A stretch of 64,000 nt of DNA from Muribaculaceae bacterium. Lineage in GTDB: Bacteria; Bacteroidota; Bacteroidia; Bacteroidales; Muribaculaceae. The position numbers and the translations under genes were made by a program. The notes below the pieces were generated by a model. The model was not told where the DNA came from, made no database searches, and was given only the letters and a program-made list of their open reading frames with translations. This document shows positions 1-64,000 of this stretch, one piece after another. The stretch spans positions 2,193-66,192 of the forward strand of contig JAIDRE010000059.1 of assembly GCA_029061925.1 (NCBI GenBank), written 5' to 3'. Within the stretch, counting starts at the first letter, position 1, and the number at the start of each line of letters is the position of its first letter.

Positions 1-502
1 AAACCACGCCAAGCACAATTGCAAAGATAATAAACCACTGCGCGCGGTCAGAATTTCGACGTGCTGCGGCAACATCTCCGCGATCAAAAGCTGTGTTAAC
101 CTTACTTGCAAAAATAATGGCAATCACGCCCATTATTATATTGCAAAGAATTGTCACGATAATTGCCCAGACAAGATAGTTTGACGGACGTTCTTCAGCG
201 GTTGTTATCGGTGAAACGTTGCAAGGAGACTGCACGGGTTGAGTCCAACTCGGTTCGTCTTGTGAATCCATCGGTTGCTGAGCATACGGCGCTTCAACGT
301 TTTGATCGGAATAATAACGATTCATCATTGCTGCCTCGCGTTGACCGAGGATAAATCTCAGCTCATCGACTTCACCCGCCTTTACCCAATCGGGCAAACC
401 TTCATACCATACCGGAGTCGATGCATTGAAATCGACCTGCGACATCTGTTCTGACTCAAACGGACCGACCTGTTTATTGTTAAGAATAAGCCAATATTTC
501 AT
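1..502 (-). CDS. GYF_2 (DUF4339)-like N-domain + CD225/dispanin-like membrane protein; C-terminal end lies outside the window
   Basis: My own translation of the minus strand from the ATG (complement of 500-502) gives MKYWLILNNKQVGPFESEQM...PDWVKAGEVDEL, then the hydrophobic stretch WAIIVTILCNIIMGVIAIIFASK. It is absent from the ORF track because there is no stop codon in the window. It starts 3 nt after the deoC stop. Confidence 0.6.
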   Translation of the reverse strand, partial: MKYWLILNNKQVGPFESEQMSQVDFNASTPVWYEGLPDWVKAGEVDELRFILGQREAAMMNRYYSDQNVEAPYAQQPMDSQDEPSWTQPVQSPCNVSPITTAEERPSNYLVWAIIVTILCNIIMGVIAIIFASKVNTAFDRGDVAAARRNSDRAQWFIIFAIVLGVV

Positions 503-504
503 TA

Positions 505-1389
505 TTAAAAGAATTTGGTTTCTTCGCCGAGAATATCAGAAAGAAGATTGTTTGCCAAACGGCTTGCACCGATGCGGAAGAACTGGCTGGTCAACCATTT
601 TTCGCCAAGAATTTCCTTTACAAGTGTGTAATACGCAACAGCCTCGGCAGTTGTAGCCACACCACCCGAACATTTAAAGCCTACCATACGTCCGGTTTTT
701 TCGTGATATTCTTTGATACACTGAATCATAACGTATGCGGCTTCGAGCGATGCGCCTGGATATTCCTTACCGGTTGATGTCTTGAGAAAGTCGGCTCCCG
801 AATAAAGAGCAAGGATAGATGCTTTCTTTATATTTTCTGCGGTTTTCAAAGCTCCGGTCTCAAGAATAACTTTGAGTCGGGCATCGCGACAAGCGTGGTG
901 AATTTCGTCAATCTCAGTTGCAACTTCCTCATAGTCACCATCAAAGAAATTGCCGAGGTTCAAAACGATGTCGATCTCGTCAGCACCGCCGTCGATAGCC
1001 AAAGCAGTTTCAGCAATCTTAACTTCAGGGAAAGTCTGAGATGAAGGGAAACCACCTGACACACACGCGATTTTAACGCTTGAAACATCCAAAACGGTGC
1101 GGACAACCTGAGCAAAATTGGGATACACGCAAATTGCAGCCACATTATTCAATTCGGGGTGCTCCTCATCAAAAGCATTGACACGTTCGGTGAAATCAGC
1201 GACTGATTGAGGTGAGTCAGTCGATTTCAATGTTGTCAGGTCAATACAGTTGAACAGAAACTTGTAAACATCGCCGTTTTTGTTCTCGGCGAGATGTTCG
1301 TCAATGATTTTATCAACAGCAAGTTTAACGGATGTATCATCGCCGGTTACTTTGAAACTTTGAATTGCGTCAGTATATTTATCTGCCAT
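505..1389 (-). CDS. deoC: deoxyribose-phosphate aldolase
   Basis: 294-aa ORF with a DeoC-type class I aldolase pattern: GADEIDIV and the Schiff-base lysine context FLKTSTGK. Confidence 0.9.
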   Translation of the reverse strand: MADKYTDAIQSFKVTGDDTSVKLAVDKIIDEHLAENKNGDVYKFLFNCIDLTTLKSTDSPQSVADFTERVNAFDEEHPELNNVAAICVYPNFAQVVRTVLDVSSVKIACVSGGFPSSQTFPEVKIAETALAIDGGADEIDIVLNLGNFFDGDYEEVATEIDEIHHACRDARLKVILETGALKTAENIKKASILALYSGADFLKTSTGKEYPGASLEAAYVMIQCIKEYHEKTGRMVGFKCSGGVATTAEAVAYYTLVKEILGEKWLTSQFFRIGASRLANNLLSDILGEETKFF

Positions 1390-1402
1390 AATATATTGAA
1401 TT

Positions 1403-1759
1403 TTAATTGTTTAATTTCTCATTATTTTTGTGGCGGTCAGCGTCGCGCCTTGTTTTCTTTTCGAGATTGCGCTTGAACGCATCGGTCAAATCGACTCCCG
1501 TCTGGTTTGCGATGGCAACTGTCACCCAAAACAGGTCAGCAAGTTCATCGGCAAGCTCGGGTTGTTCACCCGGTTTGAACGACTGGTCACCATAAATCCG
1601 AGCCATCTGACGCGCCACCTCGCCTGTCTCCTCAGCGAGAATCGCCATATTGGTCAACGGAGAGAAATAGCGCACCCCGACCGTCTTAATCCAGTTGTCA
1701 ACAATCTGTTGCACCTCGGCGAGAGACATCGACTCTTTTATGTTTTCAGCTTCGTTCAT
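1403..1759 (-). CDS. MazG-like nucleotide pyrophosphohydrolase
   Basis: 118-aa all-helical protein with acidic metal-binding motifs (LAEETGEVARQ, ELADELADLFW) typical of small MazG-family enzymes. Confidence 0.75.
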   Translation of the reverse strand: MNEAENIKESMSLAEVQQIVDNWIKTVGVRYFSPLTNMAILAEETGEVARQMARIYGDQSFKPGEQPELADELADLFWVTVAIANQTGVDLTDAFKRNLEKKTRRDADRHKNNEKLNN

Positions 1760-2208
1760 TCTTTCAATCGAGAATCAATTATAATTGTTACCGGACCATC
1801 GTTTACAAGCGACACCTTCATGTCAGCACCAAAGATACCACGTTGCGGTTCATGTCCGGTCAATCGGGCAAGCTCGGCACAATAGCATTCATACAAAGGA
1901 ACAGCTAAATCATGACCTGCCGCACGGATATATGACGGACGATTACCTTTGCGTGTAGATGCGGTCAACGTGAACTGGCTGATTGCCAAAATACGACCGT
2001 CAACATCAACAACCGATTTATTCATCACGCCATTTTCATCATCGAAAATTCGTAATCCCGCTGTTTTAGATGCAAGCCAGTCGGCATCGGCTACTTCATC
2101 GCCGACCTCGACCCCAACCAGAACCATCAGCCCCGATTCGATTTGTCCAACCGTCTCAGAGTCAACAGTTACATCAGCACGTTTAACCCTTTGAATTACT
2201 ATTCTCAT
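1756..2208 (-). CDS. dtd: D-aminoacyl-tRNA deacylase
   Basis: MRIVIQRV..., SQFTL and NDGPVT motifs. I trimmed the ORF-track start (2253) to the internal ATG at 2208, which gives about 150 aa. It overlaps the next gene by 4 nt. Confidence 0.9.
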   Translation of the reverse strand: MRIVIQRVKRADVTVDSETVGQIESGLMVLVGVEVGDEVADADWLASKTAGLRIFDDENGVMNKSVVDVDGRILAISQFTLTASTRKGNRPSYIRAAGHDLAVPLYECYCAELARLTGHEPQRGIFGADMKVSLVNDGPVTIIIDSRLKE

Positions 2209-2391
2209 TTTTCTTTTGACGTGATTAAAAACCATCCTACATTGAGGATACACAAAAGTAATATTTTTTGTTCAAACAAACACAAACTTAACCGCTCAAA
2301 AACAAAAGTAGCCTGTTTTTTGTATTGATTTTAATTAATGTATCTCAATTTTAAATCTAATTTTGTAATTTTGTAACTTAAATATACAATT

Positions 2392-3177
2392 ATGCAGGTT
2401 AAACCTAAAAAAGCTCTCGGTCAACACTTTTTGACCGATATGAATATAGCAGCCCGAATCGCTGCAACACTCGACGAGTACAAAGGACTCCCCGTTATTG
2501 AGGTTGGGCCCGGAACCGGTGTGCTCACCCGCTTTCTGCTCGATGCCGGGCACGACGTCAAGGTCGTTGAAATTGACACTGAGAGCATCCAATATCTCAA
2601 GGAAAATTTCCCCGAACTCGAAGGTCGCATTATCGAACGCGACTTTTTGACCCTCGACCTCAACGAAGTTGTTCCGGGCAACGGAAAATTCTGTGTAATT
2701 GGTAATTACCCCTACAACATTTCATCCCAGATATTTTTCCACGTACTCGACTATAAAGACCGCGTTGTTTGTTGCTCAGGTATGCTTCAACGCGAGGTTG
2801 CCGAACGACTGGCTGCCCCAGCCGGAACAAAAGCACGCGGAATTTTGTCAGTATTGCTCCAGGCGTGGTATAACGTTGATTACCTTTTCACCGTCGATGA
2901 GAAAGTTTTCAATCCGCCGCCAAAAGTCAAATCGGGAGTCATCAAGATGGTTCGCAACGATGTTGACGACCTCGGATGCGATCCCCGACTTTTCAAAAGT
3001 GTTGTCAAAACATCGTTTGGTCAGCGTCGCAAAACATTGCGCAACTCTTTGCGAGGAATGTTGCCACCCGAAGTTAATCCACAGGTTCTTGAAGGCCCGA
3101 TATGGAGTCAGCGACCCGAACAACTCTCGGTTGAGCAGTTCATTCAGCTGACATCGCTGATTTCATCCTGCCGATAG
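2392..3177 (+). CDS. rsmA: 16S rRNA (adenine1518/1519-N6)-dimethyltransferase
   Basis: KKALGQHFL N-terminus, SAM motif VIEVGPGTGVLT and GNYPYNISS. Two tandem TAATTTTG -7 boxes lie at 2358-2373 upstream. Confidence 0.92.
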   Translation: MQVKPKKALGQHFLTDMNIAARIAATLDEYKGLPVIEVGPGTGVLTRFLLDAGHDVKVVEIDTESIQYLKENFPELEGRIIERDFLTLDLNEVVPGNGKFCVIGNYPYNISSQIFFHVLDYKDRVVCCSGMLQREVAERLAAPAGTKARGILSVLLQAWYNVDYLFTVDEKVFNPPPKVKSGVIKMVRNDVDDLGCDPRLFKSVVKTSFGQRRKTLRNSLRGMLPPEVNPQVLEGPIWSQRPEQLSVEQFIQLTSLISSCR

Positions 3178-3238
3178 GTACCCCTTCCCTCTCCAACTAA
3201 ACCGGTCATTCTGTTAAATCACATAAGCACAAATCACA

Positions 3239-4603
3239 ATGAAGGAACTAAAGCCTGAACAGATAGAAGACATCCGTCACATTATTGACACCGGCGACAA
3301 AGATGCTGCCACTCAGGAGCTCGCCGACATGCACCCCGCCGAGATTGCGGAACTTTATCAGGAACTTGACGAAGAGCAAGGTGAGACCCTGTTCAACATG
3401 CTTGAAGGCGACACGGCTGCCGACGTGCTTATGGAACTTGACGAAGAAGACCGTAAGCGAATCCTCAGCGATATGTCGCCCGAGGACATCGCCACCAACA
3501 TCATCGACCACCTCGATACCGACGAGGCGGTTGACCTTATACAGGAGATGGACGAGGAAGAACGTGACGAAATCCTCTCTCATATCGACGACGTTGAGCA
3601 GGCGGGCGACATCATCGACCTCTTGAAATATGACGAAGACACTGCCGGTGGTTTGATGGGCAAGGAAATGATTGTAGTCAACGAAAACTGGTCAATGCCC
3701 GAGTGTATCAAAGAGATGAGAATGCAAGCCGAAGACGTTGACGAAATATATTATGTATATGTTGTTGACAATGAGCAACGTTTGAAAGGTACGCTTCCTC
3801 TCAAGGAGTTAATCACCCATCCCTCGGTCTCAAAAATCAAACACGTTATGGAGACCGACCCGAAGTCAGTCAAAACCGACACACCGATTGACGAAGTTGC
3901 ACTCGATTTTGAAAAATATGACCTTGTGGCAATGCCTGTCATCGACTCTATCGGACGCCTTGTCGGGCGTATTACCGTCGACGACATCATGGATCAGGTG
4001 CGTGAATCAAGCGAACGTGACTATCAGCTCGCATCAGGTATCTCGTCTGACATTGATGCCGACGACTCAATCTTTGCTCAGGTTAAAGCGCGCATTCCCT
4101 GGCTACTGATTGGTATCGCCTCGGGTATTCTCGCGTCAATAATTCTTTCAACATTCGAGACTCAGCTTGCTGCCGTAACCACTCTTGCGCTGTTCATCCC
4201 GATTATTGGTGGAACAGGCGGTAACGTTGGGGTTCAAGCGAGCGCAATTGTCGTTCAGTCACTCGCCAACGGTTCTCTCGAAATCAAACAGTTTGCCGGA
4301 CAGTTGGGCAAAGAGGTTCTCATCGGACTACTTAACGCCACAATCATATCCGGAGTCATATTTGTCTATAACCTTGTGATGTTGCCCGGTGAATTTGCTG
4401 TCACACTGTCGGTTGCAATGTCGTTGTTTATCGTCGTGATGTTTGCGACAATGCTTGGCACGGTCGTACCGTTGACCCTCGAAAAACTGCACATCAATCC
4501 TGCATTGGCAACCGGACCGTTTATCCAGATTTCAAACGACATTCTCGGTTTGATAATCTACGTTTGGATTTCGACCTACTGCTTGAAAATTTTCGGAGCC
4601 TGA
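3239..4603 (+). CDS. mgtE: magnesium transporter MgtE
   Basis: Acidic MgtE_N region, a CBS pair and a C-terminal transmembrane domain containing IIGGTGGNVGVQ. Confidence 0.92.
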   Translation: MKELKPEQIEDIRHIIDTGDKDAATQELADMHPAEIAELYQELDEEQGETLFNMLEGDTAADVLMELDEEDRKRILSDMSPEDIATNIIDHLDTDEAVDLIQEMDEEERDEILSHIDDVEQAGDIIDLLKYDEDTAGGLMGKEMIVVNENWSMPECIKEMRMQAEDVDEIYYVYVVDNEQRLKGTLPLKELITHPSVSKIKHVMETDPKSVKTDTPIDEVALDFEKYDLVAMPVIDSIGRLVGRITVDDIMDQVRESSERDYQLASGISSDIDADDSIFAQVKARIPWLLIGIASGILASIILSTFETQLAAVTTLALFIPIIGGTGGNVGVQASAIVVQSLANGSLEIKQFAGQLGKEVLIGLLNATIISGVIFVYNLVMLPGEFAVTLSVAMSLFIVVMFATMLGTVVPLTLEKLHINPALATGPFIQISNDILGLIIYVWISTYCLKIFGA

Positions 4604-4604
4604 T

Positions 4605-5093
4605 TTAAAGAATTGTTTCAGCGATTGCCCACACCGCAAGAAAACCTATATAAATAACACCGATTATCTTTATCAGCGTTCCGCTTAAAAATCCGATTAG
4701 CGAACCAACTGCCGATTTAAGCGCAATCTCAAATTCCCTACCGCCGATAAGCTCACCCAACAGTGCGCCCAAAAACGGTCCCGCTATAATTCCTATCGGC
4801 ATAAAAAACAACCCGGCAATTCCGCCTATAAAGCTACCCCACTTGCCGTTGTCTGTACCGTTAAACATTTTAACACCGAGCACGGGCACCACAAAATCTG
4901 ATACAATAGTCAACAGCGTGACCAATCCTGCTATCACAATCCCATACCAACTCATCGCATCGGCCGCCGGAGTGAGCAACAATAGCAAGTAACCGCCAAA
5001 AGCCAGAATCGGCCCCGGAATTACAGGCAAAACACACCCCACAAGCCCGACAACAATTACAACAATCGAAACGATATACAACAAAATATCCAT
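4605..5093 (-). CDS. DUF456-like small membrane protein
   Basis: 162 aa, four to five glycine-rich hydrophobic helices. Convergent with mgtE. Confidence 0.6.
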   Translation of the reverse strand: MDILLYIVSIVVIVVGLVGCVLPVIPGPILAFGGYLLLLLTPAADAMSWYGIVIAGLVTLLTIVSDFVVPVLGVKMFNGTDNGKWGSFIGGIAGLFFMPIGIIAGPFLGALLGELIGGREFEIALKSAVGSLIGFLSGTLIKIIGVIYIGFLAVWAIAETIL

Positions 5094-5105
5094 GTATGGC
5101 CTGAT

Positions 5106-5549
5106 TTACTCGGCGTACAAAGCCTTCATTATATCATTAATGTGATCGTCAATCGTGTTAAGTCCGGTTGACATCATCACTGCAACCATCGTGTCGTTAA
5201 TCGAACGGTTGTCAACGCTTGCCGACATTCTGAATGCCAGTTCGCCATCTTCAGGATCGACAAAGAAATTGCCAAACAAAAGTTTTCTATTAATATTATT
5301 AAGCACTGGTAATATTTTATTTACCTGACTAACGGGAATCGCATGACTCGGAAATACAACCATCGAAAACCATTCGCGCTCTTCATCAAAGAAAAATCTC
5401 AGCTTAATGCGATCATTATCAAGAGTGAAGCCCATATCAAATACTTCATCTTTTTCGTCATAGTGATAGTTATATTCGTTTGAGTCAAGGTAATCCTTAA
5501 TCGTTGTAGCGATTAAGCCCATATTTGCCGGATAGTTTTGTTGATCCAT
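5106..5549 (-). CDS. YbjN-domain (putative sensory-transduction regulator/chaperone-like) protein
   Basis: 147-aa soluble acidic protein whose overall pattern resembles the YbjN family. The assignment is from memory only. Confidence 0.5.
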   Translation of the reverse strand: MDQQNYPANMGLIATTIKDYLDSNEYNYHYDEKDEVFDMGFTLDNDRIKLRFFFDEEREWFSMVVFPSHAIPVSQVNKILPVLNNINRKLLFGNFFVDPEDGELAFRMSASVDNRSINDTMVAVMMSTGLNTIDDHINDIMKALYAE

Positions 5550-5581
5550 CGTTGTGTTTTTATTACTGATTATTACATCTA

Positions 5582-5612
5582 CAAAATTACAAATTCAAAA
5601 ACATTTTGCAAA
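5582..5612 (-). promoter_or_regulatory. Bacteroidota-type promoter for the YbjN-like gene
   Basis: On the minus strand: TTTG (5612-5609), 19 nt, TAATTTTG (5589-5582). It sits about 33 nt upstream of the ATG at 5549. Confidence 0.45.
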
Positions 5613-5625
5613 ACCAAAGGTATAT

Positions 5626-5660
5626 AAAAAATGAAAGTGTACTTCTTCACAGAAGCACAC
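5626..5660 (-). terminator. strand-specific intrinsic terminator
   Basis: Minus-strand RNA reads GUGUGCUUCU-GUGA-AGAAGUACAC. That is a 10-bp stem including one G-U (an A-C mismatch on the plus strand) with a GNRA loop, followed by UUUCAUUUUUU. Confidence 0.55.
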
Positions 5661-5803
5661 CTCCCTCATAACCAAAATTCAAGTATATTTTAATGTCTAA
5701 CAAATCGTTGTCAGAATTAATCTGTTCAATCAATTCAAAATGATTTTTTTGCCTAAACTTTACTAATTCTAATTATGCTAACTTTGTCTTGCTTTTACAC
5801 TTG

Positions 5804-5834
5804 CAAAGATATAGACAATTTTTCAATTAGCAAA
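5804..5834 (-). promoter_or_regulatory. orphan Bacteroidota-type promoter inside the 350-nt intergenic region
   Basis: On the minus strand: TTTG (5834-5831), exactly 19 nt, TATCTTTG (5811-5804). No ORF follows before the terminator at 5626-5660. Confidence 0.4.
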
Positions 5835-5901
5835 GTAAAAATATATAGTTATATCTAAAATAATGTTAATTTATCACCTTTTTTGTGTTAATTTGTCATT
5901 T

Positions 5902-7320
5902 TTACTTCACTTCGACCGACGGATTGACATAATATAAGCAATCTGTCGCACGAGTTGTCGCCGTGTAAAGCCATCGGTATAGGTCAGGCTCGGTATAAGC
6001 TTCGGGAGGAATATAACCCATATCGACAAACACGTTTTCCCATTGTCCGCCCTGAGCTTTATGGCACGTTACGGCGTAGGCAAATTTCACTTGAAGCGCA
6101 TTGAAGTAGGCATCGGTCTTCAACGACCTCAATCTCGCTTCGTATGGAACTTCGGGAGCAAAACGTTCCTCATCATCGACAACAATCTTTGCCAACAATT
6201 CTTGTTTATCTGGCTGAAGCGAAGGGGAATCTGATATTAACGAGTCAAGCACTATCTTGCAGTCGAGTTCCACATCACGGTCTATAAACCGCAACTTCAA
6301 GTCGGCAAACCGCAATCCTCCACAACTCTCAGTACCATAAATTTTCACCACCTCGGCAATATCGCCATTAGCAATAAAGTCCAGACCCTTGACTCCGGCA
6401 CTCCAGAAATAGTTATTTTTTGCCACCAACAGCAAGTCACCACGACACAATTCCTCTTCTCGGTCAAGAATACGCGCCCTGATTGCAAGGTTGAATTCAA
6501 CCGCACGTCGGTTTGACCGCGTAATCATCAATGTGTTTTCAAGTCCGCCACGGCTATAGCATCGCTCCATTATTTCATCCAATTCAATCGGGTCAACAGC
6601 CTTCACATCACTGAAAGGTGTGACAGTCAGAATTGGCGGAACCAACGGGTCGAGCCTCATCATCTTTCGAAGAACCGTAGCATTGTATAAGATTCCCGAT
6701 TGTCGATGTTGACGAACGGTTTCTGTCATCACCACCCGTGTAACCTTCAACCCCATATTAATAAGCACCGCAGGGTCTAATGCCGGACTCGATGTCGTTC
6801 CGACCGGCGGCAACTGTGCCGTGTCACCGAGCAAAATAAGCCTGCATCCAACACCCGAGTACACATATTGAACAAGATCGCTCAACACGCTCCCACTGTA
6901 GCCGTCATTACCCCCAATCATCGAAGCCTCATCAACCACAAACAACGTGTCAATCGACTTATTTTCAGCTCGCTGAGCCCATCCCATTCCGGGACCGACA
7001 CCGGGCAATGCACTTCGGTATATACGCCGGTGAATTGTATAGGCAGGATAACCGGCATATTGGCTGAAGACTTTTGCCGCACGTCCGGTCGGAGCCAACA
7101 AAACCGACTTGACATTGATGTCACGTAACGTCTTGACAAGAGCCGCCGTCACCGAGGTCTTACCAGTTCCGGCATATCCGTTCAACAAGAATACCCCGTT
7201 GGGCGAAGCCGATCTCGAACAAAAACGAGCCAGGGCAGCAATCAATTGTTTTTGCTGCCCTGTCGGTGTATAGGGTAGATTGTCGATGACGCGGAGTGCA
7301 AACTCTTCAGCTTCCATCAA
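5902..7320 (-). CDS. RecD/Pif1-like SF1 DNA helicase (AAA_30 + UvrD_C_2 type)
   Basis: Walker A GYAGTGKTS, Walker B FVVDEASMI, and a C-terminal TCHKAQGGQWENVFV motif. Confidence 0.8.
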   Translation of the reverse strand: MMEAEEFALRVIDNLPYTPTGQQKQLIAALARFCSRSASPNGVFLLNGYAGTGKTSVTAALVKTLRDINVKSVLLAPTGRAAKVFSQYAGYPAYTIHRRIYRSALPGVGPGMGWAQRAENKSIDTLFVVDEASMIGGNDGYSGSVLSDLVQYVYSGVGCRLILLGDTAQLPPVGTTSSPALDPAVLINMGLKVTRVVMTETVRQHRQSGILYNATVLRKMMRLDPLVPPILTVTPFSDVKAVDPIELDEIMERCYSRGGLENTLMITRSNRRAVEFNLAIRARILDREEELCRGDLLLVAKNNYFWSAGVKGLDFIANGDIAEVVKIYGTESCGGLRFADLKLRFIDRDVELDCKIVLDSLISDSPSLQPDKQELLAKIVVDDEERFAPEVPYEARLRSLKTDAYFNALQVKFAYAVTCHKAQGGQWENVFVDMGYIPPEAYTEPDLYRWLYTATTRATDCLYYVNPSVEVK

Positions 7321-7327
7321 TAATCTT

Positions 7328-8815
7328 TTATTTCAAAGACCATTCAAAACCGTCTTTGGTGTCTTTTACGTTAAAGCCGATCTCGGCAAGACGGTCTCTG
7401 ATAAGGTCACTGGTCGCCCAGTCTTTCTTCGATTTAGCCTCTGAGCGTATTGAAAGCAACAGATCCATTGCTTCTTCAAACGGTTTCATAGCGTTGGCAT
7501 CGGTTCCGCTTACCATTTCGTCTCTCATTCCGAGAATCTCAAAGAGGAATGTATCAAAGAGTTGACGAAGATTCTTGATATCCTCGGCAGTTGCTTTTGC
7601 CGACCCGTCATTAATAAGGTTAACAATGCGGCTTGCATCAAAAAGATGAGCAATTACAATTGGAGTATTCAAGTCATCATCCAAAGCCTCATAACATTTT
7701 GTATAAAGCCCTTTGATTTCATCTGAAACAGTTGATGTATCAGACGGTTTCAAGTCATTGATGCGACGATAGCCTTCCAACATTCGCTGATATGCTTTCT
7801 CTGATGCCTGAAGTGCCTCATTTGAGAAGTCAAGAGTCGAGCGATATTGAGCCTGGAGGATGAAAAAGCGGATAGTCATCGGCGAATAAGGTTTTTCGAG
7901 CAACGGATGTTTGCCCTCAAAAAATTCGTCAAGAGTAATGAAGTTACCCAAAGACTTACCCATCTTCTGACCCTTGATGGTAATCATATTGTTGTGCATC
8001 CAGTATTTCACGGTCGGATGTCCGTTATGAGCTACCGATTGGGCTATCTCACACTCGTGGTGGGGGAACTTCAGGTCCATACCGCCACCATGAATATCAA
8101 ACTGTTCCCCGAGATATTTCTCGCCCATTGTCGAGCATTCGAGGTGCCAGCCGGGGAAACCTTCGCTCCAGGGCGATGGCCAGTGCATGATATGTTCGGG
8201 TGACGCTTTTTTCCAGAGGGCGAAGTCGGCAGGATTGCGTTTTTCGCTCTGACCGTCAAGCTGGCGTGTCTCGCTAAGAAGCTCGTCGATGTTACGTCCT
8301 GAAAGAATACCATAATTATGGTCACGGTTATATTTGGGAACATCGAAATAAACCGAGCCTTCGCTCTCATAGGCATATCCGCTTTCAAGAATCTTCTTGA
8401 TATATTCAATCTGCTCAATGATATGACCCGACGCATGCGGCTCGATTGACGGAGGCAAGACATTCAGTTTGACCATCGCCTCGTGGAAACGTGTCAGGTA
8501 ATACTGCACAACCTCCATTGGTTCAAGCTGTTCAAGACGTGCTTTCTTTGCAATCTTGTCCTCACCCTCATCGGCATCATGTTCAAGGTGACCGACATCT
8601 GTGATGTTGCGGACATATCTCACCTTGTAACCAAGATGTTTCAGATAGCGGAACAACACGTCAAAGGTGATAGCCGGACGTGCATGTCCGAGGTGACCGT
8701 CGCCATATACAGTCGGACCGCAAACATACATTCCGACATGTTCGGGATTCAACGGCTTGAAAGTTTCTTTATTGCGTGATAAAGAATTGTATATCGTCAA
8801 ATTATGTTCCTTCAT
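7328..8815 (-). CDS. cysS: cysteine--tRNA ligase
   Basis: HIGH-type motif HLGHARP and KMSKS-type motif KMGKSLGN. The ORF-track start at 8824 is a TTG, so I prefer the ATG at 8815 ([12 protein letters not shown]). Confidence 0.93.
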
Positions 8816-8820
8816 ATCTA

Positions 8821-9144
8821 TCAAGCCATAAATGGATTAGGAATATCATCGGGGCCTTTACCCGACGGCGCAGGGTTTACAGGCTGCTTGGGTTTGATTT
8901 CCCCAAATATTTTTTCATATTTTGCAATATTGTCGCGAAGTGTAAACATCAGATTTTTAGCGTTTTCGGGCGACATTATCACACGACTCTGAACGCGAGC
9001 CGGTCCCATATTGGGTACAAGCGATATAAAATCAACAAAAAACTCGTTAGGCGAGTGAGAAATCACCGCAAGATTTGAATAGACTCCGCCGGCAACTTCG
9101 GGCGAAATATCTATCTTGATTTCATTAGGGTTTTTATTGTCCAT
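8821..9144 (-). CDS. DUF3467-like protein
   Basis: 107 aa with [20 protein letters not shown], which I remember as the hallmark of the DUF3467 family. Confidence 0.6.
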
Positions 9145-9161
9145 AATATATTGTATTGTCG

Positions 9162-9848
9162 TTATTTATCAAGTTTTATTATAAATGAATCCATCGGCAG
9201 GTTTGAGTTGTTGATCATCACCTTCAAACTGTTACCGGGAAGCTGTTCTACGATATTCGACAGGTCAAATGCAATTCGATATTCGCGCTCAAAGGTCGGT
9301 TCGCCATCCTCAAGCTGCTGATAAAGATAGGCGGTTGCCATCTCATCACCGAGAGTCGATTTGTCAACCACTAATCCGAACTTGCGCTTGGTAGTCGAAT
9401 ATGGTATCTGAGCCTGTAAAATCAGTCGGTTATACATTGTATAATAACTCATCATATAGATAGGTGTGGAGTTCCACCCCTCTATATCTTTATGTTCTAT
9501 TATCTGACTCTTGATGTTAGTCATTTCTGAGTAACCGATAAGATAAATTTTCCCGCTTGAATAAGCAGTACGATTATCGGGGATTGTATAGCCGATAAAG
9601 GCACAGTCGCCAGGATTAATATTGTTCAGAGTAACCGTTGCGCCTGACGTATAGATAACATCATCGCCGGTTTCGGGATTCACAGTCAAAAACACAGGTT
9701 GCCCGTCAACCGCCCCGTCATAAATCACCACATTGTAATATGTGAACTCGTTGTTCGGCTCATTCTTATCGTTACATGACCACGCTACCGCTGCCATAAT
9801 AAGCATCGGAAGATAAACCGTCAATATTTTTTTCAGTCTATTTACCAT
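9162..9848 (-). CDS. lipoprotein (NigD-like, tentative)
   Basis: The internal ATG at 9848 gives MVNRLKKILTVYLPMLIMAAVAWSCND, a signal peptide plus lipobox Cys. The longer track ORF would overlap the ABC ATPase gene by about 90 nt. Confidence 0.45.
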   Translation of the reverse strand: MVNRLKKILTVYLPMLIMAAVAWSCNDKNEPNNEFTYYNVVIYDGAVDGQPVFLTVNPETGDDVIYTSGATVTLNNINPGDCAFIGYTIPDNRTAYSSGKIYLIGYSEMTNIKSQIIEHKDIEGWNSTPIYMMSYYTMYNRLILQAQIPYSTTKRKFGLVVDKSTLGDEMATAYLYQQLEDGEPTFEREYRIAFDLSNIVEQLPGNSLKVMINNSNLPMDSFIIKLDK

Positions 9849-10515
9849 CAGTTGAAATAGTGATTTTTTCAATCTGTCCGTCTCTAAGATGGATAATACG
9901 GTCGGCAGCCGCTGCGAGCGATTCATCGTGAGTGACGATTACAAATGTCTGATTCATGTCACGTCTCAAGTCAAAAAAGAGCTTGTGAAGTTCCTGTCGA
10001 TTAGCCGTATCAAGGCTTCCTGACGGTTCATCGGCAAGCACAACCTCAGGGTTGTTGATCAACGAGCGGGCAACCGCTCCACGCTGACACTCTCCACCCG
10101 ATAACTGAGCCGGACGATGCTCAAGACGGTTTTCAAGTCCAAGATATTTCAGCAGTTTCTCAGCCTTAGCCATTGCCTCGCGTCGCGATTCGCCACCTAT
10201 CATCGCCGGGATTGCAACATTTTCAAGAAGTGAAAACTCGGGCAACAGACGGTGAAACTGAAACACAAATCCGATGTTTCGGTTTCTAAATTTAGCCATC
10301 TCGTTTGCCGAAAGTTTGAAGATGCTGTTCCCGTTAAACGAGACTTCACCCGTATCGGGACGGTCGAGCGATCCCATTATCTGCAACAAGGTTGATTTAC
10401 CGGCTCCGCTTGGACCGACAATAGAAACAATCTCACCATCGTTGACCGACAGCGACACACCTTTCAAGACCTCTAAACGGTCAAAACTTTTTCTAACGTT
10501 TTTAACTTCTATCAT
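9838..10515 (-). CDS. ABC transporter ATP-binding protein (LolD/MacB type)
   Basis: Walker A GPSGAGKST, signature LSGGECQR, Walker B VVLADEPSGSLD. Confidence 0.85.
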   Translation of the reverse strand: MIEVKNVRKSFDRLEVLKGVSLSVNDGEIVSIVGPSGAGKSTLLQIMGSLDRPDTGEVSFNGNSIFKLSANEMAKFRNRNIGFVFQFHRLLPEFSLLENVAIPAMIGGESRREAMAKAEKLLKYLGLENRLEHRPAQLSGGECQRGAVARSLINNPEVVLADEPSGSLDTANRQELHKLFFDLRRDMNQTFVIVTHDESLAAAADRIIHLRDGQIEKITISTDGK

Positions 10516-10589
10516 TTCACTGCGAAGTTATCTATTTTTTTTCTCAAATAAAATTAATTTTAGGATTATTCATCACTTATATATAAAAT

Positions 10590-10625
10590 ACGCCACCATT
10601 ACCCAGTCCCGGGCGATGGTGGCGT
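10590..10625 (-). terminator. hairpin downstream of ald
   Basis: 10-bp perfect stem ACGCCACCAT/ATGGTGGCGT with a 16-nt loop. On the minus strand it is followed by AUUUUAUAUA. Confidence 0.4.
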
Positions 10626-10694
10626 CTACAGAAAAATGCGATAATGATATCGTTTTAATATCTCAATGTCGGAATTTTTCCGGTAGATCTTTTT

Positions 10695-11798
10695 TTATAA
10701 TTTAAGCTCGTGACATTCCATGCCAAAGGCTTCGGCAACAGCGGGAAATACAATTTCACCGTCAACAATGTTAACACCGAGAGCCAACGCTTTATCATCC
10801 TTGCATGCCTTCTTCCAACCTTTGTCAGCCAATGCCAATGCGTAGGGCAAAGTTGCATTTGTCAATGCCAAAGTTGAAGTCATCGGAACTGCACCCGGGA
10901 TGTTGGCAACTGCATAGTGAACAACACCGTCAAGAACGTATGTAGGTTCGCTGTGAGTTGTAGCGTGTGAAGTTTCAAAACATCCACCCTGGTCGATTGC
11001 AACGTCAACGAGGAGCGTTCCCGGTTTCATCAGTTTAAGCATCTCTTTTGTAACAAGATGAGGAGCTTTTGCACCGGGAATCAACACCGATCCGATAACA
11101 ACATCGGCATCTTTGATTTCCTGCTCGATATTGTGAGTTGATGAGTAGAGCGTCTTGATAGAGGGCATAATCTCAGCGATATAGCGAAGCGTGGGAAGTG
11201 AAATATCGGTGATTGTCACATCAGCACCCATACCGAGAGCTATTTTAGCAGCATTACGACCAACAACACCACCACCAAGAATAACAACTTTGGCAGGGCG
11301 TACGCCGGGAACGCCACCCATCAGCATACCTTTGCCACCCTGAGGTTTTTCGAGGAAGCGGGCAGCCTCTTGAATTGACATACGTCCGGCAACTTCACTC
11401 ATCGGAACGAGCAACGGAAGCGATCCGTTGGGAAGTTTCACAGTTTCGTAGGCAATACAGATTGATTTTGATTTTATCATCGCCTCGGTCAGAGGAAGAT
11501 CACTTGCAAAGTGGAAATAGGTAAACACAACCTGTCCTTTTTTAATCAGGTTATATTCTGGTTCTATCGGTTCCTTAACCTTAACAATCATTTCGGCAAT
11601 TTCATAAACAGCTTCAATGGTCGGTAAAATTTTTGCACCGGCGGCCTCATATTCAGCATCGCTGTACCCACTACCGTTTCCTGCATTTTTTTGCACATAG
11701 ACGGTATGACCATGTTTTACAAATTCTTTAACTCCGGCTGGGGTAGCGCCGACACGGTTCTCGTTGTTCTTAATCTCAGAAGGGATACCGATAATCAT
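10695..11798 (-). CDS. ald: alanine dehydrogenase
   Basis: MIIGIPSEIKNNENRVG N-terminus and Rossmann motif VVILGGGVVGRNAA. Confidence 0.92.
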   Translation of the reverse strand: MIIGIPSEIKNNENRVGATPAGVKEFVKHGHTVYVQKNAGNGSGYSDAEYEAAGAKILPTIEAVYEIAEMIVKVKEPIEPEYNLIKKGQVVFTYFHFASDLPLTEAMIKSKSICIAYETVKLPNGSLPLLVPMSEVAGRMSIQEAARFLEKPQGGKGMLMGGVPGVRPAKVVILGGGVVGRNAAKIALGMGADVTITDISLPTLRYIAEIMPSIKTLYSSTHNIEQEIKDADVVIGSVLIPGAKAPHLVTKEMLKLMKPGTLLVDVAIDQGGCFETSHATTHSEPTYVLDGVVHYAVANIPGAVPMTSTLALTNATLPYALALADKGWKKACKDDKALALGVNIVDGEIVFPAVAEAFGMECHELKL

Positions 11799-11948
11799 AA
11801 TGTAATAGTTTTTATGGTTTGGTTTATCATGGCTGATATATCATACCGACGTCTCACTCAGGTCGGGGATAATCAACACCGCAAATTTACGCAAATCTCA
11901 CAACCTACAAAATTTTTAATCTAAATAAATGTTAAAAAGAAAATAACA

Positions 11949-13031
11949 TTATGAATTGTGTGTTACCTGGTTGACTTTATCAACAATGCGTTGAGGGTCT
12001 ATCATAGTCATACAGCGGTAGTCGCCGTAGCCACACTCTTTGTCGCCGAACACTGAGCATGGGCGGCAGCAGAGGTCTTCTTCTTGTATAACCAAATCGT
12101 CGGGCTGACCCCACGGGCGGAAACCGACATACGGATGGGTTGCGCCCCAAATGCTGACGACAGGTGTGTTTACAAGCGAGGCGAGGTGCATATTTGCCGA
12201 ATCCATCGCAACCATACAATCGAGTCCACTCATCAACTGCAATTCAACATCAAAGCCAAGACGACATCCGGCAAGCGACACGACACGGTCATATTTCTCA
12301 GCCCATCGGTTGAGTATCGTAGCCTCATCGCCCCCGCCACCAAACAAAACGACGCGGTTTGATTCATCGGCAACAAGCTTCTCGACAACCTTTTGCATCA
12401 GATGAATAGGATATATCTTCCCTTTATGTTTTGCAAACGGAGCGATACCGATCAAGCGCTCGCTTGGCTGACGTACAACTCGACCGCCGGCAGTCAAATC
12501 TATGTCGCTATTCGTGTCATAAAGCCCTTTAAAACTTTCATCCGTTTTAATTCCGGTCTTTTCAAATGTGTCGGCATATCGCTGAATGGTCGATTTGAGT
12601 TTGACCATATCTTTATCGTGCGGTCGGGTGAGCTTCTTTTTATCACCCTTACCCTTGTCAATCGTCACGGTTTTCAGTCCGTTCAGGTGTCCGAGCAAAC
12701 CGATTGCCCGCGACCTCAATACGCCATGTAAATCAACGATCGTGTCAGGATTAAAACGACGTTTCAGATCTTTGAAAATTGACAAAAAACCTTTGACACC
12801 CTTCCATTTTGAGTCTTCAAGATCATAGGCAACAACCTCAAGATTGTCCGGTGCATTGACAAACAGCCGTGCCATTGCCGGACGTGTAGCAAACAGAAAT
12901 TTCACATCGGGATTGAGACGAGCAGCCGAATAAACCACCGGAATCGACATCGCAACATCGCCTATAGCCGAAAAACGGACTACTGCGATAGTCCGTTTAA
13001 ATTCGTTATTTTCAATTTTATTTTGCCCCAT
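11949..13031 (-). CDS. glycosyltransferase family 9 (heptosyltransferase-like)
   Basis: RFSAIGDV N-terminal motif and GT-B organisation typical of GT9. Confidence 0.8.
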   Translation of the reverse strand: MGQNKIENNEFKRTIAVVRFSAIGDVAMSIPVVYSAARLNPDVKFLFATRPAMARLFVNAPDNLEVVAYDLEDSKWKGVKGFLSIFKDLKRRFNPDTIVDLHGVLRSRAIGLLGHLNGLKTVTIDKGKGDKKKLTRPHDKDMVKLKSTIQRYADTFEKTGIKTDESFKGLYDTNSDIDLTAGGRVVRQPSERLIGIAPFAKHKGKIYPIHLMQKVVEKLVADESNRVVLFGGGGDEATILNRWAEKYDRVVSLAGCRLGFDVELQLMSGLDCMVAMDSANMHLASLVNTPVVSIWGATHPYVGFRPWGQPDDLVIQEEDLCCRPCSVFGDKECGYGDYRCMTMIDPQRIVDKVNQVTHNS

Positions 13032-13623
13032 AAAGAACAGGGTTGGTTTCGGGGTCGTTATACATCTTCATTTGGCGATAGACCTTCATATACTTGCGAC
13101 CTGCTTTAATGTCATCGAGAAGCGTGTCGATAGCTTCAGTCAAGTCTTTACGCTGTTCGAGCAACACATTCAGTTTTGCCCGGCACTTTGCAATATGTTC
13201 GGGACTCGCATCTTTACGGGCAACCTCAACCTGCATGTGATATATTTTCAGAGCAAGAATTGACAGGCGGTCAATAGCCCATGCCGGACTCTCGGTGTTG
13301 ATAGTTGCGGCAGCATCGGGATGGATTTCAGAGTATATATGAAGAAAATATGTATCAAGATCTTCAACCAAGTCAGTGCGTTCCTGGTTTGATCTATCTA
13401 TACGACGTTTGATTTCAAGAGCTTTGACAGGGTCAATCTCAGGGTCGCGAACTATATCTTCGAGGTGCCACTGAATAGCATCTATATTGTTTTTAGCATA
13501 AAGAGTATGCTCGACAGTTCCTTCGGCATATGGATTGGCAAATACTGCATCTACATCATCAACCAAGTGATAGTCAGATGTTGAACGATCAAAAATCTCG
13601 TTACACTTTTCAGCAAAAGTCAT
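13018..13623 (-). CDS. DUF4254-like protein
   Basis: 201-aa helical protein overlapping the GT9 gene by 14 nt. The family assignment is from memory of this conserved gene pair. Confidence 0.45.
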   Translation of the reverse strand: MTFAEKCNEIFDRSTSDYHLVDDVDAVFANPYAEGTVEHTLYAKNNIDAIQWHLEDIVRDPEIDPVKALEIKRRIDRSNQERTDLVEDLDTYFLHIYSEIHPDAAATINTESPAWAIDRLSILALKIYHMQVEVARKDASPEHIAKCRAKLNVLLEQRKDLTEAIDTLLDDIKAGRKYMKVYRQMKMYNDPETNPVLYGAK

Positions 13624-13669
13624 AGTGATATATCTTAATACTATATTTGAATAAAAGTTTTCTATTTAT

Positions 13670-14134
13670 TTACACATCCCCGTTAATCGGTATCTCGCGC
13701 TGAATACTGTGGTCAAGTGAGATTAGTGTCTCGGTTCCGGTGATACCGGGAATTGTCTGAATTTTATCGTTCAACAGTTCCATCAAGTGAGCATTGTCGC
13801 GTGCAAACAGCTTGATGAACATTGAGTAAGGACCTGTTGTGTAGTGACATTCGACAATCTCGGGAATCTTTTCGAGTTCGGGAACAACCTCACGATACAT
13901 TGCTCCACGCTCCAGTTTTACTCCGATATAGGTGCAGGTTGAATAGCCCAACAGGTTATGATTAACGTGATAGCCCGACCCCGTTATTATACCGAGGTCA
14001 ATCATTCGTTGAATACGTTGATGGATAGCAGCTCGTGAAACTCCACATTCGTGAGCTACATCTTTTGAGGGGATGCGGGCATTGTGCATCACAATCTGCA
14101 AAATCTTCTTGTCTAATTTGTCAATTTTTTCCAT
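13670..14134 (-). CDS. Lrp/AsnC family transcriptional regulator
   Basis: N-terminal HTH (LDKKILQIVMHNARIPSKDVAHECGVSRAAIHQRIQRM) plus an AsnC-type ligand domain. Start trimmed to the ATG at 14134. Confidence 0.85.
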   Translation of the reverse strand: MEKIDKLDKKILQIVMHNARIPSKDVAHECGVSRAAIHQRIQRMIDLGIITGSGYHVNHNLLGYSTCTYIGVKLERGAMYREVVPELEKIPEIVECHYTTGPYSMFIKLFARDNAHLMELLNDKIQTIPGITGTETLISLDHSIQREIPINGDV

Positions 14135-14297
14135 TCTGTGTTTTTTTATTCGGTAAGATGTCAGATTAACTGAAGACTGACACAATAAGGTTCCGCAAAA
14201 ATATGCAAATTTTTTATCTCACAGAATCATTTTGACGCAAAATTGCGCCTTTTTATGAATTATGTAAAGTAAATTAACAAATATTCATAATTCATTC

Positions 14298-14831
14298 CTA
14301 ATTATTGGTGTGCCTCTCAGGCTTGAAATAGTTACTGAGCAATCTGTTCAAGGCTCCTTCAGCCCCATCTTCGGGCAACCTAATTTTATCGGCAGGGGTG
14401 TCATTCAGTCCATGATACAGTCCTTTGAATACCACACTGCTATTCCAATCAATCCTGAAGTCAGAGCCAAGTCGATCAAATGCTTTTCTTAGAACCAACC
14501 CGGTCATAACGCCCTGGAGCAACCGTAATTCACTACTATCGGCTTGCAATGCCATTGCCACCCCGATTTCATATTCATTCAAATCATCTTCTCCAGTCAC
14601 CCCCTCTCTCTGAAGATTTTGCCTAAAACTTTCGCCATAAATATATCCCATCAAAAAAGAGATAGAGTCATCAGCGTTTGCGAGCTCAGGCATTACATTC
14701 TCGACTGCTTCGGGAGAGGTTGCCATGTTCAGGCCTTCATTATATAATTTATCAACAGGAGATTTTCCGCAACCTGTCAGAATTGAAATCAACAACAATG
14801 ATAAAGCAGAGAAGATAATCAGTTTTCTCAT
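14298..14831 (-). CDS. hypothetical lipoprotein
   Basis: MRKLIIFSALSLLLISILTGCGK signal peptide plus lipobox. I recognise no family. Confidence 0.5.
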   Translation of the reverse strand: MRKLIIFSALSLLLISILTGCGKSPVDKLYNEGLNMATSPEAVENVMPELANADDSISFLMGYIYGESFRQNLQREGVTGEDDLNEYEIGVAMALQADSSELRLLQGVMTGLVLRKAFDRLGSDFRIDWNSSVVFKGLYHGLNDTPADKIRLPEDGAEGALNRLLSNYFKPERHTNN

Positions 14832-14851
14832 TTTATTATAATTTATATAAT

Positions 14852-15205
14852 TTACAATATAGCAGCCACCTTTCTAATATTAGCAAGTCGAGCCATAAAC
14901 GAGCTGTCGTGTTTTGCTTTCGCCTTAGTATAGCTCGTTTGGAGATTAATCCAAAAGTCAGCATCGATTCCGAGTGCCGCCTCCAGCAACAAAGCATATT
15001 CAATCGTAAAATCACGTTTGCCATTGATAAGCTCGTTCAAAAGCGAGACCTTAACGCCAATCTCATTGGCCAATTTTGTTTGCGATATACCACGACTTTC
15101 AATCTCCTCTCTTAAAATCTCTCCCGGATGGGTCGGTTCAAAAGGAGTAAGATTGTTAGCAATCATATTCGGATCAATTCCCGGTATTCTTATCATATTA
15201 ATCAT
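14852..15205 (-). CDS. higA: HigA-family antitoxin (XRE HTH)
   Basis: HPGEILREE...GISQTKLANEIGVKVSLLNELINGKR pattern of HigA antidote proteins. Confidence 0.8.
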   Translation of the reverse strand: MINMIRIPGIDPNMIANNLTPFEPTHPGEILREEIESRGISQTKLANEIGVKVSLLNELINGKRDFTIEYALLLEAALGIDADFWINLQTSYTKAKAKHDSSFMARLANIRKVAAIL

Positions 15206-15515
15206 AATGGTTAGAGAGTTCTACAATATTACAAATAGTTAAAAGCGGTTGTTCCGAATCAGAGTTCAATGAGAATTCTACTCTATATTTATCATTTACG
15301 CGAATCGAATATAAACCCGCCTTATCACCAATCAGTGCCTCGAAATGAAGCGAGTTGAACTGATAAAGTGTTTCAGGATTTGGCGCAGCCTGCAACTGCT
15401 CGACTCTTCTTTGATATAGTTTAATGATATTGGGCTGATATCGATTCTTTTCATCCCTACAGGAACCTTTCTCAAAGAGGTCTTTTAGATACGATTCTTC
15501 AAATGTAACTATCAT
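15198..15515 (-). CDS. higB: HigB-like (RelE/ParE superfamily) toxin
   Basis: 105-aa ORF directly upstream of higA with an 8-nt overlap. This is the toxin-first order typical of HigBA. Confidence 0.7.
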   Translation of the reverse strand: MIVTFEESYLKDLFEKGSCRDEKNRYQPNIIKLYQRRVEQLQAAPNPETLYQFNSLHFEALIGDKAGLYSIRVNDKYRVEFSLNSDSEQPLLTICNIVELSNHYD

Positions 15516-15587
15516 CGCTTTTTATTATAACGTTGCAAAGATAGAAAAAACTTTGTCAATTTTCACAAATTTGTAAAAATTAATACA

Positions 15588-15625
15588 TAAAAAAGCTCAA
15601 CCACCTTTTTAAAGGATGGTTGAGC
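15588..15625 (-). terminator. intrinsic terminator of the FKBP operon
   Basis: GCTCAACCACCTT / AAGGATGGTTGAGC stem with one bulge, followed on the minus strand by a run of 7 U. Confidence 0.6.
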
Positions 15626-15649
15626 CGATATGTATGTTAATAGACTTGC

Positions 15650-16525
15650 TTATTTTTCTGCGGGAAGGATATCAACTACTTCTACGTCGAAAACGAGCAT
15701 TTCGTTAGGACCGATTCCAGCCATGGGCTGACCGCTTTCGCCATAACCGAGTTTACCGGGGATATAGAGAGTTGCTCTACCGCCTTTACCCAAAAGTTTG
15801 AGACCTTCGCTAAAGCCACCTACAACGCCTGATACGCTGAATTCAACGGGTTGACCTTTTGATGAATCAAATTCTTCGCCGTTGATGTGACGACCGGTGT
15901 AGATTACCATTACTGATGAATCGTCGCCGGGACGGTTGTTTACATCACCGGGGTTGCTGATTTTGTATGAAAGACCCGATTCTGTAGTTTGAATTAAGTT
16001 GTCTTCTTTTTTGAGAGATGCTACATATTCTTCACCTTTTTTCTCGTTTTCATTAGCTACAGCTTTTGCAGCAGCTTCTGAACGTTCGCGAATCATATCT
16101 TGAACTCGGCTGTTAACAGTCTGATAGTTCATATATGCTTTTTGGATATCCATTGCTGTATCGCTCATTGATTTGATAGCGTAACGAACGATTTTTTCAG
16201 GATTTGTTTTGAGATCGTTCTGATTCCACTGATGAGCTTGGATGATGATATTCAGACCCATAGAGTAACCGATTGCATATGAAATATCGGCAGTGTCGAG
16301 TTTTGCTGCTGCTTCAAGACCGCGCAACAATTTTGCTTCGTCGGCATTGGGGAACTGAGCTTTGATCTGAGGCATCTGGTTTTTGATGTTCTGACCAAGG
16401 AATTCACCAAAAGTGATGTTAAGGCTATCAGCGAGTGTGCTGTCTCCTTTGCTTGATGATCCATTGCAAGCGGTCATACCGGTCATTGCAATGACTGCTC
16501 CGAGAGCGAGTAAAAATTTTTTCAT
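15650..16525 (-). CDS. FKBP-type peptidyl-prolyl isomerase (FkpA-like lipoprotein)
   Basis: Signal peptide plus lipobox (MTGMTACNG), a helical N-domain, and a C-terminal FKBP domain (GVVGGFSEGLKLL...LYIPGKLGYG). Confidence 0.85.
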   Translation of the reverse strand: MKKFLLALGAVIAMTGMTACNGSSSKGDSTLADSLNITFGEFLGQNIKNQMPQIKAQFPNADEAKLLRGLEAAAKLDTADISYAIGYSMGLNIIIQAHQWNQNDLKTNPEKIVRYAIKSMSDTAMDIQKAYMNYQTVNSRVQDMIRERSEAAAKAVANENEKKGEEYVASLKKEDNLIQTTESGLSYKISNPGDVNNRPGDDSSVMVIYTGRHINGEEFDSSKGQPVEFSVSGVVGGFSEGLKLLGKGGRATLYIPGKLGYGESGQPMAGIGPNEMLVFDVEVVDILPAEK

Positions 16526-16557
16526 AATCTGTTAAAAAGTTATTTGATTGATTTATA

Positions 16558-17184
16558 TTATTTTCCGATTACCTTGAGGAGTTCAACATCAAAAATCAAT
16601 GTTGAGTTAGGGCCGATAACTCCGGGAGCACCCTGAGGACCATACGCAAGTGCCGAAGGAATGAACAGACGCCATTTTGAACCTGCGTTCATCAACTGTA
16701 GTGCTTCAACCCATCCGGGAATAACCTGAGTAACACCAAATGTTGCAGGCATACCACGGTCAACCGAGCTGTCAAATACAGTTCCGTCGATAAGTTTACC
16801 GGTATAGTGAACTTCTACCTGATCGGTTGCGGTCGGTTTGGGTCCGTTACCTTCAACAAGAACCTCATACTGCAAGCCCGATGCAGTAGTCTTAACTTCG
16901 GCGCGTTTACCGTTTTCAAGAAGGAATGCTTCGCCGGCTGCTTTATTTACCTCAGCCATCTTGGCAGCTTCTTCCTGCTGTTGTTTTTCGAGATTGCCAA
17001 AGAATTCACGAATTACTTCTTTAGCCTCGTCGATAGTCATTTTAGGAGCAGCACCGTCAAAAACAGCTGCTACGCCGTCGGCAAAGTCTTGAACGTTGAT
17101 TTTTTTGATACCGGATGCAAGGAAATTGTTTCCCATGCTCAATCCGAGCGAGTAGCTCAGACGGTCTAAATCTTTGTTTTCCAT
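16558..17184 (-). CDS. FKBP-type peptidyl-prolyl isomerase
   Basis: FKBP_N plus FKBP_C (VIPGWVEALQLMNAGSKWRLFIPSALAYG). Confidence 0.88.
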   Translation of the reverse strand: MENKDLDRLSYSLGLSMGNNFLASGIKKINVQDFADGVAAVFDGAAPKMTIDEAKEVIREFFGNLEKQQQEEAAKMAEVNKAAGEAFLLENGKRAEVKTTASGLQYEVLVEGNGPKPTATDQVEVHYTGKLIDGTVFDSSVDRGMPATFGVTQVIPGWVEALQLMNAGSKWRLFIPSALAYGPQGAPGVIGPNSTLIFDVELLKVIGK

Positions 17185-17365
17185 ATATGTTATGTTTTAT
17201 TATTTATTACCTATAATACAATACGCCGACAAAGATACTTCAAAATATCCAATCGAATGCAAAATTTTAATAAAAATATATTAAATAGGTCATTATTACA
17301 CTTTACAACTCACCCTTTTTATACTTTTGATGTTGCATCTTTAACAACAATCGCCGGATTATTGT

Positions 17366-18316
17366 TCAGTTTTTTTGAAACTCCGTAGGCGACATCCCTG
17401 TTGCATTTTTAAAGTATTTGCCAAAACTCGACTGACTCTTGAAATTCATGGCGTATGCCACCTCCTGAATACTCAGTCCCGAAAATCTCAGCATATTCTT
17501 AGCCTCAAGAATAACATACTCGTCAATCCATTCTCCGGGCGAACGTCGCGTATATTTCTTCAGTACAGATGACAGATATTTGGGTGAGATGCACAGTTGC
17601 TCGGCATAGAAGGCCACCGATCTTTCCTTCATAAAATTGGCATGGAGCAGTTTGATGAAATCAGTCACATAGCTCGTGCTGCGACCCGGACCGGGAATCT
17701 TAACACTGACATCCATTCTGTTATGATGCGATTCCATTCCGGTATATTTCCGGTCATTTATCTGCATGAACTGGTACATCAGTGCGGCGGTCAGACTACG
17801 GGCAATGCTGTGGGAATAAAGATTATCTGCCGGATTCAGGAGGGCCGTCTCATACAGCAGATCCATGTGATGAGCAACAAGCGCTGCATCAACTTTGCTC
17901 AACTCGGTAACCGGCAACGGCTGATGAGAAAAGTGGGCTTGCTGAATTGTGTTTATATCCATATTTATCCCTGCCAGAAAAGACTCTGACAAGAACAGAA
18001 CGTATGTATCAAACCGCTTGGTTTCCGACTCTATAAACTTAACTAAACTTCGCCCTCCGCCCAAAACTACAGCGGGAGCCTTTACCTGATAGGTCTCGGT
18101 ATTCAAGCCAATTTTAGCCGTACCTTTCAGTATCAGTCCGATAACAATTCCGCCCGGTCGAAGCGAATCAAATTCCTTGCCAAACCCGTTTTGCAAACCT
18201 ATATCAATCCGGGCAACAAGATAGTCATCACCCATTCGCGCAAACTTTGACGAGATACCTTTGATTGCATCAAAGTCGCTGATTGTGATTTTTTCGGATG
18301 ATGGGGTTGCTGTCAT
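17366..18316 (-). CDS. AraC family transcriptional regulator
   Basis: C-terminal dual HTH (SVAFYAEQLCISPKYLSSVLKK ... SIQEVAYAMNFKSQSSFGKYFKNATGMSPTEF). Confidence 0.85.
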   Translation of the reverse strand: MTATPSSEKITISDFDAIKGISSKFARMGDDYLVARIDIGLQNGFGKEFDSLRPGGIVIGLILKGTAKIGLNTETYQVKAPAVVLGGGRSLVKFIESETKRFDTYVLFLSESFLAGINMDINTIQQAHFSHQPLPVTELSKVDAALVAHHMDLLYETALLNPADNLYSHSIARSLTAALMYQFMQINDRKYTGMESHHNRMDVSVKIPGPGRSTSYVTDFIKLLHANFMKERSVAFYAEQLCISPKYLSSVLKKYTRRSPGEWIDEYVILEAKNMLRFSGLSIQEVAYAMNFKSQSSFGKYFKNATGMSPTEFQKN

Positions 18317-18327
18317 TATCTAACTGA

Positions 18328-18720
18328 TTAGTCCTGCTGTTGTTTACGATTCTTTGCCTCAACTCGAGGAATCATAATTGATGTGTAAACCTGAATAACT
18401 CCGCCGGCAAGCGTGAATGCCAACCAATCGCGGGCAGTTGTCGGGTCGTAGAACATAAAAAATGCCGCCACACAGAAAAATATCGCGCTCCACGATTCAA
18501 TTCTGACGAGTCGTTTCAGGCGTAAATCGGTGCCGCGATAAGGATTAAAAAGTCGGCTGACAAGCAACATAACCGCCCCAACCGCATAAACATATTTGTA
18601 TATATTATTATCCAAACGCCAAATCGGCATGAGGGTTCCGGCAACAATCAGCAACATACCGACTGTCATCACCAAAATCCAAACCTTTGACGCTGTTGTA
18701 TTCTGTCCCATATCTTGCAA
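18328..18720 (-). CDS. hypothetical membrane protein
   Basis: 130 aa with four hydrophobic segments. I recognise no family. Confidence 0.4.
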   Translation of the reverse strand: MQDMGQNTTASKVWILVMTVGMLLIVAGTLMPIWRLDNNIYKYVYAVGAVMLLVSRLFNPYRGTDLRLKRLVRIESWSAIFFCVAAFFMFYDPTTARDWLAFTLAGGVIQVYTSIMIPRVEAKNRKQQQD

Positions 18721-18722
18721 TT

Positions 18723-19025
18723 TTAATCAATAAATACATAAACATCTTCGTTGTCGCGCTGCATGTGATACTGCTCGCGCACAATCCGTTCCATTGTTTC
18801 GCGGTCAGTACGCAACAACTCATTCTGACGCTGATAATATTCCATCGTGTCGGTATTCTCTTTAATCTCGGCTTTGAGTCGCTCAATTTCGTGAGTCAAC
18901 TCATATCCTTTCATCACCGAATTTTCATTAAAGAACAATACAAACCCCATGAAAACAAGCACCAATATCAACGTAACCGAGATATAACGTCGGCACCAAT
19001 TATAGACACCTTTTGCTGTAACCAT
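18723..19025 (-). CDS. FtsB/DivIC-like septum formation initiator
   Basis: 100 aa with a single N-terminal transmembrane helix followed by a coiled coil (IERLKAEIKENTDTMEYYQRQNELL). Confidence 0.6.
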   Translation of the reverse strand: MVTAKGVYNWCRRYISVTLILVLVFMGFVLFFNENSVMKGYELTHEIERLKAEIKENTDTMEYYQRQNELLRTDRETMERIVREQYHMQRDNEDVYVFID

Positions 19026-19162
19026 TCTTTGTTATTTTTGTTTTATTTCACCACAAAATTACATTTTTATTTTCTAAAATCTATGATTTTGAAAGAAAAA
19101 CCGTAACTTTGCTTGTTATATTATTTAATCAGACAAAAATATAAGCTACATATTAACACCTT

Positions 19163-20842
19163 ATGAAAAAACTTCTTATTGGCGCTATCGCCGTTTTTCT
19201 ATTTTTTTCTTTAGTCGCTTCTCGCGCCGAAACTCGTAGCCCCAAACAAGATATCAGTCGCAATCTTGACATATTCACAACTATTTACAAGGAATTGCAA
19301 ACCGCCTATGTTGACACTATCGACGTCAACAAATCAATGCGCACTGCTATCGACGCAATGCTCAACCGCATTGACCCTTACACCGAATATATCCCCGAAG
19401 ATGAGCAGGATGCATTCCTCACCATCTCTACCGGCGAATATGGCGGTATCGGTTCGTATATCAGCTATCGCGACAATAAATACACCTATCTCACCGAGCC
19501 TCAAGACGGCTCCCCCGCCCGCAAAGCCGGTCTCAAAGCCGGTGACCGCATCATCAAAATCGATGGGGACTCTATGATTGGGGTAACATCTGACAAAGTT
19601 AGTAAGCGTCTTATGGGTGAAGCCGGCACCTCGGTCCAAATCACAGTCAGCCGCCCCTATGGTGCATCCGATGGTGGCGATTCAATCATGACCTTCAATG
19701 TCGTTCGCGAAAAAATCAATATCAATCCTGTTCCCTATTACGGAATCATCCGCGACTCAATCGGCTACATTTCACTGACAACCTTCAATGAAAAGAGTGC
19801 CGACCAAGTTAAAGATGCCTTGATTGAACTCAAAAAAGATCCGCGACTTAAAGCAGTTCTCCTTGACCTCCGTGGTAATGGTGGCGGTCTGCTCGAAAGT
19901 GCAGTGAAAATTGTCGGATGGTTTGTTCCCAAAGGTACCGAAGTGCTCCGCACCCGCGGTCGTGACGTACTCAACGAAAAAGTCTATAAGACCACCAACA
20001 AGCCTATCGACATCGAAATTCCGCTTTTCGTAGCCGTTGACGGCGGTTCGGCTTCATCTTCTGAAATCGTTACCGGTGCATTGCAAGATCTTGATCGTGC
20101 CGTAATTGTTGGCAACCGCTCTTTTGGTAAAGGACTTGTTCAAAGCACACGCCCGATTCCCTACAACGGCTTGCTCAAAATCACCGTTGCAAAATACTAT
20201 ATCCCCTCGGGACGACTCATACAGGCTATCGATTACAGCCGACGCAACCCCGACGGTAGTGTTGCCCGCATCCCCGACAGTCTTACCCACGAGTTTAATA
20301 CAAAAGGCGGTCGCATCGTGCGTGATGGGGGCGGTATCACCCCCGACATCACTGTTCAATATCCCGAAGCCAACCGACTTGTTTTCAACATCGTGCGCGA
20401 CCTTTGGGCTTTTGACTTCGCTACAAAATATGCAGCGACCCACGACACCCTTCCCGTTCCCGAATTATTAGAGATCAACGACTCAATATATAGCGACTTC
20501 AAACGTTTCATCGACCCCGAACGTCTGCAATATGACAAGGTTTGTGAAATCGTGGTGAGCCAGCTCGAAGAAGCCGCCAAGAACGAAGGGTACATGAACG
20601 ACTCTGTCAAAGCTCAGATTGACATTCTCAAAAGCTTGCTCCACCACAACCTGAACAAAGACCTCGACCACAACCGCAAGTCAATTTCGGGTTACCTCGA
20701 ATCAGAACTTGCATCCCGTTACTATCCCCGGAACGGTAACACTCGTATTGCCCTCAAAACCGACCCCGTTATCGACTCGGTGATGACAGTCATTGTGACA
20801 CCCCGAAAATACGAATCTATTCTTTCTCCAAAATCAAAATAA
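19163..20842 (+). CDS. S41 family C-terminal processing peptidase
   Basis: Signal peptide, PDZ domain (GLKAGDRIIKIDG) and S41 catalytic serine context (DGGSASSSEI). Confidence 0.88.
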   Translation: MKKLLIGAIAVFLFFSLVASRAETRSPKQDISRNLDIFTTIYKELQTAYVDTIDVNKSMRTAIDAMLNRIDPYTEYIPEDEQDAFLTISTGEYGGIGSYISYRDNKYTYLTEPQDGSPARKAGLKAGDRIIKIDGDSMIGVTSDKVSKRLMGEAGTSVQITVSRPYGASDGGDSIMTFNVVREKININPVPYYGIIRDSIGYISLTTFNEKSADQVKDALIELKKDPRLKAVLLDLRGNGGGLLESAVKIVGWFVPKGTEVLRTRGRDVLNEKVYKTTNKPIDIEIPLFVAVDGGSASSSEIVTGALQDLDRAVIVGNRSFGKGLVQSTRPIPYNGLLKITVAKYYIPSGRLIQAIDYSRRNPDGSVARIPDSLTHEFNTKGGRIVRDGGGITPDITVQYPEANRLVFNIVRDLWAFDFATKYAATHDTLPVPELLEINDSIYSDFKRFIDPERLQYDKVCEIVVSQLEEAAKNEGYMNDSVKAQIDILKSLLHHNLNKDLDHNRKSISGYLESELASRYYPRNGNTRIALKTDPVIDSVMTVIVTPRKYESILSPKSK

Positions 20843-20860
20843 AACACTTTTTTAGCGACG

Positions 20861-23800
20861 ATGGATTTATCTCAATTGAGAAGTCTCTTCATGTCAAAAA
20901 GCCGATATGAAGCGATTAAAAGTGCATTAAAAAATCCTGACGGCTCTGTTGCCAAAGTCGGTCTCTACAACCTTGCCGGTTCTTCGGCTGCCGTTGCATT
21001 ATCAGGAGTAGATACCGGCGATGTACCGATGCTTGTAATCGGTGACTCTGCCGACGATGCCGGCTATCTCTATCACGACCTCGCCCGACTGCTCGGCGAT
21101 GAGGCTGTCATTATTTTTCCATCAGGCTATAAACGTGACATCAAATATGGTCAGCCCGATCCGCCTGCTCAGGTTGCTCGAACCGAGGCGCTGACGATGT
21201 GGCAGTCAAATCCCGATCTCAAGATTATAGTAACATATCCTGAAGCACTTGCCGAACGTGTTGCCACCCGTGACGACCTGACCGGGCACACCATTACCCT
21301 CAAACTCAATACAGCCATCGACCTTGTTGAGACCGAGAAATGGCTGAGAGAGAACGGATTTGCCGAAGTAGATTATGTTTATGAGCCGGGGCAATTTGCC
21401 GTGCGCGGTTCAATCCTCGACATCTATAGCTATAGCAACGAGCTCCCCTACCGCATCGACTTCTTCGGTGACGAAATCGACTCGATGCGCACATTCAACG
21501 TCGAGACTCAGCTCAGCGTTGACAAAATTGACCAACTATCAATCACCGCCAACGTTAATGCCGGTGCTAAAGACAATGGCATCTCTCTGCTCGAATTTGT
21601 CAACCCGACAACCGTAATTGCCGCTCGCGATGCGTCATACACAATCGAACGTATCCGCGCAATCGCCAACGAAAACTTCTCAATGTCGGCAATCATTGCC
21701 GATGAAGGCGACCCGACTGCGATGGAACACGTCATCGACCCTGACCGCTTTGCCGCCGACCTCAATCGCTTTACTCAAGTCCTTTTTACCTCATCAAACA
21801 CAGCTCCGGCAGGCTGTACCGCGGCAATCGACTTTGACTGCTCACCCCAGGGCTTGTATCACAAAAACTTTGACCTCATCAGCGAATCGTTCACTGAATT
21901 TCTCTCTAAAGACTATAAAATTTACATTCTCAGCGATTCAGCAAAACAAATTGAGCGCCTTCGCGAAATTTTCAAAGACCGCAAGGACGATATCTCTTTT
22001 GAGTCGGTAATGCCAACACTCCACGAGGGCTTTGTTGACCATAAACAAAAACGCTGCATATTCACCGACCATCAGATTTTTGACCGATTCCACAAATACA
22101 GCCTCAAGAGCGACCGCGCTCGTTCGGGCAAGCTCGCCTTGTCACTCAAAGAGTTAGGGTCGATATCGGTCGGCGACTATATCGTTCACGTTGACCACGG
22201 CATCGGCCGTTTTGCCGGACTTGTACGCACCGATATCAACGGCAAGACCCAGGAGATGATTAAGCTCGTTTATCAGAACGACGACATCATTTTCGTGTCG
22301 ATACATTCGCTCCACAAACTCGCCAAATATCGTGGCAAAGAGGGCGTTCCGCCAAAAATCAACAAGCTCGGAACCGGAGCATGGAACAAGATGAAAGAGC
22401 GCACAAAATCTCATCTCAAAGATATTGCCCGCGACCTCATTAAACTATATGCTGCCCGTAAAGATGAAAAAGGATTCAGTTTTTCGCCCGACTCTTTCAT
22501 GCAGCACGAACTCGAAGCAAGCTTCAAATATGAAGACACCCCCGACCAGCTGACTGCCACCCAGGCAGTTAAGGCTGATATGGAAAGCGCACGCCCGATG
22601 GATCGCCTTATCTGCGGTGACGTTGGCTTTGGCAAGACAGAAATTGCGATACGAGCTGCTTTCAAAGCGGCTGCTGACGGCAAACAGACTGCTGTTCTTG
22701 TGCCGACAACAGTCCTTGCCTATCAGCACTATAACACTTTCAAGAAACGACTTAAAGACTTCCCTGTCAAGGTCGATTATCTATCTCGTGCCCGCACACC
22801 CAAACAGGTCAAAGAAATTCTCGACAATCTCGCTGCCGGTAAAATCGACATCATCATCGGAACGCATAAGCTCATCGGTAAGTCAGTGAAATTCAAAGAT
22901 CTCGGATTGCTCGTCATCGACGAGGAACAAAAATTTGGTGTTGCCGTTAAAGAGAAACTAAAACAAATGAAAGTCAATGTCGATACCCTCACGATGTCGG
23001 CAACACCCATCCCCCGAACTCTCCAGTTCTCGCTTATGGGAGCACGAGACCTTTCATCAATCATGACACCGCCGCCAAACCGTTTCCCTGTCGAAACGAC
23101 TGTCGCATCACTAACCGACGACCTCGTTGCCGAAGCCGTCAACTTTGAGCTATCGCGAAACGGTCAGATATTCATTATCAATCCTCGCATCGAAGGCTTG
23201 TATGACCTCCAGGCAATGCTCAAACGAGTTGTGCCTGATGCCCGTACCCTTGTTGCCCACGGTCAGATGCCACCTGCCGACCTCGAAAAAGCCATCATCG
23301 ACTTTGCCAACCACGATTACGACATACTTCTCGCCACAACAATCATCGAGAGCGGCATCGATATGCCGAACGTCAACACAATCATGGTCAACAATGCGCA
23401 GTACTTCGGACTCAGCGAGTTACACCAGCTTCGTGGACGTGTCGGACGTAGCAACCGCAAGGCATTCTGCTATCTCTTCGTTCCACCCCACGTTCCACTC
23501 ACCCCCGTTGCACGTCGCCGTTTACAGGCAATCGAAAGCTTCTCAGAACTCGGTAGCGGTATCCATATCGCAATGCAAGACCTCGACATTCGTGGAGCCG
23601 GCAACCTGCTTGGTGCCGAGCAAAGCGGATTCATCGCCGATCTCGGTTATGAGACATACCAGAAGATATTGAAAGAAGCTGTCACAGAACTCCGCACCGA
23701 AGAATTCAGTGATGTTTATGCCGACGAAGAAACCGACCAAAAAGAATACGTTTCAGACTGTACCGTTGAGAGCGACCTTGAGCTGTTGCTCCCCTCGTTC

Positions 23801-24214
23801 TACGTCCCAACCGAAAGCGAGCGCATCGCCCTATATCAGGAACTCGACAACATCGAGCGCGAAACCGACCTTCAGCAATTCAAAGAAAAACTTCAGGACC
23901 GTTTCGGCAAGATACCCCATGTAACATCCGAGCTTCTGCGTATCCCCCGACTCCGTCGTCTCGCCCGCCAGTTAGGCATCGAAAAAGTGACCCTCAAAAA
24001 CGAGCGAATGTACATCTACTTTGTTGACGAGAGCAACGTCGCCTACTATCAATCGCCAATGTTCGGCCGTCTCCTCAACTACCTGCAAAAAAATCCGCGA
24101 CGCGTCAAAATCCGCGAGAACGCCGGTCGCCGCAGCTTCGCCATCGACCACGTCGAAACCGTCGAAGAAGCCGTCGACATCCTCCAAGAAGTCCACTCGC
24201 TCGAAGCGATATAA
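20861..24214 (+). CDS. mfd: transcription-repair coupling factor
   Basis: 1117 aa with a CarD-like RNAP-interaction domain and SF2 motifs GDVGFGKTE, VIDEEQKFG and QLRGRVGR. Confidence 0.95.
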   Translation: MDLSQLRSLFMSKSRYEAIKSALKNPDGSVAKVGLYNLAGSSAAVALSGVDTGDVPMLVIGDSADDAGYLYHDLARLLGDEAVIIFPSGYKRDIKYGQPDPPAQVARTEALTMWQSNPDLKIIVTYPEALAERVATRDDLTGHTITLKLNTAIDLVETEKWLRENGFAEVDYVYEPGQFAVRGSILDIYSYSNELPYRIDFFGDEIDSMRTFNVETQLSVDKIDQLSITANVNAGAKDNGISLLEFVNPTTVIAARDASYTIERIRAIANENFSMSAIIADEGDPTAMEHVIDPDRFAADLNRFTQVLFTSSNTAPAGCTAAIDFDCSPQGLYHKNFDLISESFTEFLSKDYKIYILSDSAKQIERLREIFKDRKDDISFESVMPTLHEGFVDHKQKRCIFTDHQIFDRFHKYSLKSDRARSGKLALSLKELGSISVGDYIVHVDHGIGRFAGLVRTDINGKTQEMIKLVYQNDDIIFVSIHSLHKLAKYRGKEGVPPKINKLGTGAWNKMKERTKSHLKDIARDLIKLYAARKDEKGFSFSPDSFMQHELEASFKYEDTPDQLTATQAVKADMESARPMDRLICGDVGFGKTEIAIRAAFKAAADGKQTAVLVPTTVLAYQHYNTFKKRLKDFPVKVDYLSRARTPKQVKEILDNLAAGKIDIIIGTHKLIGKSVKFKDLGLLVIDEEQKFGVAVKEKLKQMKVNVDTLTMSATPIPRTLQFSLMGARDLSSIMTPPPNRFPVETTVASLTDDLVAEAVNFELSRNGQIFIINPRIEGLYDLQAMLKRVVPDARTLVAHGQMPPADLEKAIIDFANHDYDILLATTIIESGIDMPNVNTIMVNNAQYFGLSELHQLRGRVGRSNRKAFCYLFVPPHVPLTPVARRRLQAIESFSELGSGIHIAMQDLDIRGAGNLLGAEQSGFIADLGYETYQKILKEAVTELRTEEFSDVYADEETDQKEYVSDCTVESDLELLLPSFYVPTESERIALYQELDNIERETDLQQFKEKLQDRFGKIPHVTSELLRIPRLRRLARQLGIEKVTLKNERMYIYFVDESNVAYYQSPMFGRLLNYLQKNPRRVKIRENAGRRSFAIDHVETVEEAVDILQEVHSLEAI

Positions 24215-24218
24215 CCTC

Positions 24219-24244
24219 AGGCTAATTTAATCAGCTATTAGCCT
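24219..24244 (+). terminator. hairpin immediately after the mfd stop
   Basis: AGGCTAAT-(10 nt)-ATTAGCCT, a perfect 8-bp stem. No U-tract follows, so terminator function is uncertain. Confidence 0.35.
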
Positions 24245-24323
24245 CATAAGTCAAATTAAAACTATCAACCAACCAAGCCTTATAATTAGACCTTATAATA
24301 TTTATGTTCTAAAGCATAAACTC

Positions 24324-24354
24324 TTTGAAACTTAAATAATATTTTATAATTTTG
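24324..24354 (+). promoter_or_regulatory. consensus Bacteroidota promoter of the island operon
   Basis: TTTG (24324-24327), exactly 19 nt, TAATTTTG (24347-24354). The predicted transcription start is about 24359-24362. Two 9-bp direct repeats CCTTATAAT lie upstream at 24278-24286 and 24291-24299. Confidence 0.6.
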
Positions 24355-24359
24355 CACTG

Positions 24360-24490
24360 CAAGTAACGACAATCTGAAAATGACCAGTAAGTAGAATAAA
24401 AGACATACGGCGAGAGCCGAAAACCCTTTAAAACTCCCATGTAGTCGTTACCGGCTTTGGTCAGCCTTCAGATGCTATATTGGGAGTTCT
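24360..24490 (+). promoter_or_regulatory. candidate structured 5' leader / cis-regulatory RNA upstream of the methyltransferase fusion
   Basis: Perfect complements: 24363-24370/24444-24451 (8 bp), 24372-24378/24467-24473 (7 bp), 24381-24386/24458-24463 (6 bp), 24432-24439/24481-24488 (8 bp). There is also a CGGC-GAGA-GCCG hairpin at 24408-24419. Confidence 0.4.
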
Positions 24491-24532
24491 CTGTATAAAA
24501 AACATATCAAAAATAATATTGTAATATCAATA

Positions 24533-27058
24533 ATGAATAAAGATATCCTTTCAGAATTAAAGGACACTCCGGAACAGACATTAGTTGTCGGTCCTTTGGT
24601 TGAATTACTTGTCAAAGGAGGTTGGCAATTAGGTCAAATTATATATGGGAAAAATGAATGGAAAGTACCCAGGACTCCTTCGGAGGCATCTAAACGAGAG
24701 AAAGGCTCTTCTTTCGATTATTTTCCTGTTGATATTGCTGTATTTGATAGTGTTGCTAATTGTGGTGATTATCGCCACCTATTATTCATCATTGAGTGTA
24801 AACAACCTAAGATTGATGTTGGTCTTCAACAACTTGAGACCTACCTTTCTTTAGAGCCTCATGCAAAACTTGGCATATGGGTGAATAACGCAGATGCAAG
24901 TGCAAATGCACTTTTCGTTTATAAAAATGAAAAGGGGCTCCAATTTCCTAAACATAAAAAAGTCAAAGACTTTCCAATTGTAGGTAGCCCTTTGACTCCA
25001 GCCACTGTTTCTCTTACGTTTAATGATCTCGTTATACCAACGAAGGATAGTCTTTACCGTACTTTTTCAGATTTGTTGGACAAGGTGGTTGCACAAGATG
25101 GTAATGTTACCCGTAGGGAAGAACAACTGGATCAACTTTGCAACCTTGTACTCTTAAAACTTGATAGTGACAAGCAAGGAAAGATTGATTCTGAGGCAAC
25201 TGTATATTTTAGGGCCTTTGCTACAGAAAGTGCAACAGCAGACTACATAAAATCAAAATTTAAAAACTTTATAGATGTATATCCAGATATTTTTGTTTCC
25301 AAGTCAGATCAAGAAATACGTTTTGATGATGCGACTATACATGATGTCGTAGAGTGTCTCTCTACTTTCAATCTAATTGATATCGGTGCAGATACTGTTT
25401 CTATTGCTTTTCAAGTTCTACGTAGCGCAGCACTAAAGCAACAAGAGGGTCAATATTTCACACCTAAACAAGTTATTCAAGCAGCCCTTCGTCTTATAGA
25501 AGTATCTCTTGATGACATTATCATGGATCCGGCATGCGGGACAGGTGGATTCCTAATTCAAGCTTTAATAGATATGAAAGAAAGGTATCCAAATCAAGAA
25601 AAGGAGATATCAAGATGGGCACAACTGCATATTTTTGGTATTGATAAAGATGCTATAGGTATAAAACTTACCAAGGCAATAATGCAGATTCTCAATGACG
25701 GTTCTGCTCATTGTGTAAGGGGAGATAGTGTTTTGACTCATACATGGAAAAATAAATATCCTCATTTACTATCAAATCAATTCAAGAATGGGAGATTCAC
25801 AAAAATTTTCACCAATCCTCCTTTTGGTGCTCCTTTAAAGATAAAATATGCTGATGCTAAAAAATCTTCATTGAGTATTGTGGAATATACGGAACAAGGT
25901 AAAGATATTGAATTGGGGCTACTAATGTTCAATAGGTGTGTAGATTTACTAAAAGAGGGTGGTAAATTATGCATTGTTCTTCCTGAAACATACTTTTTTT
26001 CGCCGTCATATAAGTATGTAAGAGAGTGGGCATTTGAAAGATTGAAACCAATTTGCGTTGCAAATGTTCCAATGGATGCATTTCAAGGATTCTGTAGGGC
26101 AAAAACAAATCTTTATATTTTTGAGAAGATATTTGAAGGTCAGTCTAACATTGACTTTGAAAATGATACTGTGGCTTTTATCAATCCAACTTCTTGTGGT
26201 ATTTATAAGAACGGTGCAGATAGATTTGTTGTAGATTCAAATGGAAATCGAACAAATGTAATAGATAATCAGTTGCTTGCTCAAGCCACAGAATATGCTA
26301 ACAAAGATATGAAACATGCTTTTAATATTCCATTGAAAGATGTGCTTAAATCTGGAGTGCTTGTCCCCCAATACTTTGACAAAACGTTACAATATCCATC
26401 TGAAAAATTGTATACATACTTAGGAACTCAGGGAATAAGTATCGGGGAACTTATTGACAAAGGCATTATTCAACTATTTAATGGACACGGAAGCCCTAGC
26501 AATGATCTGAGGAATGGTGAAGTCCCATATGTGAAAGTGTCAGATATTCGCAATTTACGAATTAATGTCAATCCAACTAATCTTATTCCACTTCCATTAG
26601 CGCAAAAGTTTTGGAAATCTGAGGATGGGAAAAGCAACCTTAAAGCATGGGATTTAATTTCTCCGAGTCGTGCGAGTAGTAATATTGGAGAGTTTGCTAT
26701 CCTTTTACCGGGCGAAGAATCTATTGTTCTAACTAAAGAAGTTTTCATTATACGAGTTAATCATAATTCGATTGGAATTACTCCTTTCTACCTTTTATGG
26801 GCTTTAAGCCTTAAAGAAACGCGAAAACAATGGGCTAGGGTTACGCTTATGCAAACTAACCGTGAAGATGTTGGTCAAAGATACCGCGAAATCACAATTC
26901 CTTATCCATTGTCTGCCAGCTGGGCTGATAAAGTATGTAAATCGTTTAGAGATTATTTTGAAGGTATTGCAAAAGCGAAGGCAAACTTTGTTGCAAGTAC
27001 ATCCACAGACGAATTCAACTATATTGCAAGTGTGAGTGCTTTTAATCAGAGTTTGTAA
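24533..27058 (+). CDS. single-chain PD-(D/E)xK-like domain + gamma-class N6-adenine DNA methyltransferase + one TRD (type IIG-like R-M-S fusion)
   Basis: N-terminal FPVD(67)IAVFD...LFIIE(88)CK(90) resembles the HsdR N-terminal nuclease fold. MTase motifs: QYFTPK (aa 307-312), DPACGTGGF (aa 332-340, nt 25526-25552) and NPPF (aa 428-431, nt 25814-25825). The C-terminal roughly 210 aa start like an HsdS TRD (IGELIDKGIIQLFNGHGSPS...GEVPYVKVSDI). Confidence 0.8.
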   Translation: MNKDILSELKDTPEQTLVVGPLVELLVKGGWQLGQIIYGKNEWKVPRTPSEASKREKGSSFDYFPVDIAVFDSVANCGDYRHLLFIIECKQPKIDVGLQQLETYLSLEPHAKLGIWVNNADASANALFVYKNEKGLQFPKHKKVKDFPIVGSPLTPATVSLTFNDLVIPTKDSLYRTFSDLLDKVVAQDGNVTRREEQLDQLCNLVLLKLDSDKQGKIDSEATVYFRAFATESATADYIKSKFKNFIDVYPDIFVSKSDQEIRFDDATIHDVVECLSTFNLIDIGADTVSIAFQVLRSAALKQQEGQYFTPKQVIQAALRLIEVSLDDIIMDPACGTGGFLIQALIDMKERYPNQEKEISRWAQLHIFGIDKDAIGIKLTKAIMQILNDGSAHCVRGDSVLTHTWKNKYPHLLSNQFKNGRFTKIFTNPPFGAPLKIKYADAKKSSLSIVEYTEQGKDIELGLLMFNRCVDLLKEGGKLCIVLPETYFFSPSYKYVREWAFERLKPICVANVPMDAFQGFCRAKTNLYIFEKIFEGQSNIDFENDTVAFINPTSCGIYKNGADRFVVDSNGNRTNVIDNQLLAQATEYANKDMKHAFNIPLKDVLKSGVLVPQYFDKTLQYPSEKLYTYLGTQGISIGELIDKGIIQLFNGHGSPSNDLRNGEVPYVKVSDIRNLRINVNPTNLIPLPLAQKFWKSEDGKSNLKAWDLISPSRASSNIGEFAILLPGEESIVLTKEVFIIRVNHNSIGITPFYLLWALSLKETRKQWARVTLMQTNREDVGQRYREITIPYPLSASWADKVCKSFRDYFEGIAKAKANFVASTSTDEFNYIASVSAFNQSL

Positions 27059-27138
27059 TCAATTTTATAATGAAATCTGACTAAAAACAATGGAGGCCAT
27101 GCCATTTAGTAAATAATTAAGCAGTGTAATCATAATTT

Positions 27139-29442
27139 ATGAAAGCAATATATCTAGATTTACACATACATACCTCAGAAGATGCAAATAAGCCTAATGC
27201 ATCCTATGATATAGCAGAATTGGTTCGTAAGATCAAGGAGTATAATGACAACTCTGATTTTATGATTTCCCTTACTGATCATAATATGATTAATAAGGAT
27301 GCTTACCTCAAGGGATTGGCATTAGGAATTAAAATGATTTTAGGGGTTGAATTACATATCAAACATGAAGATGATGTAAAGGCTTATCATTGTCATATGT
27401 TCATCAATAAAGAAATTACAGAAGATACAATTGATGACATAAACAAGATACTAGATAAACTATACCCAGAAAAATTACCGAATAGAACAGAGTCGTCTAT
27501 CCCTGATATTCAGCAGATAATTAATAGTTTTGATGATTATGATTTTATGCTTTTGCCTCATGGCTCTCAACGACATGGAGCGTTCAATTATTCAATTGGC
27601 AAGGATAAACGTTTAGACAATGCAATAAATAGATCCATATACTATAATCAATTTGATGGATTTACTGCTCGAAGTAATGACGGTTTAGAACAAACAAATG
27701 AGTATTTTAAAAAGCTCGGTATTGCCGAGTTCATTAATTTACTTACTTGTTCTGATAACTATTCTCCCAGTAGTTATCCATCCACAAAAAGTAAAGAAGC
27801 AAATGAATTTGTTCCAACATGGATGTTTGCAGAACCAACATTTGATGGCCTTCGCCTGTCCTTGTCTGAATCATCTAGATTAGTGGTACAAAAAGATAAA
27901 CCTGTAGTCAGAACTGATCATATTGGACATATAGTGCTCAAGAATGAACATATTGACATTGATGTAACATTATCGGATGGTTTAAATGTGGTTATTGGAG
28001 GATCCTCTTCTGGGAAGACTCTATTTGTCGATTCAATTTTTAAGGCCATTAATCATTCGTTTGAAGGTTCAAAATATGTCGATAGATATGGGGTAGATCG
28101 AATTGCAGTTGAGAATCCTTCAAATATGCTTCCGTATTACATCTCTCAAAATTTCATTGCAGAGAATATTAGTGATAACAATGAGAAGTCTATTGACGAA
28201 ATAGAAATACTTCATAATATTTTCCCATCAGACAAAGAAATTAATCAGCAGATTACAACGGCATTAAATTCTCTGAATACCATTGTTGCAAATATGTTAA
28301 ATCATGTAGCAACAATTGAATCTTGTATAACGTCACTCAATGCCCTTCCACACCCAGGAATGATGGTGGTTAATACTGTAGTAAAAAGGAATATCTATAA
28401 TTCGTTTATACCTAAAGATGAAGAGACAAATAGTATTAAATACTCTCAACCTACATATGAGGAGCATTTAAAGAACCTTCAAGAGATTAAGATATTCCTT
28501 GAGAATAATCCTCTGACGCAAGATCTAATTAGAGAGTTTCAATCTATAGAAAACGAATTAAAATTTGCTTATCAAGCAAGTAATGTTTCTAATGAAATAT
28601 TACACCACATATTGGATAGAAAGAAGAATGTTGATGTCCATTTGCGTGAAACACAGGGCATTGATCAAGAACGATTACAGAATAAGGAACGTTTAATGAC
28701 GTTAATTGCCAAATATGTATCAGCAATAAAAGGTTTTTATGCATGTAGAAAGCAATTGTCTGAAACTAAATATTCCTTTTCTACGAATATTGTTGAGTCA
28801 ATGGGACATAAATTATCTATTCATAATAATTTTAAGTTTGATGAAAATATCCTAATCACCACTCTAAACCAATATCTTAAATATTCGTTTAAGAGAATGA
28901 GTGATGTTATCCCGGAGAATTTATTCAAAAGGTATTTTAAAGATCGTCCCCGGGTTGAGTCGTACGATGAATTAGGTAGAAAGATTCAATCGTACTTGTC
29001 GGATGCCAATACAAAATCATATCAAATCACGACAAGCAATGGTGTCGACTTTAATTCACTGAGTCCGGGATGGAAAACGGCGATCTTATTAGATTTAATA
29101 TTAGGATATGAGGATGATAATGCCCCAATAATTATTGATCAACCAGAGGATAATCTTGCAGTAAAATATATTAACTCTGATCTCGTTGCCACTATAAAAA
29201 GAGTAAAAACCAGAAAGCAGGTAATTCTAGTTTCCCATAACGCGACCATTCCTATGATGGCGGATGCTCAGACAATTATTTTGTGTGAGAACGACGGTTC
29301 CAAAATCACTATTCGGTCTGCATCTTTAGAAGGTTTAATCGGAGACAAAAAGGTTCTTGACTATATCGCGGATCAAACTGATGGAGGAAAATCATCAATA
29401 AAAAAACGTGTGAAAAAATATAACTTTAGACATTTTAATTAG
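27139..29442 (+). CDS. PHP-domain phosphoesterase fused to a Rad50/SbcC/RecF-like ABC ATPase with a long helical insert
   Basis: PHP motifs: DLHIHTSED (aa 7-15), LTDHN (aa 45-49), GVELH (aa 69-73), LLPHG (aa 138-142). ATPase motifs: Walker A GGSSSGKT (aa 287-294, nt 27997-28020), signature-like LSPGWKT (aa 641-647), Walker B PIIIDQPED (aa 663-671, nt 29125-29151), H-loop VSHN (aa 698-701). About 340 aa separate Walker A from the signature. The architecture recalls the single-gene Ppl system (PplA) and possibly the name TrlF-like AAA ATPase. That is from memory and needs an HMM check. Confidence 0.75.
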   Translation: MKAIYLDLHIHTSEDANKPNASYDIAELVRKIKEYNDNSDFMISLTDHNMINKDAYLKGLALGIKMILGVELHIKHEDDVKAYHCHMFINKEITEDTIDDINKILDKLYPEKLPNRTESSIPDIQQIINSFDDYDFMLLPHGSQRHGAFNYSIGKDKRLDNAINRSIYYNQFDGFTARSNDGLEQTNEYFKKLGIAEFINLLTCSDNYSPSSYPSTKSKEANEFVPTWMFAEPTFDGLRLSLSESSRLVVQKDKPVVRTDHIGHIVLKNEHIDIDVTLSDGLNVVIGGSSSGKTLFVDSIFKAINHSFEGSKYVDRYGVDRIAVENPSNMLPYYISQNFIAENISDNNEKSIDEIEILHNIFPSDKEINQQITTALNSLNTIVANMLNHVATIESCITSLNALPHPGMMVVNTVVKRNIYNSFIPKDEETNSIKYSQPTYEEHLKNLQEIKIFLENNPLTQDLIREFQSIENELKFAYQASNVSNEILHHILDRKKNVDVHLRETQGIDQERLQNKERLMTLIAKYVSAIKGFYACRKQLSETKYSFSTNIVESMGHKLSIHNNFKFDENILITTLNQYLKYSFKRMSDVIPENLFKRYFKDRPRVESYDELGRKIQSYLSDANTKSYQITTSNGVDFNSLSPGWKTAILLDLILGYEDDNAPIIIDQPEDNLAVKYINSDLVATIKRVKTRKQVILVSHNATIPMMADAQTIILCENDGSKITIRSASLEGLIGDKKVLDYIADQTDGGKSSIKKRVKKYNFRHFN

Positions 29443-29451
29443 AGCAAGAAG

Positions 29452-29697
29452 ATGACATTAAAATTTGATAAGACTCCAAATGGAGACATCTCGATATGTA
29501 TCTATGATGGTACAAATATTCTACCATTCTCATATGTTGAGTTAATCAAGAATATAATGGCAAACGATATTATTGAAACTGATTACTCATCATCAATAAC
29601 AGAAGATGAACACAAGCAAATTGATGAACTAATTACCGAAATAGAATGCGTGGTGCATCCTAAAAGTGAATCAGATGCCACACCCTCTCTGTTTTGA
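29452..29697 (+). CDS. hypothetical small acidic protein (81 aa)
   Basis: ATG lies 9 nt after the stop of the PHP-ATPase gene. By my count it has 16 Asp/Glu against 5 Lys and no Arg. I recognise no family. Confidence 0.5.
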   Translation: MTLKFDKTPNGDISICIYDGTNILPFSYVELIKNIMANDIIETDYSSSITEDEHKQIDELITEIECVVHPKSESDATPSLF

Positions 29698-29779
29698 CGT
29701 AACTGCCTAGGCGAAAGGGGTATTGACAGTCGCTTCATCGTAATAAATTGTAATATATATCTGTCCAATTTATAGAAAT

Positions 29780-30628
29780 ATGAAACTTATATATAAAAGT
29801 CGAGGATTTCCTATTACTATAGAGAAATATATCCCAAATTCTTTTGCATACGATCAATGGGTTATATCGGACGAATATTCTAAAGTAGCTGTTGGTAATG
29901 AATATAGGATTGTCGTAACTTCTTTGGCTGATATACGAGACCATAATGACCTAACTCTTATAGCAGTCCAAACTTCCGCATTTATAGAAAAGCTAACCAT
30001 GCTTCTAAAGTATGCGGTAGGCATGTCACTAAATTCTCCACATAAGCAAATAACATATCGGTGTACACGTGGTATTGATATTAGAGAATTACCTAATGGG
30101 TGGAATGCCAACATAGACGAAATAGACTCTTTCTTAATGGAAACTCGTTCGTCACACATTAGTATAACTGTATTTCCCAATAACGCCAATATGCCTACTT
30201 CTGCGTTGCCAGAATTACAAATAGCACTTAACAACTACGATGCACTTGATGAGGAAATAAAGGATCTGATAGCTCTTCATAATAGTGCTGTTGAATCAGA
30301 TGAGCGCTCATGTTTCCTTATTATGAGTAAAGTTCTTGATATGATAAACTTCTTATATCCTCCATCTAAATCTCATCCCCATAATGATAAAAGGATCTCA
30401 CAATATTTTCCGGAACTTCAGCCTTTTTTCATTGACACAACGATAAGGAAATTATTTGAAATATCAAATCAAAGAAAAGAGACGAGACACTACGAAAATC
30501 AGAAGACCCGTACTCCCCACAAATCCATTAAAGGACACGAAGCAGAACAATTTTTCCAACGTGTTGATGTGCTTGCATTATCGGTTGTCCGGAACAGGTT
30601 AGGATTGCCACCTCTAAATATAATATAA
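29780..30628 (+). CDS. hypothetical protein (282 aa); helical C-terminal half with an Rx4H motif (possible HEPN-like)
   Basis: Longest ORF in this interval and on the same strand as its neighbours. RKETRH (aa 232-237, nt 30473-30490) is flanked by predicted helices. I recognise no family. Confidence 0.5.
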   Translation: MKLIYKSRGFPITIEKYIPNSFAYDQWVISDEYSKVAVGNEYRIVVTSLADIRDHNDLTLIAVQTSAFIEKLTMLLKYAVGMSLNSPHKQITYRCTRGIDIRELPNGWNANIDEIDSFLMETRSSHISITVFPNNANMPTSALPELQIALNNYDALDEEIKDLIALHNSAVESDERSCFLIMSKVLDMINFLYPPSKSHPHNDKRISQYFPELQPFFIDTTIRKLFEISNQRKETRHYENQKTRTPHKSIKGHEAEQFFQRVDVLALSVVRNRLGLPPLNII

Positions 30629-30666
30629 TTAAATTTTAGGTCAACTTATAAACATAGAAAAAGATT

Positions 30667-31008
30667 ATGAATTCCAATGATATACGCCCTTTGATAAATC
30701 AACTTTCCAAATCAACCTCAAAGGAAGAACAAATAATCATTAAATCCTTCCTCTCTGGCTCGTATAAAGCAGAGTATGATTATGTAATGGCAATTTTAGA
30801 TAAGTCTATTTGTGTCTCTAAAATTTCAAGTGATGCAATAGACAAGGCTGTTGAATGTACTAAATTATTCAACGAGGCTATGGCATTATCTCAGGATCTC
30901 AATGAGGAACAACGAAAAGAAGCGGAATTACGCCGTGAAGGAATTGCGCAAGAATTCAAAGAGCATTGTTATGCGACAATACGCTCTTATGGTATAAAAA
31001 TTGAATAA
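30667..31008 (+). CDS. hypothetical helical protein (113 aa)
   Basis: ATG lies 38 nt after the previous stop and the composition is helix-rich. It is the last gene before the convergent minus-strand gene. I recognise no family. Confidence 0.45.
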   Translation: MNSNDIRPLINQLSKSTSKEEQIIIKSFLSGSYKAEYDYVMAILDKSICVSKISSDAIDKAVECTKLFNEAMALSQDLNEEQRKEAELRREGIAQEFKEHCYATIRSYGIKIE

Positions 31009-31067
31009 TCCATCTATTTGGGGAAACTTTTTGATTAAAATATATTAAGGACTGGTAATAAGTAAGT

Positions 31068-32528
31068 TTAATCTTTTACAACAACCCAATGCCCATTTTT
31101 ATCACTCCCTTCGCGTGCTATCATACCTAATTGGCGGAGAGCCATAGTTGCTCGTTTTGCGGTTTTGTCTGTTATAGATAATTGTTCTGCTATTTCTCGA
31201 TGAGTTATATTGTGATTCTCTTTAATTCGAGCAAGAACTTGTCGCTGTGTCTCGGTTAGATTTACAGGGACATTTACAGGGACATTTACAGGGACATTTA
31301 CAGGGACATTTTTAGCATCATCACTATTTTCTGTTTTTCTTTGGATAGCTGATTTCAGAGGGAAAGAGACTATGGCTTTTGTCCGGTCACTATCAACTGA
31401 CGGGCGTGTCCCTGTAAGTGACTCCCAGCTTGCAAGTTTATTCATTCCGTAACCGGCATTTTCAGCGATACCGACAAATCTGAACAGTTTCGCAATAGTC
31501 GGATTGCGGAGCTTGGAGTAAACTTTTCCAATAATGTCTTTTACAGGGAGCGGGAAGCATCCTCCGTTCATAAACTCTATATGATCGGTATAAACGCGGA
31601 TACAGGAGCGCAACGAATCGAAGTGGTCGCCGTGCATAACCATATTTGCAAGTGCCTCTCTGAGAACATTATATTGGCTCTCATCTGTTGTCGCAAATCC
31701 ATCTTCTTTAATATGGATTGGTGCATCAACAAGTGTACGAAATCGTCGCAAAATAATTTGGACTGAATCCCATATATTGTCTTGTTCTGGTATTCGATAT
31801 GTGTATCTAACTTCTGCCTGTTCAATAGTTGGACCGGGGATTTCGATATAGTCAACACAGAATGTCGGCACATAGCGTAAGACATAGGGAGCTTTGCCGA
31901 ACATCAGAAGTCCGGCATAGGTTAGCAAACCATTTCGCGTGATGTTGACCTGCTCGCAGAATTCAGCATCATCCACCTCGCGGAGATTGACAAGATTTTG
32001 CGTCTGACTAAGTGCGAATCTATAACTTTTTAATGTATTGAGATTAAGCATATCAATACTCGTATCGGGAATAGTCTCCTCGGTTTTCTTTCCAAAGGAT
32101 TGATCACGAAACATGGCGCGTATCTCACCTTCAGTTGCCCTTTGGTCTCCGCTACCCATTCTGATGAATGTGTTGATAGGGCTACCATAATATACCGGTT
32201 TTAAATCAACCTCCGGTACATAAAAAGCAAGAAGTTTCTTGCCGTCAATGTCGTATTGCTTAGAAGTTACTGCCAATCTTTGGTTAAACTTCTCTGATCG
32301 CAGAGTGCCAAGAAAATCCTGTTCAAGTTTCTCAATGTTATCCACCCCTTGTATCTCAAATGTCTTGCCGGTCTGCTTCACTCCGAGTACAATCCATCCG
32401 CCGGAGGTATTCGAGAATGCGCTGACGCTTTCCCAGATATTCTTCGGTAACTCAGATTTTGCAGCCTTGACTTCAAAATCTTCCCATTCTATGTCGTGCA
32501 GCTTTGCTACAAGTTCATTCTTGGTCAT
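31068..32528 (-). CDS. COG2865-type protein: AlbA_2 (Schlafen-like) N-domain + HATPase_c_4-like domain + C-terminal wHTH
   Basis: N-terminal E(W)EDFEVKAA...SAFSNTSGGWIVLGV pattern, central ...REALANMVMHGDH..., and C-terminal wHTH (LTETQRQVLARIKENHNITHREIAEQLSITDKTAKRATMALRQLG). Confidence 0.75.
   Translation of the reverse strand: MTKNELVAKLHDIEWEDFEVKAAKSELPKNIWESVSAFSNTSGGWIVLGVKQTGKTFEIQGVDNIEKLEQDFLGTLRSEKFNQRLAVTSKQYDIDGKKLLAFYVPEVDLKPVYYGSPINTFIRMGSGDQRATEGEIRAMFRDQSFGKKTEETIPDTSIDMLNLNTLKSYRFALSQTQNLVNLREVDDAEFCEQVNITRNGLLTYAGLLMFGKAPYVLRYVPTFCVDYIEIPGPTIEQAEVRYTYRIPEQDNIWDSVQIILRRFRTLVDAPIHIKEDGFATTDESQYNVLREALANMVMHGDHFDSLRSCIRVYTDHIEFMNGGCFPLPVKDIIGKVYSKLRNPTIAKLFRFVGIAENAGYGMNKLASWESLTGTRPSVDSDRTKAIVSFPLKSAIQRKTENSDDAKNVPVNVPVNVPVNVPVNLTETQRQVLARIKENHNITHREIAEQLSITDKTAKRATMALRQLGMIAREGSDKNGHWVVVKD
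31261..31308. repeat. perfect 12-bp tandem repeat x4 (TTACAGGGACAT), in frame
   Basis: Read directly from the sequence. It encodes (NVPV)x4, seen in the protein as VPVNVPVNVPVNVPVN, between the HATPase-like domain and the wHTH of the gene at 31068-32528. Confidence 0.95.
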
Positions 32529-32574
32529 TTCAATTGCAAAGTTACAAAAATAACCTCAACAACTGCAATAATAC

Positions 32575-32623
32575 TCATTTTATTAGCAATATCTTTGTTA
32601 ATAGGCGCTAAATTACTACCTTT
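32575..32623. repeat. 49-bp direct repeat, copy 1
   Basis: TCATTTTATTAGCAATATCTTTGTTAATAGGCGCTAAATTACTACCTTT is identical to 34391-34439. It ends 5 nt before the abiEii stop codon. Confidence 0.95.
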
Positions 32624-32628
32624 ATCTT

Positions 32629-33639
32629 TTAATTATCTCTAAACTTATTTTCTATCTTTGCTACAACCCCGAGTATATCTGCAAACGAGGGTACATTATC
32701 TTCGTATATCATATTCATGACCATTGTATCATAATCGTTTTCCCATTCTGCTATGACACTTTCAGGAGGAGTGAGGGTAATACGTTTGCGAACGTCCGGT
32801 GTGTAGTTAACATCGCGTATTGAAGTAAATACTTCCCGATGATGACGAATGGTTTCCCACAGTTCATCATCTTGAATAGCTTTGTTAGCGATTCCAGCCT
32901 CATACATCTTGTATATATCATACAAGTGTCGTGATTTACGATTGGCATTCCGGCAACCATCAGTTGTGAATAACTCATGAAGCAGGAATACCTTTTCAAG
33001 AAATGTCTTTTCTGCAACAGCCACAACAATCTGAACTTCGTTGTCATTTGATGTAAGATGTGGAAACATCCCAGATACAAAAGATTCAACCTTTGTTTTG
33101 GCTGTCGGTTCGAAAAGAGACCGGGCTCCAACTTCCAGCAGAACCTCATCACGGAGATATGGATTAGCTCCAGAGGGAAATACTGACTTATAGATAATAT
33201 GAATCTGCCGAGGTTCTGGATATGTCGCATCTCCTTCACCATCGGGGTCAGCTTTAATCGTCACAAATCCACTTAATCCTGCTTGTTCTACCGCCATTTT
33301 CAGATCATTGGCGAAAGTATCACGAACAAATACAGACGACACTTTACGCAATTTCTTTAACTCCTTCTTGGTTACATTACCATCAATTCCGAACATACTG
33401 CGATCTATGGCAATGTCAATATCTTCAGAGAACCGTAGTATGACTCCCCAAACTTTGCTCAGTGATGTACCACCTTTGAACACCATCTTTTCAGCGTATG
33501 GTAGAGAGAAAAGAATATTGAGTATTTCCGTTACCCAAAAATCTTTCTCAATTGCAGCCACCGGAAGTTTTATCTTTGCGGCCGTCTGCTCAAAAACAGT
33601 TCTTCTTTGAGTCTCGGTAAGTGTCAGAAATTTATTCAT
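32629..33639 (-). CDS. abiEii: AbiEii/AbiGii-family nucleotidyltransferase toxin (DUF1814)
   Basis: FKGGTSLSKVWGVILRFSEDIDIAIDR is the NTase motif (GG[ST]...R.S.DID) of this family. Confidence 0.88.
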   Translation of the reverse strand: MNKFLTLTETQRRTVFEQTAAKIKLPVAAIEKDFWVTEILNILFSLPYAEKMVFKGGTSLSKVWGVILRFSEDIDIAIDRSMFGIDGNVTKKELKKLRKVSSVFVRDTFANDLKMAVEQAGLSGFVTIKADPDGEGDATYPEPRQIHIIYKSVFPSGANPYLRDEVLLEVGARSLFEPTAKTKVESFVSGMFPHLTSNDNEVQIVVAVAEKTFLEKVFLLHELFTTDGCRNANRKSRHLYDIYKMYEAGIANKAIQDDELWETIRHHREVFTSIRDVNYTPDVRKRITLTPPESVIAEWENDYDTMVMNMIYEDNVPSFADILGVVAKIENKFRDN

Positions 33640-34237
33640 AGGAATCGAGTATAATCTTACGGATCCATGCCGGAATCAAGGCAAAATCCTTTTTTATTGT
33701 TTCAAACGGTATGGTTTTAACTATATTGCGGATATGTGCAAGTTGGCTATCGTTAATATTATTTTCTCCGATTTCGCGCAGAGCAAAAGTGAGAAGCATG
33801 GCGATTTCATTCCGGAAGGCCAGATTTTTTTTAGCAGTATGCTTGAACTGTATTCCCCTACTACCCTCTAACTTTACTTTACGCGGAGAACCATCTGTCA
33901 AATACACCACATTCATCGGCAACTGGGTTGATAATCCAAGCTTATTAAGCGCATACGCTCCTGTAGGAACAATCGTAGCTTTGTCACGCCTTGCAATAGC
34001 GGCTGCAATGTCCTCAATTGTGGGATAAAGAATACCCAATCCCAAAACCTTATCAATTTTTGGATAACAATAGACACCTTGCGCCACCCGAAGCAATTGT
34101 TTGGACGCAACAAGCCGTCCGAAAGCCTTATGAACTGCATTAAGCGTGCCATATGAAGCGAAATCCTGCGGAAATACAATTGTACCCCTTCCGCGTTTAG
34201 CCATATTTGTTAATATCTTATTTTCAATAGATTGCAT
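33632..34237 (-). CDS. abiEi: AbiEi-family antitoxin (DUF6088-like wHTH)
   Basis: 201 aa directly upstream of abiEii with an 8-nt overlap. The N-terminal wHTH-like segment is GTIVFPQDFASYGTLNAVHKAFGRLVASKQLLRVAQGVYCYPK. Confidence 0.8.
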   Translation of the reverse strand: MQSIENKILTNMAKRGRGTIVFPQDFASYGTLNAVHKAFGRLVASKQLLRVAQGVYCYPKIDKVLGLGILYPTIEDIAAAIARRDKATIVPTGAYALNKLGLSTQLPMNVVYLTDGSPRKVKLEGSRGIQFKHTAKKNLAFRNEIAMLLTFALREIGENNINDSQLAHIRNIVKTIPFETIKKDFALIPAWIRKIILDSYE

Positions 34238-34261
34238 TCGTTTTTGCCAATTATTTTGTCA

Positions 34262-34293
34262 CAAATTTACAATAAATTTCTGACAAAACCAAA
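34262..34293 (-). promoter_or_regulatory. putative abiE promoter
   Basis: On the minus strand: TTTG (34293-34290), 20 nt, TAAATTTG (34269-34262), about 25 nt upstream of the abiEi ATG. A palindrome ACTTCATT-AAA-AATGAAGT (34302-34320) abuts it. Confidence 0.4.
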
Positions 34294-34390
34294 TTAAAAA
34301 TACTTCATTAAAAATGAAGTGTACCTACAAAGCGTTTTAAAAACACATAATTTTGCACCTATTTTGGATGGATTAAGTACGCATAATTCA

Positions 34391-34439
34391 TCATTTTATT
34401 AGCAATATCTTTGTTAATAGGCGCTAAATTACTACCTTT
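34391..34439. repeat. 49-bp direct repeat, copy 2
   Basis: Identical to 32575-32623. It contains the promoter elements of the gene at 34473. Confidence 0.95.
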
Positions 34440-34440
34440 G
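34410..34440 (+). promoter_or_regulatory. consensus promoter of the gene at 34473
   Basis: TTTG (34410-34413), exactly 19 nt, TACCTTTG (34433-34440), 33 nt before the ATG. All but the final G lies inside repeat copy 2. Confidence 0.55.
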
Positions 34441-34472
34441 CACCGACTTTAGTCTTTTAACTTAAAAGTTTT

Positions 34473-35138
34473 ATGAGCGAAGCTATCTCAAATTTCTATA
34501 ATAGTCAGCCTCAGCCGGTCACTAATATCATCATCGGACTTGTTGTTCTGGTGTTTCTGATTTGGTTGATTGCCAAACTGTGCTCGGGCAACGGAACTGC
34601 TTCTGATTCAGGCAATACAATCAGCAAAAAGACTTCTGAAAACATCGACCGAATCTCTAATTCGCTAAACGAAGTCAAAGAGCAGCTACGCCTTTACCAA
34701 CAGCTGATGCCCCAACTGTTGACTGTCAGAAATCAGCACACAATAGCCGATGACATCACTCTGACAACAAAGGTTGCACCCTCACCCGAAGCCACCGCTC
34801 CAAAAAGACTAAACCGCAACGGCAAAATCATCACCGACAAATTTGGACTCGACGATTTCTTTCACTCAAACAAAAACTGGTTAATCGGCGAAGTCGAAAA
34901 ATTCAATCCAAAATCGGCGTTAGATGTAGAGATGTGCAGCATGGCAGCCTTGCGCATCGCTTCAGACGATGACCGTTTTATCGACCTGAAATATGCGATA
35001 TACTTCAGTCCGACCCTCGACCTTTATGCATCTGAACTCATCTCAAAAAAGGTTGAAATTTCATTGGAAGACGTTTTATATGTCCTTTCAATCTTGCTCC
35101 GCGATGCTTATATCGACAAACATCGCGTGCTGAAATAG
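34473..35138 (+). CDS. hypothetical N-terminally membrane-anchored protein
   Basis: One transmembrane helix (IIIGLVVLVFLIWLIAKL) followed by a soluble domain. G+C resembles the host flank rather than the island. Confidence 0.5.
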   Translation: MSEAISNFYNSQPQPVTNIIIGLVVLVFLIWLIAKLCSGNGTASDSGNTISKKTSENIDRISNSLNEVKEQLRLYQQLMPQLLTVRNQHTIADDITLTTKVAPSPEATAPKRLNRNGKIITDKFGLDDFFHSNKNWLIGEVEKFNPKSALDVEMCSMAALRIASDDDRFIDLKYAIYFSPTLDLYASELISKKVEISLEDVLYVLSILLRDAYIDKHRVLK

Positions 35139-35152
35139 GCTGACTTTGCACC

Positions 35153-35815
35153 ATGAAGGTGATTATCCAGACAACAGCCGACGGCTCCCCGACATTCTAT
35201 CGCGAAGACCTTGACGAGCATTACCATTCAGTCAAAGGCGCTCTTGCCGAGAGCCAACACGTCTATATTGATTCGGGATGGAGACAGGCTAACCAAACCT
35301 CAAACATAATCAGAGTCTTTGAAGTCGGATTTGGCACCGGATTGAACGCAGCCCTCACAGCACAAGCCTCCCTCGAGTCACAAACAACTACCGATTACTT
35401 TTCAGTCGAGCTATATCCATTATCAAACGATGCCACACAACTTTACGCCGAGTCATTTCACGACCAATTCAAGGAAATATATCAAGCAGTAAACCGGGTA
35501 CCGTGGCAACATTCAATCCAAATCAACCCCTACTTTACACTTCATAAAATAGAGGATAACCTATTGTCAATGGAGCTCCCCAAACATCTCGACATCGTCT
35601 ATTTCGATGCCTTCGCCCCCGAAAAACAGCCCGAAATGTGGGATGAATCAATCTTCCGTAAACTGTACCACGCCATGAATCCCGGCGCCATCCTCACAAC
35701 CTATTGCGCCAAAGGCGCCATCCGCCGTCTCCTCAACACCATTGGCTTCACCACCGAGCGCCTCCCCGGTCCACCAAACGGTAAACGCGAAATACTCCGC
35801 GCCACTAAAGAATAA
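35153..35815 (+). CDS. mnmD: tRNA (mnm5s2U34)-methyltransferase MnmD-like (DUF752 SAM MTase)
   Basis: TADGSPTFY...YHS.KGALAESQHVYI..., VFEVGFGTGLN SAM motif and DIVYFDAFAP. Confidence 0.8.
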   Translation: MKVIIQTTADGSPTFYREDLDEHYHSVKGALAESQHVYIDSGWRQANQTSNIIRVFEVGFGTGLNAALTAQASLESQTTTDYFSVELYPLSNDATQLYAESFHDQFKEIYQAVNRVPWQHSIQINPYFTLHKIEDNLLSMELPKHLDIVYFDAFAPEKQPEMWDESIFRKLYHAMNPGAILTTYCAKGAIRRLLNTIGFTTERLPGPPNGKREILRATKE

Positions 35816-35817
35816 AA

Positions 35818-35845
35818 GAACGCCCTTCAGTTGAAGGGCGTTCTT
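35818..35845. terminator. bidirectional intrinsic terminator
   Basis: AGAACGCCCTTC-AGTT-GAAGGGCGTTCT, a perfect 12-bp stem between convergent genes. A-rich upstream, TT downstream. Confidence 0.7.
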
Positions 35846-35859
35846 GGTCATTAATATTT

Positions 35860-37530
35860 TTAATAATGGAATGAACTGCCACCTAAAAATTCGCGGAGGA
35901 GACTGGTTGGTGGTATTAGACGCTCTCCTATTGAGGTGAAGAAGCTGAGGAATTTCATCAGGCGGTAAGCTTCGCTGTATTCGGGGGCATCGTGAGGAAC
36001 ATCGCGAAGAACGTTCATGGCGTAGTCTTTGATGACACCTAACTCAAAAATGAGGGATGAGTTGAACGTCGAATCGGCATTTTCCTGGAACGGGAAAATC
36101 CATTTTTCTTCACCGCGTCTGACACTGGGCCAACGGCGGATTGTCTCGATTGCCGAGGTGCCGCGATATTTGTAGTCACGGATTATGCGACGCAAAAGGC
36201 GGTTGTCGGTTGTCGGAATCCAGTTGTGGTCGTCAATCGAAAGCGTTGTCAATGCCGACACATAAACACGATATTTCATTTTCTCCTCAATAGATGCAGT
36301 CAGCTGAGGATTAAGCCCGTGAATACCTTCGATCAATAGAACGGTGTTGTCGCCCAGCTTTATTTTGTCTCCTTTATACATTCGTGTTCCGGTCTCGAAG
36401 TTATAGGTCGGGAGCGACACCTCTTTTCCTTCGAGCAGATCGTTCAGGTCTTTGTTGAATGCCTCAAGGTCAAGCGCATAGAGCGATTCATAATCATAAT
36501 CCCCGGTCTCATCGCGAGGGGTCCGTGTGCGGTCAACAAAATAGTTGTCAAGCGAAATCATTTTTGGCACCAACAAATTTGCCATCAAGTAGATAGCCAA
36601 ACGTTTTGTTGTGGTGGTCTTACCCGATGATGACGGACCGGCGACCAAAACGATACGTGCACCGCCTTCGTGGTAGCGCGATGTAATTTCATCAGCGATT
36701 GATGCAATTTTCTTGTCATGCAGAGCTTCAGCCACATTAATCAGGTCGGCAGTGCGACGATGTTCTACCGCCTCATTGAGTTCACCGACATTATCGACAC
36801 CGATAATCTTATTAAACTGAAGATGTTCCTGAAACGCACGAAACATCTTTGGCTGAGGTAACGGCTGTTGAGGTTGCGACAGTTTTGCCGGGTCGGGGCC
36901 AAGCAAAAGCATGCCATCTTCATACACCTGTAGATCAAACACTTCAAGATATTCGGTCGAAGGTACTAACGGACCATAATATGAGTCGCAGATGCCGTCC
37001 AAACGATAATACACCTCATAAAGGTCGTGAACGGTTTCGAGCAAACGTACCTTATCGTCGAGCTGTTGTTTCTTGAAAATATCGATTACATCTTTGCGAA
37101 GTCGCTCTTTACGCTCAAACGGCAGTTTTCGATCAACAAGTTCTTTCATCTTAGCTTTCAGGCGTTCAGCCATTTCCTCAGACGGCTTAACATCGCCAAT
37201 CAATCGGCAGTAGTATCCACGCGAAAGCGAGTGTTCGATCACAAGTCGCTCGCCAGGATAAAGTTCTGAGAGCGCATGATATAAGAGCATACACAATGAA
37301 TGGATATACACTCGGCGAGCCGATTCGTTTGACGGATGCAAAAATTCCACAACCTTGGGGGAAAACAGCTGAAAATTCAAATCTTCAGTCTTGTTGTTCA
37401 CCTTGCAGCAAAACGGCACAAAATTAAGACGTGATGAAATCTGACCATATATTTCGCCAACAGTTTCTCCACCTGCAAAATCAATATATTCTTCGATATT
37501 TTTGCAATATACCTTCATTTGATTGCTCAT
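35860..37530 (-). CDS. uridine-kinase-family nucleoside kinase with N-terminal TGS-like domain
   Basis: 556 aa with P-loop GPSSSGKTTT and PRK/uridine kinase family features. Confidence 0.78.
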   Translation of the reverse strand: MSNQMKVYCKNIEEYIDFAGGETVGEIYGQISSRLNFVPFCCKVNNKTEDLNFQLFSPKVVEFLHPSNESARRVYIHSLCMLLYHALSELYPGERLVIEHSLSRGYYCRLIGDVKPSEEMAERLKAKMKELVDRKLPFERKERLRKDVIDIFKKQQLDDKVRLLETVHDLYEVYYRLDGICDSYYGPLVPSTEYLEVFDLQVYEDGMLLLGPDPAKLSQPQQPLPQPKMFRAFQEHLQFNKIIGVDNVGELNEAVEHRRTADLINVAEALHDKKIASIADEITSRYHEGGARIVLVAGPSSSGKTTTTKRLAIYLMANLLVPKMISLDNYFVDRTRTPRDETGDYDYESLYALDLEAFNKDLNDLLEGKEVSLPTYNFETGTRMYKGDKIKLGDNTVLLIEGIHGLNPQLTASIEEKMKYRVYVSALTTLSIDDHNWIPTTDNRLLRRIIRDYKYRGTSAIETIRRWPSVRRGEEKWIFPFQENADSTFNSSLIFELGVIKDYAMNVLRDVPHDAPEYSEAYRLMKFLSFFTSIGERLIPPTSLLREFLGGSSFHY

Positions 37531-37551
37531 ATTTATATATTTTATCTGTTA

Positions 37552-38784
37552 TTATTCCATTCTCAAACGTGAAGTAAACGGCGGCAAAAGTTTTTCGGCA
37601 CACGCCGCAAGCTCATCAGCAGTAATTGGCTCGATTTTATGCACGATATCATTTGGCGAAGCCGGCTTGAAACCGAACAACAGACGGCGACCGAGAGAGA
37701 GCGCTTCTTGCTCGTAATTATCACGTCCGACTATTGCCTGCCCGATAAACTGAGTTTTAAATCTCTGCAACTCATCTTCGCTCAACTTTTTCGCAGCCAC
37801 TCGCTCAATCTCCTGAAAAATCAGGTCACGACAACGAGCCGAGTCTTTTTTGTCACAGCCATAATATATTGTCATCTGACCGCAATCGCTATAGAATGAG
37901 GGGGATGCTTCGACAGTATAGACCAATCCGTTTTTCTCGCGGAGAGCCACATTCAACAACGAGTTCATACCCGGACCGGCAAGCATATTGGCAAGCAGGC
38001 TGAACGCAAACCGTTCATCAGAATTTCTATTGCATATAGGCGCACCTAACAGGTTATGAGATTGGTGCGAGCCTATCCTGATAACCCTGTCAAACGGCTT
38101 GACAATCGCCGGCGCGACACGTTCGGACACAGGTTGTGTTACTGTCGGTATTCCCGACATCTCACGGGTCACTGTTTTCACAACCTGAAACGGAGGTTTG
38201 GGTCCGAGATAAAAGAACACCATGTTTGACGCCACATAAAAGCGGTCACGAAATGCGGCGCAACTCTTTGTGGTGAAATTTTTTATCGATTTAGTCGTGC
38301 CAAGTATATTGTGAGCCAACGGATTATCCTTAAAGAACAATTCGTCAAAATCGTCATAGACAGCCTCGGCAGGATTATCTCTATAACTTAAGACTTCTTC
38401 CAGCACCACCTCCCGCTCATTGTCAAGCTCGTCGGGCTTGAATGCAGCCGAGGTTATCAATTCGGCAATCAGTTCGACCGCACGGTCAAGATGTCCTTCA
38501 GGGAATATCGAATAGACGGCAGTCTCCTCCTTTGTCGTGTAAGCGATCAGCTCTCCACCGGTCTCCTCCATACGATTCAAAACGTATGAAGCGGGATGAT
38601 AGAGCGTACTTTTAAAAATCGTATGCTCGATAAAATGGGCTGTACCAAACTGTCGCGGCTTGATTTCGTCACGACTGCCCGCATTAATAAACACACCGCA
38701 ATATTCAGCCTGAGTCTCAACCTGACGACAAACGACCTTCAGTCCGTTTGAAAGCGTAGTTACTATTGTTTCGTTTACATTCAT
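37552..38784 (-). CDS. M16 (pitrilysin) family peptidase
   Basis: Inverted zinc motif HFIEH (HxxEH). Overlaps ispG by 4 nt. Confidence 0.85.
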   Translation of the reverse strand: MNVNETIVTTLSNGLKVVCRQVETQAEYCGVFINAGSRDEIKPRQFGTAHFIEHTIFKSTLYHPASYVLNRMEETGGELIAYTTKEETAVYSIFPEGHLDRAVELIAELITSAAFKPDELDNEREVVLEEVLSYRDNPAEAVYDDFDELFFKDNPLAHNILGTTKSIKNFTTKSCAAFRDRFYVASNMVFFYLGPKPPFQVVKTVTREMSGIPTVTQPVSERVAPAIVKPFDRVIRIGSHQSHNLLGAPICNRNSDERFAFSLLANMLAGPGMNSLLNVALREKNGLVYTVEASPSFYSDCGQMTIYYGCDKKDSARCRDLIFQEIERVAAKKLSEDELQRFKTQFIGQAIVGRDNYEQEALSLGRRLLFGFKPASPNDIVHKIEPITADELAACAEKLLPPFTSRLRME

Positions 38785-40484
38785 TTGGGTTCAGTCCATA
38801 CCCCATCGGCCTTGAGCAGTTCAACCAAACGCGGAAGAGCCTCGGCAGATGGTATATTTTTTTCAACACATTCTTTTCCTTTGTATAAGCTGACGTGTCC
38901 GGCAGCTGCTCCAACATAACCGTAATCGGCATCAGCCATTTCGCCCGGTCCGTTTACGATACAGCCCATTACCCCGATTTTCAAACCTTTAAGATGTCCC
39001 GTCGCCTGCTTTATCTCCTTGACAGTCGATTGCAAGTCAAAAAGAGTACGACCACAACCGGGACATGAAATATACTCGGTTTTTGTAAATCGACGACGGG
39101 CTGCTTGAAGGATTCCGTAAGCAATATCTGCGATACGTCTCGGCGACAACTTGTCGGCTTCAATCTTAATTCCGTCTCCAAATCCTGCCAGCAACAGTGC
39201 ACCCATGTCGGCGGCAGCTCTCAGAGCAACTTTGTCGTCATCCAATCCGTTGTAATTCAAACTGATGATTATCGGCCGTTTAATTCCGGCATTCATCAAA
39301 GCGTGGATTGCTCGTTTTATCTCTCCAACAGGGTCAACTCCGTGTGAAGTCAATATAACAGGCGACTTTTCAGCCTTTAACGATTCAACATCAGGCACCT
39401 CGGCGCAGTCAACGACCTGCCAATTTTTCCCGGCAAGTGAAACCTCAGGGGTGCGGTCAGGGTCATATAGTTTAGGTTTGATGTCTTCGGCGACAGCAAC
39501 ACGAGTCGGATTATCTCCGCCCAGATTATCAAACGCTTCGGTCAACACTCGTCCGGGTGCAATCGGGTCATAACCTTCAAACCAAAAGCCTTCGATGTCG
39601 GGCGAATTTTCGCGCTTTGTTATATAATCGACAAGTTCACGAGCAACGGGCAGTTCGGCTTCGGGAGCCTCACTGAGCGACACACGGATTGTGTCACCGA
39701 TGCCGTCAGCCAACAATGCACCGATACCGACAGCCGACTTGATGCGTCCATCTTCACCGTCACCTGCTTCGGTTACGCCAAGGTGAATCGGATAGTGCAT
39801 ATTCTCGTCAGCCATTGCCTTGACAAGACGGCGAACCGACTCGGTCATCACAACCGTGTTTGATGCCTTCATCGACACCACAACATTGTCAAAACCTTCA
39901 GCCTTACACACCCTCAAAAACTCCATTGCGCTCTCAGCCATACCCGCCGGAGTGTTTCCATATCGCGACATGATGCGGTCAGACAGCGAACCGTGATTTA
40001 CACCGATTCTGACAGCCGTGCCGTTTTCTTTACAAAGCTTCAAGAAAGGCGCAACCGCCTCGTTGATACGCTGAATCTCCGCACGATATTCATCATCAGT
40101 ATAGTCTATTTTTTTGAAAGTGCGACCCGGGTCAACAAAGTTGCCGGGATTGATTCTCACTTTCTCGACATTTATAGCCGATGCGTATGCGGCTTTAGGG
40201 TTGAAATGTATATCGGCAACCAACGGCACATCATATCCGTCAGCTTTCAAACGGCGGTTTATCTCGCCCAAGCTTTCAGCTTCGCGGACACCCTGAGCTG
40301 TCAGACGGACATATTCGGCTCCGGCATCAATCATTCGTTTGGCTTGAGCCACCGAACCCTCAACATCATTGGTCGATGTGTTGGTCATTGACTGTATTCT
40401 GATTGGATAACCTGTGCCGAGCGGGGTATTCCCGATGTTGACTTTGTCGGCCTGGCGACGCTTGTAGTTAAATAGAGTCTTCAA
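38781..40484 (-). CDS. ispG: 4-hydroxy-3-methylbut-2-enyl diphosphate synthase, long form
   Basis: GcpE TIM-barrel N-terminus (IRIQSMTNT), an insert domain, and a C-terminal 4Fe-4S domain (ISCPGCGRT...GCIVNGPGE). Confidence 0.93.
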   Translation of the reverse strand: MKTLFNYKRRQADKVNIGNTPLGTGYPIRIQSMTNTSTNDVEGSVAQAKRMIDAGAEYVRLTAQGVREAESLGEINRRLKADGYDVPLVADIHFNPKAAYASAINVEKVRINPGNFVDPGRTFKKIDYTDDEYRAEIQRINEAVAPFLKLCKENGTAVRIGVNHGSLSDRIMSRYGNTPAGMAESAMEFLRVCKAEGFDNVVVSMKASNTVVMTESVRRLVKAMADENMHYPIHLGVTEAGDGEDGRIKSAVGIGALLADGIGDTIRVSLSEAPEAELPVARELVDYITKRENSPDIEGFWFEGYDPIAPGRVLTEAFDNLGGDNPTRVAVAEDIKPKLYDPDRTPEVSLAGKNWQVVDCAEVPDVESLKAEKSPVILTSHGVDPVGEIKRAIHALMNAGIKRPIIISLNYNGLDDDKVALRAAADMGALLLAGFGDGIKIEADKLSPRRIADIAYGILQAARRRFTKTEYISCPGCGRTLFDLQSTVKEIKQATGHLKGLKIGVMGCIVNGPGEMADADYGYVGAAAGHVSLYKGKECVEKNIPSAEALPRLVELLKADGVWTEPK

Positions 40485-40501
40485 GGAATGAAGTTATTTT
40501 A

Positions 40502-41008
40502 TCAATTGGTTTTGAATTTATATTTTACTTCTTTCAGCTCGTTGTTAGCTTTTACGATTTTATCAGAAAGACGGCTGCGATATTCGGCAAATCGTTTGGC
40601 GATAGCAGGGTCGGTCAACGCAAGCATCTGAGTGGCAAGCACCGCGGCATTGAGAGCACCGTTGATTCCGACGGTTGCCACTGCGATACCCGGAGGCATC
40701 TGAACAATCGAAAGGAGTGCATCGCGACCTTCGAGAGTTGAGTTGATGGGCACACCGATAACAGGGAGCGGAGTCATTGCGGCGATTACACCGGGGAGAG
40801 CTGCAGCCATACCTGCGGCAGCAATTATCACTTTCAATCCGCGACCCTCAGCCTCGGTTGCAAACTGTTCAACTTCGTGAGGAGTGCGGTGAGCCGACAG
40901 AGCGTTCATTTCAAAAGGAACCTCCATCGAGTCGAGAAAATCAGCAGCTTTTTTCAAGATGGGAAGGTCAGACGTGCTTCCCATAATAATGCTAACGAGT
41001 GGTTTCAT
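40502..41008 (-). CDS. purE: 5-(carboxyamino)imidazole ribonucleotide mutase
   Basis: IIMGSTSD and AAGMAAALPGV motifs. Confidence 0.93.
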   Translation of the reverse strand: MKPLVSIIMGSTSDLPILKKAADFLDSMEVPFEMNALSAHRTPHEVEQFATEAEGRGLKVIIAAAGMAAALPGVIAAMTPLPVIGVPINSTLEGRDALLSIVQMPPGIAVATVGINGALNAAVLATQMLALTDPAIAKRFAEYRSRLSDKIVKANNELKEVKYKFKTN

Positions 41009-41023
41009 ATCTTATATTATAAT

Positions 41024-41647
41024 TTAATGAGCTAAGTGCATGCCGATTGTCATTGCAAGCGCAATACAAGCGACACCGTTAACAGTGCCGGCAAGTAATT
41101 GAGCCTCAGTGTGTCGGCTTAATATCAATCGGGTGGTTTCGGTTAGTCCGGCTGCAAAGATAGTAACATATAGCAACCAGCTTATATCAAATACATTCAA
41201 CTGATAATAAATCAGATAGAAAATGAATGTTGCCATACCTGAAACTGACGTGGCGTGAGCACTGATTTTCCACCAAAGGCTTACAACCGCACAGATAATC
41301 GTTGCGACTGTTGCACCAACCATAAACATGATGAGCCACATTGGCGCATGGATTGATGAAAAATAGAATGACGCACCAACGTAGCATGCCGCTGATATCA
41401 GGTAGGGTATCAGGCGTTCCTTGCGTTCATTCAAACCCGAGTCTGAAACAATTTTGAGCTTGTAAAGCACAAAAATTGCGAGAGCCGGAATAAACGCCGT
41501 AATCAGGAATGTCATTCCGATAACCCCGAATTTTGTTCCCGGCGTAACGATACACAAGATAGTCGCAAACATAACCACCGCTATCGTGTAGGTCGGTATC
41601 AACAGCGGGTTAAATATGGCTGATATAATTCGAGCAGTCTTTTCCAT
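41024..41647 (-). CDS. polytopic membrane protein (weak PAP2-like motifs)
   Basis: Six hydrophobic helices. SAH and SRHTEAQ resemble degenerate PAP2 motifs. Low confidence. Confidence 0.4.
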   Translation of the reverse strand: MEKTARIISAIFNPLLIPTYTIAVVMFATILCIVTPGTKFGVIGMTFLITAFIPALAIFVLYKLKIVSDSGLNERKERLIPYLISAACYVGASFYFSSIHAPMWLIMFMVGATVATIICAVVSLWWKISAHATSVSGMATFIFYLIYYQLNVFDISWLLYVTIFAAGLTETTRLILSRHTEAQLLAGTVNGVACIALAMTIGMHLAH

Positions 41648-41670
41648 ATATATATTTGAATTTATAATTT

Positions 41671-43125
41671 TTACATTTCTTTTCTTAATCGAGCGACAGG
41701 AATTCCGAGTTTCTCGCGATATTTTGAGACGGTTCGTCGCGCCAGTTCAAAGCCTTGTTCATTCATCATCGACGTCAACGCCTCGTCGCTCAAAGGACGA
41801 TGTTTGTCTTCATTATCAATCAGCTTTTTCAATGCCACGCCAACCGAGTGAGACGACGTTTCACTGTCCTGTCCGCCGGTCGATTCGTTGAAAAACATTT
41901 TCAACGGATAAACACCGTGTTGAGTTGCCACATATTTCGAAGCCGAGGCGCGCGAGATGACCGACAGGTCGAGTCCGGTCACCGACGACACATCTTTTAA
42001 TATCATCGGCTTGATTTGATTCGGGTCATCGGTCAGGAAAAAGTCACGCTGTATGTTGACAATCGCACTCATCACCTTGAACAACGTTTCCTGGCGGGTT
42101 CGCAATATCTTGATAAACTCCCGCGCCTCATCACGATGTCGTTTTATAAAGGTCGAAGCATCTTTTTCGGCGCGCGACAACTGTTGTCCGGTCTTTATTG
42201 CCGATTCCTCGTCAAAAGTGGCATCAATACACAGTTCAGGGATATTATTAAGGAGTGTCAGATTGATATGTTGACCATCGGTCTCGACCTGAAAGTCGGG
42301 TATGATGATTGTAGAATTTTCCTGGAGCGGAGTCTGCTCAAACAAACTACCCGGTTTGGGGTTGAGCTGACGGATGATGTTCATTGCCTCCTTGACCTGC
42401 TCGGGCGAAACACCCATCATCGAAGCGATGCGTTCAAAATGTTTCTTAGAAAACAGGTCAAAGTAATCAGAAATCATTTCGATTGCAATATCAACAATCG
42501 GGCTACTCGGTTTACGGCGTAACTGCAACAGAAGGCAGTCTCGCAGATCGACCGCACCGATTCCGGCTGGTTCGAGCGAGCGGACAACATCTCTTATCTC
42601 TTTGAGATGTTTCTCGTCAACATCTATACCAGCTTGAATTGCTATATCATCGCCGATTGACCTCAGGTCGCGGCTCATATAACCGTTATCGTCAATGTTA
42701 CCAATGATATACTGTGCAATCAGAATATCGTCGGGCGACAAATTATGTTCATTAATCTGTCTCATTAACGAATCAATCATCGTGTTCTCGCCAGCAGGCG
42801 CAAAACTTCCCGGTGACGCCTCGATTGCATCATTGTCGGGTGATCGGCGGGCGTATGAAAAGGTTGACGGAATCTCCTCGTCGCCCCCGAAGTCGGCAAG
42901 CTGCATCTGCTCTGAAGTCTCATCAAAACGTTCCTCGGGATCGTTGTTTGATTCTGCGTCGGCAACCTCAAGCGCCGGAAGTTCTTCGAGCGCACGCTTG
43001 ACCTCTTCCTCAATCTCAATAGAGTTCATCTCAAGCATACGACCCACCCTAACCTGCAACGGCAAAAGTCGTTGGGTCAGCGATTGGTCGAGACCAATTT
43101 TTTGTTGAGTCGATGAACCTGACAT
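41671..43125 (-). CDS. rpoN: RNA polymerase sigma-54 factor
   Basis: RpoN box ARRTVSKYRE near the C-terminus. Region I is Gln/Leu-rich. Confidence 0.93.
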   Translation of the reverse strand: MSGSSTQQKIGLDQSLTQRLLPLQVRVGRMLEMNSIEIEEEVKRALEELPALEVADAESNNDPEERFDETSEQMQLADFGGDEEIPSTFSYARRSPDNDAIEASPGSFAPAGENTMIDSLMRQINEHNLSPDDILIAQYIIGNIDDNGYMSRDLRSIGDDIAIQAGIDVDEKHLKEIRDVVRSLEPAGIGAVDLRDCLLLQLRRKPSSPIVDIAIEMISDYFDLFSKKHFERIASMMGVSPEQVKEAMNIIRQLNPKPGSLFEQTPLQENSTIIIPDFQVETDGQHINLTLLNNIPELCIDATFDEESAIKTGQQLSRAEKDASTFIKRHRDEAREFIKILRTRQETLFKVMSAIVNIQRDFFLTDDPNQIKPMILKDVSSVTGLDLSVISRASASKYVATQHGVYPLKMFFNESTGGQDSETSSHSVGVALKKLIDNEDKHRPLSDEALTSMMNEQGFELARRTVSKYREKLGIPVARLRKEM

Positions 43126-43283
43126 ATTTCTGAGATTGAAACGTATATTATTTAATGAGTAAAACGAGTTTTACAATGCAAAGTTACTTCTTAGCTTTTA
43201 TAAAAACAAACTTTGTCGGTCTTTCGTTTTAAACCGACCAAACATTTTCTTTATTCGGGCAACCTCAAAATCTTGTTATCATA

Positions 43284-43316
43284 AATTTTGGTATGTTTTA
43301 CCAAAATTCTGGTATA
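43284..43316. promoter_or_regulatory. operator-like palindrome with a third half-site
   Basis: AATTTTGGTA-TGTTT-TACCAAAATT, with perfect 10-bp arms (43284-43308). It overlaps a near-repeat AATTCTGGTA (43305-43314) just upstream of the -7 box TAAATTTG (43337-43344). Confidence 0.35.
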
Positions 43317-43357
43317 TTTTAGTCAAAAACTTGGCTTAAATTTGCAATTGATAAATA

Positions 43358-44458
43358 ATGCCGAAAACTCAAACACAAAATAATATGAAGAAATCAATTT
43401 TAAGCTCTGTAATTCTGATTGCATCAATATTGTCATCAAACTCTCAAACTATGAACAATCCTAATACAAATCAATCGGTTGCTCCCGTTGAGCAGCTAAA
43501 TCTCACCCAGGAATGGGACAAAGTTTTCCCCAAAAGTAACAAAGTCGATCATAAAAAGATCACTTTTGTAAATCGTTATGGCATCACACTTGCCGCCGAC
43601 ATGTACACCCCGAAAGGCGCAAAAGGCAAACTCCCCGCAATCGCGGTCAGCGGTCCTTTTGGTGCAGTAAAAGAGCAGTCAAGCGGTTTGTATGCTCAAC
43701 AGCTCGCCGAGCGCGGATATCTGACAATTGCCTTTGACCCTTCATTTACCGGCGAAAGTGGTGGTCAGCCACGTCGAGTTGCCTCGCCCGATATAAACAC
43801 CGAAGACTTCTCGGCTGCCGTTGACTTCCTTTCGGTTCAGCCCAATGTTGATGCTAATAAAATCGGTATTCTCGGTGTGTGTGGATGGGGTGGCATCGCC
43901 ATTGAAGCCGCTATCAACGACCCTCGCATCAAAGCGACTGTAGCATCTACAATGTATGATATGACCCGCGTGACCGCTAACGGATATTTCGATTCTGAAA
44001 ACACAAAAGAGCAACGCAATGCCAAACGCCAGACCATGGCAAATCAGCGCACTGAAGATTATCGCAAAGGTCAATACACTCGTGCCGGTGGTGTGGTTGA
44101 TCCGCTTCCCGATGATGCTCCTCAGTTTGTAAAAGATTATTTCGCATACTATAAAACTCCCCGTGGCTTCCATCCGCGTTCAGGTAACTCAACCGATGGC
44201 TGGAATGCAACTTCGGCACTCCCTTTTGTCAACTTCAAATTCTTTGAATATGCCGACGAACTGGACAATGCCGTGTTGATTGTACATGGTGACCAGGCTC
44301 ACTCATACTACTTTGGTAAAGATACATTTGCAAAACTGAAAGGTGACAACAAGCAAATGTTAACCATCAATGGTGCAAATCACTGCGACCTCTACGACCA
44401 AATTGACATTATTCCTTTTGACGAAATCGCCGCTTTCTATAAAGAATATCTCAAATGA
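43358..44458 (+). CDS. secreted alpha/beta hydrolase (dienelactone-hydrolase-like)
   Basis: Signal peptide and nucleophile elbow GVCGWGG (GxCxG). Confidence 0.75.
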
Positions 44459-45018
44459 CAACAGCCGAATTTCTCGAAATAATGAACTCGGGGGATGTGA
44501 TTCCCGGCGGTAGTCCTGTACATGCCAAAATGCACGAGTTGAGCCAGGAGGCTATCCGTATTACGATGGAAATCAATAACGTCTATCACAACCACCACGA
44601 GATTATAGCCTTAATGTCAGAACTTACCGGAACGAAGATTCACGAAAGTTTCGGACTTTTCCCGCCGTTTTATACCGACTGTGGCAAAAACATCAAAATA
44701 GGTAAACGCGTCTTTATCAACGCGGGATGTAAATTCCAGGACCAAGGTGGAATAACAATCGGCGACGACGTTCTGATTGGTCATAACTGTGTCATTGCGA
44801 CCCTCAACCACGTTATGGATCCCGACCGGCGAGCCGATATGGTTGCTGCGCCCGTAAAGATTGGCAACAAAGTATGGATTGGTGCCAATGTGACCATTTT
44901 GCAAGGCGTCACAATCGGCGAAGGAGCCATTATTGCAGCCGGAGCAGTCGTGAATAAAGATGTAGCACCACGTACGATTGTCGGAGGTATCCCCGCAAAA
45001 GTCATTAAAACCATTTGA
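44455..45018 (+). CDS. sugar O-acetyltransferase (maltose/galactoside type, hexapeptide repeat)
   Basis: Left-handed beta-helix repeats ([39 protein letters not shown]). Overlaps the hydrolase gene by 4 nt. Confidence 0.85.
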
Positions 45019-45267
45019 ATACCAACAGATAAATTATAGTTGTAAAATAGTATTTTTCAACCAAATCAACGATTTTGGACGACAGATTTTATGCATAATA
45101 CAGAATAAATAAAAAAATTAAAGAAAATTTTCATGAATTATATATACTGCATGAAAAAAAATTTGTAAATTTGCACGTTCAAAATTAAAGACCCTTTCAA
45201 AATGTTTGCAAACATGCAAATATTGAAAACATTAGATTGAAAAAATATTATACAACAAACATTATAA

Positions 45268-46287
<1,020 letters not shown>

Positions 46288-46312
46288 TCAATCTTAGCAA
46301 TATAACTACAAA

Positions 46313-46342
46313 AACGTCCTTCAATCGAAGGGCGTTTTTTTA
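46313..46342 (+). terminator. intrinsic terminator of gap
   Basis: AACGTCCTTC-AATC-GAAGGGCGTT (one G-U pair), followed by a run of 7 T. Confidence 0.75.
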
Positions 46343-46350
46343 TTGCATAT

Positions 46351-46384
46351 AAAAAAGCACTTGACAACCGAAGTTATCAAGTGC
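46351..46384 (-). terminator. intrinsic terminator of ilvA
   Basis: GCACTTGA-(12 nt)-TCAAGTGC, followed on the minus strand by UUUUUU. Confidence 0.6.
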
Positions 46385-46412
46385 CTACAAACACTCGCAG
46401 AGCCCATTTTCG

Positions 46413-47618
46413 TCAGGCTAAAATCTTATAGCCTTTTTCGAAGAGTGTTTGTTTAATCTGTTTGATATGTTCGTGATTTCGGGTTTCAAGCTCAACGCGG
46501 ATGATACAGTCATTGATGCCATGATTAGTGTCTCCGATGCGCTCATGATTAATTGAAACCACGTTGCCACCCAATTCAGCAATTATGTTACATACACCTG
46601 AAAGCTGTCCGGGTTTGTCGGCAAGGTCAATTGTGAGGTTCAAGAGACGACCTCCGACTGTTAATCCACGGGTAATTACACGGTTAAGTGTATTAACATC
46701 AATGTTACCACCCGACACAAGGCATACCACTTTTTTACCTTTTACGGGGATTTTACCTGCCATGACAGCGGCAACCGACACGGCTCCGGCACCTTCTGAA
46801 ACAAGTTTTTGTTTCTCAATGAGATATAGAATTGCAGCAGCAATTTCGTCTTCACTGACTGTTACGACTTCATCGACATATCGGCTAACCAGGTCAAACG
46901 TATTTACTCCCGGTTCTTTAACCGCGATACCGTCGGCTATTGTTGAAACTGAATCGAGATGCACTTTGCTGTGTTTTTTCATTGATTCAGCCATCGAGGG
47001 AGCACCCTCAGCCTGAACACCATAGATTTTTACGTCGGGGCGCAATGTCTTGACAGCGAATGCTAAGCCTGAGATGAGACCACCTCCACCAATAGGAACT
47101 ACGATTTCTTCAACATCGGGCATTTCCTCAAGAATTTCCAATCCGATTGTGCCCTGACCTGCTATTACCAACGGGTCATCAAAGGGATGTACAAATGTAT
47201 AGCCATGCTTGTCGCGCAACTCAATCGCCTTGGCATAAGCATCGTCATAAACACCGGGAACAAGGCACACCTCGGCGCCATAACTTTTAGTCGCTTCGAC
47301 CTTTGAGATAGGAGCTCCAGCAGGCAGACAGATGAGCGACTTGATGCCGTTGCGGGTTGCACCGAGTGCTACACCCTGGGCATGATTACCTGCTGAACAG
47401 GCGATTACGCCACGTTCTTTTTCGGCGGGAGTGAGTTGTGAAATTTTATAATACGCACCACGAAGTTTAAACGAACCGGTGTGCTGAAGACATTCAGGTT
47501 TGAGATAAATCTCGGCGTCTTCACAAATTTTAGTCGGAACAAGGCGGGTGTTGCGCGCAACATCTTTGAGCACATTTTTTGCCTTGTAAACCTCTTCAAT
47601 AGTAAGTTTGTCAGTCAT
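46413..47618 (-). CDS. ilvA: threonine ammonia-lyase (threonine dehydratase)
   Basis: PLP-lysine motif GSFKLRGA, GGGGLISG loop, and a C-terminal ACT-like domain. Confidence 0.9.
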   Translation of the reverse strand: MTDKLTIEEVYKAKNVLKDVARNTRLVPTKICEDAEIYLKPECLQHTGSFKLRGAYYKISQLTPAEKERGVIACSAGNHAQGVALGATRNGIKSLICLPAGAPISKVEATKSYGAEVCLVPGVYDDAYAKAIELRDKHGYTFVHPFDDPLVIAGQGTIGLEILEEMPDVEEIVVPIGGGGLISGLAFAVKTLRPDVKIYGVQAEGAPSMAESMKKHSKVHLDSVSTIADGIAVKEPGVNTFDLVSRYVDEVVTVSEDEIAAAILYLIEKQKLVSEGAGAVSVAAVMAGKIPVKGKKVVCLVSGGNIDVNTLNRVITRGLTVGGRLLNLTIDLADKPGQLSGVCNIIAELGGNVVSINHERIGDTNHGINDCIIRVELETRNHEHIKQIKQTLFEKGYKILA

Positions 47619-47637
47619 GATAAGTATATTTAATGTA

Positions 47638-49107
47638 TCATTTATTTCTTGATTGGAGCATCACGTCCATTGCAGTAGCCGCACGTCGTCCGTCTCCCAT
47701 CGCGAGAATCACCGTTGCGCCACCACGAACAATATCACCGCCGGCATATAGCAACGGCATTGACGATTGAAGTGTTTCGTCATTAACAGCGATTGTTCCG
47801 CGACGGGTAATATCAAGTCCGGCAATCGAATTAGGAATCAGCGGATTAGGCGACACCCCGACACTGACGATTACAACATCAGCCTCAACTTCTTCGATTG
47901 CTCCGGGAATTGCCACAGGCGAACGGCGACCCGATTCGTCAGGCTCACCAAGCTCCATTTTCTGAAGTTTCATTGCGCAAACACGTCCGTTCTCATCACC
48001 GATAAACTCGATGGGATTATGCAATGTCATAAATTTAACTCCCTCTTGCTGAGCGTGATGTATTTCTTCGGCACGCGCAGGCATCTCTTCAAGACTGCGG
48101 CGATAGATAATCATCGCATCTGTTGCACCCATACGGCGAGCCGTACGAACAGAGTCCATCGCCGTGTTACCACCACCAATGACAGCGACACGTTTGCCAG
48201 TCAAAACCGGGGTTACCCAACCGGGCTTGCCGGCACCCATAAGGTTGATGCGTGTCAAATACTCATTGCTCGACATCACACCGATAAGATTCTCACCCGG
48301 GATACCCATAAATCGTGGAAGTCCTGCTCCCGATGCAATAAACATCGCATCATAACCTTCGTTCAGCAAATCATCGTATGATATAGTTTTGCCTATCACA
48401 CAATCTTTTACAAATTTAACGCCCAACTTTTTGAGCGATTCGATTTCAACGTCAACAACCGAGTTGGGCAATCTGAATTCGGGGATGCCGTATTTCAGCA
48501 CACCGCCAATTTCATGGAGAGCCTCATAAACAGTCACTTCATATCCTTTCTTTATCATATCGCCGGCAAACGAAAGTCCGGCAGGACCTGAGCCGGCTAC
48601 GGCAACCTTGAATCCGTTGGGAGCATCGGCAGGCTGAAGCGGAGCATCGGGCAAATGCTGGAGATAATCAGCGGCAAAGCGTTCGAGATAGCCGATTGCA
48701 ACCGGCTCTTTCTTCATCTTATTATAGATACACTTTGACTCACACTGACGTTCCTGCGGGCAAACTCGACCACAAACAGCCGGGAGCGCGCTGGTCTCTT
48801 TCAACACGGCAGCCGCCTGAGCGACTTCGCCACGTTCGATATTCTTTATAAATCCGGGAATATTGATTGACACCGGACAGCCTTGCACACATTGAGGGTC
48901 GGGACAATCGAGACAACGGCGCGACTCAAGATGAGCCTGCTCAGCCGACAATCCTTGGTTGACCTCCTCGTTGCAGGTCACACGATATTCGGGATCTAAT
49001 TCGTTCATTCGGGCACGCGGAATCGAGGTGCGCTCTTTTGCAGTCATCGACTTGCGCAATTCCTCACGCCATTGGGCGTCGCGTGGAGATATAGTATTTT
49101 TTGACAT
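47638..49107 (-). CDS. NADPH-dependent glutamate synthase small-subunit-like oxidoreductase (GltD/NfnB/SudA type)
   Basis: N-terminal Cys clusters (CLDCPDPQCVQGCP; CGRVCPQERQCESKC) and two dinucleotide folds (VAVAGSGPAG; VAVIGGGNTAMD). Confidence 0.88.
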   Translation of the reverse strand: MSKNTISPRDAQWREELRKSMTAKERTSIPRARMNELDPEYRVTCNEEVNQGLSAEQAHLESRRCLDCPDPQCVQGCPVSINIPGFIKNIERGEVAQAAAVLKETSALPAVCGRVCPQERQCESKCIYNKMKKEPVAIGYLERFAADYLQHLPDAPLQPADAPNGFKVAVAGSGPAGLSFAGDMIKKGYEVTVYEALHEIGGVLKYGIPEFRLPNSVVDVEIESLKKLGVKFVKDCVIGKTISYDDLLNEGYDAMFIASGAGLPRFMGIPGENLIGVMSSNEYLTRINLMGAGKPGWVTPVLTGKRVAVIGGGNTAMDSVRTARRMGATDAMIIYRRSLEEMPARAEEIHHAQQEGVKFMTLHNPIEFIGDENGRVCAMKLQKMELGEPDESGRRSPVAIPGAIEEVEADVVIVSVGVSPNPLIPNSIAGLDITRRGTIAVNDETLQSSMPLLYAGGDIVRGGATVILAMGDGRRAATAMDVMLQSRNK

Positions 49108-49113
49108 GACAAA

Positions 49114-49908
49114 TTATTTTTTTACCGGGTTGTAGGCGCGCATACGCATCATCATTTCATCAAAATCTACCTTGTGGGCATCGAACTCCGGACCGTCAAC
49201 ACAAACAAAGCGTGTTTTACCATCGACAGTCACACGACAAGCGCCACACATGCCGGTACCGTCAACCATAATCGTATTGAGCGAGCACATTGTCGGCACA
49301 TTATATTTTTTCGTAAGCTCTGACACGAACTTCATCATAATTGCCGGACCAATAGTAACAACCAAATCAACATTTTCGCGGTTAATCACATTCTCCACAC
49401 CGGCTGTCACCAATCCTTTCTGACCATACGAGCCGTCATCGGTCATAATAATAACCTCGTCAGAATATCGAGCAACTTCATCTTCCAGAATAATCAAGTC
49501 TTTGGTGCGGGCTGCCAATACCGATACAACACGGTTACCGGCTTCTTTCATCGCCTTGATAATCGGGAGCAACGGAGCCACACCGACGCCACCGCCTGCA
49601 CATACAACTGTTCCATATTTGGCAATCTTGGTAGCCTGACCAAGCGGGCCGACAACATCGGTCAGATATTCACCCGCTTCAAGAGCACAAATCTGACGTG
49701 TCGAATCTCCGACAGCCTGAACCACAAGAGTTATCGTACCTTTATTTATATCAGAATCAGCGATTGTGAGAGGAATACGTTCACCCCTTTCGCCACTGAT
49801 GACAATAACAAAGTGTCCCGGACGACGCGAGCGAGCAATCAATGGAGCCTCAACAACAAGCTTGACTACATTTTCAGAGAAATGCTGTTTTTCAATGATT
49901 TTATTCAT
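49114..49908 (-). CDS. ferredoxin-NADP reductase-like FAD/NAD-binding subunit (NfnA/SudB type)
   Basis: FNR-like fold plus a C-terminal 2Fe-2S Cys cluster (CSLN...DGTGMCGACRV...C). Start trimmed to the ATG at 49908 (MNKIIEKQHF). Confidence 0.85.
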   Translation of the reverse strand: MNKIIEKQHFSENVVKLVVEAPLIARSRRPGHFVIVISGERGERIPLTIADSDINKGTITLVVQAVGDSTRQICALEAGEYLTDVVGPLGQATKIAKYGTVVCAGGGVGVAPLLPIIKAMKEAGNRVVSVLAARTKDLIILEDEVARYSDEVIIMTDDGSYGQKGLVTAGVENVINRENVDLVVTIGPAIMMKFVSELTKKYNVPTMCSLNTIMVDGTGMCGACRVTVDGKTRFVCVDGPEFDAHKVDFDEMMMRMRAYNPVKK

Positions 49909-50042
49909 TTTGATATATGTAAAATGATTGGCGACAAAAAAACATTTGTCATCACTTGCAAAGTTACTCAAATATTATGAATATGGAGCCTTTTATTTCA
50001 AAAAAAAATCGTAACTTTGCGACTTAATAAAAAAATTGTTCA

Positions 50043-51668
50043 GTGGAAACAAAATATATCTTTGTCACAGGCGGAGTCGTTTCCTCTTTAGGGAAAGGCA
50101 TCATTTCATCGTCGCTCGCTTGCTTGTTGAAAGCACGTGGTTATAGGGTTACCATCCAAAAATATGACCCTTACATCAACATTGACCCCGGAACGCTCAA
50201 CCCATACGAGCACGGCGAATGTTATGTCACAGTCGATGGACACGAAGCCGACCTTGACCTCGGTCACTACGAACGATTCACCGACATCCACACAACCCGC
50301 GCCAACAACGTAACAACAGGTCGCATCTACCAAAGCGTAATTGACAAAGAACGCCGTGGCGACTATCTCGGCAAGACAGTCCAGATTGTTCCTCATATCA
50401 CTGACGAAATCAAACTCAACATCAAAAAGCTCGGCAAAACCGGCAACTTCGACTTCATAATCACCGAAATCGGCGGAACCGTAGGCGACATCGAATCGCT
50501 CCCGTTCATCGAAAGTGTAAGACAGTTACGCTGGGAACTCGGCAATAACTGCGTCTGCATCCACCTGACTTATGTCCCCTATATACGTGCCGCAAAAGAG
50601 CTTAAAACCAAGCCGACCCAACACTCGGTTAAACAGCTTCAGGAAGTGGGTATCCAACCCGACATCCTCGTTCTGAGAACCGAAAAAGATATTCCGGCAG
50701 AAATGCGTCGCAAAATCGCACTTTTCTGCAACGTTGCGCCCGATGCTGTTATTCAATCGGTTGATGTACCGACCATTTACGAGGTACCCCTAAAGATGCA
50801 CGAACAGCATTTCGACGAATTAGTTCTACGTAAAACCGGAGTGCCCGTCGAAGGCGAACCCCACATGGCTCCCTGGCTCCACTTCCTCGAAAAGATGGAG
50901 AAAGCCGAGAAAAAAATCACAATCGGACTCGTCGGTAAATACGTCGAACTTCAAGACGCCTATAAGTCAATCAACGAATCGCTTTTCCAGGCAGCAACCT
51001 ACAACGACCTGCGTCTCGACCTGCGATTCATCCACTCTGAAAAAGTTAACGAGAGCAACGTTGATAAAATGCTCGGCGACCTCGACGCTGTAGTCATCGC
51101 CCCCGGCTTTGGTCAGCGTGGAATCGAAGGCAAGTTTGTCGCACTCAAATGGTGTCGCGAAAAAAACATACCGACCCTCGGAATTTGCCTCGGAATGCAA
51201 TGTATGGTAATCGAGTTTGCCCGTGACGTACTCGGACTGACCGATGCCAACTCAACCGAAATGAATCCCAAAACTCCATATAACGTCATCGACCTTATGG
51301 AGGAACAGAAATCAATTTCAAACCTGGGCGGAACAATGCGACTCGGTGCTTACGACTGCGAGTTGCAACCTGACTCAAAGGCAGCCAAAGCCTATGGCAA
51401 GACTAAAGTCTCAGAACGCCACCGTCACCGCTTTGAATTTAACAACGAATATCGTTCTCAATTTGAGGAAGCCGGTATGAAATGTGTTGGCGAAAACCCC
51501 TCGACTCACCTTGTTGAAATCGTTGAACTCCCCGACCACCGCTGGTTCATCGGTACTCAATACCACCCTGAGTATTCAAGCACAGTCCTCAACCCCAACC
51601 CGCTGTTCGTAAGCTTTGTTGCGGCTGCCAAAGAATATAAGAACGAACGTCACACTGATAAGAAATAA
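50043..51668 (+). CDS. pyrG: CTP synthase
   Basis: GTG start giving (M)ETKYIFVTGGVVSSLGKG, and GATase site GICLGMQ. The -7 box TAACTTTG lies at 50012-50019. Confidence 0.95.
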   Translation: METKYIFVTGGVVSSLGKGIISSSLACLLKARGYRVTIQKYDPYINIDPGTLNPYEHGECYVTVDGHEADLDLGHYERFTDIHTTRANNVTTGRIYQSVIDKERRGDYLGKTVQIVPHITDEIKLNIKKLGKTGNFDFIITEIGGTVGDIESLPFIESVRQLRWELGNNCVCIHLTYVPYIRAAKELKTKPTQHSVKQLQEVGIQPDILVLRTEKDIPAEMRRKIALFCNVAPDAVIQSVDVPTIYEVPLKMHEQHFDELVLRKTGVPVEGEPHMAPWLHFLEKMEKAEKKITIGLVGKYVELQDAYKSINESLFQAATYNDLRLDLRFIHSEKVNESNVDKMLGDLDAVVIAPGFGQRGIEGKFVALKWCREKNIPTLGICLGMQCMVIEFARDVLGLTDANSTEMNPKTPYNVIDLMEEQKSISNLGGTMRLGAYDCELQPDSKAAKAYGKTKVSERHRHRFEFNNEYRSQFEEAGMKCVGENPSTHLVEIVELPDHRWFIGTQYHPEYSSTVLNPNPLFVSFVAAAKEYKNERHTDKK

Positions 51669-51719
51669 ACCGACTATCAATAACAAACCAAGAAATAAAT
51701 CACAGAATATAAATTAGAT

Positions 51720-53819
51720 ATGGATAAAAATACACTACTCGGCCTTGTAATGATGGCATGCGTTGTTTTTGGCTTTATGTGGCTCAACAAACCATCAGAA
51801 GAACAACTCGCAGCACAACGCGCCGAGCAAGAACAAATGGCTGAACAAGCCCGTATCGAAGCTGAAGAAGCAGCTAGAATAGCATCTCAACCCGACTCGA
51901 TTTCGGCAACAGAACGAGCCTCGTTGATTCCGACAATCAAACAAATCGGCACTACCGATTCTGTAAATGGCACCGTATCATTTGCCGATGCTAATGTCAA
52001 CATCACAATCGATGGTCAAAACGTCAGCGGAACAGTTTCAGCTGCCGGCAGCTCAATCGAAATCAACGACCTGCTTGCCAACAACTTTGGCGATCTCACT
52101 TTGGCTCAGTCAAAAGCTGCTGTTAAAAACCTCCGTGCAGCTCTCGAAAATGCCGGACGTTATAGTACATTTGCACGCTATCTCAGCGGTTCTGAAAACA
52201 CCGTTGGACTTGCCAACGATCTTATCGCCATCGAATTTTCAACTCTCGGTGGTCGCCCGAGCCGTGCCACCCTCCTCGACTATGACAACTTCCTGAACGA
52301 TGACACCACCAATGTTGTGATGTTCACCCCCGAGACTTCAACATTCAACTTCAAGTTTGTTACAACCCAGCAACAGCGCCTCGACACCGACAAGTTCTAT
52401 TTCACTCCAATTGTCGAAAGCGACTCTACTGTGTTGATGAAACTTGACCTCGGCAACGATGCCATGTGGGGCATCAGATACACCCTCCGCCAGGGCAGCT
52501 ACATCCTTGGCATGGAAGTTGTTCAGAAAAACATGGAATCAATTATTTCGCCCAGCACCGCCACAATCGACTTTGATTTCGGCGTGAAAATGGCGCGCAA
52601 TGAAGCCGGTCGCACATTTGAAGAACAGAAAAGTGCTATCTATTATAAATATGTGGGCGATTCACCCGACGACCTCAACTATTCAGCCGACAAAACCGAA
52701 GAACTTTCTCAACCCGTAAAATGGATTGCTTTCAAAGATCAGTTCTTCTCAACCGCGTTCATTTCCCGCTCATCATTTGCTACTGCCGAAGTGCATCAGC
52801 AGGTTCTCAAGAACGACCCTATGTTCCTGAAACAGATGAACGCATCAACCGTTCTCGAATACAACCCGACCGCCGAGACTCCGGTTGCATTTGATATATT
52901 CATCGGCCCTAACCTCTATCCCCTTTTGGCATCGCTTGATGACACACTCGACACTAAAGAGGGGCTTCAACTTACCCGCTTAATTCCGCTCGGTTGGCCT
53001 ATCATCCGTTGGATCAACACATTGATTATTATTCCTGTGTTTACATTCCTCAACGGCTTTATCTCAAACTACGGTATCATCATTCTCATCTTGACAATCT
53101 TCATCAAGATCATCCTCTTCCCGCTCACCTACAAGAGTCTTATCTCACAGGCAAGAATGAGAGTGCTTGCTCCCGATATCAAAGCTATCAATGAGAAATA
53201 TCCCGGTCAGGAAAACGCAATGAAGCGAAACTCAAAAACTATGGAGCTCTACTCTCGCGCAGGTGCCAACCCGATGTCGGGCTGCTTGCCGATGTTGCTT
53301 CAGATGCCTATCTTGATTGCGATGTTCTGGTTCTTCCCCTCTTGTATCGAACTCCGCGGTGAATCATTCCTTTGGGCTCACAACCTTGCAGCTCCCGATG
53401 TGATTTTCACCTTGCCATTCACTATCCCCTGGTATGGTAACCACGTTTCACTCTTCTGTCTTATGATGACTGCTGTCAACATCGTCTATACACGCATCAA
53501 TATGCAAAATCAGGCAGGTAGCGACCAAATGGCAATGATGAAATGGATGATGTATCTCATGCCCGTCATGTTCCTCTTCATCTTCAACGACTATGCTGCC
53601 GGCTTGAGCTACTACTACTTCTTGTCGCTCCTCATCACCATCCTTCAAACCTACATTTTCCGTCATTTTGTTGACGAGAAAAAAGTAAGAGCAAAAATGA
53701 TGGAGAACGCCGCCAAACCTCACAAAAAGAACGGATGGCTTGCCCGTCTCGAAGAAGCACAGCGCAAACAGCTCGCTGAAGCACGCGCCCAGCAGCAAAA
53801 AAACAATAAACGTCGCTAA
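51720..53819 (+). CDS. yidC: membrane protein insertase YidC (long Bacteroidota form)
   Basis: N-terminal transmembrane helix, a large periplasmic domain, a C-terminal 60-kDa insertase core, and a basic tail. Confidence 0.92.
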   Translation: MDKNTLLGLVMMACVVFGFMWLNKPSEEQLAAQRAEQEQMAEQARIEAEEAARIASQPDSISATERASLIPTIKQIGTTDSVNGTVSFADANVNITIDGQNVSGTVSAAGSSIEINDLLANNFGDLTLAQSKAAVKNLRAALENAGRYSTFARYLSGSENTVGLANDLIAIEFSTLGGRPSRATLLDYDNFLNDDTTNVVMFTPETSTFNFKFVTTQQQRLDTDKFYFTPIVESDSTVLMKLDLGNDAMWGIRYTLRQGSYILGMEVVQKNMESIISPSTATIDFDFGVKMARNEAGRTFEEQKSAIYYKYVGDSPDDLNYSADKTEELSQPVKWIAFKDQFFSTAFISRSSFATAEVHQQVLKNDPMFLKQMNASTVLEYNPTAETPVAFDIFIGPNLYPLLASLDDTLDTKEGLQLTRLIPLGWPIIRWINTLIIIPVFTFLNGFISNYGIIILILTIFIKIILFPLTYKSLISQARMRVLAPDIKAINEKYPGQENAMKRNSKTMELYSRAGANPMSGCLPMLLQMPILIAMFWFFPSCIELRGESFLWAHNLAAPDVIFTLPFTIPWYGNHVSLFCLMMTAVNIVYTRINMQNQAGSDQMAMMKWMMYLMPVMFLFIFNDYAAGLSYYYFLSLLITILQTYIFRHFVDEKKVRAKMMENAAKPHKKNGWLARLEEAQRKQLAEARAQQQKNNKRR

Positions 53820-53860
53820 CAAAATAGCGTTTAGCTCCATAATCATCAATCAATTGTCTG

Positions 53861-54934
53861 ATGAATGATCAATTGTTTTATGATGCAATAGATCTGCTTA
53901 AAGAGCTGATCGCAACCCCATCGGTCAGCCGTAGCGAAAGTGCTGCGGCTGACATTGTGTATGACTTCATTGTCAAAAATATCCCCGGGGTTACTCCGCA
54001 ACGCATCGGGAACAACATCTATATCGCCGACCCGACGTATGATGCCACCCGCAAAACTCTCCTGTTAAACTCACATATCGACACCGTTCCCGCAGCCGCC
54101 GGCTGGACTCGCGACCCGTTCATCCCATCCCTTGAAGAAGACGGAAAACTCTACGGACTCGGCAGCAACGATGCCGGAGCTTCTTTGGTCTCTCTATTGG
54201 CGGCATTCCGCTGTTTAGTTGCCTCTCCAAGAAGCTACAACCTGATTTTTGTAGCCTCAGCCGAGGAAGAAGTGAGTGGCAAAGAGGGCTTGACTGCCGT
54301 TTTGCCGATTCTACCAAAAGTCGATTGCGCTATTGTCGGTGAACCAACCGGAATGAGACCCGCAATAGCTGAAAAAGGGCTTATGGTGCTCGACTGCACA
54401 GCCCACGGAGTTGCCGGACACGCCGCCCGAAACGAGGGAGTCAATGCCATATACAAAGCTATCGACGCTATCAACCGACTTCGCGACTTCACTTTTGAGA
54501 AAGAGTCTCCGACTCTCGGGCCCGTCAAGGTCAGTACTACAATAATCAACGGCGGAACAAAACACAACATCGTTCCCGACACCTGCCAATTCACCGTTGA
54601 CGTCCGCACGACCGATGCCTACTCAAACCTCGAAGCACTCGAAATACTGAAAGATGTCGCCGGCGAAGAAATTGATGTTGTGCCCCGTTCAACCCGACTA
54701 AATCCCTCATCAATCTCTGCCGACCACCCGATTGTCAAGCGGTTTGAGATGCTCGGACTTGAACCGTTCGGCTCACCTACCTTGAGCGACGGAGCATTAA
54801 TGCCATGGCAAAAAGTCAAAGCCGGTCCCGGACAATCGTCACGTTCTCACACTCCCGACGAGTATATATTAATTAATGAGATACGTGAAGCAATCGAAAT
54901 TTATATTAAAATATTGACCAATATCAATATTTAA
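53861..54934 (+). CDS. M20 family metallohydrolase (ArgE/DapE-like)
   Basis: LLLNSHIDTVP, GSNDAGAS and AEEE metal-ligand motifs. Confidence 0.8.
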   Translation: MNDQLFYDAIDLLKELIATPSVSRSESAAADIVYDFIVKNIPGVTPQRIGNNIYIADPTYDATRKTLLLNSHIDTVPAAAGWTRDPFIPSLEEDGKLYGLGSNDAGASLVSLLAAFRCLVASPRSYNLIFVASAEEEVSGKEGLTAVLPILPKVDCAIVGEPTGMRPAIAEKGLMVLDCTAHGVAGHAARNEGVNAIYKAIDAINRLRDFTFEKESPTLGPVKVSTTIINGGTKHNIVPDTCQFTVDVRTTDAYSNLEALEILKDVAGEEIDVVPRSTRLNPSSISADHPIVKRFEMLGLEPFGSPTLSDGALMPWQKVKAGPGQSSRSHTPDEYILINEIREAIEIYIKILTNINI

Positions 54935-54986
54935 TACACATATTAATATTATATTTGCAAATTAACCCATCTCGTTTATATATTAT

Positions 54987-56021
54987 ATGAGTAATCCAGA
55001 CAAAAAAATCCCATTGCTCGGCATGACCCTCGACCAACTCAAGGGAGTTGCTCCCGAAGTCGGGCTGAAACCGTTTGCTGCCAAGCAGATGGCGCGATGG
55101 CTCTATGAAAAAAGGGTTACATCAATCAACGAGATGACCGATTTATCAAAAGCCGCGCGAGAGAAACTCGCTGAGAAATACGAGATTGGACGCAAAGCTC
55201 CAATCCATTGCGCAACTTCGGCTGACGGCACAAAAAAATATCTGTTTGAAGCTCGACCCGGGCGACCGATTGAAGCGGTCTATATTCCCGACCGCGACCG
55301 TGCTACACTTTGCGTGTCGTCTCAAGCCGGATGCAAGATGAACTGCCAGTTCTGCGCCACCGGGCGCGGAGGTTTCCAAGGTAGCCTTACAGCTGGCGAA
55401 ATCATCAATCAGATACTCTCGATACCTGAAAGCGAATCGTTGACCAATATCGTTTTCATGGGAATGGGCGAACCTGCCGACAATCTCGAAGCCGTTCTTC
55501 CCGCACTCGAAATCCTGACCGAGAAATGGGGATTGGCATGGAGTCCGCGACGCATCACCGTTTCATCGGTTGGCAAACTCGACGGAATGCGTCAGATACT
55601 CGACAAAACCAAAGTGCATATCGCATTGTCGCTTCACACCCCGTTCCCTGGACGTCGCGCCGACATCATGCCCGTCGAAAAAGCCTACCCGCTCAACGAT
55701 GTTCTCGACCTGTTAAAACAATATGACTTCAGCCACCAGCGCCGATTGTCATTTGAATATATAATGTGGAACGGCATCAACGATGATTCACGTCACGCAC
55801 GAGCACTCGCCCGTATTCTTCACGGACTCGATTGCCGAGTAAACCTGATTCGTTACCACGCATTAACACCCGACGATCCGATGCAACCGTCTGACAATGA
55901 GACGATGATTCGGTTCCGCGACCTCCTTAACGACTCGGGAATAACCGCAACAATAAGAGCGTCGCGTGGCGAAGACATCGACGCTGCCTGCGGAATGCTC
56001 GCCGGAAAACAAAACAAATAA
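54987..56021 (+). CDS. rlmN: 23S rRNA (adenine2503-C2)-methyltransferase
   Basis: Radical-SAM CKMNCQFC cluster and a C-terminal catalytic Cys (DIDAACG). Confidence 0.93.
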   Translation: MSNPDKKIPLLGMTLDQLKGVAPEVGLKPFAAKQMARWLYEKRVTSINEMTDLSKAAREKLAEKYEIGRKAPIHCATSADGTKKYLFEARPGRPIEAVYIPDRDRATLCVSSQAGCKMNCQFCATGRGGFQGSLTAGEIINQILSIPESESLTNIVFMGMGEPADNLEAVLPALEILTEKWGLAWSPRRITVSSVGKLDGMRQILDKTKVHIALSLHTPFPGRRADIMPVEKAYPLNDVLDLLKQYDFSHQRRLSFEYIMWNGINDDSRHARALARILHGLDCRVNLIRYHALTPDDPMQPSDNETMIRFRDLLNDSGITATIRASRGEDIDAACGMLAGKQNK

Positions 56022-56064
56022 AACAAGAAAGCGTTATATTAGAAGACTTAACTTAAGCAACAAT

Positions 56065-56460
56065 ATGAAAAAGAGACTCCTAACCGTAATCTGTCTTTTT
56101 ATCACCTGTATAGCCGCAATGATCGCCGGCGAACCGACAATCAAATTTGACTCGGAGAAACACGATTTTGGCAATATCAAAGAGGCTAACGGCTTGGTGA
56201 CAGCGACTTTCACATTCAAAAACACCGGCGATGGTCCACTTGTTATCACATCGGCAAAAGCAACTTGTGGCTGTACAACCCCAAAGTACTCTCAAAAGCC
56301 GATTAAACCGGGTGAAACAAGCAAAATTTCTGTCACTTACAACCCCGTAGGTCGCCCCGGCGAATTTTTCAAAGAAGTAACTGTCAAAACCAACGATAAA
56401 AATCACAAACGCCTTAAACTCATCATCAAAGGCAACGTCATACCCTCAACCCCCAAGTAA
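56065..56460 (+). CDS. DUF1573 domain protein
   Basis: Start trimmed to the ATG at 56065 (MKKRLLTVICLF signal peptide). It carries the FKNTGDGPLVITSAKATCGCTTP hallmark. Confidence 0.75.
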   Translation: MKKRLLTVICLFITCIAAMIAGEPTIKFDSEKHDFGNIKEANGLVTATFTFKNTGDGPLVITSAKATCGCTTPKYSQKPIKPGETSKISVTYNPVGRPGEFFKEVTVKTNDKNHKRLKLIIKGNVIPSTPK

Positions 56461-57537
56461 ATGAAACGTCTTTCATTAGCACTTATTCTCTGTCTATCAG
56501 CATTTTCAATATTTGCAGGTCCTCATATCAAATGGGACAAAACCGTCCACGATTTTGGAGCGTTTGACGAGAACAACGGTCGTGTAACCTGTCGTATGAC
56601 ATTTGTAAACGACGGTAACAAGCCGCTTGTAATCACAGCCGCACGTGCAACCTGTGGTTGCACAACTCCATTTTATACCAAAGACCAGATTTTGCCGGGT
56701 CAATCGGGATATGTTACCATTTCGTTTAACCCCATAGGTCGCCCCGGACGCTTTGAAAAAAATATCACAATCGAGACTAACGGCAACCCTACCAAATCTA
56801 CTTTAACAATCAAGGGTGTTGTAATCGGTTCATCAAACACGATGCGTTCAAAATTCCCGGTTGCGGCAGGTCCGTTGCGACTCAGAACAACCGTCATACC
56901 GTTTGGCGAGGTTGAAAAAGGACACACCGCCACCGCCTATTTTGACGTTTACAACACATCGCGCGAAACTGTTTCGGTTGGTTGGGAAAACCTCCCCAAA
57001 TATATATCGGTCAGCGGCAATCGTGCTGTTGCGCCGGGCGATTATGCTACATTTGCATTTACATTTGCTTCAGATTTGACTTCGCTCTATGGCATTGTTG
57101 ACGGCAACATAACTTTGATTCCCAACCAGTTGCAACATGGTAATAACGTCAACATTTCGACTGTCGCCGTTGTCACCGAGGGCTTTGGAAAGATGACCGT
57201 CGCTCAACGCGAAAAGGCACCCGTAATCGGTATTATTCCCGAAAACATTGACCTGAAAACAATCAGTCGAAATTCAGCTCCGATACTCGAATCGGTAACC
57301 GTAAAGAACTTCGGCATTAATCCTCTTAAAATCAGACGTGTCTATACCTCTGATTCCGGAATTACCGTCAAGATTAACAAAACCGAAATCAAAAAGGGTA
57401 AAACGACTCAGATTGAGGTCGCTATCAACCCGATGGCTTACACCGGTAAGACAATCAACGCAAAAGTTATTGTCATTTCTAATGACCCCGAAAACCCGAC
57501 CGCATCGTTCAGAATCTTAGCCGAACTTCAAAACTAA
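56461..57537 (+). CDS. DUF1573 domain protein (multi-domain paralogue)
   Basis: Signal peptide and FVNDGNKPLVITAARATCGCTTP. The ATG immediately follows the upstream stop. Confidence 0.7.
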   Translation: MKRLSLALILCLSAFSIFAGPHIKWDKTVHDFGAFDENNGRVTCRMTFVNDGNKPLVITAARATCGCTTPFYTKDQILPGQSGYVTISFNPIGRPGRFEKNITIETNGNPTKSTLTIKGVVIGSSNTMRSKFPVAAGPLRLRTTVIPFGEVEKGHTATAYFDVYNTSRETVSVGWENLPKYISVSGNRAVAPGDYATFAFTFASDLTSLYGIVDGNITLIPNQLQHGNNVNISTVAVVTEGFGKMTVAQREKAPVIGIIPENIDLKTISRNSAPILESVTVKNFGINPLKIRRVYTSDSGITVKINKTEIKKGKTTQIEVAINPMAYTGKTINAKVIVISNDPENPTASFRILAELQN

Positions 57538-57574
57538 ATATCTTAAACCAACACCTCTTAAAACTCACCCAATC

Positions 57575-58666
57575 ATGGAACATCCCGAAAACGACTCTCA
57601 ATATATCGGTCTGACCGTTAATTCAGGCGTGGTTCAACCGCCGTCGGTCAATCCCTATCTCAAAAAGTTCAAACGCAAACCGCTCCCCTCGCCGGGTGAG
57701 ATGGTCGAACTCATTCTCAAAGGTGACATGACCACTCTCAGCCGTGCAGTCACTTTGGTTGAGAGCATCAACCCCGACCACCAGGCTATTGCTCAGGAAG
57801 TTATTGAAAAATGTCTTCCCTACTCAGGCAACTCTCGACGCATCGGCATCACAGGTGTTCCCGGTGCCGGAAAATCAACATCGATTGATGTTTTCGGCTT
57901 GCACGTCCTCAAAAAAGGGGGCAAACTTGCCGTGCTCGCTATTGATCCATCGAGCGAGCGCACTAAAGGTAGTATTCTCGGCGACAAAACCCGCATGGAA
58001 AAACTATCTGTTCATCCCGACGCTTTCATTCGCCCTTCTCCATCAGCCGGTTCGCTCGGTGGTGTAGCCCGTAAGACCCGCGAGACAATCGTGCTTTGCG
58101 AGGCAGCCGGCTTTGACAATATATTTGTCGAAACTGTCGGTGTCGGACAATCTGAGACCGCCGTTCACTCAATGGTCGATTTCTTCCTGCTCATTCAGCT
58201 TGCCGGCACTGGTGACGAATTGCAGGGCATCAAACGCGGTATCATGGAAATGGCTGACGGAATTGTTATTAACAAAGCTGACGGCGACAATATTGACCGT
58301 GCCCGACTTGCCCAGGCTCAGTTTAGAAGTGCCCTTCATCTTTTCCCGCCGACAACATCGGGATGGATGCCCGAAGTCCTCACCTACTCAGGTTATTATG
58401 AACTCGGCATTGAAGAAGTTTGGGCTATGATTGATCGCTACTTTGACTTTGTAACCTCTAACGGATATTTTGAACACAAACGTCGTCAGCAGGCGCGTTA
58501 CTGGATGTTTGAATCAATCGACACCCAGCTTCGTTCAAACTTCTATAACAACCCTGAAGTCAAAGCATTGCTCGAACGACTTGAAACCGATGTGCTTGAA
58601 AACCGACTCAGCTCATTTATCGCAGCCAAAAACGCATTAGACTTCTACTATGATGAAAAGAAATAA
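57575..58666 (+). CDS. meaB: methylmalonyl-CoA mutase-associated GTPase MeaB/ArgK
   Basis: P-loop GVPGAGKST, ETVGVGQSE and NKADG motifs. Confidence 0.88.
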   Translation: MEHPENDSQYIGLTVNSGVVQPPSVNPYLKKFKRKPLPSPGEMVELILKGDMTTLSRAVTLVESINPDHQAIAQEVIEKCLPYSGNSRRIGITGVPGAGKSTSIDVFGLHVLKKGGKLAVLAIDPSSERTKGSILGDKTRMEKLSVHPDAFIRPSPSAGSLGGVARKTRETIVLCEAAGFDNIFVETVGVGQSETAVHSMVDFFLLIQLAGTGDELQGIKRGIMEMADGIVINKADGDNIDRARLAQAQFRSALHLFPPTTSGWMPEVLTYSGYYELGIEEVWAMIDRYFDFVTSNGYFEHKRRQQARYWMFESIDTQLRSNFYNNPEVKALLERLETDVLENRLSSFIAAKNALDFYYDEKK

Positions 58667-59072
58667 TGTCTTAAAACAGCTCTCGGTTATCATTGTAGTG
58701 ATTTTAGCAATCACCTCGCTAACCTCGTGTCTGTCAAAAGAAAAGGTCCAACTCAAAAAGAGCGTCGAAGAATACGCATCGACTCTCCCTCAAAACGTTG
58801 CTCCCGGCGTGACAATCATGTCGGTTTCCTATGACACCGACGACAATAAAGTTGTCTTGAAATGTGACATCGAAAACAAAGCCGTAGCCGAGGCTGCCAA
58901 GGTCAACAGCGTTATGCTCAAAGCTGCGTTTGTTCCCTATCTCAAACATGCAAAAGCCGGTAACCAATTCATAACCAATATGATTAATGCCGATGCCACA
59001 CTCGACTGCCAGTTCTGGCACACCGACCAGCAATCGGCGTCATTTGAAGTAACTGCCGACGAAATTAAATAA
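58650..59072 (+). CDS. hypothetical lipoprotein
   Basis: Signal peptide plus lipobox (LAITSLTSCLSK). Overlaps meaB by 17 nt. Confidence 0.45.
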   Translation: MMKRNNVLKQLSVIIVVILAITSLTSCLSKEKVQLKKSVEEYASTLPQNVAPGVTIMSVSYDTDDNKVVLKCDIENKAVAEAAKVNSVMLKAAFVPYLKHAKAGNQFITNMINADATLDCQFWHTDQQSASFEVTADEIK

Positions 59073-59080
59073 AAACAATT

Positions 59081-59767
59081 ATGGAAAGCAAGAAACAGAA
59101 ACTGGTGTTTCTCACCGGAGCCGGAATGAGTGCCGAGAGCGGAATCAAAACGTTTCGCGACTCAAATGGCTTGTGGGAAAATTATCCCGTTATGGATGTA
59201 GCCAGTGCTGACGGCTTTGCTCGCAATCCCGAATTAGTACACAAATTCTATAACATGCGACGTGCCGACCTTCTTAAAGCCGAACCCAACGAAGGTCATC
59301 GACTGGTTTCTCAACTCGAAAAAGATTATGATGTTTATGTCATCACCCAAAACGTTGACAATCTGCACGAACGCGCAGGCAGCAATAAGATTATTCACCT
59401 CCATGGCGAGCTGATGAAAGTAAGAGCCCTTGACGATGAATCAAAGGTCTATGAACTCAAACCCGATGCAATCGAAACAACTCCCGACACTGTGATTGAC
59501 GGACACCACGTGCGCCCCCACATCGTGTTTTTCCAAGAAGCTGTTCCAATGATTGAACCGGCTGTCAAAATCGTCCAACAAGCTGATATAATTGTCGTTA
59601 TCGGTACGTCATTGGTAGTTTATCCGGCAGCATCTCTTCTCAATTTTGCTTCGCCGAACGCCCGGCTATTCTACATCGACCCCAATCCCGCAGTTGTTCC
59701 TTCGCGTGTTACTGTCATCAGAAAAGGAGCATCCGAAGGTATGAAAGAGCTCATCGAGCAACTCTGA
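59081..59767 (+). CDS. cobB: NAD-dependent protein deacylase (Sir2 family)
   Basis: GAGMSAESGIKTFR, QNVDNLHERAG and catalytic HLHG motifs. Confidence 0.88.
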   Translation: MESKKQKLVFLTGAGMSAESGIKTFRDSNGLWENYPVMDVASADGFARNPELVHKFYNMRRADLLKAEPNEGHRLVSQLEKDYDVYVITQNVDNLHERAGSNKIIHLHGELMKVRALDDESKVYELKPDAIETTPDTVIDGHHVRPHIVFFQEAVPMIEPAVKIVQQADIIVVIGTSLVVYPAASLLNFASPNARLFYIDPNPAVVPSRVTVIRKGASEGMKELIEQL

Positions 59768-59790
59768 AATTTACATTTGTAAACCATATA

Positions 59791-59827
59791 AAAACGGAGA
59801 CCGAAATACTTTTTTGGTCTCCGTTTT
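59791..59827 (+). terminator. intrinsic terminator of cobB
   Basis: AAAACGGAGACC-(loop)-GGTCTCCGTTTT. The stem is followed by a T-run. Confidence 0.75.
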
Positions 59828-60002
59828 CCTTAATTACACAACTTAACACGCAATTTAAAACAACTTTAATACCGGCACAGCTTATCCCGAAAAGCTAAAT
59901 GTTGATAACTTTTTTTCTAAAAAAGAATTTAGATATGTAAATTATCTCAGAAAAAATAGCTAATTTTACAACGTAAAACCAACAGGTGAAATAATTAACA
60001 CG

Positions 60003-60914
60003 ATGGACGAACAAGTATATCACATACCGGCACTACTTCAGGAGTCTATTAACTCTCTGAATATCAAGCCTAACGGAATATACGTCGACGCCACTTTCGG
60101 TGGTGGCGGACACTCGCGTGCCATCGTTGACCAACTCTCGCCCGAGGGTCATCTCTACTCGTTTGATCAGGACCGCGATGCAATCGACCGTGCTTTCACC
60201 GACCCGCGACTGACCGTTGTCTATTCAAACTTCAGATTTCTGCCCAACTTCATGCGCTTCTACGGTCACACTGATGATGTTGACGGAATTCTTGCTGACC
60301 TCGGCGTTTCGTTCCACCACTTCGACGATGCCGACCGCGGTTTCTCCTTCCGCTTTGAAGGTCCGCTCGACATGAGAATGAACCGCAACGCCTCGCTCAC
60401 CGCCGCGAAGCTCATCAACGAGAGCGATGAAGAACGCCTTGCCGAGATATTCTATCTCTATGGCGAACTGAAAACCTCACGAAAAATCGCCCGCGAAATC
60501 ATCAAGACGCGCTCTCAAAAACCGATCGAGACAATAAGCCAACTTGTTGACATAGTGACTCCGCTTCTCGACAAACGTCAGACAAAAAAAGAACTCGCAT
60601 GCATTTTCCAGGCACTCCGAATCGTTGTCAATGACGAAATAGACGTTTTGAGACGATTCCTTTTGGCAACCGCCAAAGTACTGAAGCCGGGAGGACGACT
60701 CGCAATCATAACATATCATTCGCTCGAAGACCGCCTGGTCAAAAACTTTATGAAGACAGGCAACCTTGAAGGGAAAGCCGAAAAAGACTTCTACGGTCGC
60801 AACCTCTCCCCCTTTAAGCCGCTCGGAGGCAAGCCGATTGTTCCTTCCGACGAAGAAATCGAACGCAACCCGCGTTCACGAAGCGCAAAACTTCGCGTAG
60901 CTGAAAAAATTTAA
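60003..60914 (+). CDS. rsmH: 16S rRNA (cytosine1402-N4)-methyltransferase
   Basis: HIPALLQE, DATFGGGGHS and DLGVS motifs of MraW/RsmH. Confidence 0.93.
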   Translation: MDEQVYHIPALLQESINSLNIKPNGIYVDATFGGGGHSRAIVDQLSPEGHLYSFDQDRDAIDRAFTDPRLTVVYSNFRFLPNFMRFYGHTDDVDGILADLGVSFHHFDDADRGFSFRFEGPLDMRMNRNASLTAAKLINESDEERLAEIFYLYGELKTSRKIAREIIKTRSQKPIETISQLVDIVTPLLDKRQTKKELACIFQALRIVVNDEIDVLRRFLLATAKVLKPGGRLAIITYHSLEDRLVKNFMKTGNLEGKAEKDFYGRNLSPFKPLGGKPIVPSDEEIERNPRSRSAKLRVAEKI

Positions 60915-60965
60915 TCAACACTAATCTGATAAACCAATCATTTTCCAATAAACCAATCAACTATA

Positions 60966-61310
60966 ATGGCAAAGAATGTAAAAAATAAAGACAACGGTCC
61001 GTTCTCATGGTTCTTCCGAGCCATTCATGGGCGTCTTTTGTCGTCTGACGTCTTTGTCCATAACTGGGGTAAAATTCTTTGCGTGATGATAATGTTGCTC
61101 GTCTTCATCACCAACCGATACAACTGTCAAACACGCATGGAAACAATCCAATCGCTCACCCGCCAACTCGAAGTTGTCAAAACCGAGCGAATCCGCGAGC
61201 GTAGCCGCTACATGAGCCGCACCCGCGAAACAGGTATGCAGGAACTTGTTGATTCTATGCATCTTAATCTACACATTCAAGAACGACCACCTTTTCAAAT
61301 CAAGTACTAA
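60966..61310 (+). CDS. FtsL-like cell division protein
   Basis: 114 aa with a single transmembrane helix followed by a coiled coil. It sits between rsmH and ftsI. Confidence 0.6.
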   Translation: MAKNVKNKDNGPFSWFFRAIHGRLLSSDVFVHNWGKILCVMIMLLVFITNRYNCQTRMETIQSLTRQLEVVKTERIRERSRYMSRTRETGMQELVDSMHLNLHIQERPPFQIKY

Positions 61311-61313
61311 GAC

Positions 61314-63404
61314 ATGGCGAAAAAGAAATCAAAGAAGAAATTTATCCTCGCACGCTATATGCTCATTTCAGGATGCGTGTTTCTATTAGCAGGGTGTGTT
61401 GTGCGCAATCTTTTCAATACCACCATCGTCAATGCCGACAAGTGGAACGCACGCGCCGAAAAAGAACTTTCAAAATCAAACATAATCTACCCCGAACGTG
61501 GCGACATCCTCGCCTCTGACGGCAGTGTACTCGCCACAAATTTACGATTCTACACCGTCCGTCTCGATTTCAGATCTGAACGATTTAAAACCCAGGCATA
61601 TATCGACTCAATCCCGATGATGGCTGACTCGCTGGTAAAATTCTTCCCCGGCCGTGCCACCCGCAAACAGTGGATTGACTCCCTCTCAAAACCTGTTAAG
61701 AAACCCGAGAATAAACGTACGCGCGGCTATCGCGTAATCGACAATCTCTCTTATACCGACCTACAGAAAATCAGAACAATTCCGTTCTTTAGACTCAGAA
61801 ACTCAAACCTGAACGGCTTTGTTGTTGACTCAAAGGTAAAACGCGAACACCCATACGGCGACATGGCGCGTCGTTCAATCGGTGGTGTCGGTCAAACAAA
61901 GAAGAGTAGCGAAATCCACGGCATCTCAGGTCTTGAATGTGCGCTCGATTCACTCCTTTATGGCAAACCCGGTGTATCAAAGAAAATCAACCTCACCCGC
62001 CGCATCGACGACTGGATTGACACCGCCGCCGTGCCTGGTTATAACATCGTGACAACCATCGACATCAATATGCAGGACATCGTCGAGAACGAGCTCAACC
62101 GAGTTCTCGAAGAATGTGATGCCGACTGGGGCGTGGCAGTGTTGATGGAGGTTGCCACCGGCGACATTAAAGCCATCTCAAACCTTGAAAAGAGCAAGAA
62201 GACAGGTCATTATATCGAAGGTATGAACCGTGCCGTGCTCGGCTTTGAACCAGGCTCGGTAGTCAAACCGATTTCAATGCTTCTGGCTCTTGAAAACGGA
62301 CTTGTCAGCAACGTTAACGAAGTCCTCCAGATCGGTAACAGCTATGCCTATGCAAACGGCAAGCCAATCACCGACTCTCACTACAACTCAGCACTGACCG
62401 TAGAGGGAATCATCGAACAATCAAGCAACATCGGCATGACAAAAGTCATGACCCGCAACAACTCGATTTTCCACTCTCATCCCTCAAAATTCTATGACGA
62501 GTTGGAACGTATCGGCTTCTTTGAACCGATGCACACCGGTATCGCCGGCGAACGTCGCCCCGTTGTCGAGAAAAAACCGAGCCGCCTTTCATTGTCGCGT
62601 ATGTGCTATGGCTATGCAACAATGATTCCGCCGCTCTACACCCTTGCAATTTATAACGCAATCGCCAACAACGGTAAATTTGTGCGTCCCCGCCTATACT
62701 CTCGCCTTATCGGTGAAGAGGTCGACTCAATCCTTCCCGTCACCTACGTCAGAGAACGCATCTGCTCAGAAGAGAACGCACTCAAGCTCCAGCGCATGCT
62801 CGGTCTCGTTGTCGAAGGCTCTCACGGAACAGCCCGCCGACTCAAAAACGACATGGTTTCAATCGGTGGCAAGACCGGAACCTGCTACATGGTTGACCCC
62901 GAGACAAGAAAATATAACACTGCTGCCAGACGCTTGGCATTCTGCGGATTCTTCCCCCTCGAAGACCCCAAATATTCTTGCATCGTGCTGACCTGCCGTC
63001 CGCGTCAAAAACTCATGAGTGCAGCCGCGACAAGCGGTGAAGTTGTCAAGAACACCGCAATGAAGATGTATTCTCGCGGTATGCTCGGCAACTCAAGCGA
63101 CTATCACACCGACCAACCGCCACAAGGCAAGACTCCCCACGTCTATCGCACAACCAAGCCCGACACATACAGCCTTATCAGCTCTATTTCTGGCGTCAAA
63201 GGCGACCCGTCAACTCCGCTCGTCACCTTTTCAAAAGGAATCGTACCCGATGTTTCGGGACTCGGACTCAGAGAAGCCGTTTCGGCAATCGAATCAGCCG
63301 GCTTCAACGTCAGCTTCTCGGGACGCGGATATGTCAACTCTCAATCTCCTGCCGGCGGAACAGTCAGCAAAGCCGGTAGCACCGTAACAATAAAACTGAT
63401 TTAA
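61314..63404 (+). CDS. ftsI: class B penicillin-binding protein (FtsI-like) with C-terminal PASTA domain
   Basis: SxxK (GSVVKP), SxN (QSSNIG) and KTG (GGKTGT) motifs, plus a PASTA-like C-terminus (VPDVSGLGLREAVSAIESAGF). Confidence 0.88.
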   Translation: MAKKKSKKKFILARYMLISGCVFLLAGCVVRNLFNTTIVNADKWNARAEKELSKSNIIYPERGDILASDGSVLATNLRFYTVRLDFRSERFKTQAYIDSIPMMADSLVKFFPGRATRKQWIDSLSKPVKKPENKRTRGYRVIDNLSYTDLQKIRTIPFFRLRNSNLNGFVVDSKVKREHPYGDMARRSIGGVGQTKKSSEIHGISGLECALDSLLYGKPGVSKKINLTRRIDDWIDTAAVPGYNIVTTIDINMQDIVENELNRVLEECDADWGVAVLMEVATGDIKAISNLEKSKKTGHYIEGMNRAVLGFEPGSVVKPISMLLALENGLVSNVNEVLQIGNSYAYANGKPITDSHYNSALTVEGIIEQSSNIGMTKVMTRNNSIFHSHPSKFYDELERIGFFEPMHTGIAGERRPVVEKKPSRLSLSRMCYGYATMIPPLYTLAIYNAIANNGKFVRPRLYSRLIGEEVDSILPVTYVRERICSEENALKLQRMLGLVVEGSHGTARRLKNDMVSIGGKTGTCYMVDPETRKYNTAARRLAFCGFFPLEDPKYSCIVLTCRPRQKLMSAAATSGEVVKNTAMKMYSRGMLGNSSDYHTDQPPQGKTPHVYRTTKPDTYSLISSISGVKGDPSTPLVTFSKGIVPDVSGLGLREAVSAIESAGFNVSFSGRGYVNSQSPAGGTVSKAGSTVTIKLI

Positions 63405-63411
63405 ACGATAT

Positions 63412-64000
63412 ATGAAACTTCTAAGCCAAATTACCTCAACAATCAGTGTTTTAAGTCGTGAAGGTAACACCAACGACCTTAAAATCAAAGATATTGTAAG
63501 CGACTCGCGCAAAGATGTCGAAGGGGCGCTCTTTATTGCCGTCAAGGGCGTCAACGTTGACGGTCACTCATTTGTCGATGACGTTGTTGCCCGTGGGGCA
63601 GCGGCAGTCGTTGTCGAAGAGCTACCTAAAAAGCTCGACCCCAAAGTTGCCTACCTCAAAGTTGAAAATTCGGCAATTGCGCTTGGCGAAATTTCATCAC
63701 AATGGTTTGACAACCCCTCGTCAAAACTGAAACTCATCGGTGTTACCGGTACTAACGGTAAAACCACAACCGCCACCCTCATCTATGAGATGGCTCATCT
63801 CATGGGATTCAAAGCCGGACTCCTCTCAACCGTCAAGAACTATATTGACTACGAAGCAGTTCCAGCTACGCACACCACTCCCGACCCCATCGTACTGAAC
63901 TCACTTCTCGCTCGTATGGTTGATGCCGGATGTGAATATGCCGCAATGGAAATCAGCTCTCACGCCGCCCACCAGCATCGCATTGCCGGACTCACATTTG
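63412..64000 (+). CDS. murE: UDP-N-acetylmuramoyl-L-alanyl-D-glutamate--2,6-diaminopimelate ligase, 5' part only
   Basis: My own translation from the ATG at 63412 gives MKLLSQITS...SDSRKDVEGALFIAVKGVNVDGHSF...LIGVTGTNGKTTT. The ORF runs off the window, so it is not in the track. Confidence 0.9.
   Translation, partial: MKLLSQITSTISVLSREGNTNDLKIKDIVSDSRKDVEGALFIAVKGVNVDGHSFVDDVVARGAAAVVVEELPKKLDPKVAYLKVENSAIALGEISSQWFDNPSSKLKLIGVTGTNGKTTTATLIYEMAHLMGFKAGLLSTVKNYIDYEAVPATHTTPDPIVLNSLLARMVDAGCEYAAMEISSHAAHQHRIAGLTF

Follow-up and report, generated by a model that had tools for sequence, protein, structure and literature searches.

PrrC and RloC are 'restriction-linked' second-line effectors, whose genes ('restriction-linked ORFs') are embedded in type I R-M loci. 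Ppl joins a PHP exonuclease, which acts 3'-5' on ssDNA, to an NTPase domain, and both NTP levels and 3'-OH ends control it (PMC12904381). In MADS (methylation-associated defence system, mad1-8), methylation serves the discrimination between self and non-self, and the model of its authors needs MAD6, MAD7 and MAD8 (bioRxiv 10.1101/2023.03.30.534895). Here we describe a cluster of five genes (g1 to g5) within a 64-kb stretch of DNA that was analysed as a whole (the window). We consider it probable that the cluster was acquired horizontally and is a modular defence operon, with three independently mobile modules behind one promoter and leader, and not a five-component machine. A Bacteroidetes-type promoter and a pseudoknotted leader RNA would then drive g1, the pair g2-g3, and g4 with or without g5 (Table 1).

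Table 1. Features of the five-gene cluster and its surroundings (positions in the window).
Feature	Coordinates	Strand	Evidence or remark
Short palindrome TTATGTTCTAAAGCATAA	24303-24320	+	directly upstream of the -33 element; left homology edge
Bacteroidetes-type promoter, TTTG-N19-TAATTTTG	24324-24354	+	pattern counts; TAnnTTTG conserved in all leader loci
Structured 5' leader RNA, ~148 nt, pseudoknot	24356-24503	+	covariance model, covariation
g1, 841 aa: PD-(D/E)xK-like N-domain, gamma-class N6-adenine MTase, putative C-terminal TRD	24533-27058	+	
g2, 767 aa: PHP phosphoesterase and Rad50/SMC-like ABC ATPase with ~340-aa insert	27139-29442	+	
g3, 81-aa acidic protein, pI 4.15, conserved partner of g2	29452-29697	+	
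g4, 282 aa, mobile cassette at 3' ends of different R-M operons	29780-30628	+	
g5, 113 aa, ORFan beside g4 in close relatives only	30667-31008	+	
Schlafen AlbA_2 + HATPase_c_4 + winged-HTH protein, convergent neighbour, defence-island resident	31068-32528	-	
AbiEii toxin	32629-33639	-	PADLOC 4e-96; Pfam AbiEii 7e-30
AbiEi/DUF6088 antitoxin	33632-34237	-	PADLOC AbiEi 1e-65; Pfam DUF6088 6e-61

The layout reported in a first-pass annotation of the same DNA was reproduced throughout. The five ORFs are separated by gaps of 80, 9, 82 and 38 nt, and the computed G+C content is 0.31-0.38 over 24.5-31 kb versus 0.48-0.53 for mfd. A count of TTTG-N17-21-TAnnTTTG gave 11 matches over the window where 1.9 would be expected, and the promoter ahead of g1 is the sole plus-strand match between 24.3 and 31 kb. 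Terminator-like sites were found neither in the intergenic gaps nor ahead of the convergent gene at 31068. The five genes are thus probably read as one transcript, which fits their tight spacing, the single promoter and the absence of terminators between them, and functional cross-talk between the genes is therefore conceivable. The palindrome upstream of the promoter forms the left boundary of homology to other copies of the operon or leader (24302 versus the near-identical MAG L018, 24303 versus loci L101 and L102), and comparable palindromes precede the promoter at other leader loci.

The leader RNA had escaped the first-pass annotation and came up unexpectedly. Its position is fixed, after the promoter and before the first start codon. 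It is composed of a CGGC-GAGA-GCCG (GNRA) hairpin, a long outer stem around a small hairpin, and conserved sequence blocks, while the pseudoknot arises from pairing between a 5' segment (AUCUGAA..GACC) and the outer-stem loop. The covariance model (R1) scored 138.5 bits at this site. Within the outer stem all eight of eight pairs of helix 5 had changes on both sides, and the observed score was reached in none of 500 shuffles. The pseudoknot helix is likewise backed by compensatory changes, in L016 (UAUGCGA/UCGCAUA) and L104 (CUGAC/GUCAG). A comparison with the 4227 families of Rfam 15 gave no match. An exact 20-mer of the leader was present in 41 metagenome contigs, and the structure was found upstream of diverse R-M/defence operons in more than 40 of such contigs; the leader is common to many Bacteroidales defence operons. 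Its presence makes co-transcription from one promoter more plausible, and it may act as a regulator.

The first module, g1, looks like a type IIG-like, MAD2-like fusion of nuclease and MTase. Part of the architecture proposed earlier stands: the DPACGTGGF and NPPF motifs are present and Pfam recognized N6_Mtase (1.1e-23), Eco57I (3e-9) and MmeI_Mtase. The PD-(D/E)xK-like N-domain is represented by a weak match to HSDR_N_2 (E 0.007) with the D67/E88/K90 motif, which like Q100 is kept in relatives, and the TRD remains putative, as the C-terminal third had no Pfam match, to Methylase_S or otherwise. PADLOC returned MTase_II (2.8e-37), mad2 (4.6e-32) and REase_MTase_IIG, and the best match in the PDB was RM.BsaXI (1e-15). 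As a single chain that unites a PD-ExK nuclease motif, an N6-adenine MTase and a putative specificity domain, g1 is probably a self-contained type IIG-like R-M enzyme. Full-length orthologues (42-47% identity) reside on plasmids of Thermus and Corynebacterium, without g2-g5.

For g2, the proposed fusion of a PHP domain and an ABC ATPase could be located at the level of motifs, with the PHP residues at 7-89, Walker A at 287-294, and the signature motif, Walker B and H-loop, split from Walker A by the insert, at 642-701. The catalytic motifs are invariant among 14 homologues. In hhalign comparisons g2 aligned end to end with an annotated TrlF (99% probability, 709 columns) and with Ppl over the C-terminal 118 columns only (98%). 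The NCBIfam scores were 202 for TrlF (cut-off 350) and 93 for Ppl (cut-off 1000), and PADLOC gave Ppl for the C-terminal ATPase lobe (1e-21) and, weakly, mad3 for the ATPase head (1.6e-6). Judged by these alignments, g2 is a distant full-length relative within the TrlF/Ppl superfamily, under every curated cut-off. At least 1289 protein clusters belong to this family, which was confirmed on at least 568 stretches of contigs taken from one genome per species. IMG/VR contained no close member of the g2 clade.

The neighbours of g2 were inventoried for 80 of the at least 568 loci, a biased sample with ORF calls made for this analysis. A g3-like acidic ORF was found 3-15 nt 3' of the g2 homologue in 76 of the 78 judgeable loci (73 of 80 by ORF call and three more by tblastn). 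Such pairs span the Bacteroidota, Bacillota, Campylobacterota, Planctomycetota, Actinobacteria and Patescibacteria, and none of the other neighbour clusters was seen in more than 17 of the 80 loci. DNA homology to L016 and L017 is limited to 27090-29610. By this gene order g2 and g3 constitute an autonomous two-gene module, in which g3 is probably translationally coupled to g2. An earlier suggestion that independent modules sit side by side was essentially right, but its Ppl-like module consists of two genes and not one. Because of this two-gene unit, the guess that g3 modulates the g2 ATPase is plausible. By analogy with Ppl and SbcCD, g2 would most likely recognize and degrade the DNA ends or unusual DNA of invaders via ATP-controlled engagement of its heads, and g3, as its obligate partner, would most likely be a regulatory or inhibitory subunit, for instance a mimic of DNA or of the SSB tail, or an adaptor. 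The AF2 model of g3 (pLDDT 81.7) shows a small alpha/beta domain with a disordered acidic tail; PDB searches with g3 by sequence and fold gave no match.

As the first-pass annotation had it, g3, g4 and g5 resemble nothing known in Pfam, NCBIfam or PADLOC, and neither g3 nor g4 had a family or fold match (AF2 model of g4: pLDDT 73.5). The g4 homologues form 42 clusters, all at least 49% identical, exclusively from Bacteroidales-type metagenomes or MAGs. The motif N-x-R-K-E-T-R-H-Y is invariant, as is the Rx4H motif proposed earlier (R232-x4-H237, across 28 homologues); the HEPN-like character that had been derived from the latter was not confirmed in profile and fold searches. Homologues with 56-81% identity follow six different MTase-containing arrays or genes for Fic or ApeA, or else stand by themselves, and in six of ten contexts g4 terminates operons carrying unrelated MTases. 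Statistically, g4 is tied to operons with a methyltransferase, albeit unrelated ones. Only six matches to g5 were found among 1.84 billion representative proteins. It follows g4 in L101 and L102 (80% identity), is broken in L104 and does not occur where g4 is less than 74% identical; DNA homology with L101/L102 around both genes covers 29767-31049 only. Going by the homologues recovered, the g4 cassette, to which g5 belongs only in close relatives, is restricted to the Bacteroidales. It docks repeatedly onto the 3' ends of unrelated R-M operons of this order, together with the lineage-specific g5, and may be a second-line guard or abortive-infection effector.

Within the Bacteroidales, g2-g3 often lies immediately 3' of R-M genes, namely of HsdM-like and HsdS genes in L016/17 and of type I HsdR in L020/21/23/24/67, as well as in the window, L064, L092 and L093. 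This adjacency would suit a looser coupling, in which g2-g3 of the Bacteroidales is an add-on effector or guard that uses or monitors the adjoining MTase or REase without a specific partner, as in the pairing of MAD2 and MAD3 in MADS or in PrrC/RloC. The shared leader, which also heads MTase-first operons finishing in g2-g3 or g4, the similar docking of g4, and the mad2 and mad3 matches of g1 and g2 point the same way. Nevertheless, we regard such coupling as rather unlikely: around 80% of the g2-g3 loci lack a gamma-class MTase within 7 kb (a gamma-class N6-MTase was present in 15 of 80), many adjoin non-R-M genes, and clustering in defence islands by itself predicts the adjacency. The gene directly 5' of g2 varies (HsdR, AAA_15/21, HATPase_c_3, RT, HD-CE, RloB, AlwI) and is an N6_Mtase only in L018.

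That same MAG follows the five-gene order up to the point where its contig ends, and this, with the tight spacing, one promoter and no internal terminators, is what the model of the first-pass annotation can draw on. It held that g1 marks self DNA, that g2 and g4 are effectors acting on unmethylated DNA and that g3 and g5 are modulators, all in one integrated system. We consider this model very unlikely. The arrangement is confined to this one near-identical MAG, the only one of the 80 g2 loci that also has g1, g4 or g5, and the co-occurrence check gave no conserved linkage of g2-g5 homologues to a g1-like MTase, an outcome that the first-pass annotation itself had named as refuting its model. 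Since g1 orthologues occur without g2-g5 and g4 travels alone, the integrated system is unsupported; moreover, g2-g3, g1 and g4 are each widespread without the others, g5 is an ORFan, and the modules have separate homology boundaries.

The modular reading agrees with the surroundings of the cluster. The presence of AbiEii and AbiEi/DUF6088 marks the low-G+C stretch as a defence island, and the Schlafen-type family (cluster c3) occurs near g2-g3 in seven other loci. L018 shares only 24302-30338 with the window, which speaks for mobility. That the cluster is instead unrelated to defence, with g2-g3 as an SbcCD-type DNA-repair or housekeeping nuclease-ATPase and g1 as an orphan regulatory methyltransferase, is extremely unlikely, for although Rad50 (E ~1e-3) is the only sequence match of g2 in the PDB, the distribution is patchy and shows horizontal transfer, G+C is low, the near-identical copy occupies a different chromosomal site, the neighbours are overwhelmingly defence genes, and Ppl and TrlF, the nearest relatives with a name, carry annotations as anti-phage or plasmid-borne.

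Compared with type IIG/IIB R-M enzymes (RM.BsaXI, MmeI- and Eco57I-type), g1 has a PD-ExK-like motif, gamma-class MTase motifs and a C-terminal extension in a single polypeptide as well, but its matches to these enzymes are confined to the MTase core. With respect to MADS, g1 is the best PADLOC/NCBIfam match to the MAD2 methyltransferase, in a match that takes in the N-terminal domain, and the ATPase head of g2 weakly resembles mad3. This hints at a MADS-like MTase-ATPase core, which counts against the modular reading. However, g1 reached 168 bits in NCBIfam against a MAD2 cut-off of 720, the PADLOC search of the cluster found no MAD6, MAD7 or MAD8, and the cluster lacks both a kinase and the layout of an eight-gene operon. 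Like PrrC/RloC, g4 and the g2-g3 of Bacteroidales are found inside or at the end of varied R-M operons, and the Rx4H motif of g4 resembles that of HEPN anticodon nucleases. In contrast to PrrC/RloC, g4 has no ATPase domain, and its similarity to these proteins and to HEPN families, by sequence and fold, did not rise above noise.

Two parts of the cluster deserve follow-up. One is the leader RNA, which by its position between promoter and start codon, GNRA hairpin, covarying stem and pseudoknot resembles cis-regulatory leader RNAs and riboswitch-like attenuators, but precedes defence/R-M genes and not metabolic ones. The other is the widespread nuclease-ATPase family of g2, with its small acidic partner nearly always attached. 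As in TrlF (NCBIfam NF045780) and Ppl (NF042955; PADLOC Ppl), an N-terminal PHP domain is followed by an ABC/Rad50-like ATPase that is split by a long helical insert. In contrast to these, g2 is shorter (767 versus about 890-1020 aa) and scores far under the curated cut-offs of both; Ppl and the inspected TrlF genes are single, without a g3-like ORF behind them, whereas the g2 clade nearly always has g3.

All five forward-strand ORFs (g1 to g5) of the first-pass annotation were recovered, separated by gaps of 80, 9, 82 and 38 nt, and the low G+C content ascribed to them was borne out: values of 0.31-0.38 (24.5-31 kb) contrast with 0.48-0.53 for mfd, which lies upstream. The single promoter that was proposed to precede them is indeed present. 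Of the 11 instances of the Bacteroidetes promoter pattern in the window (1.9 expected), it is the only one on the forward strand within the cluster. Terminator-like hairpins were found neither in the intergenic gaps nor, as had been noted before, after g5, and the five genes are probably co-transcribed. The motif descriptions of g1, g2 and g4 hold as well. An invertible promoter was considered and rejected, because the inverted repeats, rather than flanking the promoter, lie on its downstream side. The coordinates of all features, including those on the loci and contigs compared with the window (L001-L147), are collected in the table.

Coordinates of the features in the window and in the compared loci
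Feature	Sequence	Coordinates	Strand	Remarks
Operon promoter	window	24324-24354	+	TTTG-N19-TAATTTTG
Leader RNA	window	24356-24503	+	covariance model, 138.5 bits
g1	window	24533-27058	+	type IIG-like nuclease-MTase
g2	window	27139-29442	+	PHP-ABC ATPase
g3	window	29452-29697	+	81-aa acidic protein; family also in L046, L049, L095, L030, L031, L080, L027 and others
g4	window	29780-30628	+	282 aa
g5	window	30667-31008	+	113 aa
Convergent gene	window	31068-32528	-	Schlafen AlbA_2 + HATPase_c_4 + wHTH
AbiEii/AbiEi (DUF6088) pair	window	32629-34237	-	complete toxin-antitoxin pair, own promoter
AbiE promoter	window	34262-34293	-	TTTG..TAnnTTTG
Operon copy	L018 (JAAVEM010000016.1)	7155-13200		MAG Bacteroides sp. 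Mgla_MAG_15-bin_4
Leader copy	L018	7211-7357
Leader copy	L101	3891-4035
Leader copy	L016	7051-7207
Leader copy	L104	2194-2331
Leader copies	L105-L147			for L106 and L132 see text
g5-like ORF	L101	8220-8378		52 aa
Full g5	L101	9344-9685
g5-like ORF	L102	5428-5586		52 aa
Full g5	L102	6552-6893
g5-replacing protein	L011	11496-12326
g5-replacing protein	L012	10858-11706
g5-replacing protein	L014	10515-11324

Considering that a Schlafen-type gene and an AbiEi/AbiEii pair adjoin the operon downstream, the low-GC stretch represents a defence island, which the AbiE pair pushes out to ~34.4 kb. The Schlafen-type protein contains at residues ~405-421, between its HATPase_c_4 and wHTH parts, a perfect tandem repeat NVPVNVPVNVPVNVPVN (12-nt unit, around four copies), which could be a slippage-prone linker.

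The first-pass annotation had put forward the cluster as one integrated, methylation-guarded defence system, and had tied this view to a conserved linkage of g2-g5 to a g1-like MTase. A near-identical copy of the operon (95% at the DNA level) was found in a metagenome-assembled genome (L018). It has only positions 24302-30338 in common with the window, and therefore resides at another chromosomal site; its flanks are wholly different and do not include mfd. The homology breaks off at exactly 24302, just 5' of the promoter of the leader, and the homology of the leader cassette with other loci likewise begins at 24302/24303. In L016/L017 the DNA homology is restricted to 27090-29610, and in L101/L102 to 24303-24472 and 29767-31049. 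The DNA homology boundaries thus separate the modules. The homologs of g2-g5 lack a conserved linkage to a g1-like MTase, and g1 and g4 occur independently. These results speak against the integrated system on the annotation's own terms. The alternative it offered, three independent modules that happen to lie side by side, fared better: the independence is supported, yet the Ppl-like unit is not a single gene, as it consists of g2 and g3. The most plausible reading of the cluster is a defence operon that is mobile and modular.

The first gene is best read as a putative type IIG-like enzyme, based on its domains and motifs. It combines the MTase motifs I and IV with a nuclease motif in one chain, and the D67/E88/K90 motif and Q100 are kept in distant relatives. 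The Pfam matches comprised N6_Mtase (1e-23), Eco57I and a weak HSDR_N_2, and the PADLOC matches MTase_II (2.8e-37) and mad2 (4.6e-32), whereas the score on the NCBIfam MAD2 model (NF047738) was 168.3 bits against a cut-off of 720. RM.BsaXI is the closest solved relative. Within the C-terminal 280 residues no Methylase_S or other TRD was matched in Pfam. Thermus and Corynebacterium plasmids carry full-length orthologs (42-47% identity) amid transposases, recombinases and partition genes, and g2-g5 are absent from their surroundings.

The second gene encodes an N-terminal PHP domain (Pfam, residues 7-89) followed by an ABC ATPase that is split by ~340 residues. No variation was seen among 14 homologs in the HxH motif, Walker A, signature, Walker B and H-loop. 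On the NCBIfam model of TrlF (NF045780) the protein scored 201.8 bits against a cut-off of 350, and on that of Ppl (NF042955) 93.2 bits against a cut-off of 1000, the latter over the C-terminal 130 residues only. In profile-profile comparison (hhalign) g2 aligned end-to-end with annotated TrlF (99% probability, 709 columns) and with annotated Ppl merely over the C-terminal lobe (118 columns); the sole sequence match in the PDB was Rad50 (E ~1e-3). Given the end-to-end homology and the score under 350, g2 belongs to the TrlF superfamily but not to the TrlF family. A literature search on TrlF returned unrelated acronyms only, and one on PHP/Rad50 anti-phage proteins returned nothing.

The g2 family comprises at least 1289 protein clusters (E<=1e-5), and a scan in which each species was represented by a single genome yielded at least 568 confirmed stretches from at least 600 candidates; close members of the clade were not found in IMG/VR. 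The neighborhood was analyzed for 80 of these at least 568 loci (41-99% identity, full length, many phyla). In 73 of the 80, ORF calling placed an acidic ORF resembling g3 (73-105 aa) 3-15 nt downstream of g2, and tblastn recovered three more. As two of the contigs stop inside g2, this amounts to 76 of the 78 loci that could be judged, and 69 of the ORFs form a single BLAST cluster. No other neighbor family was present in more than 17 of the 80 loci; the one that reached this number (cluster c2, ~400 aa) lacks annotation and the following families occurred in at most 7. The gene directly upstream of g2 varies between a type I HsdR, AAA_15/21, HATPase_c_3, reverse transcriptase, HD-CE, RloB and AlwI. 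Within the same 80 loci, an N6_Mtase directly precedes g2 only in L018, which is also the only locus with g1, g4 and g5, and an iterated HMM search detected a gamma-class MTase within 7 kb of g2 in 15.

The commonest annotated neighbor family of the pair is a Schlafen AlbA_2 + HATPase_c_4 (+ wHTH) gene (cluster c3), found in 7 of the 80 loci (L016, L017, L026, L028, L046, L049, L083). In five other loci (L020, L021, L023, L024 and L067, from Aphodosoma, Palleniella muris, Alistipes putredinis, Bacteroides muris and one uncultured Bacteroidales MAG), g2-g3 starts 20 nt downstream of a type I hsdR and closes an hsdM-hsdS-hsdS-hsdR array at its 3' end, an arrangement of the 'restriction-linked ORF' type.

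Like g4 and g5, g3 has no match in Pfam, NCBIfam or PADLOC, the latter even at E<=10. A model predicted from a shallow alignment of 6 sequences (pLDDT 81.7) suggests a small beta-beta-beta-alpha-beta-alpha domain followed by a disordered acidic tail, and Foldseek and profile searches of the PDB gave no significant match. The poly-acidic tail is variable in form: of 73 sequences, at least 13, which belong to separate clades, end in a hydrophobic-Phe tip (such as DDLPF, ENLPF or EEIPF), and the g3 of the window ends in PSLF. The C-terminal tip of bacterial SSB recruits genome-maintenance proteins, and it is this tip that the hydrophobic-Phe ends presumably resemble.

Directly after the promoter lies the leader, a highly conserved block that was spotted as a segment common to the window and L101/L102 upstream of g1. 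The 20-mer CATACGGCGAGAGCCGAAAA of the leader is unique within the window, and is present in 41 metagenome contigs and in only 2 IMG/VR contigs. From an alignment of 28 distinct copies RNAalifold derived an invariant CGGC-GAGA-GCCG hairpin and a long outer stem with a small hairpin inside it. Within one outer-stem helix both sides changed in 8 of 8 pairs, overall 91.7% of the cells pair against 32-43% with slid partners, and the covariation score was reached by none of 500 shuffles. An additional helix P1 (GTAACGAC/GTCGTTAC) was dropped, because only 66% of the cells pair and it is not conserved. The covariance model also recovered diverged copies, in L016/L017 before an HsdM-like gene, HsdS, g2 and g3, and in L104 before two C5 MTases, an HNH gene and g4. 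Where the 5' segment pairs with the outer-stem loop as a pseudoknot (AUCUGAA/UUCAGAU), the sequence changes in a compensatory way to UAUGCGA/UCGCAUA in L016 and to CUGAC/GUCAG in L104, and the same holds for the inner hairpin in L104 (AGGC/GCCU to AGGU/ACCU).

The leader copies are preceded by a TAnnTTTG promoter and in around 20 loci the first start codon follows the 20-mer at ~96-119 nt, which identifies the leader as a 5' UTR element. An independent sRNA or phage element is unlikely in view of this fixed distance of ~100 nt and the mere 2 IMG/VR contigs. In L106 and L132 the 20-mer occurs without the rest of the leader and was taken as a chance match. The first genes downstream include type IIG-like MTases, ResIII/SNF2/PLD helicase-nucleases, Dam-type MTases, AAA_15/21 ATPases, WYL-WCX regulators, an N6_N4 MTase, DUF6079 and Bro-N; the leader-bearing operons are R-M and defence operons of Bacteroidales. 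Rfam 15 gave no match at E<=1 over 24100-31300, with 15 bits as the best score within 24300-24545 (gathering score 60), and a literature search returned no description of a Bacteroides R-M leader RNA.

For g4, 42 homolog clusters were found; their identity is 49% or more, and each comes from Bacteroidales-type metagenomes or MAGs. As to the proposal that the protein is HEPN-like, R232-KETR-H237 (Rx4-6H) is invariant in 28 sequences, whereas profile and fold searches did not substantiate the proposal. HEPN_Apea of Pfam matched only 2 of 28 members (E 0.07), hhalign against an ApeA protein gave 0.16% probability, the best Foldseek hits were not significant (E 0.65 for the PDB and 0.04 for BFVD) and a PDB profile search gave no match. 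In the model (pLDDT 73.5) the Rx4H region is poorly defined (pLDDT <50). The putative HEPN assignment therefore derives from the invariant motif.

The contexts of g4 vary even at 76-81% identity. Besides the window and L018, they comprise a different HSDR_N_2/N6 MTase with a GmrSD_N gene and two small ORFs (L101/L102), two C5 MTases and an HNH gene (L104), PLD-SNF2, an Eco57I-type MTase and an SMC-like ATPase (L011), an MTase and ATPase (L014/L015), an MTase-S fusion (L012), an ApeA-HEPN gene on a mobilisable element (L103), a Fic gene (L001/L002), g4 alone (L004-L007) and a frameshifted g4 within a Dnd/OLD/retron island (L008-L010). In 6 of the 10 contexts g4 ends a DNA-MTase array, and those MTases are mutually unrelated. 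The ORFan g5 had 6 matches among 1.84 billion representatives and follows g4, apart from the window, only in L101/L102, with a broken copy in L104.

In L101/L102, whose g4 loci are 81% identical, the full g5 downstream of g4 is accompanied just upstream by an ORF resembling g5 at its N-terminus (48 residues, 56% identity). This partial duplication hints at how the cassette moves; in the window, the region 5' of g4 yielded no such relic. More distant g4 loci carry, in place of g5, proteins of 269-282 aa whose N-terminal segments are hydrophobic and transmembrane-like; a weak relationship (23% identity, E 4e-7) links two of these proteins. They point to an alternative partner of g4, possibly a membrane effector.

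Our combined reading, to which we attach slightly less than even confidence, is that the leader represents an undescribed class of cis-regulatory RNA and g2-g3 an uncharacterised two-component branch of Ppl/TrlF. In the more firmly supported modular reading, the operon is composed of a promoter, a common structured leader, the type IIG-like g1, the autonomous g2-g3 pair and the R-M-docking g4-g5. The leader may have a regulatory role, switching a wide range of unrelated Bacteroidales R-M and defence operons in common; jointly with g4-g5, the conserved cassette at the 3' end, it may also provide a homologous anchor for swapping defence cargo. By analogy with Ppl, g2 would act as a PHP nuclease. 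Within this phylum-spanning branch the acidic partner, in some copies with an SSB-like DDLPF tip, may gate the nuclease, g3 thus being the putative gatekeeper. A second-line effector is the putative role of g4. Alternatively, the Bacteroidales g2-g3 and g4 may guard a neighboring R-M system, which implies a looser coupling; in Bacteroidales both are often found 3' of R-M genes. Under the modular reading the cluster does not merit an entry as a new methylation-guarded machine, and shows instead that Bacteroidales defence operons are built from interchangeable modules. The parts worth following up are g2-g3 and the leader. The pair is very widespread, was overlooked by the curated Ppl/TrlF models and could extend the paradigm of DNA-end-sensing nucleases to a two-component form. 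The leader, if regulatory, would give a rare example of immune genes under common control at the RNA level, and also a practical marker for defence cassettes in gut metagenomes. In addition, g4, which attaches 3' of unrelated R-M operons, may 'guard' the restriction systems of gut Bacteroidales.

With respect to the named systems, the hallmark partners of BREX, DISARM, Dnd-Ssp and type I R-M (PglZ/BrxC/BrxL, DrmA/B, DndC-E and HsdR, respectively) are, in agreement with the first-pass annotation, absent from g1-g5 and the four downstream genes according to PADLOC, Pfam and NCBIfam. In the case of MADS, the MacSyFinder model of the authors makes MAD6, MAD7 and MAD8 mandatory (bioRxiv 10.1101/2023.03.30.534895). 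PADLOC matched mad6/7/8 neither in g3-g5 nor in the neighbors, even at E<=10, and the mad2 likeness of g1 is at the family level only, as the MAD2 equivalog cut-off was not reached. Ppl and TrlF are encoded by single genes (~890-1020 aa); a g3-like ORF was not seen after two TrlF genes inspected, nor is one annotated after the Ppl gene, which sits at the end of a plasmid record. Ppl has been described as a PHP 3'-5' ssDNA exonuclease that is gated by NTPs and 3'-OH ends (PMC12904381), and is therefore the most likely working model for g2. Both proteins unite PHP and an NTPase/ABC ATPase in one chain, but whereas Ppl is a single-gene system, g2 is paired with g3 in 76 of the 78 judgeable loci.

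What the first reader, a model, noticed from the sequence alone, without database searches (positions are those of the whole stretch)
27139..29442. Single polypeptide joining a PHP phosphoesterase to a Rad50/SbcC-like ABC ATPase
Seen in the sequence:
- The N-terminal 245 aa carry the ordered PHP metal-ligand motifs: HxH in DLHIHT, DH in LTDHN, E-x-H in GVELH, and H in LLPHG.
- From aa 262 a RecF/SbcC-type ATPase head starts. It has Walker A GGSSSGKT, signature-like LSPGWKT, Walker B IIIDQPED and H-loop VSHN.
- About 340 largely helical residues separate the two halves of the head, like an SMC/Rad50 coiled-coil insert.

Established knowledge: PHP domains act as metal-dependent nucleases or phosphoesterases, for example the 3'-5' exonuclease of PolX/PolC-type enzymes. 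SbcC/Rad50 ATPases normally partner with a separate Mre11/SbcD nuclease.

Inference: this protein could be a self-contained, ATP-gated DNA-end or DNA-structure nuclease. From memory, a PHP+ATPase single-gene defence system (Ppl, PplA) has been reported. If this is an orthologue, its embedding in a methylase operon is the new element.
Basis: partly seen in the sequence, partly recalled or inferred. Interest (0 to 1): 0.7.

Follow-up and report, generated by a model that had tools for sequence, protein, structure and literature searches.

The report
Ppl-like PHP nuclease–ATPase with small partner
This gene encodes a metal-dependent PHP nuclease-type domain fused to a Rad50/SMC-like nucleotide-binding head, a distant uncharacterised relative of the anti-phage protein Ppl, and its constant partner across more than ten bacterial phyla is a tiny, very acidic protein encoded just downstream, not the methylase next door.

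Summary
ORF 27139-29442 encodes a 767-aa protein with an N-terminal PHP fold (Foldseek: top 25 PDB hits are all PHP domains) and a C-terminal SMC/Rad50/RecN/RecF/AriA-like ABC head split by a helical insert of about 190 aa.

It is not a Ppl orthologue. It scores 93 bits against a cut-off of 1000, and it also falls below the NCBIfam cut-offs for TrlF and Spaf_1101. It belongs to a tight, unnamed family of about 766 aa, found in at least 589 species genomes across more than 10 phyla.

- The same methylase is adjacent in only 1 of 85 related loci.
- 70 of 81 non-redundant loci have no methylase or type I R-M gene within 8 kb.
- The methylase carries its own PD-ExK nuclease motif, so it looks like a self-contained type IIG/IIB-like R-M enzyme.

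What is conserved is a small ORF of about 81 aa (29452-29697; pI about 4.3) abutting the stop codon in 84 of 85 loci.

Two further details stand out. The Walker B is DQPE, with an invariant Gln where Rad50 has the catalytic Glu; Ppl shares this. The last PHP His is Tyr in this family.

Best reading: a two-gene, horizontally mobile defence module that works like Ppl, as a nucleotide-gated PHP nuclease, with the acidic protein as a regulatory subunit. This is a new variant of a known kind and of moderate interest.

The parts
27139..29442 (+). Gene for the 767-aa PHP-ABC ATPase fusion protein (large subunit of the cassette)
   Evidence: ORF confirmed. Full-length homologues of about 766 aa occur in at least 589 species genomes. 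The best NCBIfam hits are TrlF, Spaf_1101 and Ppl, all below cut-off.
27139..27903 (+). PHP phosphoesterase domain (aa 1-255). Proposed metal ligands: H9, H11, H48, E71, H84/H86, H141, D206. Tyr208 replaces the usual last His.
   Evidence: Foldseek on model m3258754aa7ea returns only PHP domains in its top 25 PDB hits, best E 2e-6. Ligand conservation is shown. Pfam PHP is sub-threshold, matching 20 of 40 members.
27922..28173 (+). N-terminal half of the ABC head (aa 262-345), with Walker A GGSSSGKT (287-294) and Q-loop Q337
   Evidence: Aligns to the Rad50 N-terminal lobe. G287, G292, K293 and Q337 are invariant across the superfamily.
28204..28764 (+). Helical (coiled-coil-like) insert, aa 356-542. 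Long helices at 366-402, 437-455, 464-506 and 508-542. No zinc hook.
   Evidence: DSSP on AlphaFold2 model m9e78e14a1438. Foldseek matches to SMC, RecN, Rad50 and AriA heads that carry coiled-coil stubs. No invariant Cys in this stretch.
28771..29439 (+). C-terminal half of the ABC head (aa 545-767): signature LSPGWKT (641-647), Walker B IIIDQPED (664-671, Gln668 at the catalytic-Glu position), H-loop VSHN (698-701), and a conserved tail TDGGKSSIKKRVKKYN
   Evidence: This is the part that matches the Ppl and TrlF models best (aa 602-759 in PADLOC Ppl).
29452..29697 (+). Gene for the conserved small acidic partner (81 aa), starting 9 nt after the stop of the large gene. It ends in ...SDATPSLF.
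   Evidence: A homologous ORF lies immediately downstream in 84 of 85 related loci, with HMM E 1e-12 to 1e-31. The gap is -20 to +11 nt in 74 of 80 loci; median pI is 4.3 and median net charge -11. It matches nothing in Pfam, NCBIfam, PADLOC or PHROGs, and no fusions were found.
24533..27058 (+). Neighbouring 841-aa N6-adenine methyltransferase with an N-terminal PD-ExK motif. It is probably an independent type IIG/IIB-like R-M enzyme and is not a conserved part of the cassette.
   Evidence: Pfam N6_Mtase 1.1e-23 and a weak HSDR_N_2 hit at aa 66-123. Motifs PVD67...E88-C-K90 and NPPF. The best solved relative is RM.BsaXI at 9.6e-16. MAD2 scores 168 bits against a cut-off of 720. It is adjacent to the cassette only in L008.
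24302..31008 (.). Low-GC acquired block (0.32-0.36 GC, against 0.48-0.52 in mfd upstream). It carries the methylase, the cassette and two unannotated genes.
   Evidence: Composition profile. L008 shares window 24302-30338 at 94.7% identity, but its left flank is different and lacks mfd.

Best explanation
The ORF and the 81-aa ORF that follows it form a two-gene, horizontally mobile defence cassette. It sits in a low-GC defence island, next to a stand-alone R-M enzyme, a Schlafen/AlbA_2 protein and an AbiE toxin-antitoxin pair.

The large protein belongs to the same superfamily as the anti-phage protein Ppl and the unstudied TrlF and Spaf_1101 families.

Shown here:
- The domains and their order.
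- The conserved catalytic and nucleotide-binding residues.
- The constant small partner.
- The variable, defence-rich neighbourhood.

Inferred mechanism:
1. The ABC head binds nucleotide and dimerises as Rad50/SMC heads do. An invariant Gln occupies the usual catalytic-Glu position, so the head may work more as a nucleotide sensor or switch than as a motor.
2. Nucleotide state and a DNA feature of the invader, such as ends or ssDNA, gate the PHP domain.
3. The PHP domain then degrades nucleic acid by metal-dependent hydrolysis. This follows what is reported for Ppl: a 3'-5' ssDNA exonuclease inhibited by bound NTPs and activated by NTP depletion plus 3'-OH ends.
4. The small acidic protein is a stoichiometric regulatory subunit. 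It is most likely an inhibitor or sensor that masks a DNA- or partner-binding surface until infection.

The upstream methylase is a neighbour, not a component.
For: Domains and residues:
- PHP fold and ABC head fold.
- Invariant PHP ligands and Walker A, Q-loop, signature, Walker B and H-loop residues in 40 family members and across Ppl, TrlF and the sister families.

Homology:
- The best family-level hits are TrlF (2.7e-59), Spaf_1101 (2.5e-28) and Ppl (1e-26).
- PADLOC Ppl scores 1e-21.

Ppl function comes from the literature: PMC12904381, PMC11482910, and Xu et al., Mol Cell 2026, as cited in PMC13434339.

The two-gene unit:
- The small ORF is present in 84 of 85 loci.
- Its start lies within -20 to +11 nt of the upstream stop in 74 of 80 loci.
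- DNA homology to L006 covers only window 27090-29610.

Mobility and defence context:
- At least 589 species in more than 10 phyla carry it at 43-62% identity.
- The block has low GC.
- Upstream neighbours in 71 loci include AbiLi (6), AriA-like ATPases (6), type I REases (4), reverse transcriptases and HD-CE.
- The window itself carries AbiEii plus DUF6088 and a Schlafen/AlbA_2 gene.

Methylase independence.
Against: - No member of this family has been tested, so the defence function rests on distant homology (17% identity to Ppl) and on gene neighbourhood.
- Tyr208 replaces a canonical metal-ligand His. The third metal site, and with it activity or substrate, may differ from Ppl.
- PHP domains also act on RNA (RNase AM) and on nucleotides (Cv1693), and these match the model about as well as the polymerase PHP exonucleases do.
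- The role of the small protein is pure inference. No complex prediction could be run.
- The inter-domain geometry of the model is uncertain (pTM 0.46).
- In this window the methylase and the cassette are co-oriented, 80 nt apart, with no predicted terminator between them, and they travelled together in L008. Co-expression here is therefore possible.
Confidence: 0.55

Rival explanations
1. The PHP-ATPase is the restriction arm of a methylation-dependent system, R-M-like or MADS-like. The upstream 841-aa methylase marks self DNA and the PHP-ATPase attacks unmarked DNA.
For: - The two genes are on the same strand, 80 nt apart, with no predicted terminator between them.
- The methylase and cassette are co-inherited as one 6-kb block in L008.
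- There are weak hits to MADS MAD2 (168 bits) and mad3 (1.6e-6).
- 11 of 81 family loci are linked to R-M genes on the same strand. In L025 the cassette sits between hsdS and hsdR.
- In sister-family locus L088 the cassette sits between hsdS and hsdM.
Against: - 70 of 81 loci have no methylase or hsd gene within 8 kb.
- The linked R-M systems are of different types: type I, a single-chain type and MmeI-like.
- The methylase has its own PD-ExK nuclease motif, and its closest solved relative is the bifunctional RM.BsaXI.
- MAD2 and mad3 score far below cut-off, and no other MADS component was hit among the neighbours.
- Homology to L006 ends at the cassette borders.
Confidence: 0.1
2. The pair is primarily a toxin-antitoxin or abortive-infection module. 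The PHP-ATPase is a toxic nuclease, and the small acidic protein is its labile antitoxin, acting as a DNA mimic or active-site plug. Loss or titration of the antitoxin during infection would free the nuclease to kill the cell.
For: - The two genes are tightly coupled, with overlapping or abutting reading frames.
- The partner is small and very acidic: median pI 4.3, net charge -11.
- The cassette moves as a self-contained unit.
- Its neighbours are often Abi or TA-type genes.
Against: - The gene order, large gene first and small gene second, and the absence of any DNA-binding or HTH domain in the small protein are atypical for classic type II TA pairs.
- Ppl, TrlF and Spaf_1101 relatives appear to manage without such a partner.
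- There are no experimental data.
- This reading overlaps with the best explanation rather than excluding it.
Confidence: 0.15
3. The PHP domain does not cut DNA. It acts on RNA or on nucleotides, for example as a 5'-3' exoribonuclease like RNase AM, as a nucleoside bisphosphate phosphatase like Cv1693, or as a degrader of a signalling nucleotide. The ABC head would be the sensor.
For: - Foldseek places RNase AM (7ug9, 9etk; E 3-5e-5), BAD_1165 (E 7e-6) and Cv1693 (E 1.4e-4) in the same range as the Pol III PHP domains.
- The His-to-Tyr change at the third metal site marks this family off from Ppl and TrlF.
Against: - The attached head is of the SMC/Rad50/RecN/RecF type, whose members bind DNA.
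- The only characterised relative, Ppl, is reported to be a ssDNA exonuclease.
- The ligands of the first two metal sites are intact.
Confidence: 0.12
4. It is a housekeeping DNA-repair enzyme, a fused analogue of SbcCD/Mre11-Rad50 that processes hairpins or breaks, and is not an immune gene.
For: It combines a Rad50-like head with a phosphoesterase nuclease in one chain. In this window it lies next to mfd.
Against: - Its distribution is patchy across more than 10 phyla at 43-62% identity, which indicates horizontal transfer.
- It sits in a low-GC island.
- Its flanks are variable and defence-rich or mobile, with integrases, Mob_Pre and transposases.
- L008 carries the same block without mfd.
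- The helical insert is short and has no zinc hook.
Confidence: 0.04

Closest known systems
Ppl (PplA; NCBIfam NF042955, PADLOC PDLC02208), a single-gene anti-phage protein of E. coli and relatives
   Same: - Same domain order: an N-terminal PHP domain, then an ABC-type NTPase split by a helical insert.
- Shared invariant residues: D7, H9, H11, E71, D206, Walker A GxxxxGK, Q-loop Q, signature S-x-G, Walker B D-Q-P-E, H-loop H.
- Both occur in defence and R-M neighbourhoods. The A. pittii ppl gene lies next to an hsdS gene.
- Ppl's reported mechanism, an NTP-inhibited 3'-5' ssDNA exonuclease, is the template for the mechanism proposed here.
   Different: - Only 17% identity.
- 767 aa against 893 aa.
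- It scores 93 bits against a cut-off of 1000, and 74.8 against 845.7 bits on the PADLOC model.
- Ppl works as a single gene, whereas this family always carries a small acidic partner.
- Ppl keeps the D-x-H His, whereas this family has Tyr.
TrlF family AAA-like ATPase (NCBIfam NF045780) and Spaf_1101 family (NF045781). Both are named but, as far as I could find, unstudied PHP-ATPase families.
   Same: TrlF is the best-scoring named model (2.7e-59, 201.8 bits). It has the same PHP plus DQPE-head architecture. It lies on conjugative or mobilisable plasmids and in islands.
   Different: - The window protein is below both curated cut-offs (201.8 vs 350; 99 vs 475).
- True TrlF proteins are 860-1024 aa and score about 520 bits.
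- The two TrlF plasmid loci examined have no abutting small ORF.
- TrlF lacks the D-H of motif II.
- A literature search for TrlF found nothing relevant.
Unnamed sister families of about 780-860 aa (for example P0176 in L088/L089 and P0199 in L090)
   Same: - They align over the full length at 24-25% identity.
- They have the same motifs.
- Each is followed by an overlapping or abutting ORF of about 100 aa. In L088 that ORF has an acidic tail ending in ILF.
- P0176 is embedded in a type I R-M operon.
   Different: - They score at most 192 bits against the family profile, while true members score at least 770.
- They keep the canonical D-N-H motif.
- Their small partners are not detectably homologous to this family's partner.
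SbcCD / Mre11-Rad50
   Same: An ABC head of the Rad50/SMC class, split by a helical insert, teamed with a metal-dependent phosphoesterase nuclease.
   Different: - The nuclease is a fused PHP domain, not a separate calcineurin-fold Mre11/SbcD.
- The insert is about 190 aa rather than several hundred, and has no CxxC zinc hook.
- Gln replaces the Walker-B catalytic Glu.
- The gene is mobile, not core.
PARIS (AriA/AriB), Gabija (GajA), Septu (PtuA) and OLD-type defence ABC ATPases
   Same: The head fold matches AriA (8v46, 8ux9; E 1.5e-6 to 8e-5). There are weak HMM hits to AriA, GajA and LmuB. The logic is the same: an ABC ATPase controlling a nuclease.
   Different: Those systems use Toprim or HNH nucleases, as a separate protein or a C-terminal domain. 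Here the nuclease is an N-terminal PHP domain. No sequence-level membership was found.
MADS (methylation-associated defence system)
   Same: The neighbouring methylase's best NCBIfam hit is MAD2, and the ATPase half weakly hits mad3.
   Different: Both hits are far below cut-off (168 vs 720 bits; E 1.6e-6). None of the other MADS components was detected among the flanking genes scanned. The methylase is not conserved with the cassette.

Membership tests
PHP (polymerase and histidinol phosphatase) superfamily | Distorted (beta/alpha)7 barrel fold | tested here: met
   The model of aa 1-258 returns only PHP domains in its top 25 Foldseek PDB hits (best E 2e-6, probability 1.0, TM about 0.5).
PHP (polymerase and histidinol phosphatase) superfamily | Ordered metal-ligand motifs: HxH, (D)H, E, H, H, DxH | tested here: inconclusive
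   H9, H11, H48, E71, H84/H86, H141 and D206 are invariant. The final His is Tyr208 in this family but His in relatives. So 8 of 9 canonical ligands are kept and the third metal site is altered.
PHP (polymerase and histidinol phosphatase) superfamily | Pfam PF02811 at or above the gathering score | tested here: not met
   It scores 21.1 bits against 26.4. 20 of 40 family members hit at E<0.01, and none was shown to pass the threshold. A family profile searched against PDB sequences found no PHP protein.
ABC ATPase of the SMC/Rad50/RecN/RecF class | Split head with Walker A, Q-loop, signature, Walker B and H-loop in order, and a helical insert between the lobes | tested here: met
   Motifs at 287-294, Q337, 641-647, 664-671 and H700 are invariant. 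Foldseek matches SMC, condensin, RecN, Rad50, RecF and AriA heads.
ABC ATPase of the SMC/Rad50/RecN/RecF class | Catalytic Glu directly after the Walker B Asp | tested here: not met
   The motif is D667-Q668-P-E670. Gln668 is invariant in the family and in Ppl and TrlF, and it aligns to the Glu of Rad50 LILDEPT.
Rad50/SbcC proper | Very long antiparallel coiled coil with a CxxC zinc hook, and a separate Mre11/SbcD partner | tested here: not met
   The insert is about 190 aa and has no conserved Cys. No Mre11/SbcD-type gene is adjacent.
Ppl (NF042955 / PDLC02208) | Full-length match at or above the curated cut-off | tested here: not met
   It scores 93.2 bits against 1000, matching aa 627-759 only. 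On PADLOC it scores 74.8 bits, against 845.7 for A. pittii Ppl.
Ppl (NF042955 / PDLC02208) | Single-gene system | tested here: not met
   A conserved small ORF abuts the gene in 84 of 85 loci.
Ppl (NF042955 / PDLC02208) | Anti-phage activity; NTP-inhibited 3'-5' ssDNA exonuclease | not testable with these tools
   These activities are known only from the literature on E. coli Ppl.
TrlF family (NF045780) | Score at or above the curated cut-off of 350 bits | tested here: not met
   It scores 201.8 bits. Genuine members score about 520 bits.
Spaf_1101 family (NF045781) | Score at or above the curated cut-off of 475 bits | tested here: not met
   It scores 99 bits.
MADS | MAD2 methyltransferase and mad3 ATPase above threshold, with the remaining mad genes present | tested here: not met
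   MAD2 scores 168 bits against 720. mad3 has E 1.6e-6 and only a partial match. No other mad model hit the nine genes scanned.
PADLOC candidate PDC-M49 | Full-length match to PDC-M49A | tested here: not met
   There are only partial matches, at E 1e-7 to 1e-6 over 70-140 aa. The sister families are equally weak.

The most novel reading that the evidence does not exclude
The cassette could be a distinct two-component immune sensor, not just a Ppl copy.

In this reading the small acidic protein is a decoy or sensor. In lineages from at least seven phyla its tail ends in an SSB-tip-like [D/E]-x-[L/I]-[P/L]-F. The tail would plug a DNA- or SSB-tail-binding site on the PHP-ATPase. Phage ssDNA/SSB complexes, or acidic phage anti-restriction DNA mimics, would displace it.

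The repeated insertion of this and sister cassettes beside or inside R-M operons would then reflect a guard role. The cassette would fire when the neighbouring restriction enzyme is neutralised, as PrrC does in the EcoprrI locus. The naturally EQ-like head would hold an ATP-locked off state.
Probability: 0.12. Interest if true: 0.7.

Novelty: new variant of a known kind. Interest (0 to 1): 0.45.

Why it matters
PHP-ATPase fusions are an established class of anti-phage effector, and only Ppl has been studied. This work marks out a separate and very widespread clade, in at least 589 species including common gut Bacteroidales. Current defence-finder models do not call it, and NCBI, JGI and UniRef label the members that carry a name as hypothetical protein or with generic terms.

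The clade differs from Ppl in three testable ways:
- It has an obligate small acidic partner.
- Tyr replaces a metal-ligand His.
- It is shorter.

If the cassette is confirmed as a defence system, three things follow. A two-gene system would be added to the annotation of gut and marine Bacteroidota. It would give a natural experiment on how a partner protein regulates a Ppl-type nuclease. And, since no member of the whole superfamily has a solved structure in the PDB copy searched, it would be a compact target for structural work.

The analysis also corrects the tempting reading that the adjacent methylase is part of the system.

Tried and rejected
1. Sequence searches of PDB found little.
   - The whole protein, the family profile and an N-terminal-domain profile found only marginal Rad50 hits and no PHP protein. 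The PHP assignment therefore needed a structure model plus Foldseek.
   - A search of PDB with a true Ppl sequence found no solved Ppl.
2. The idea that the 282-aa and 113-aa genes downstream (29780-31008) are conserved third and fourth components was rejected. They have no similarity to the like-sized genes in L004 and appear only in L008.
3. Searches for a conserved upstream or downstream third gene across 71-72 loci found none.
4. The small partners of sister families L088 and L090 were tested against the HMM of this family's partner, with no hit. Their relationship is positional only.
5. A profile search for the small protein in 5.8 billion proteins gave only 22 hits, all 73-102 aa. None had a Pfam domain, and no fusion to a larger protein was seen.
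6. Plasmid and phage collections hold no full-length member of this family, only distant Ppl or TrlF-type relatives.
7. Literature searches for TrlF and for the primary MADS paper gave nothing usable. The primary Ppl paper (Xu et al., Mol Cell 2026) is not held.
8. The sigma-70 promoter scan is uninformative. It found 31 sites against 31.2 expected, and the host is a Bacteroidales with a different promoter type.
It was redone with cropped database proteins.


Full report
**1. The observation**

Window 27139-29442 (+) is an uninterrupted 767-codon ORF with an ATG start.

On single-sequence Pfam evidence the domains are only hinted at. PHP scores 21.1 bits against a gathering score of 26.4, AAA_21 scores 25.4 against 27, and SMC_N scores 22.7 against 40. 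Conservation and structure settle the matter.

- Conservation. In an alignment of 40 homologues (48-87% identity), the PHP ligand candidates D7, H9, H11, D47, H48, E71, H73, H84, H86, H141 and D206 are invariant. So are the ATPase residues G287, G292, K293 (Walker A), Q337 (Q-loop), S642 and G644 (signature), D667, Q668, E670 (Walker B) and H700 (H-loop).
- ATPase structure. An AlphaFold2 model of the whole protein (mean pLDDT 82) matches SMC, condensin, RecN, Rad50, RecF and AriA heads at Foldseek E 6e-8 to 1e-5.
- PHP structure. A separate model of aa 1-258 (pLDDT 73.6, pTM 0.77) returns PHP domains as all of its top 25 PDB hits. They include Taq Pol III alpha, BAD_1165, RNase AM, Cv1693 and PolC, with a best E of 2e-6.

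Three details need correcting:

- The helical insert is about 190 residues (aa 356-542), not 340, and carries no conserved Cys. It is therefore a short RecN/RecF/AriA-like stalk rather than a Rad50 coiled coil with a zinc hook.
- In "IIIDQPED", an invariant Gln668 occupies the position of the catalytic Glu of Rad50 (LILDEPT).
- The last His of the PHP D-x-H motif is Tyr208.

**2. What family it belongs to**

NCBIfam's three best models are all PHP-ATPase families, and all score below their curated cut-offs:

| Model | Bits | Cut-off |
|---|---|---|
| TrlF | 201.8 | 350 |
| Spaf_1101 | 99 | 475 |
| Ppl | 93.2 | 1000 |

PADLOC's Ppl model matches only the last 150 residues, at 74.8 bits. A genuine Ppl from an Acinetobacter plasmid scores 845.7 bits over its full length.

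An exhaustive profile search of 1.84 billion cluster representatives shows a sharp break. Full-length family members score 770-1180 bits. The next full-length proteins, which are sister families of 780-860 aa, score at most 192 bits. The superfamily as a whole has 6332 clusters at E<1e-3. The sister proteins are likewise below the TrlF cut-off, whereas true TrlF proteins score about 520 bits.

A nine-sequence alignment spans the family, two sisters, two TrlF proteins and one Ppl. Invariant throughout are D7, H9, H11, E71 and D206, together with the complete set of head motifs, including D-Q-P-E. The protein is therefore a true but distant homologue of Ppl, at 17% identity. It belongs to a separate, unnamed family.

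That family is remarkably uniform and widespread. Members are about 766 aa long. The best 80 are 43-99% identical. They come from Bacteroidota, Bacillota, Campylobacterota, Actinomycetota, Planctomycetota, Desulfobacterota, Pseudomonadota, Fusobacteriota, Chloroflexota, Patescibacteria and others. Locus L008, from a Bacteroides sp. MAG, is 99% identical to the window protein.

**3. The real conserved partner**

Gene maps of the first homologues showed no methylase. Each instead had a 70-87-aa ORF starting at or just after the stop codon. I tested this systematically.

- An HMM of that ORF finds a homologue immediately downstream in 84 of 85 loci, at E 1e-12 to 1e-31. The exception, L039, has a disrupted large gene.
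- In 74 of 80 non-redundant loci, the start lies -20 to +11 nt from the upstream stop.
- In the window it is ORF 29452-29697 (81 aa), 9 nt after the stop.

The proteins are strongly acidic, with a median pI of 4.3 and a median net charge of -11. They share an N-terminal MKLxF...FSY..MIK core, an EE..I..M..I helix and a variable acidic tail. They match nothing in Pfam, NCBIfam, PADLOC or PHROGs. A profile search found only small stand-alone homologues and no fusions.

DNA comparison reinforces the unit. The 87%-identical locus L006 shares only window 27090-29610 with the window, which is just the two genes.

No third gene recurs upstream or downstream. The window's 282-aa and 113-aa genes are unrelated to genes of similar size elsewhere.

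Two sister-family loci also have an abutting ORF of about 100 aa. Those ORFs are not detectably homologous to this family's partner. The two TrlF plasmid loci and the Ppl locus examined have no abutting small ORF.

**4. The methylase**

The 841-aa upstream gene (24533-27058) is a gamma-class N6-adenine methyltransferase (N6_Mtase 1.1e-23, NPPF motif). Its N-terminus carries a PD-ExK pattern, P65-V-D67 ... E88-C-K90, under a weak HSDR_N_2 hit. Its closest solved relative is the bifunctional RM.BsaXI. It thus looks like a self-contained type IIG/IIB-like R-M enzyme. This is an inference from motifs.

Its MAD2 score is 168 bits against a cut-off of 720. Among 85 related loci, this methylase is adjacent only in L008. 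L008 shares one 6-kb block with the window (24302-30338, 94.7% identity) but has a different left flank without mfd.

A jackhmmer census for HsdM, HsdS, HsdR and this methylase gave the following:

- 11 of 81 non-redundant loci have any such gene within 8 kb, always on the same strand.
- In L010, L011 and L014 the order is hsdM, hsdS, hsdR, then the cassette after a 20-nt gap.
- In L025 the cassette lies between hsdS and hsdR.
- L079 has a single-chain methylase upstream.
- 70 of 81 loci have none.

Sister-family protein P0176 is likewise wedged between hsdS and rhuM-hsdM. So the methylase is not a component. Recurrent, facultative lodging next to or inside R-M operons is nevertheless real and worth noting.

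**5. Context in the window**

GC falls from 0.48-0.52 in mfd to 0.32-0.36 across 24.3-31 kb, and returns to about 0.47 after 35 kb. The island holds:

- the R-M-like enzyme;
- the cassette;
- two unannotated genes;
- a Schlafen/AlbA_2-HATPase_c_4-HTH gene (31068-32528, minus strand);
- an AbiEii/DUF6088 pair (32629-34237, minus strand).

Across other loci, the immediate upstream genes include AbiLi (6), AriA-like ATPases (6), type I REases (4), HATPase_c_3, reverse transcriptases, HD-CE and integrases. This is a defence-island and mobile-element setting.

**6. How it most likely works**

Shown:

- a PHP fold with intact ligands for the first two metal sites;
- a complete nucleotide-binding head of the DNA-binding SMC/Rad50/RecF class;
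- an obligate, co-translated acidic partner;
- horizontal mobility and defence-rich neighbourhoods.

From the literature: Ppl protects E. coli against phage (PMC11482910). It is described as a 3'-5' ssDNA exonuclease. NTPs bound to both the PHP and NTPase domains inhibit it, and that inhibition is relieved by phage-induced NTP depletion. It also needs 3'-OH ends (PMC12904381; Xu et al., Mol Cell 2026, cited).

Inferred: this family works on the same principle. The invariant Gln at the catalytic-Glu position is shared with Ppl. It fits a head that mainly senses or holds nucleotide rather than one that turns it over quickly. The small acidic protein would be a regulatory subunit, and an inhibitor or sensor masking a basic surface is the simplest reading.

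The Tyr208 substitution means the third metal site, and hence the exact chemistry or substrate, may differ from Ppl. RNA or nucleotide substrates are not excluded, because RNase AM and Cv1693 match the model about as well as the polymerase PHP exonucleases do.

**7. Rivals**

- An R-M-coupled or MADS-like system is disfavoured by the census and by the methylase's own nuclease motif.
- A toxin-antitoxin or abortive-infection reading overlaps with the best model.
- A non-DNA substrate remains possible.
- A housekeeping repair role is contradicted by the distribution, the composition and the flanks.

**8. Novelty and verdict**

The general idea, a PHP-ATPase single-chain defence nuclease, is already known as Ppl. 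The window protein is not a Ppl, TrlF or Spaf_1101 member by any curated threshold. Its family has a defining extra component that Ppl lacks, and current defence databases do not model it. No member of the superfamily was found in the PDB copy searched.

I rate it a new variant of a known kind with moderate interest (0.45). The more speculative readings are the SSB-tail-like partner acting as a decoy, and an R-M guard role. The evidence does not exclude them, but it does not support them beyond the sequence patterns noted.

Noticed in passing
window 29452-29697; related loci L004, L017, L020, L021, L037, L040, L058, L065, L074, L079; sister locus L088: The small partner often ends in an acidic run followed by [L/I]-[P/L]-F, for example DDLPF, EEIPF, EDLPF and ENLPF (PSLF in the window). 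This resembles the DDDIPF tip of bacterial SSB. 16 of 80 partners end in an aromatic residue, and these come from several phyla. The non-homologous partner of a sister family also ends in EDEILF.
   Followed up: partly
window 29140-29151 (codons 668-671 of the large gene); alignment A7: The Walker B motif is D-Q-P-E in the whole Ppl/TrlF/Spaf_1101-type superfamily. An invariant Gln sits where Rad50/SMC heads have the catalytic Glu, a natural equivalent of the laboratory 'EQ' trapping mutation.
   Followed up: partly
L088/L089 4001-6737; L025 8001-10551; L010/L011/L014 8001-10555: PHP-ATPase plus small-ORF cassettes, of this family and of a sister family, are repeatedly inserted beside or inside type I R-M operons. 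Examples are between hsdS and hsdR, and between hsdS and rhuM-hsdM. This recalls the 'restriction-linked' genes such as prrC and rloC.
   Followed up: partly
window 24533-27058: The 841-aa methyltransferase carries an N-terminal PD-ExK pattern (PVD67 ... E88-C-K90) and a C-terminal region of about 290 aa. Its best solved relative is RM.BsaXI. It is probably a single-chain type IIG/IIB-like restriction-modification enzyme rather than an orphan methylase.
   Followed up: partly
window 29780-30628 and 30667-31008: Two co-oriented genes (282 aa and 113 aa) lie in the same low-GC block. They match nothing in Pfam, NCBIfam, PADLOC or PHROGs. The first is shared with L008 at 93.5% identity. They could be another uncharacterised defence pair.
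   Followed up: partly
window 31068-32528 (-), 32629-33639 (-), 33632-34237 (-): The island also holds a Schlafen/AlbA_2 + HATPase_c_4 + wHTH protein and an AbiEii nucleotidyltransferase toxin with a DUF6088 partner (an AbiE-type pair). Schlafen/AlbA_2 genes also lie downstream of the cassette in L006, L018, L037 and L040.
   Followed up: no
L039 8001-9206: This is the only related locus without a detectable small ORF. Its large gene is interrupted by an early stop, so it is probably a decaying copy.
   Followed up: no
L091 (A. pittii plasmid pApiHCG62c) 1-5263: A bona fide ppl gene lies next to a type I hsdS gene on a mobilisable plasmid. R-M proximity is therefore also seen for Ppl itself.
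   Followed up: no
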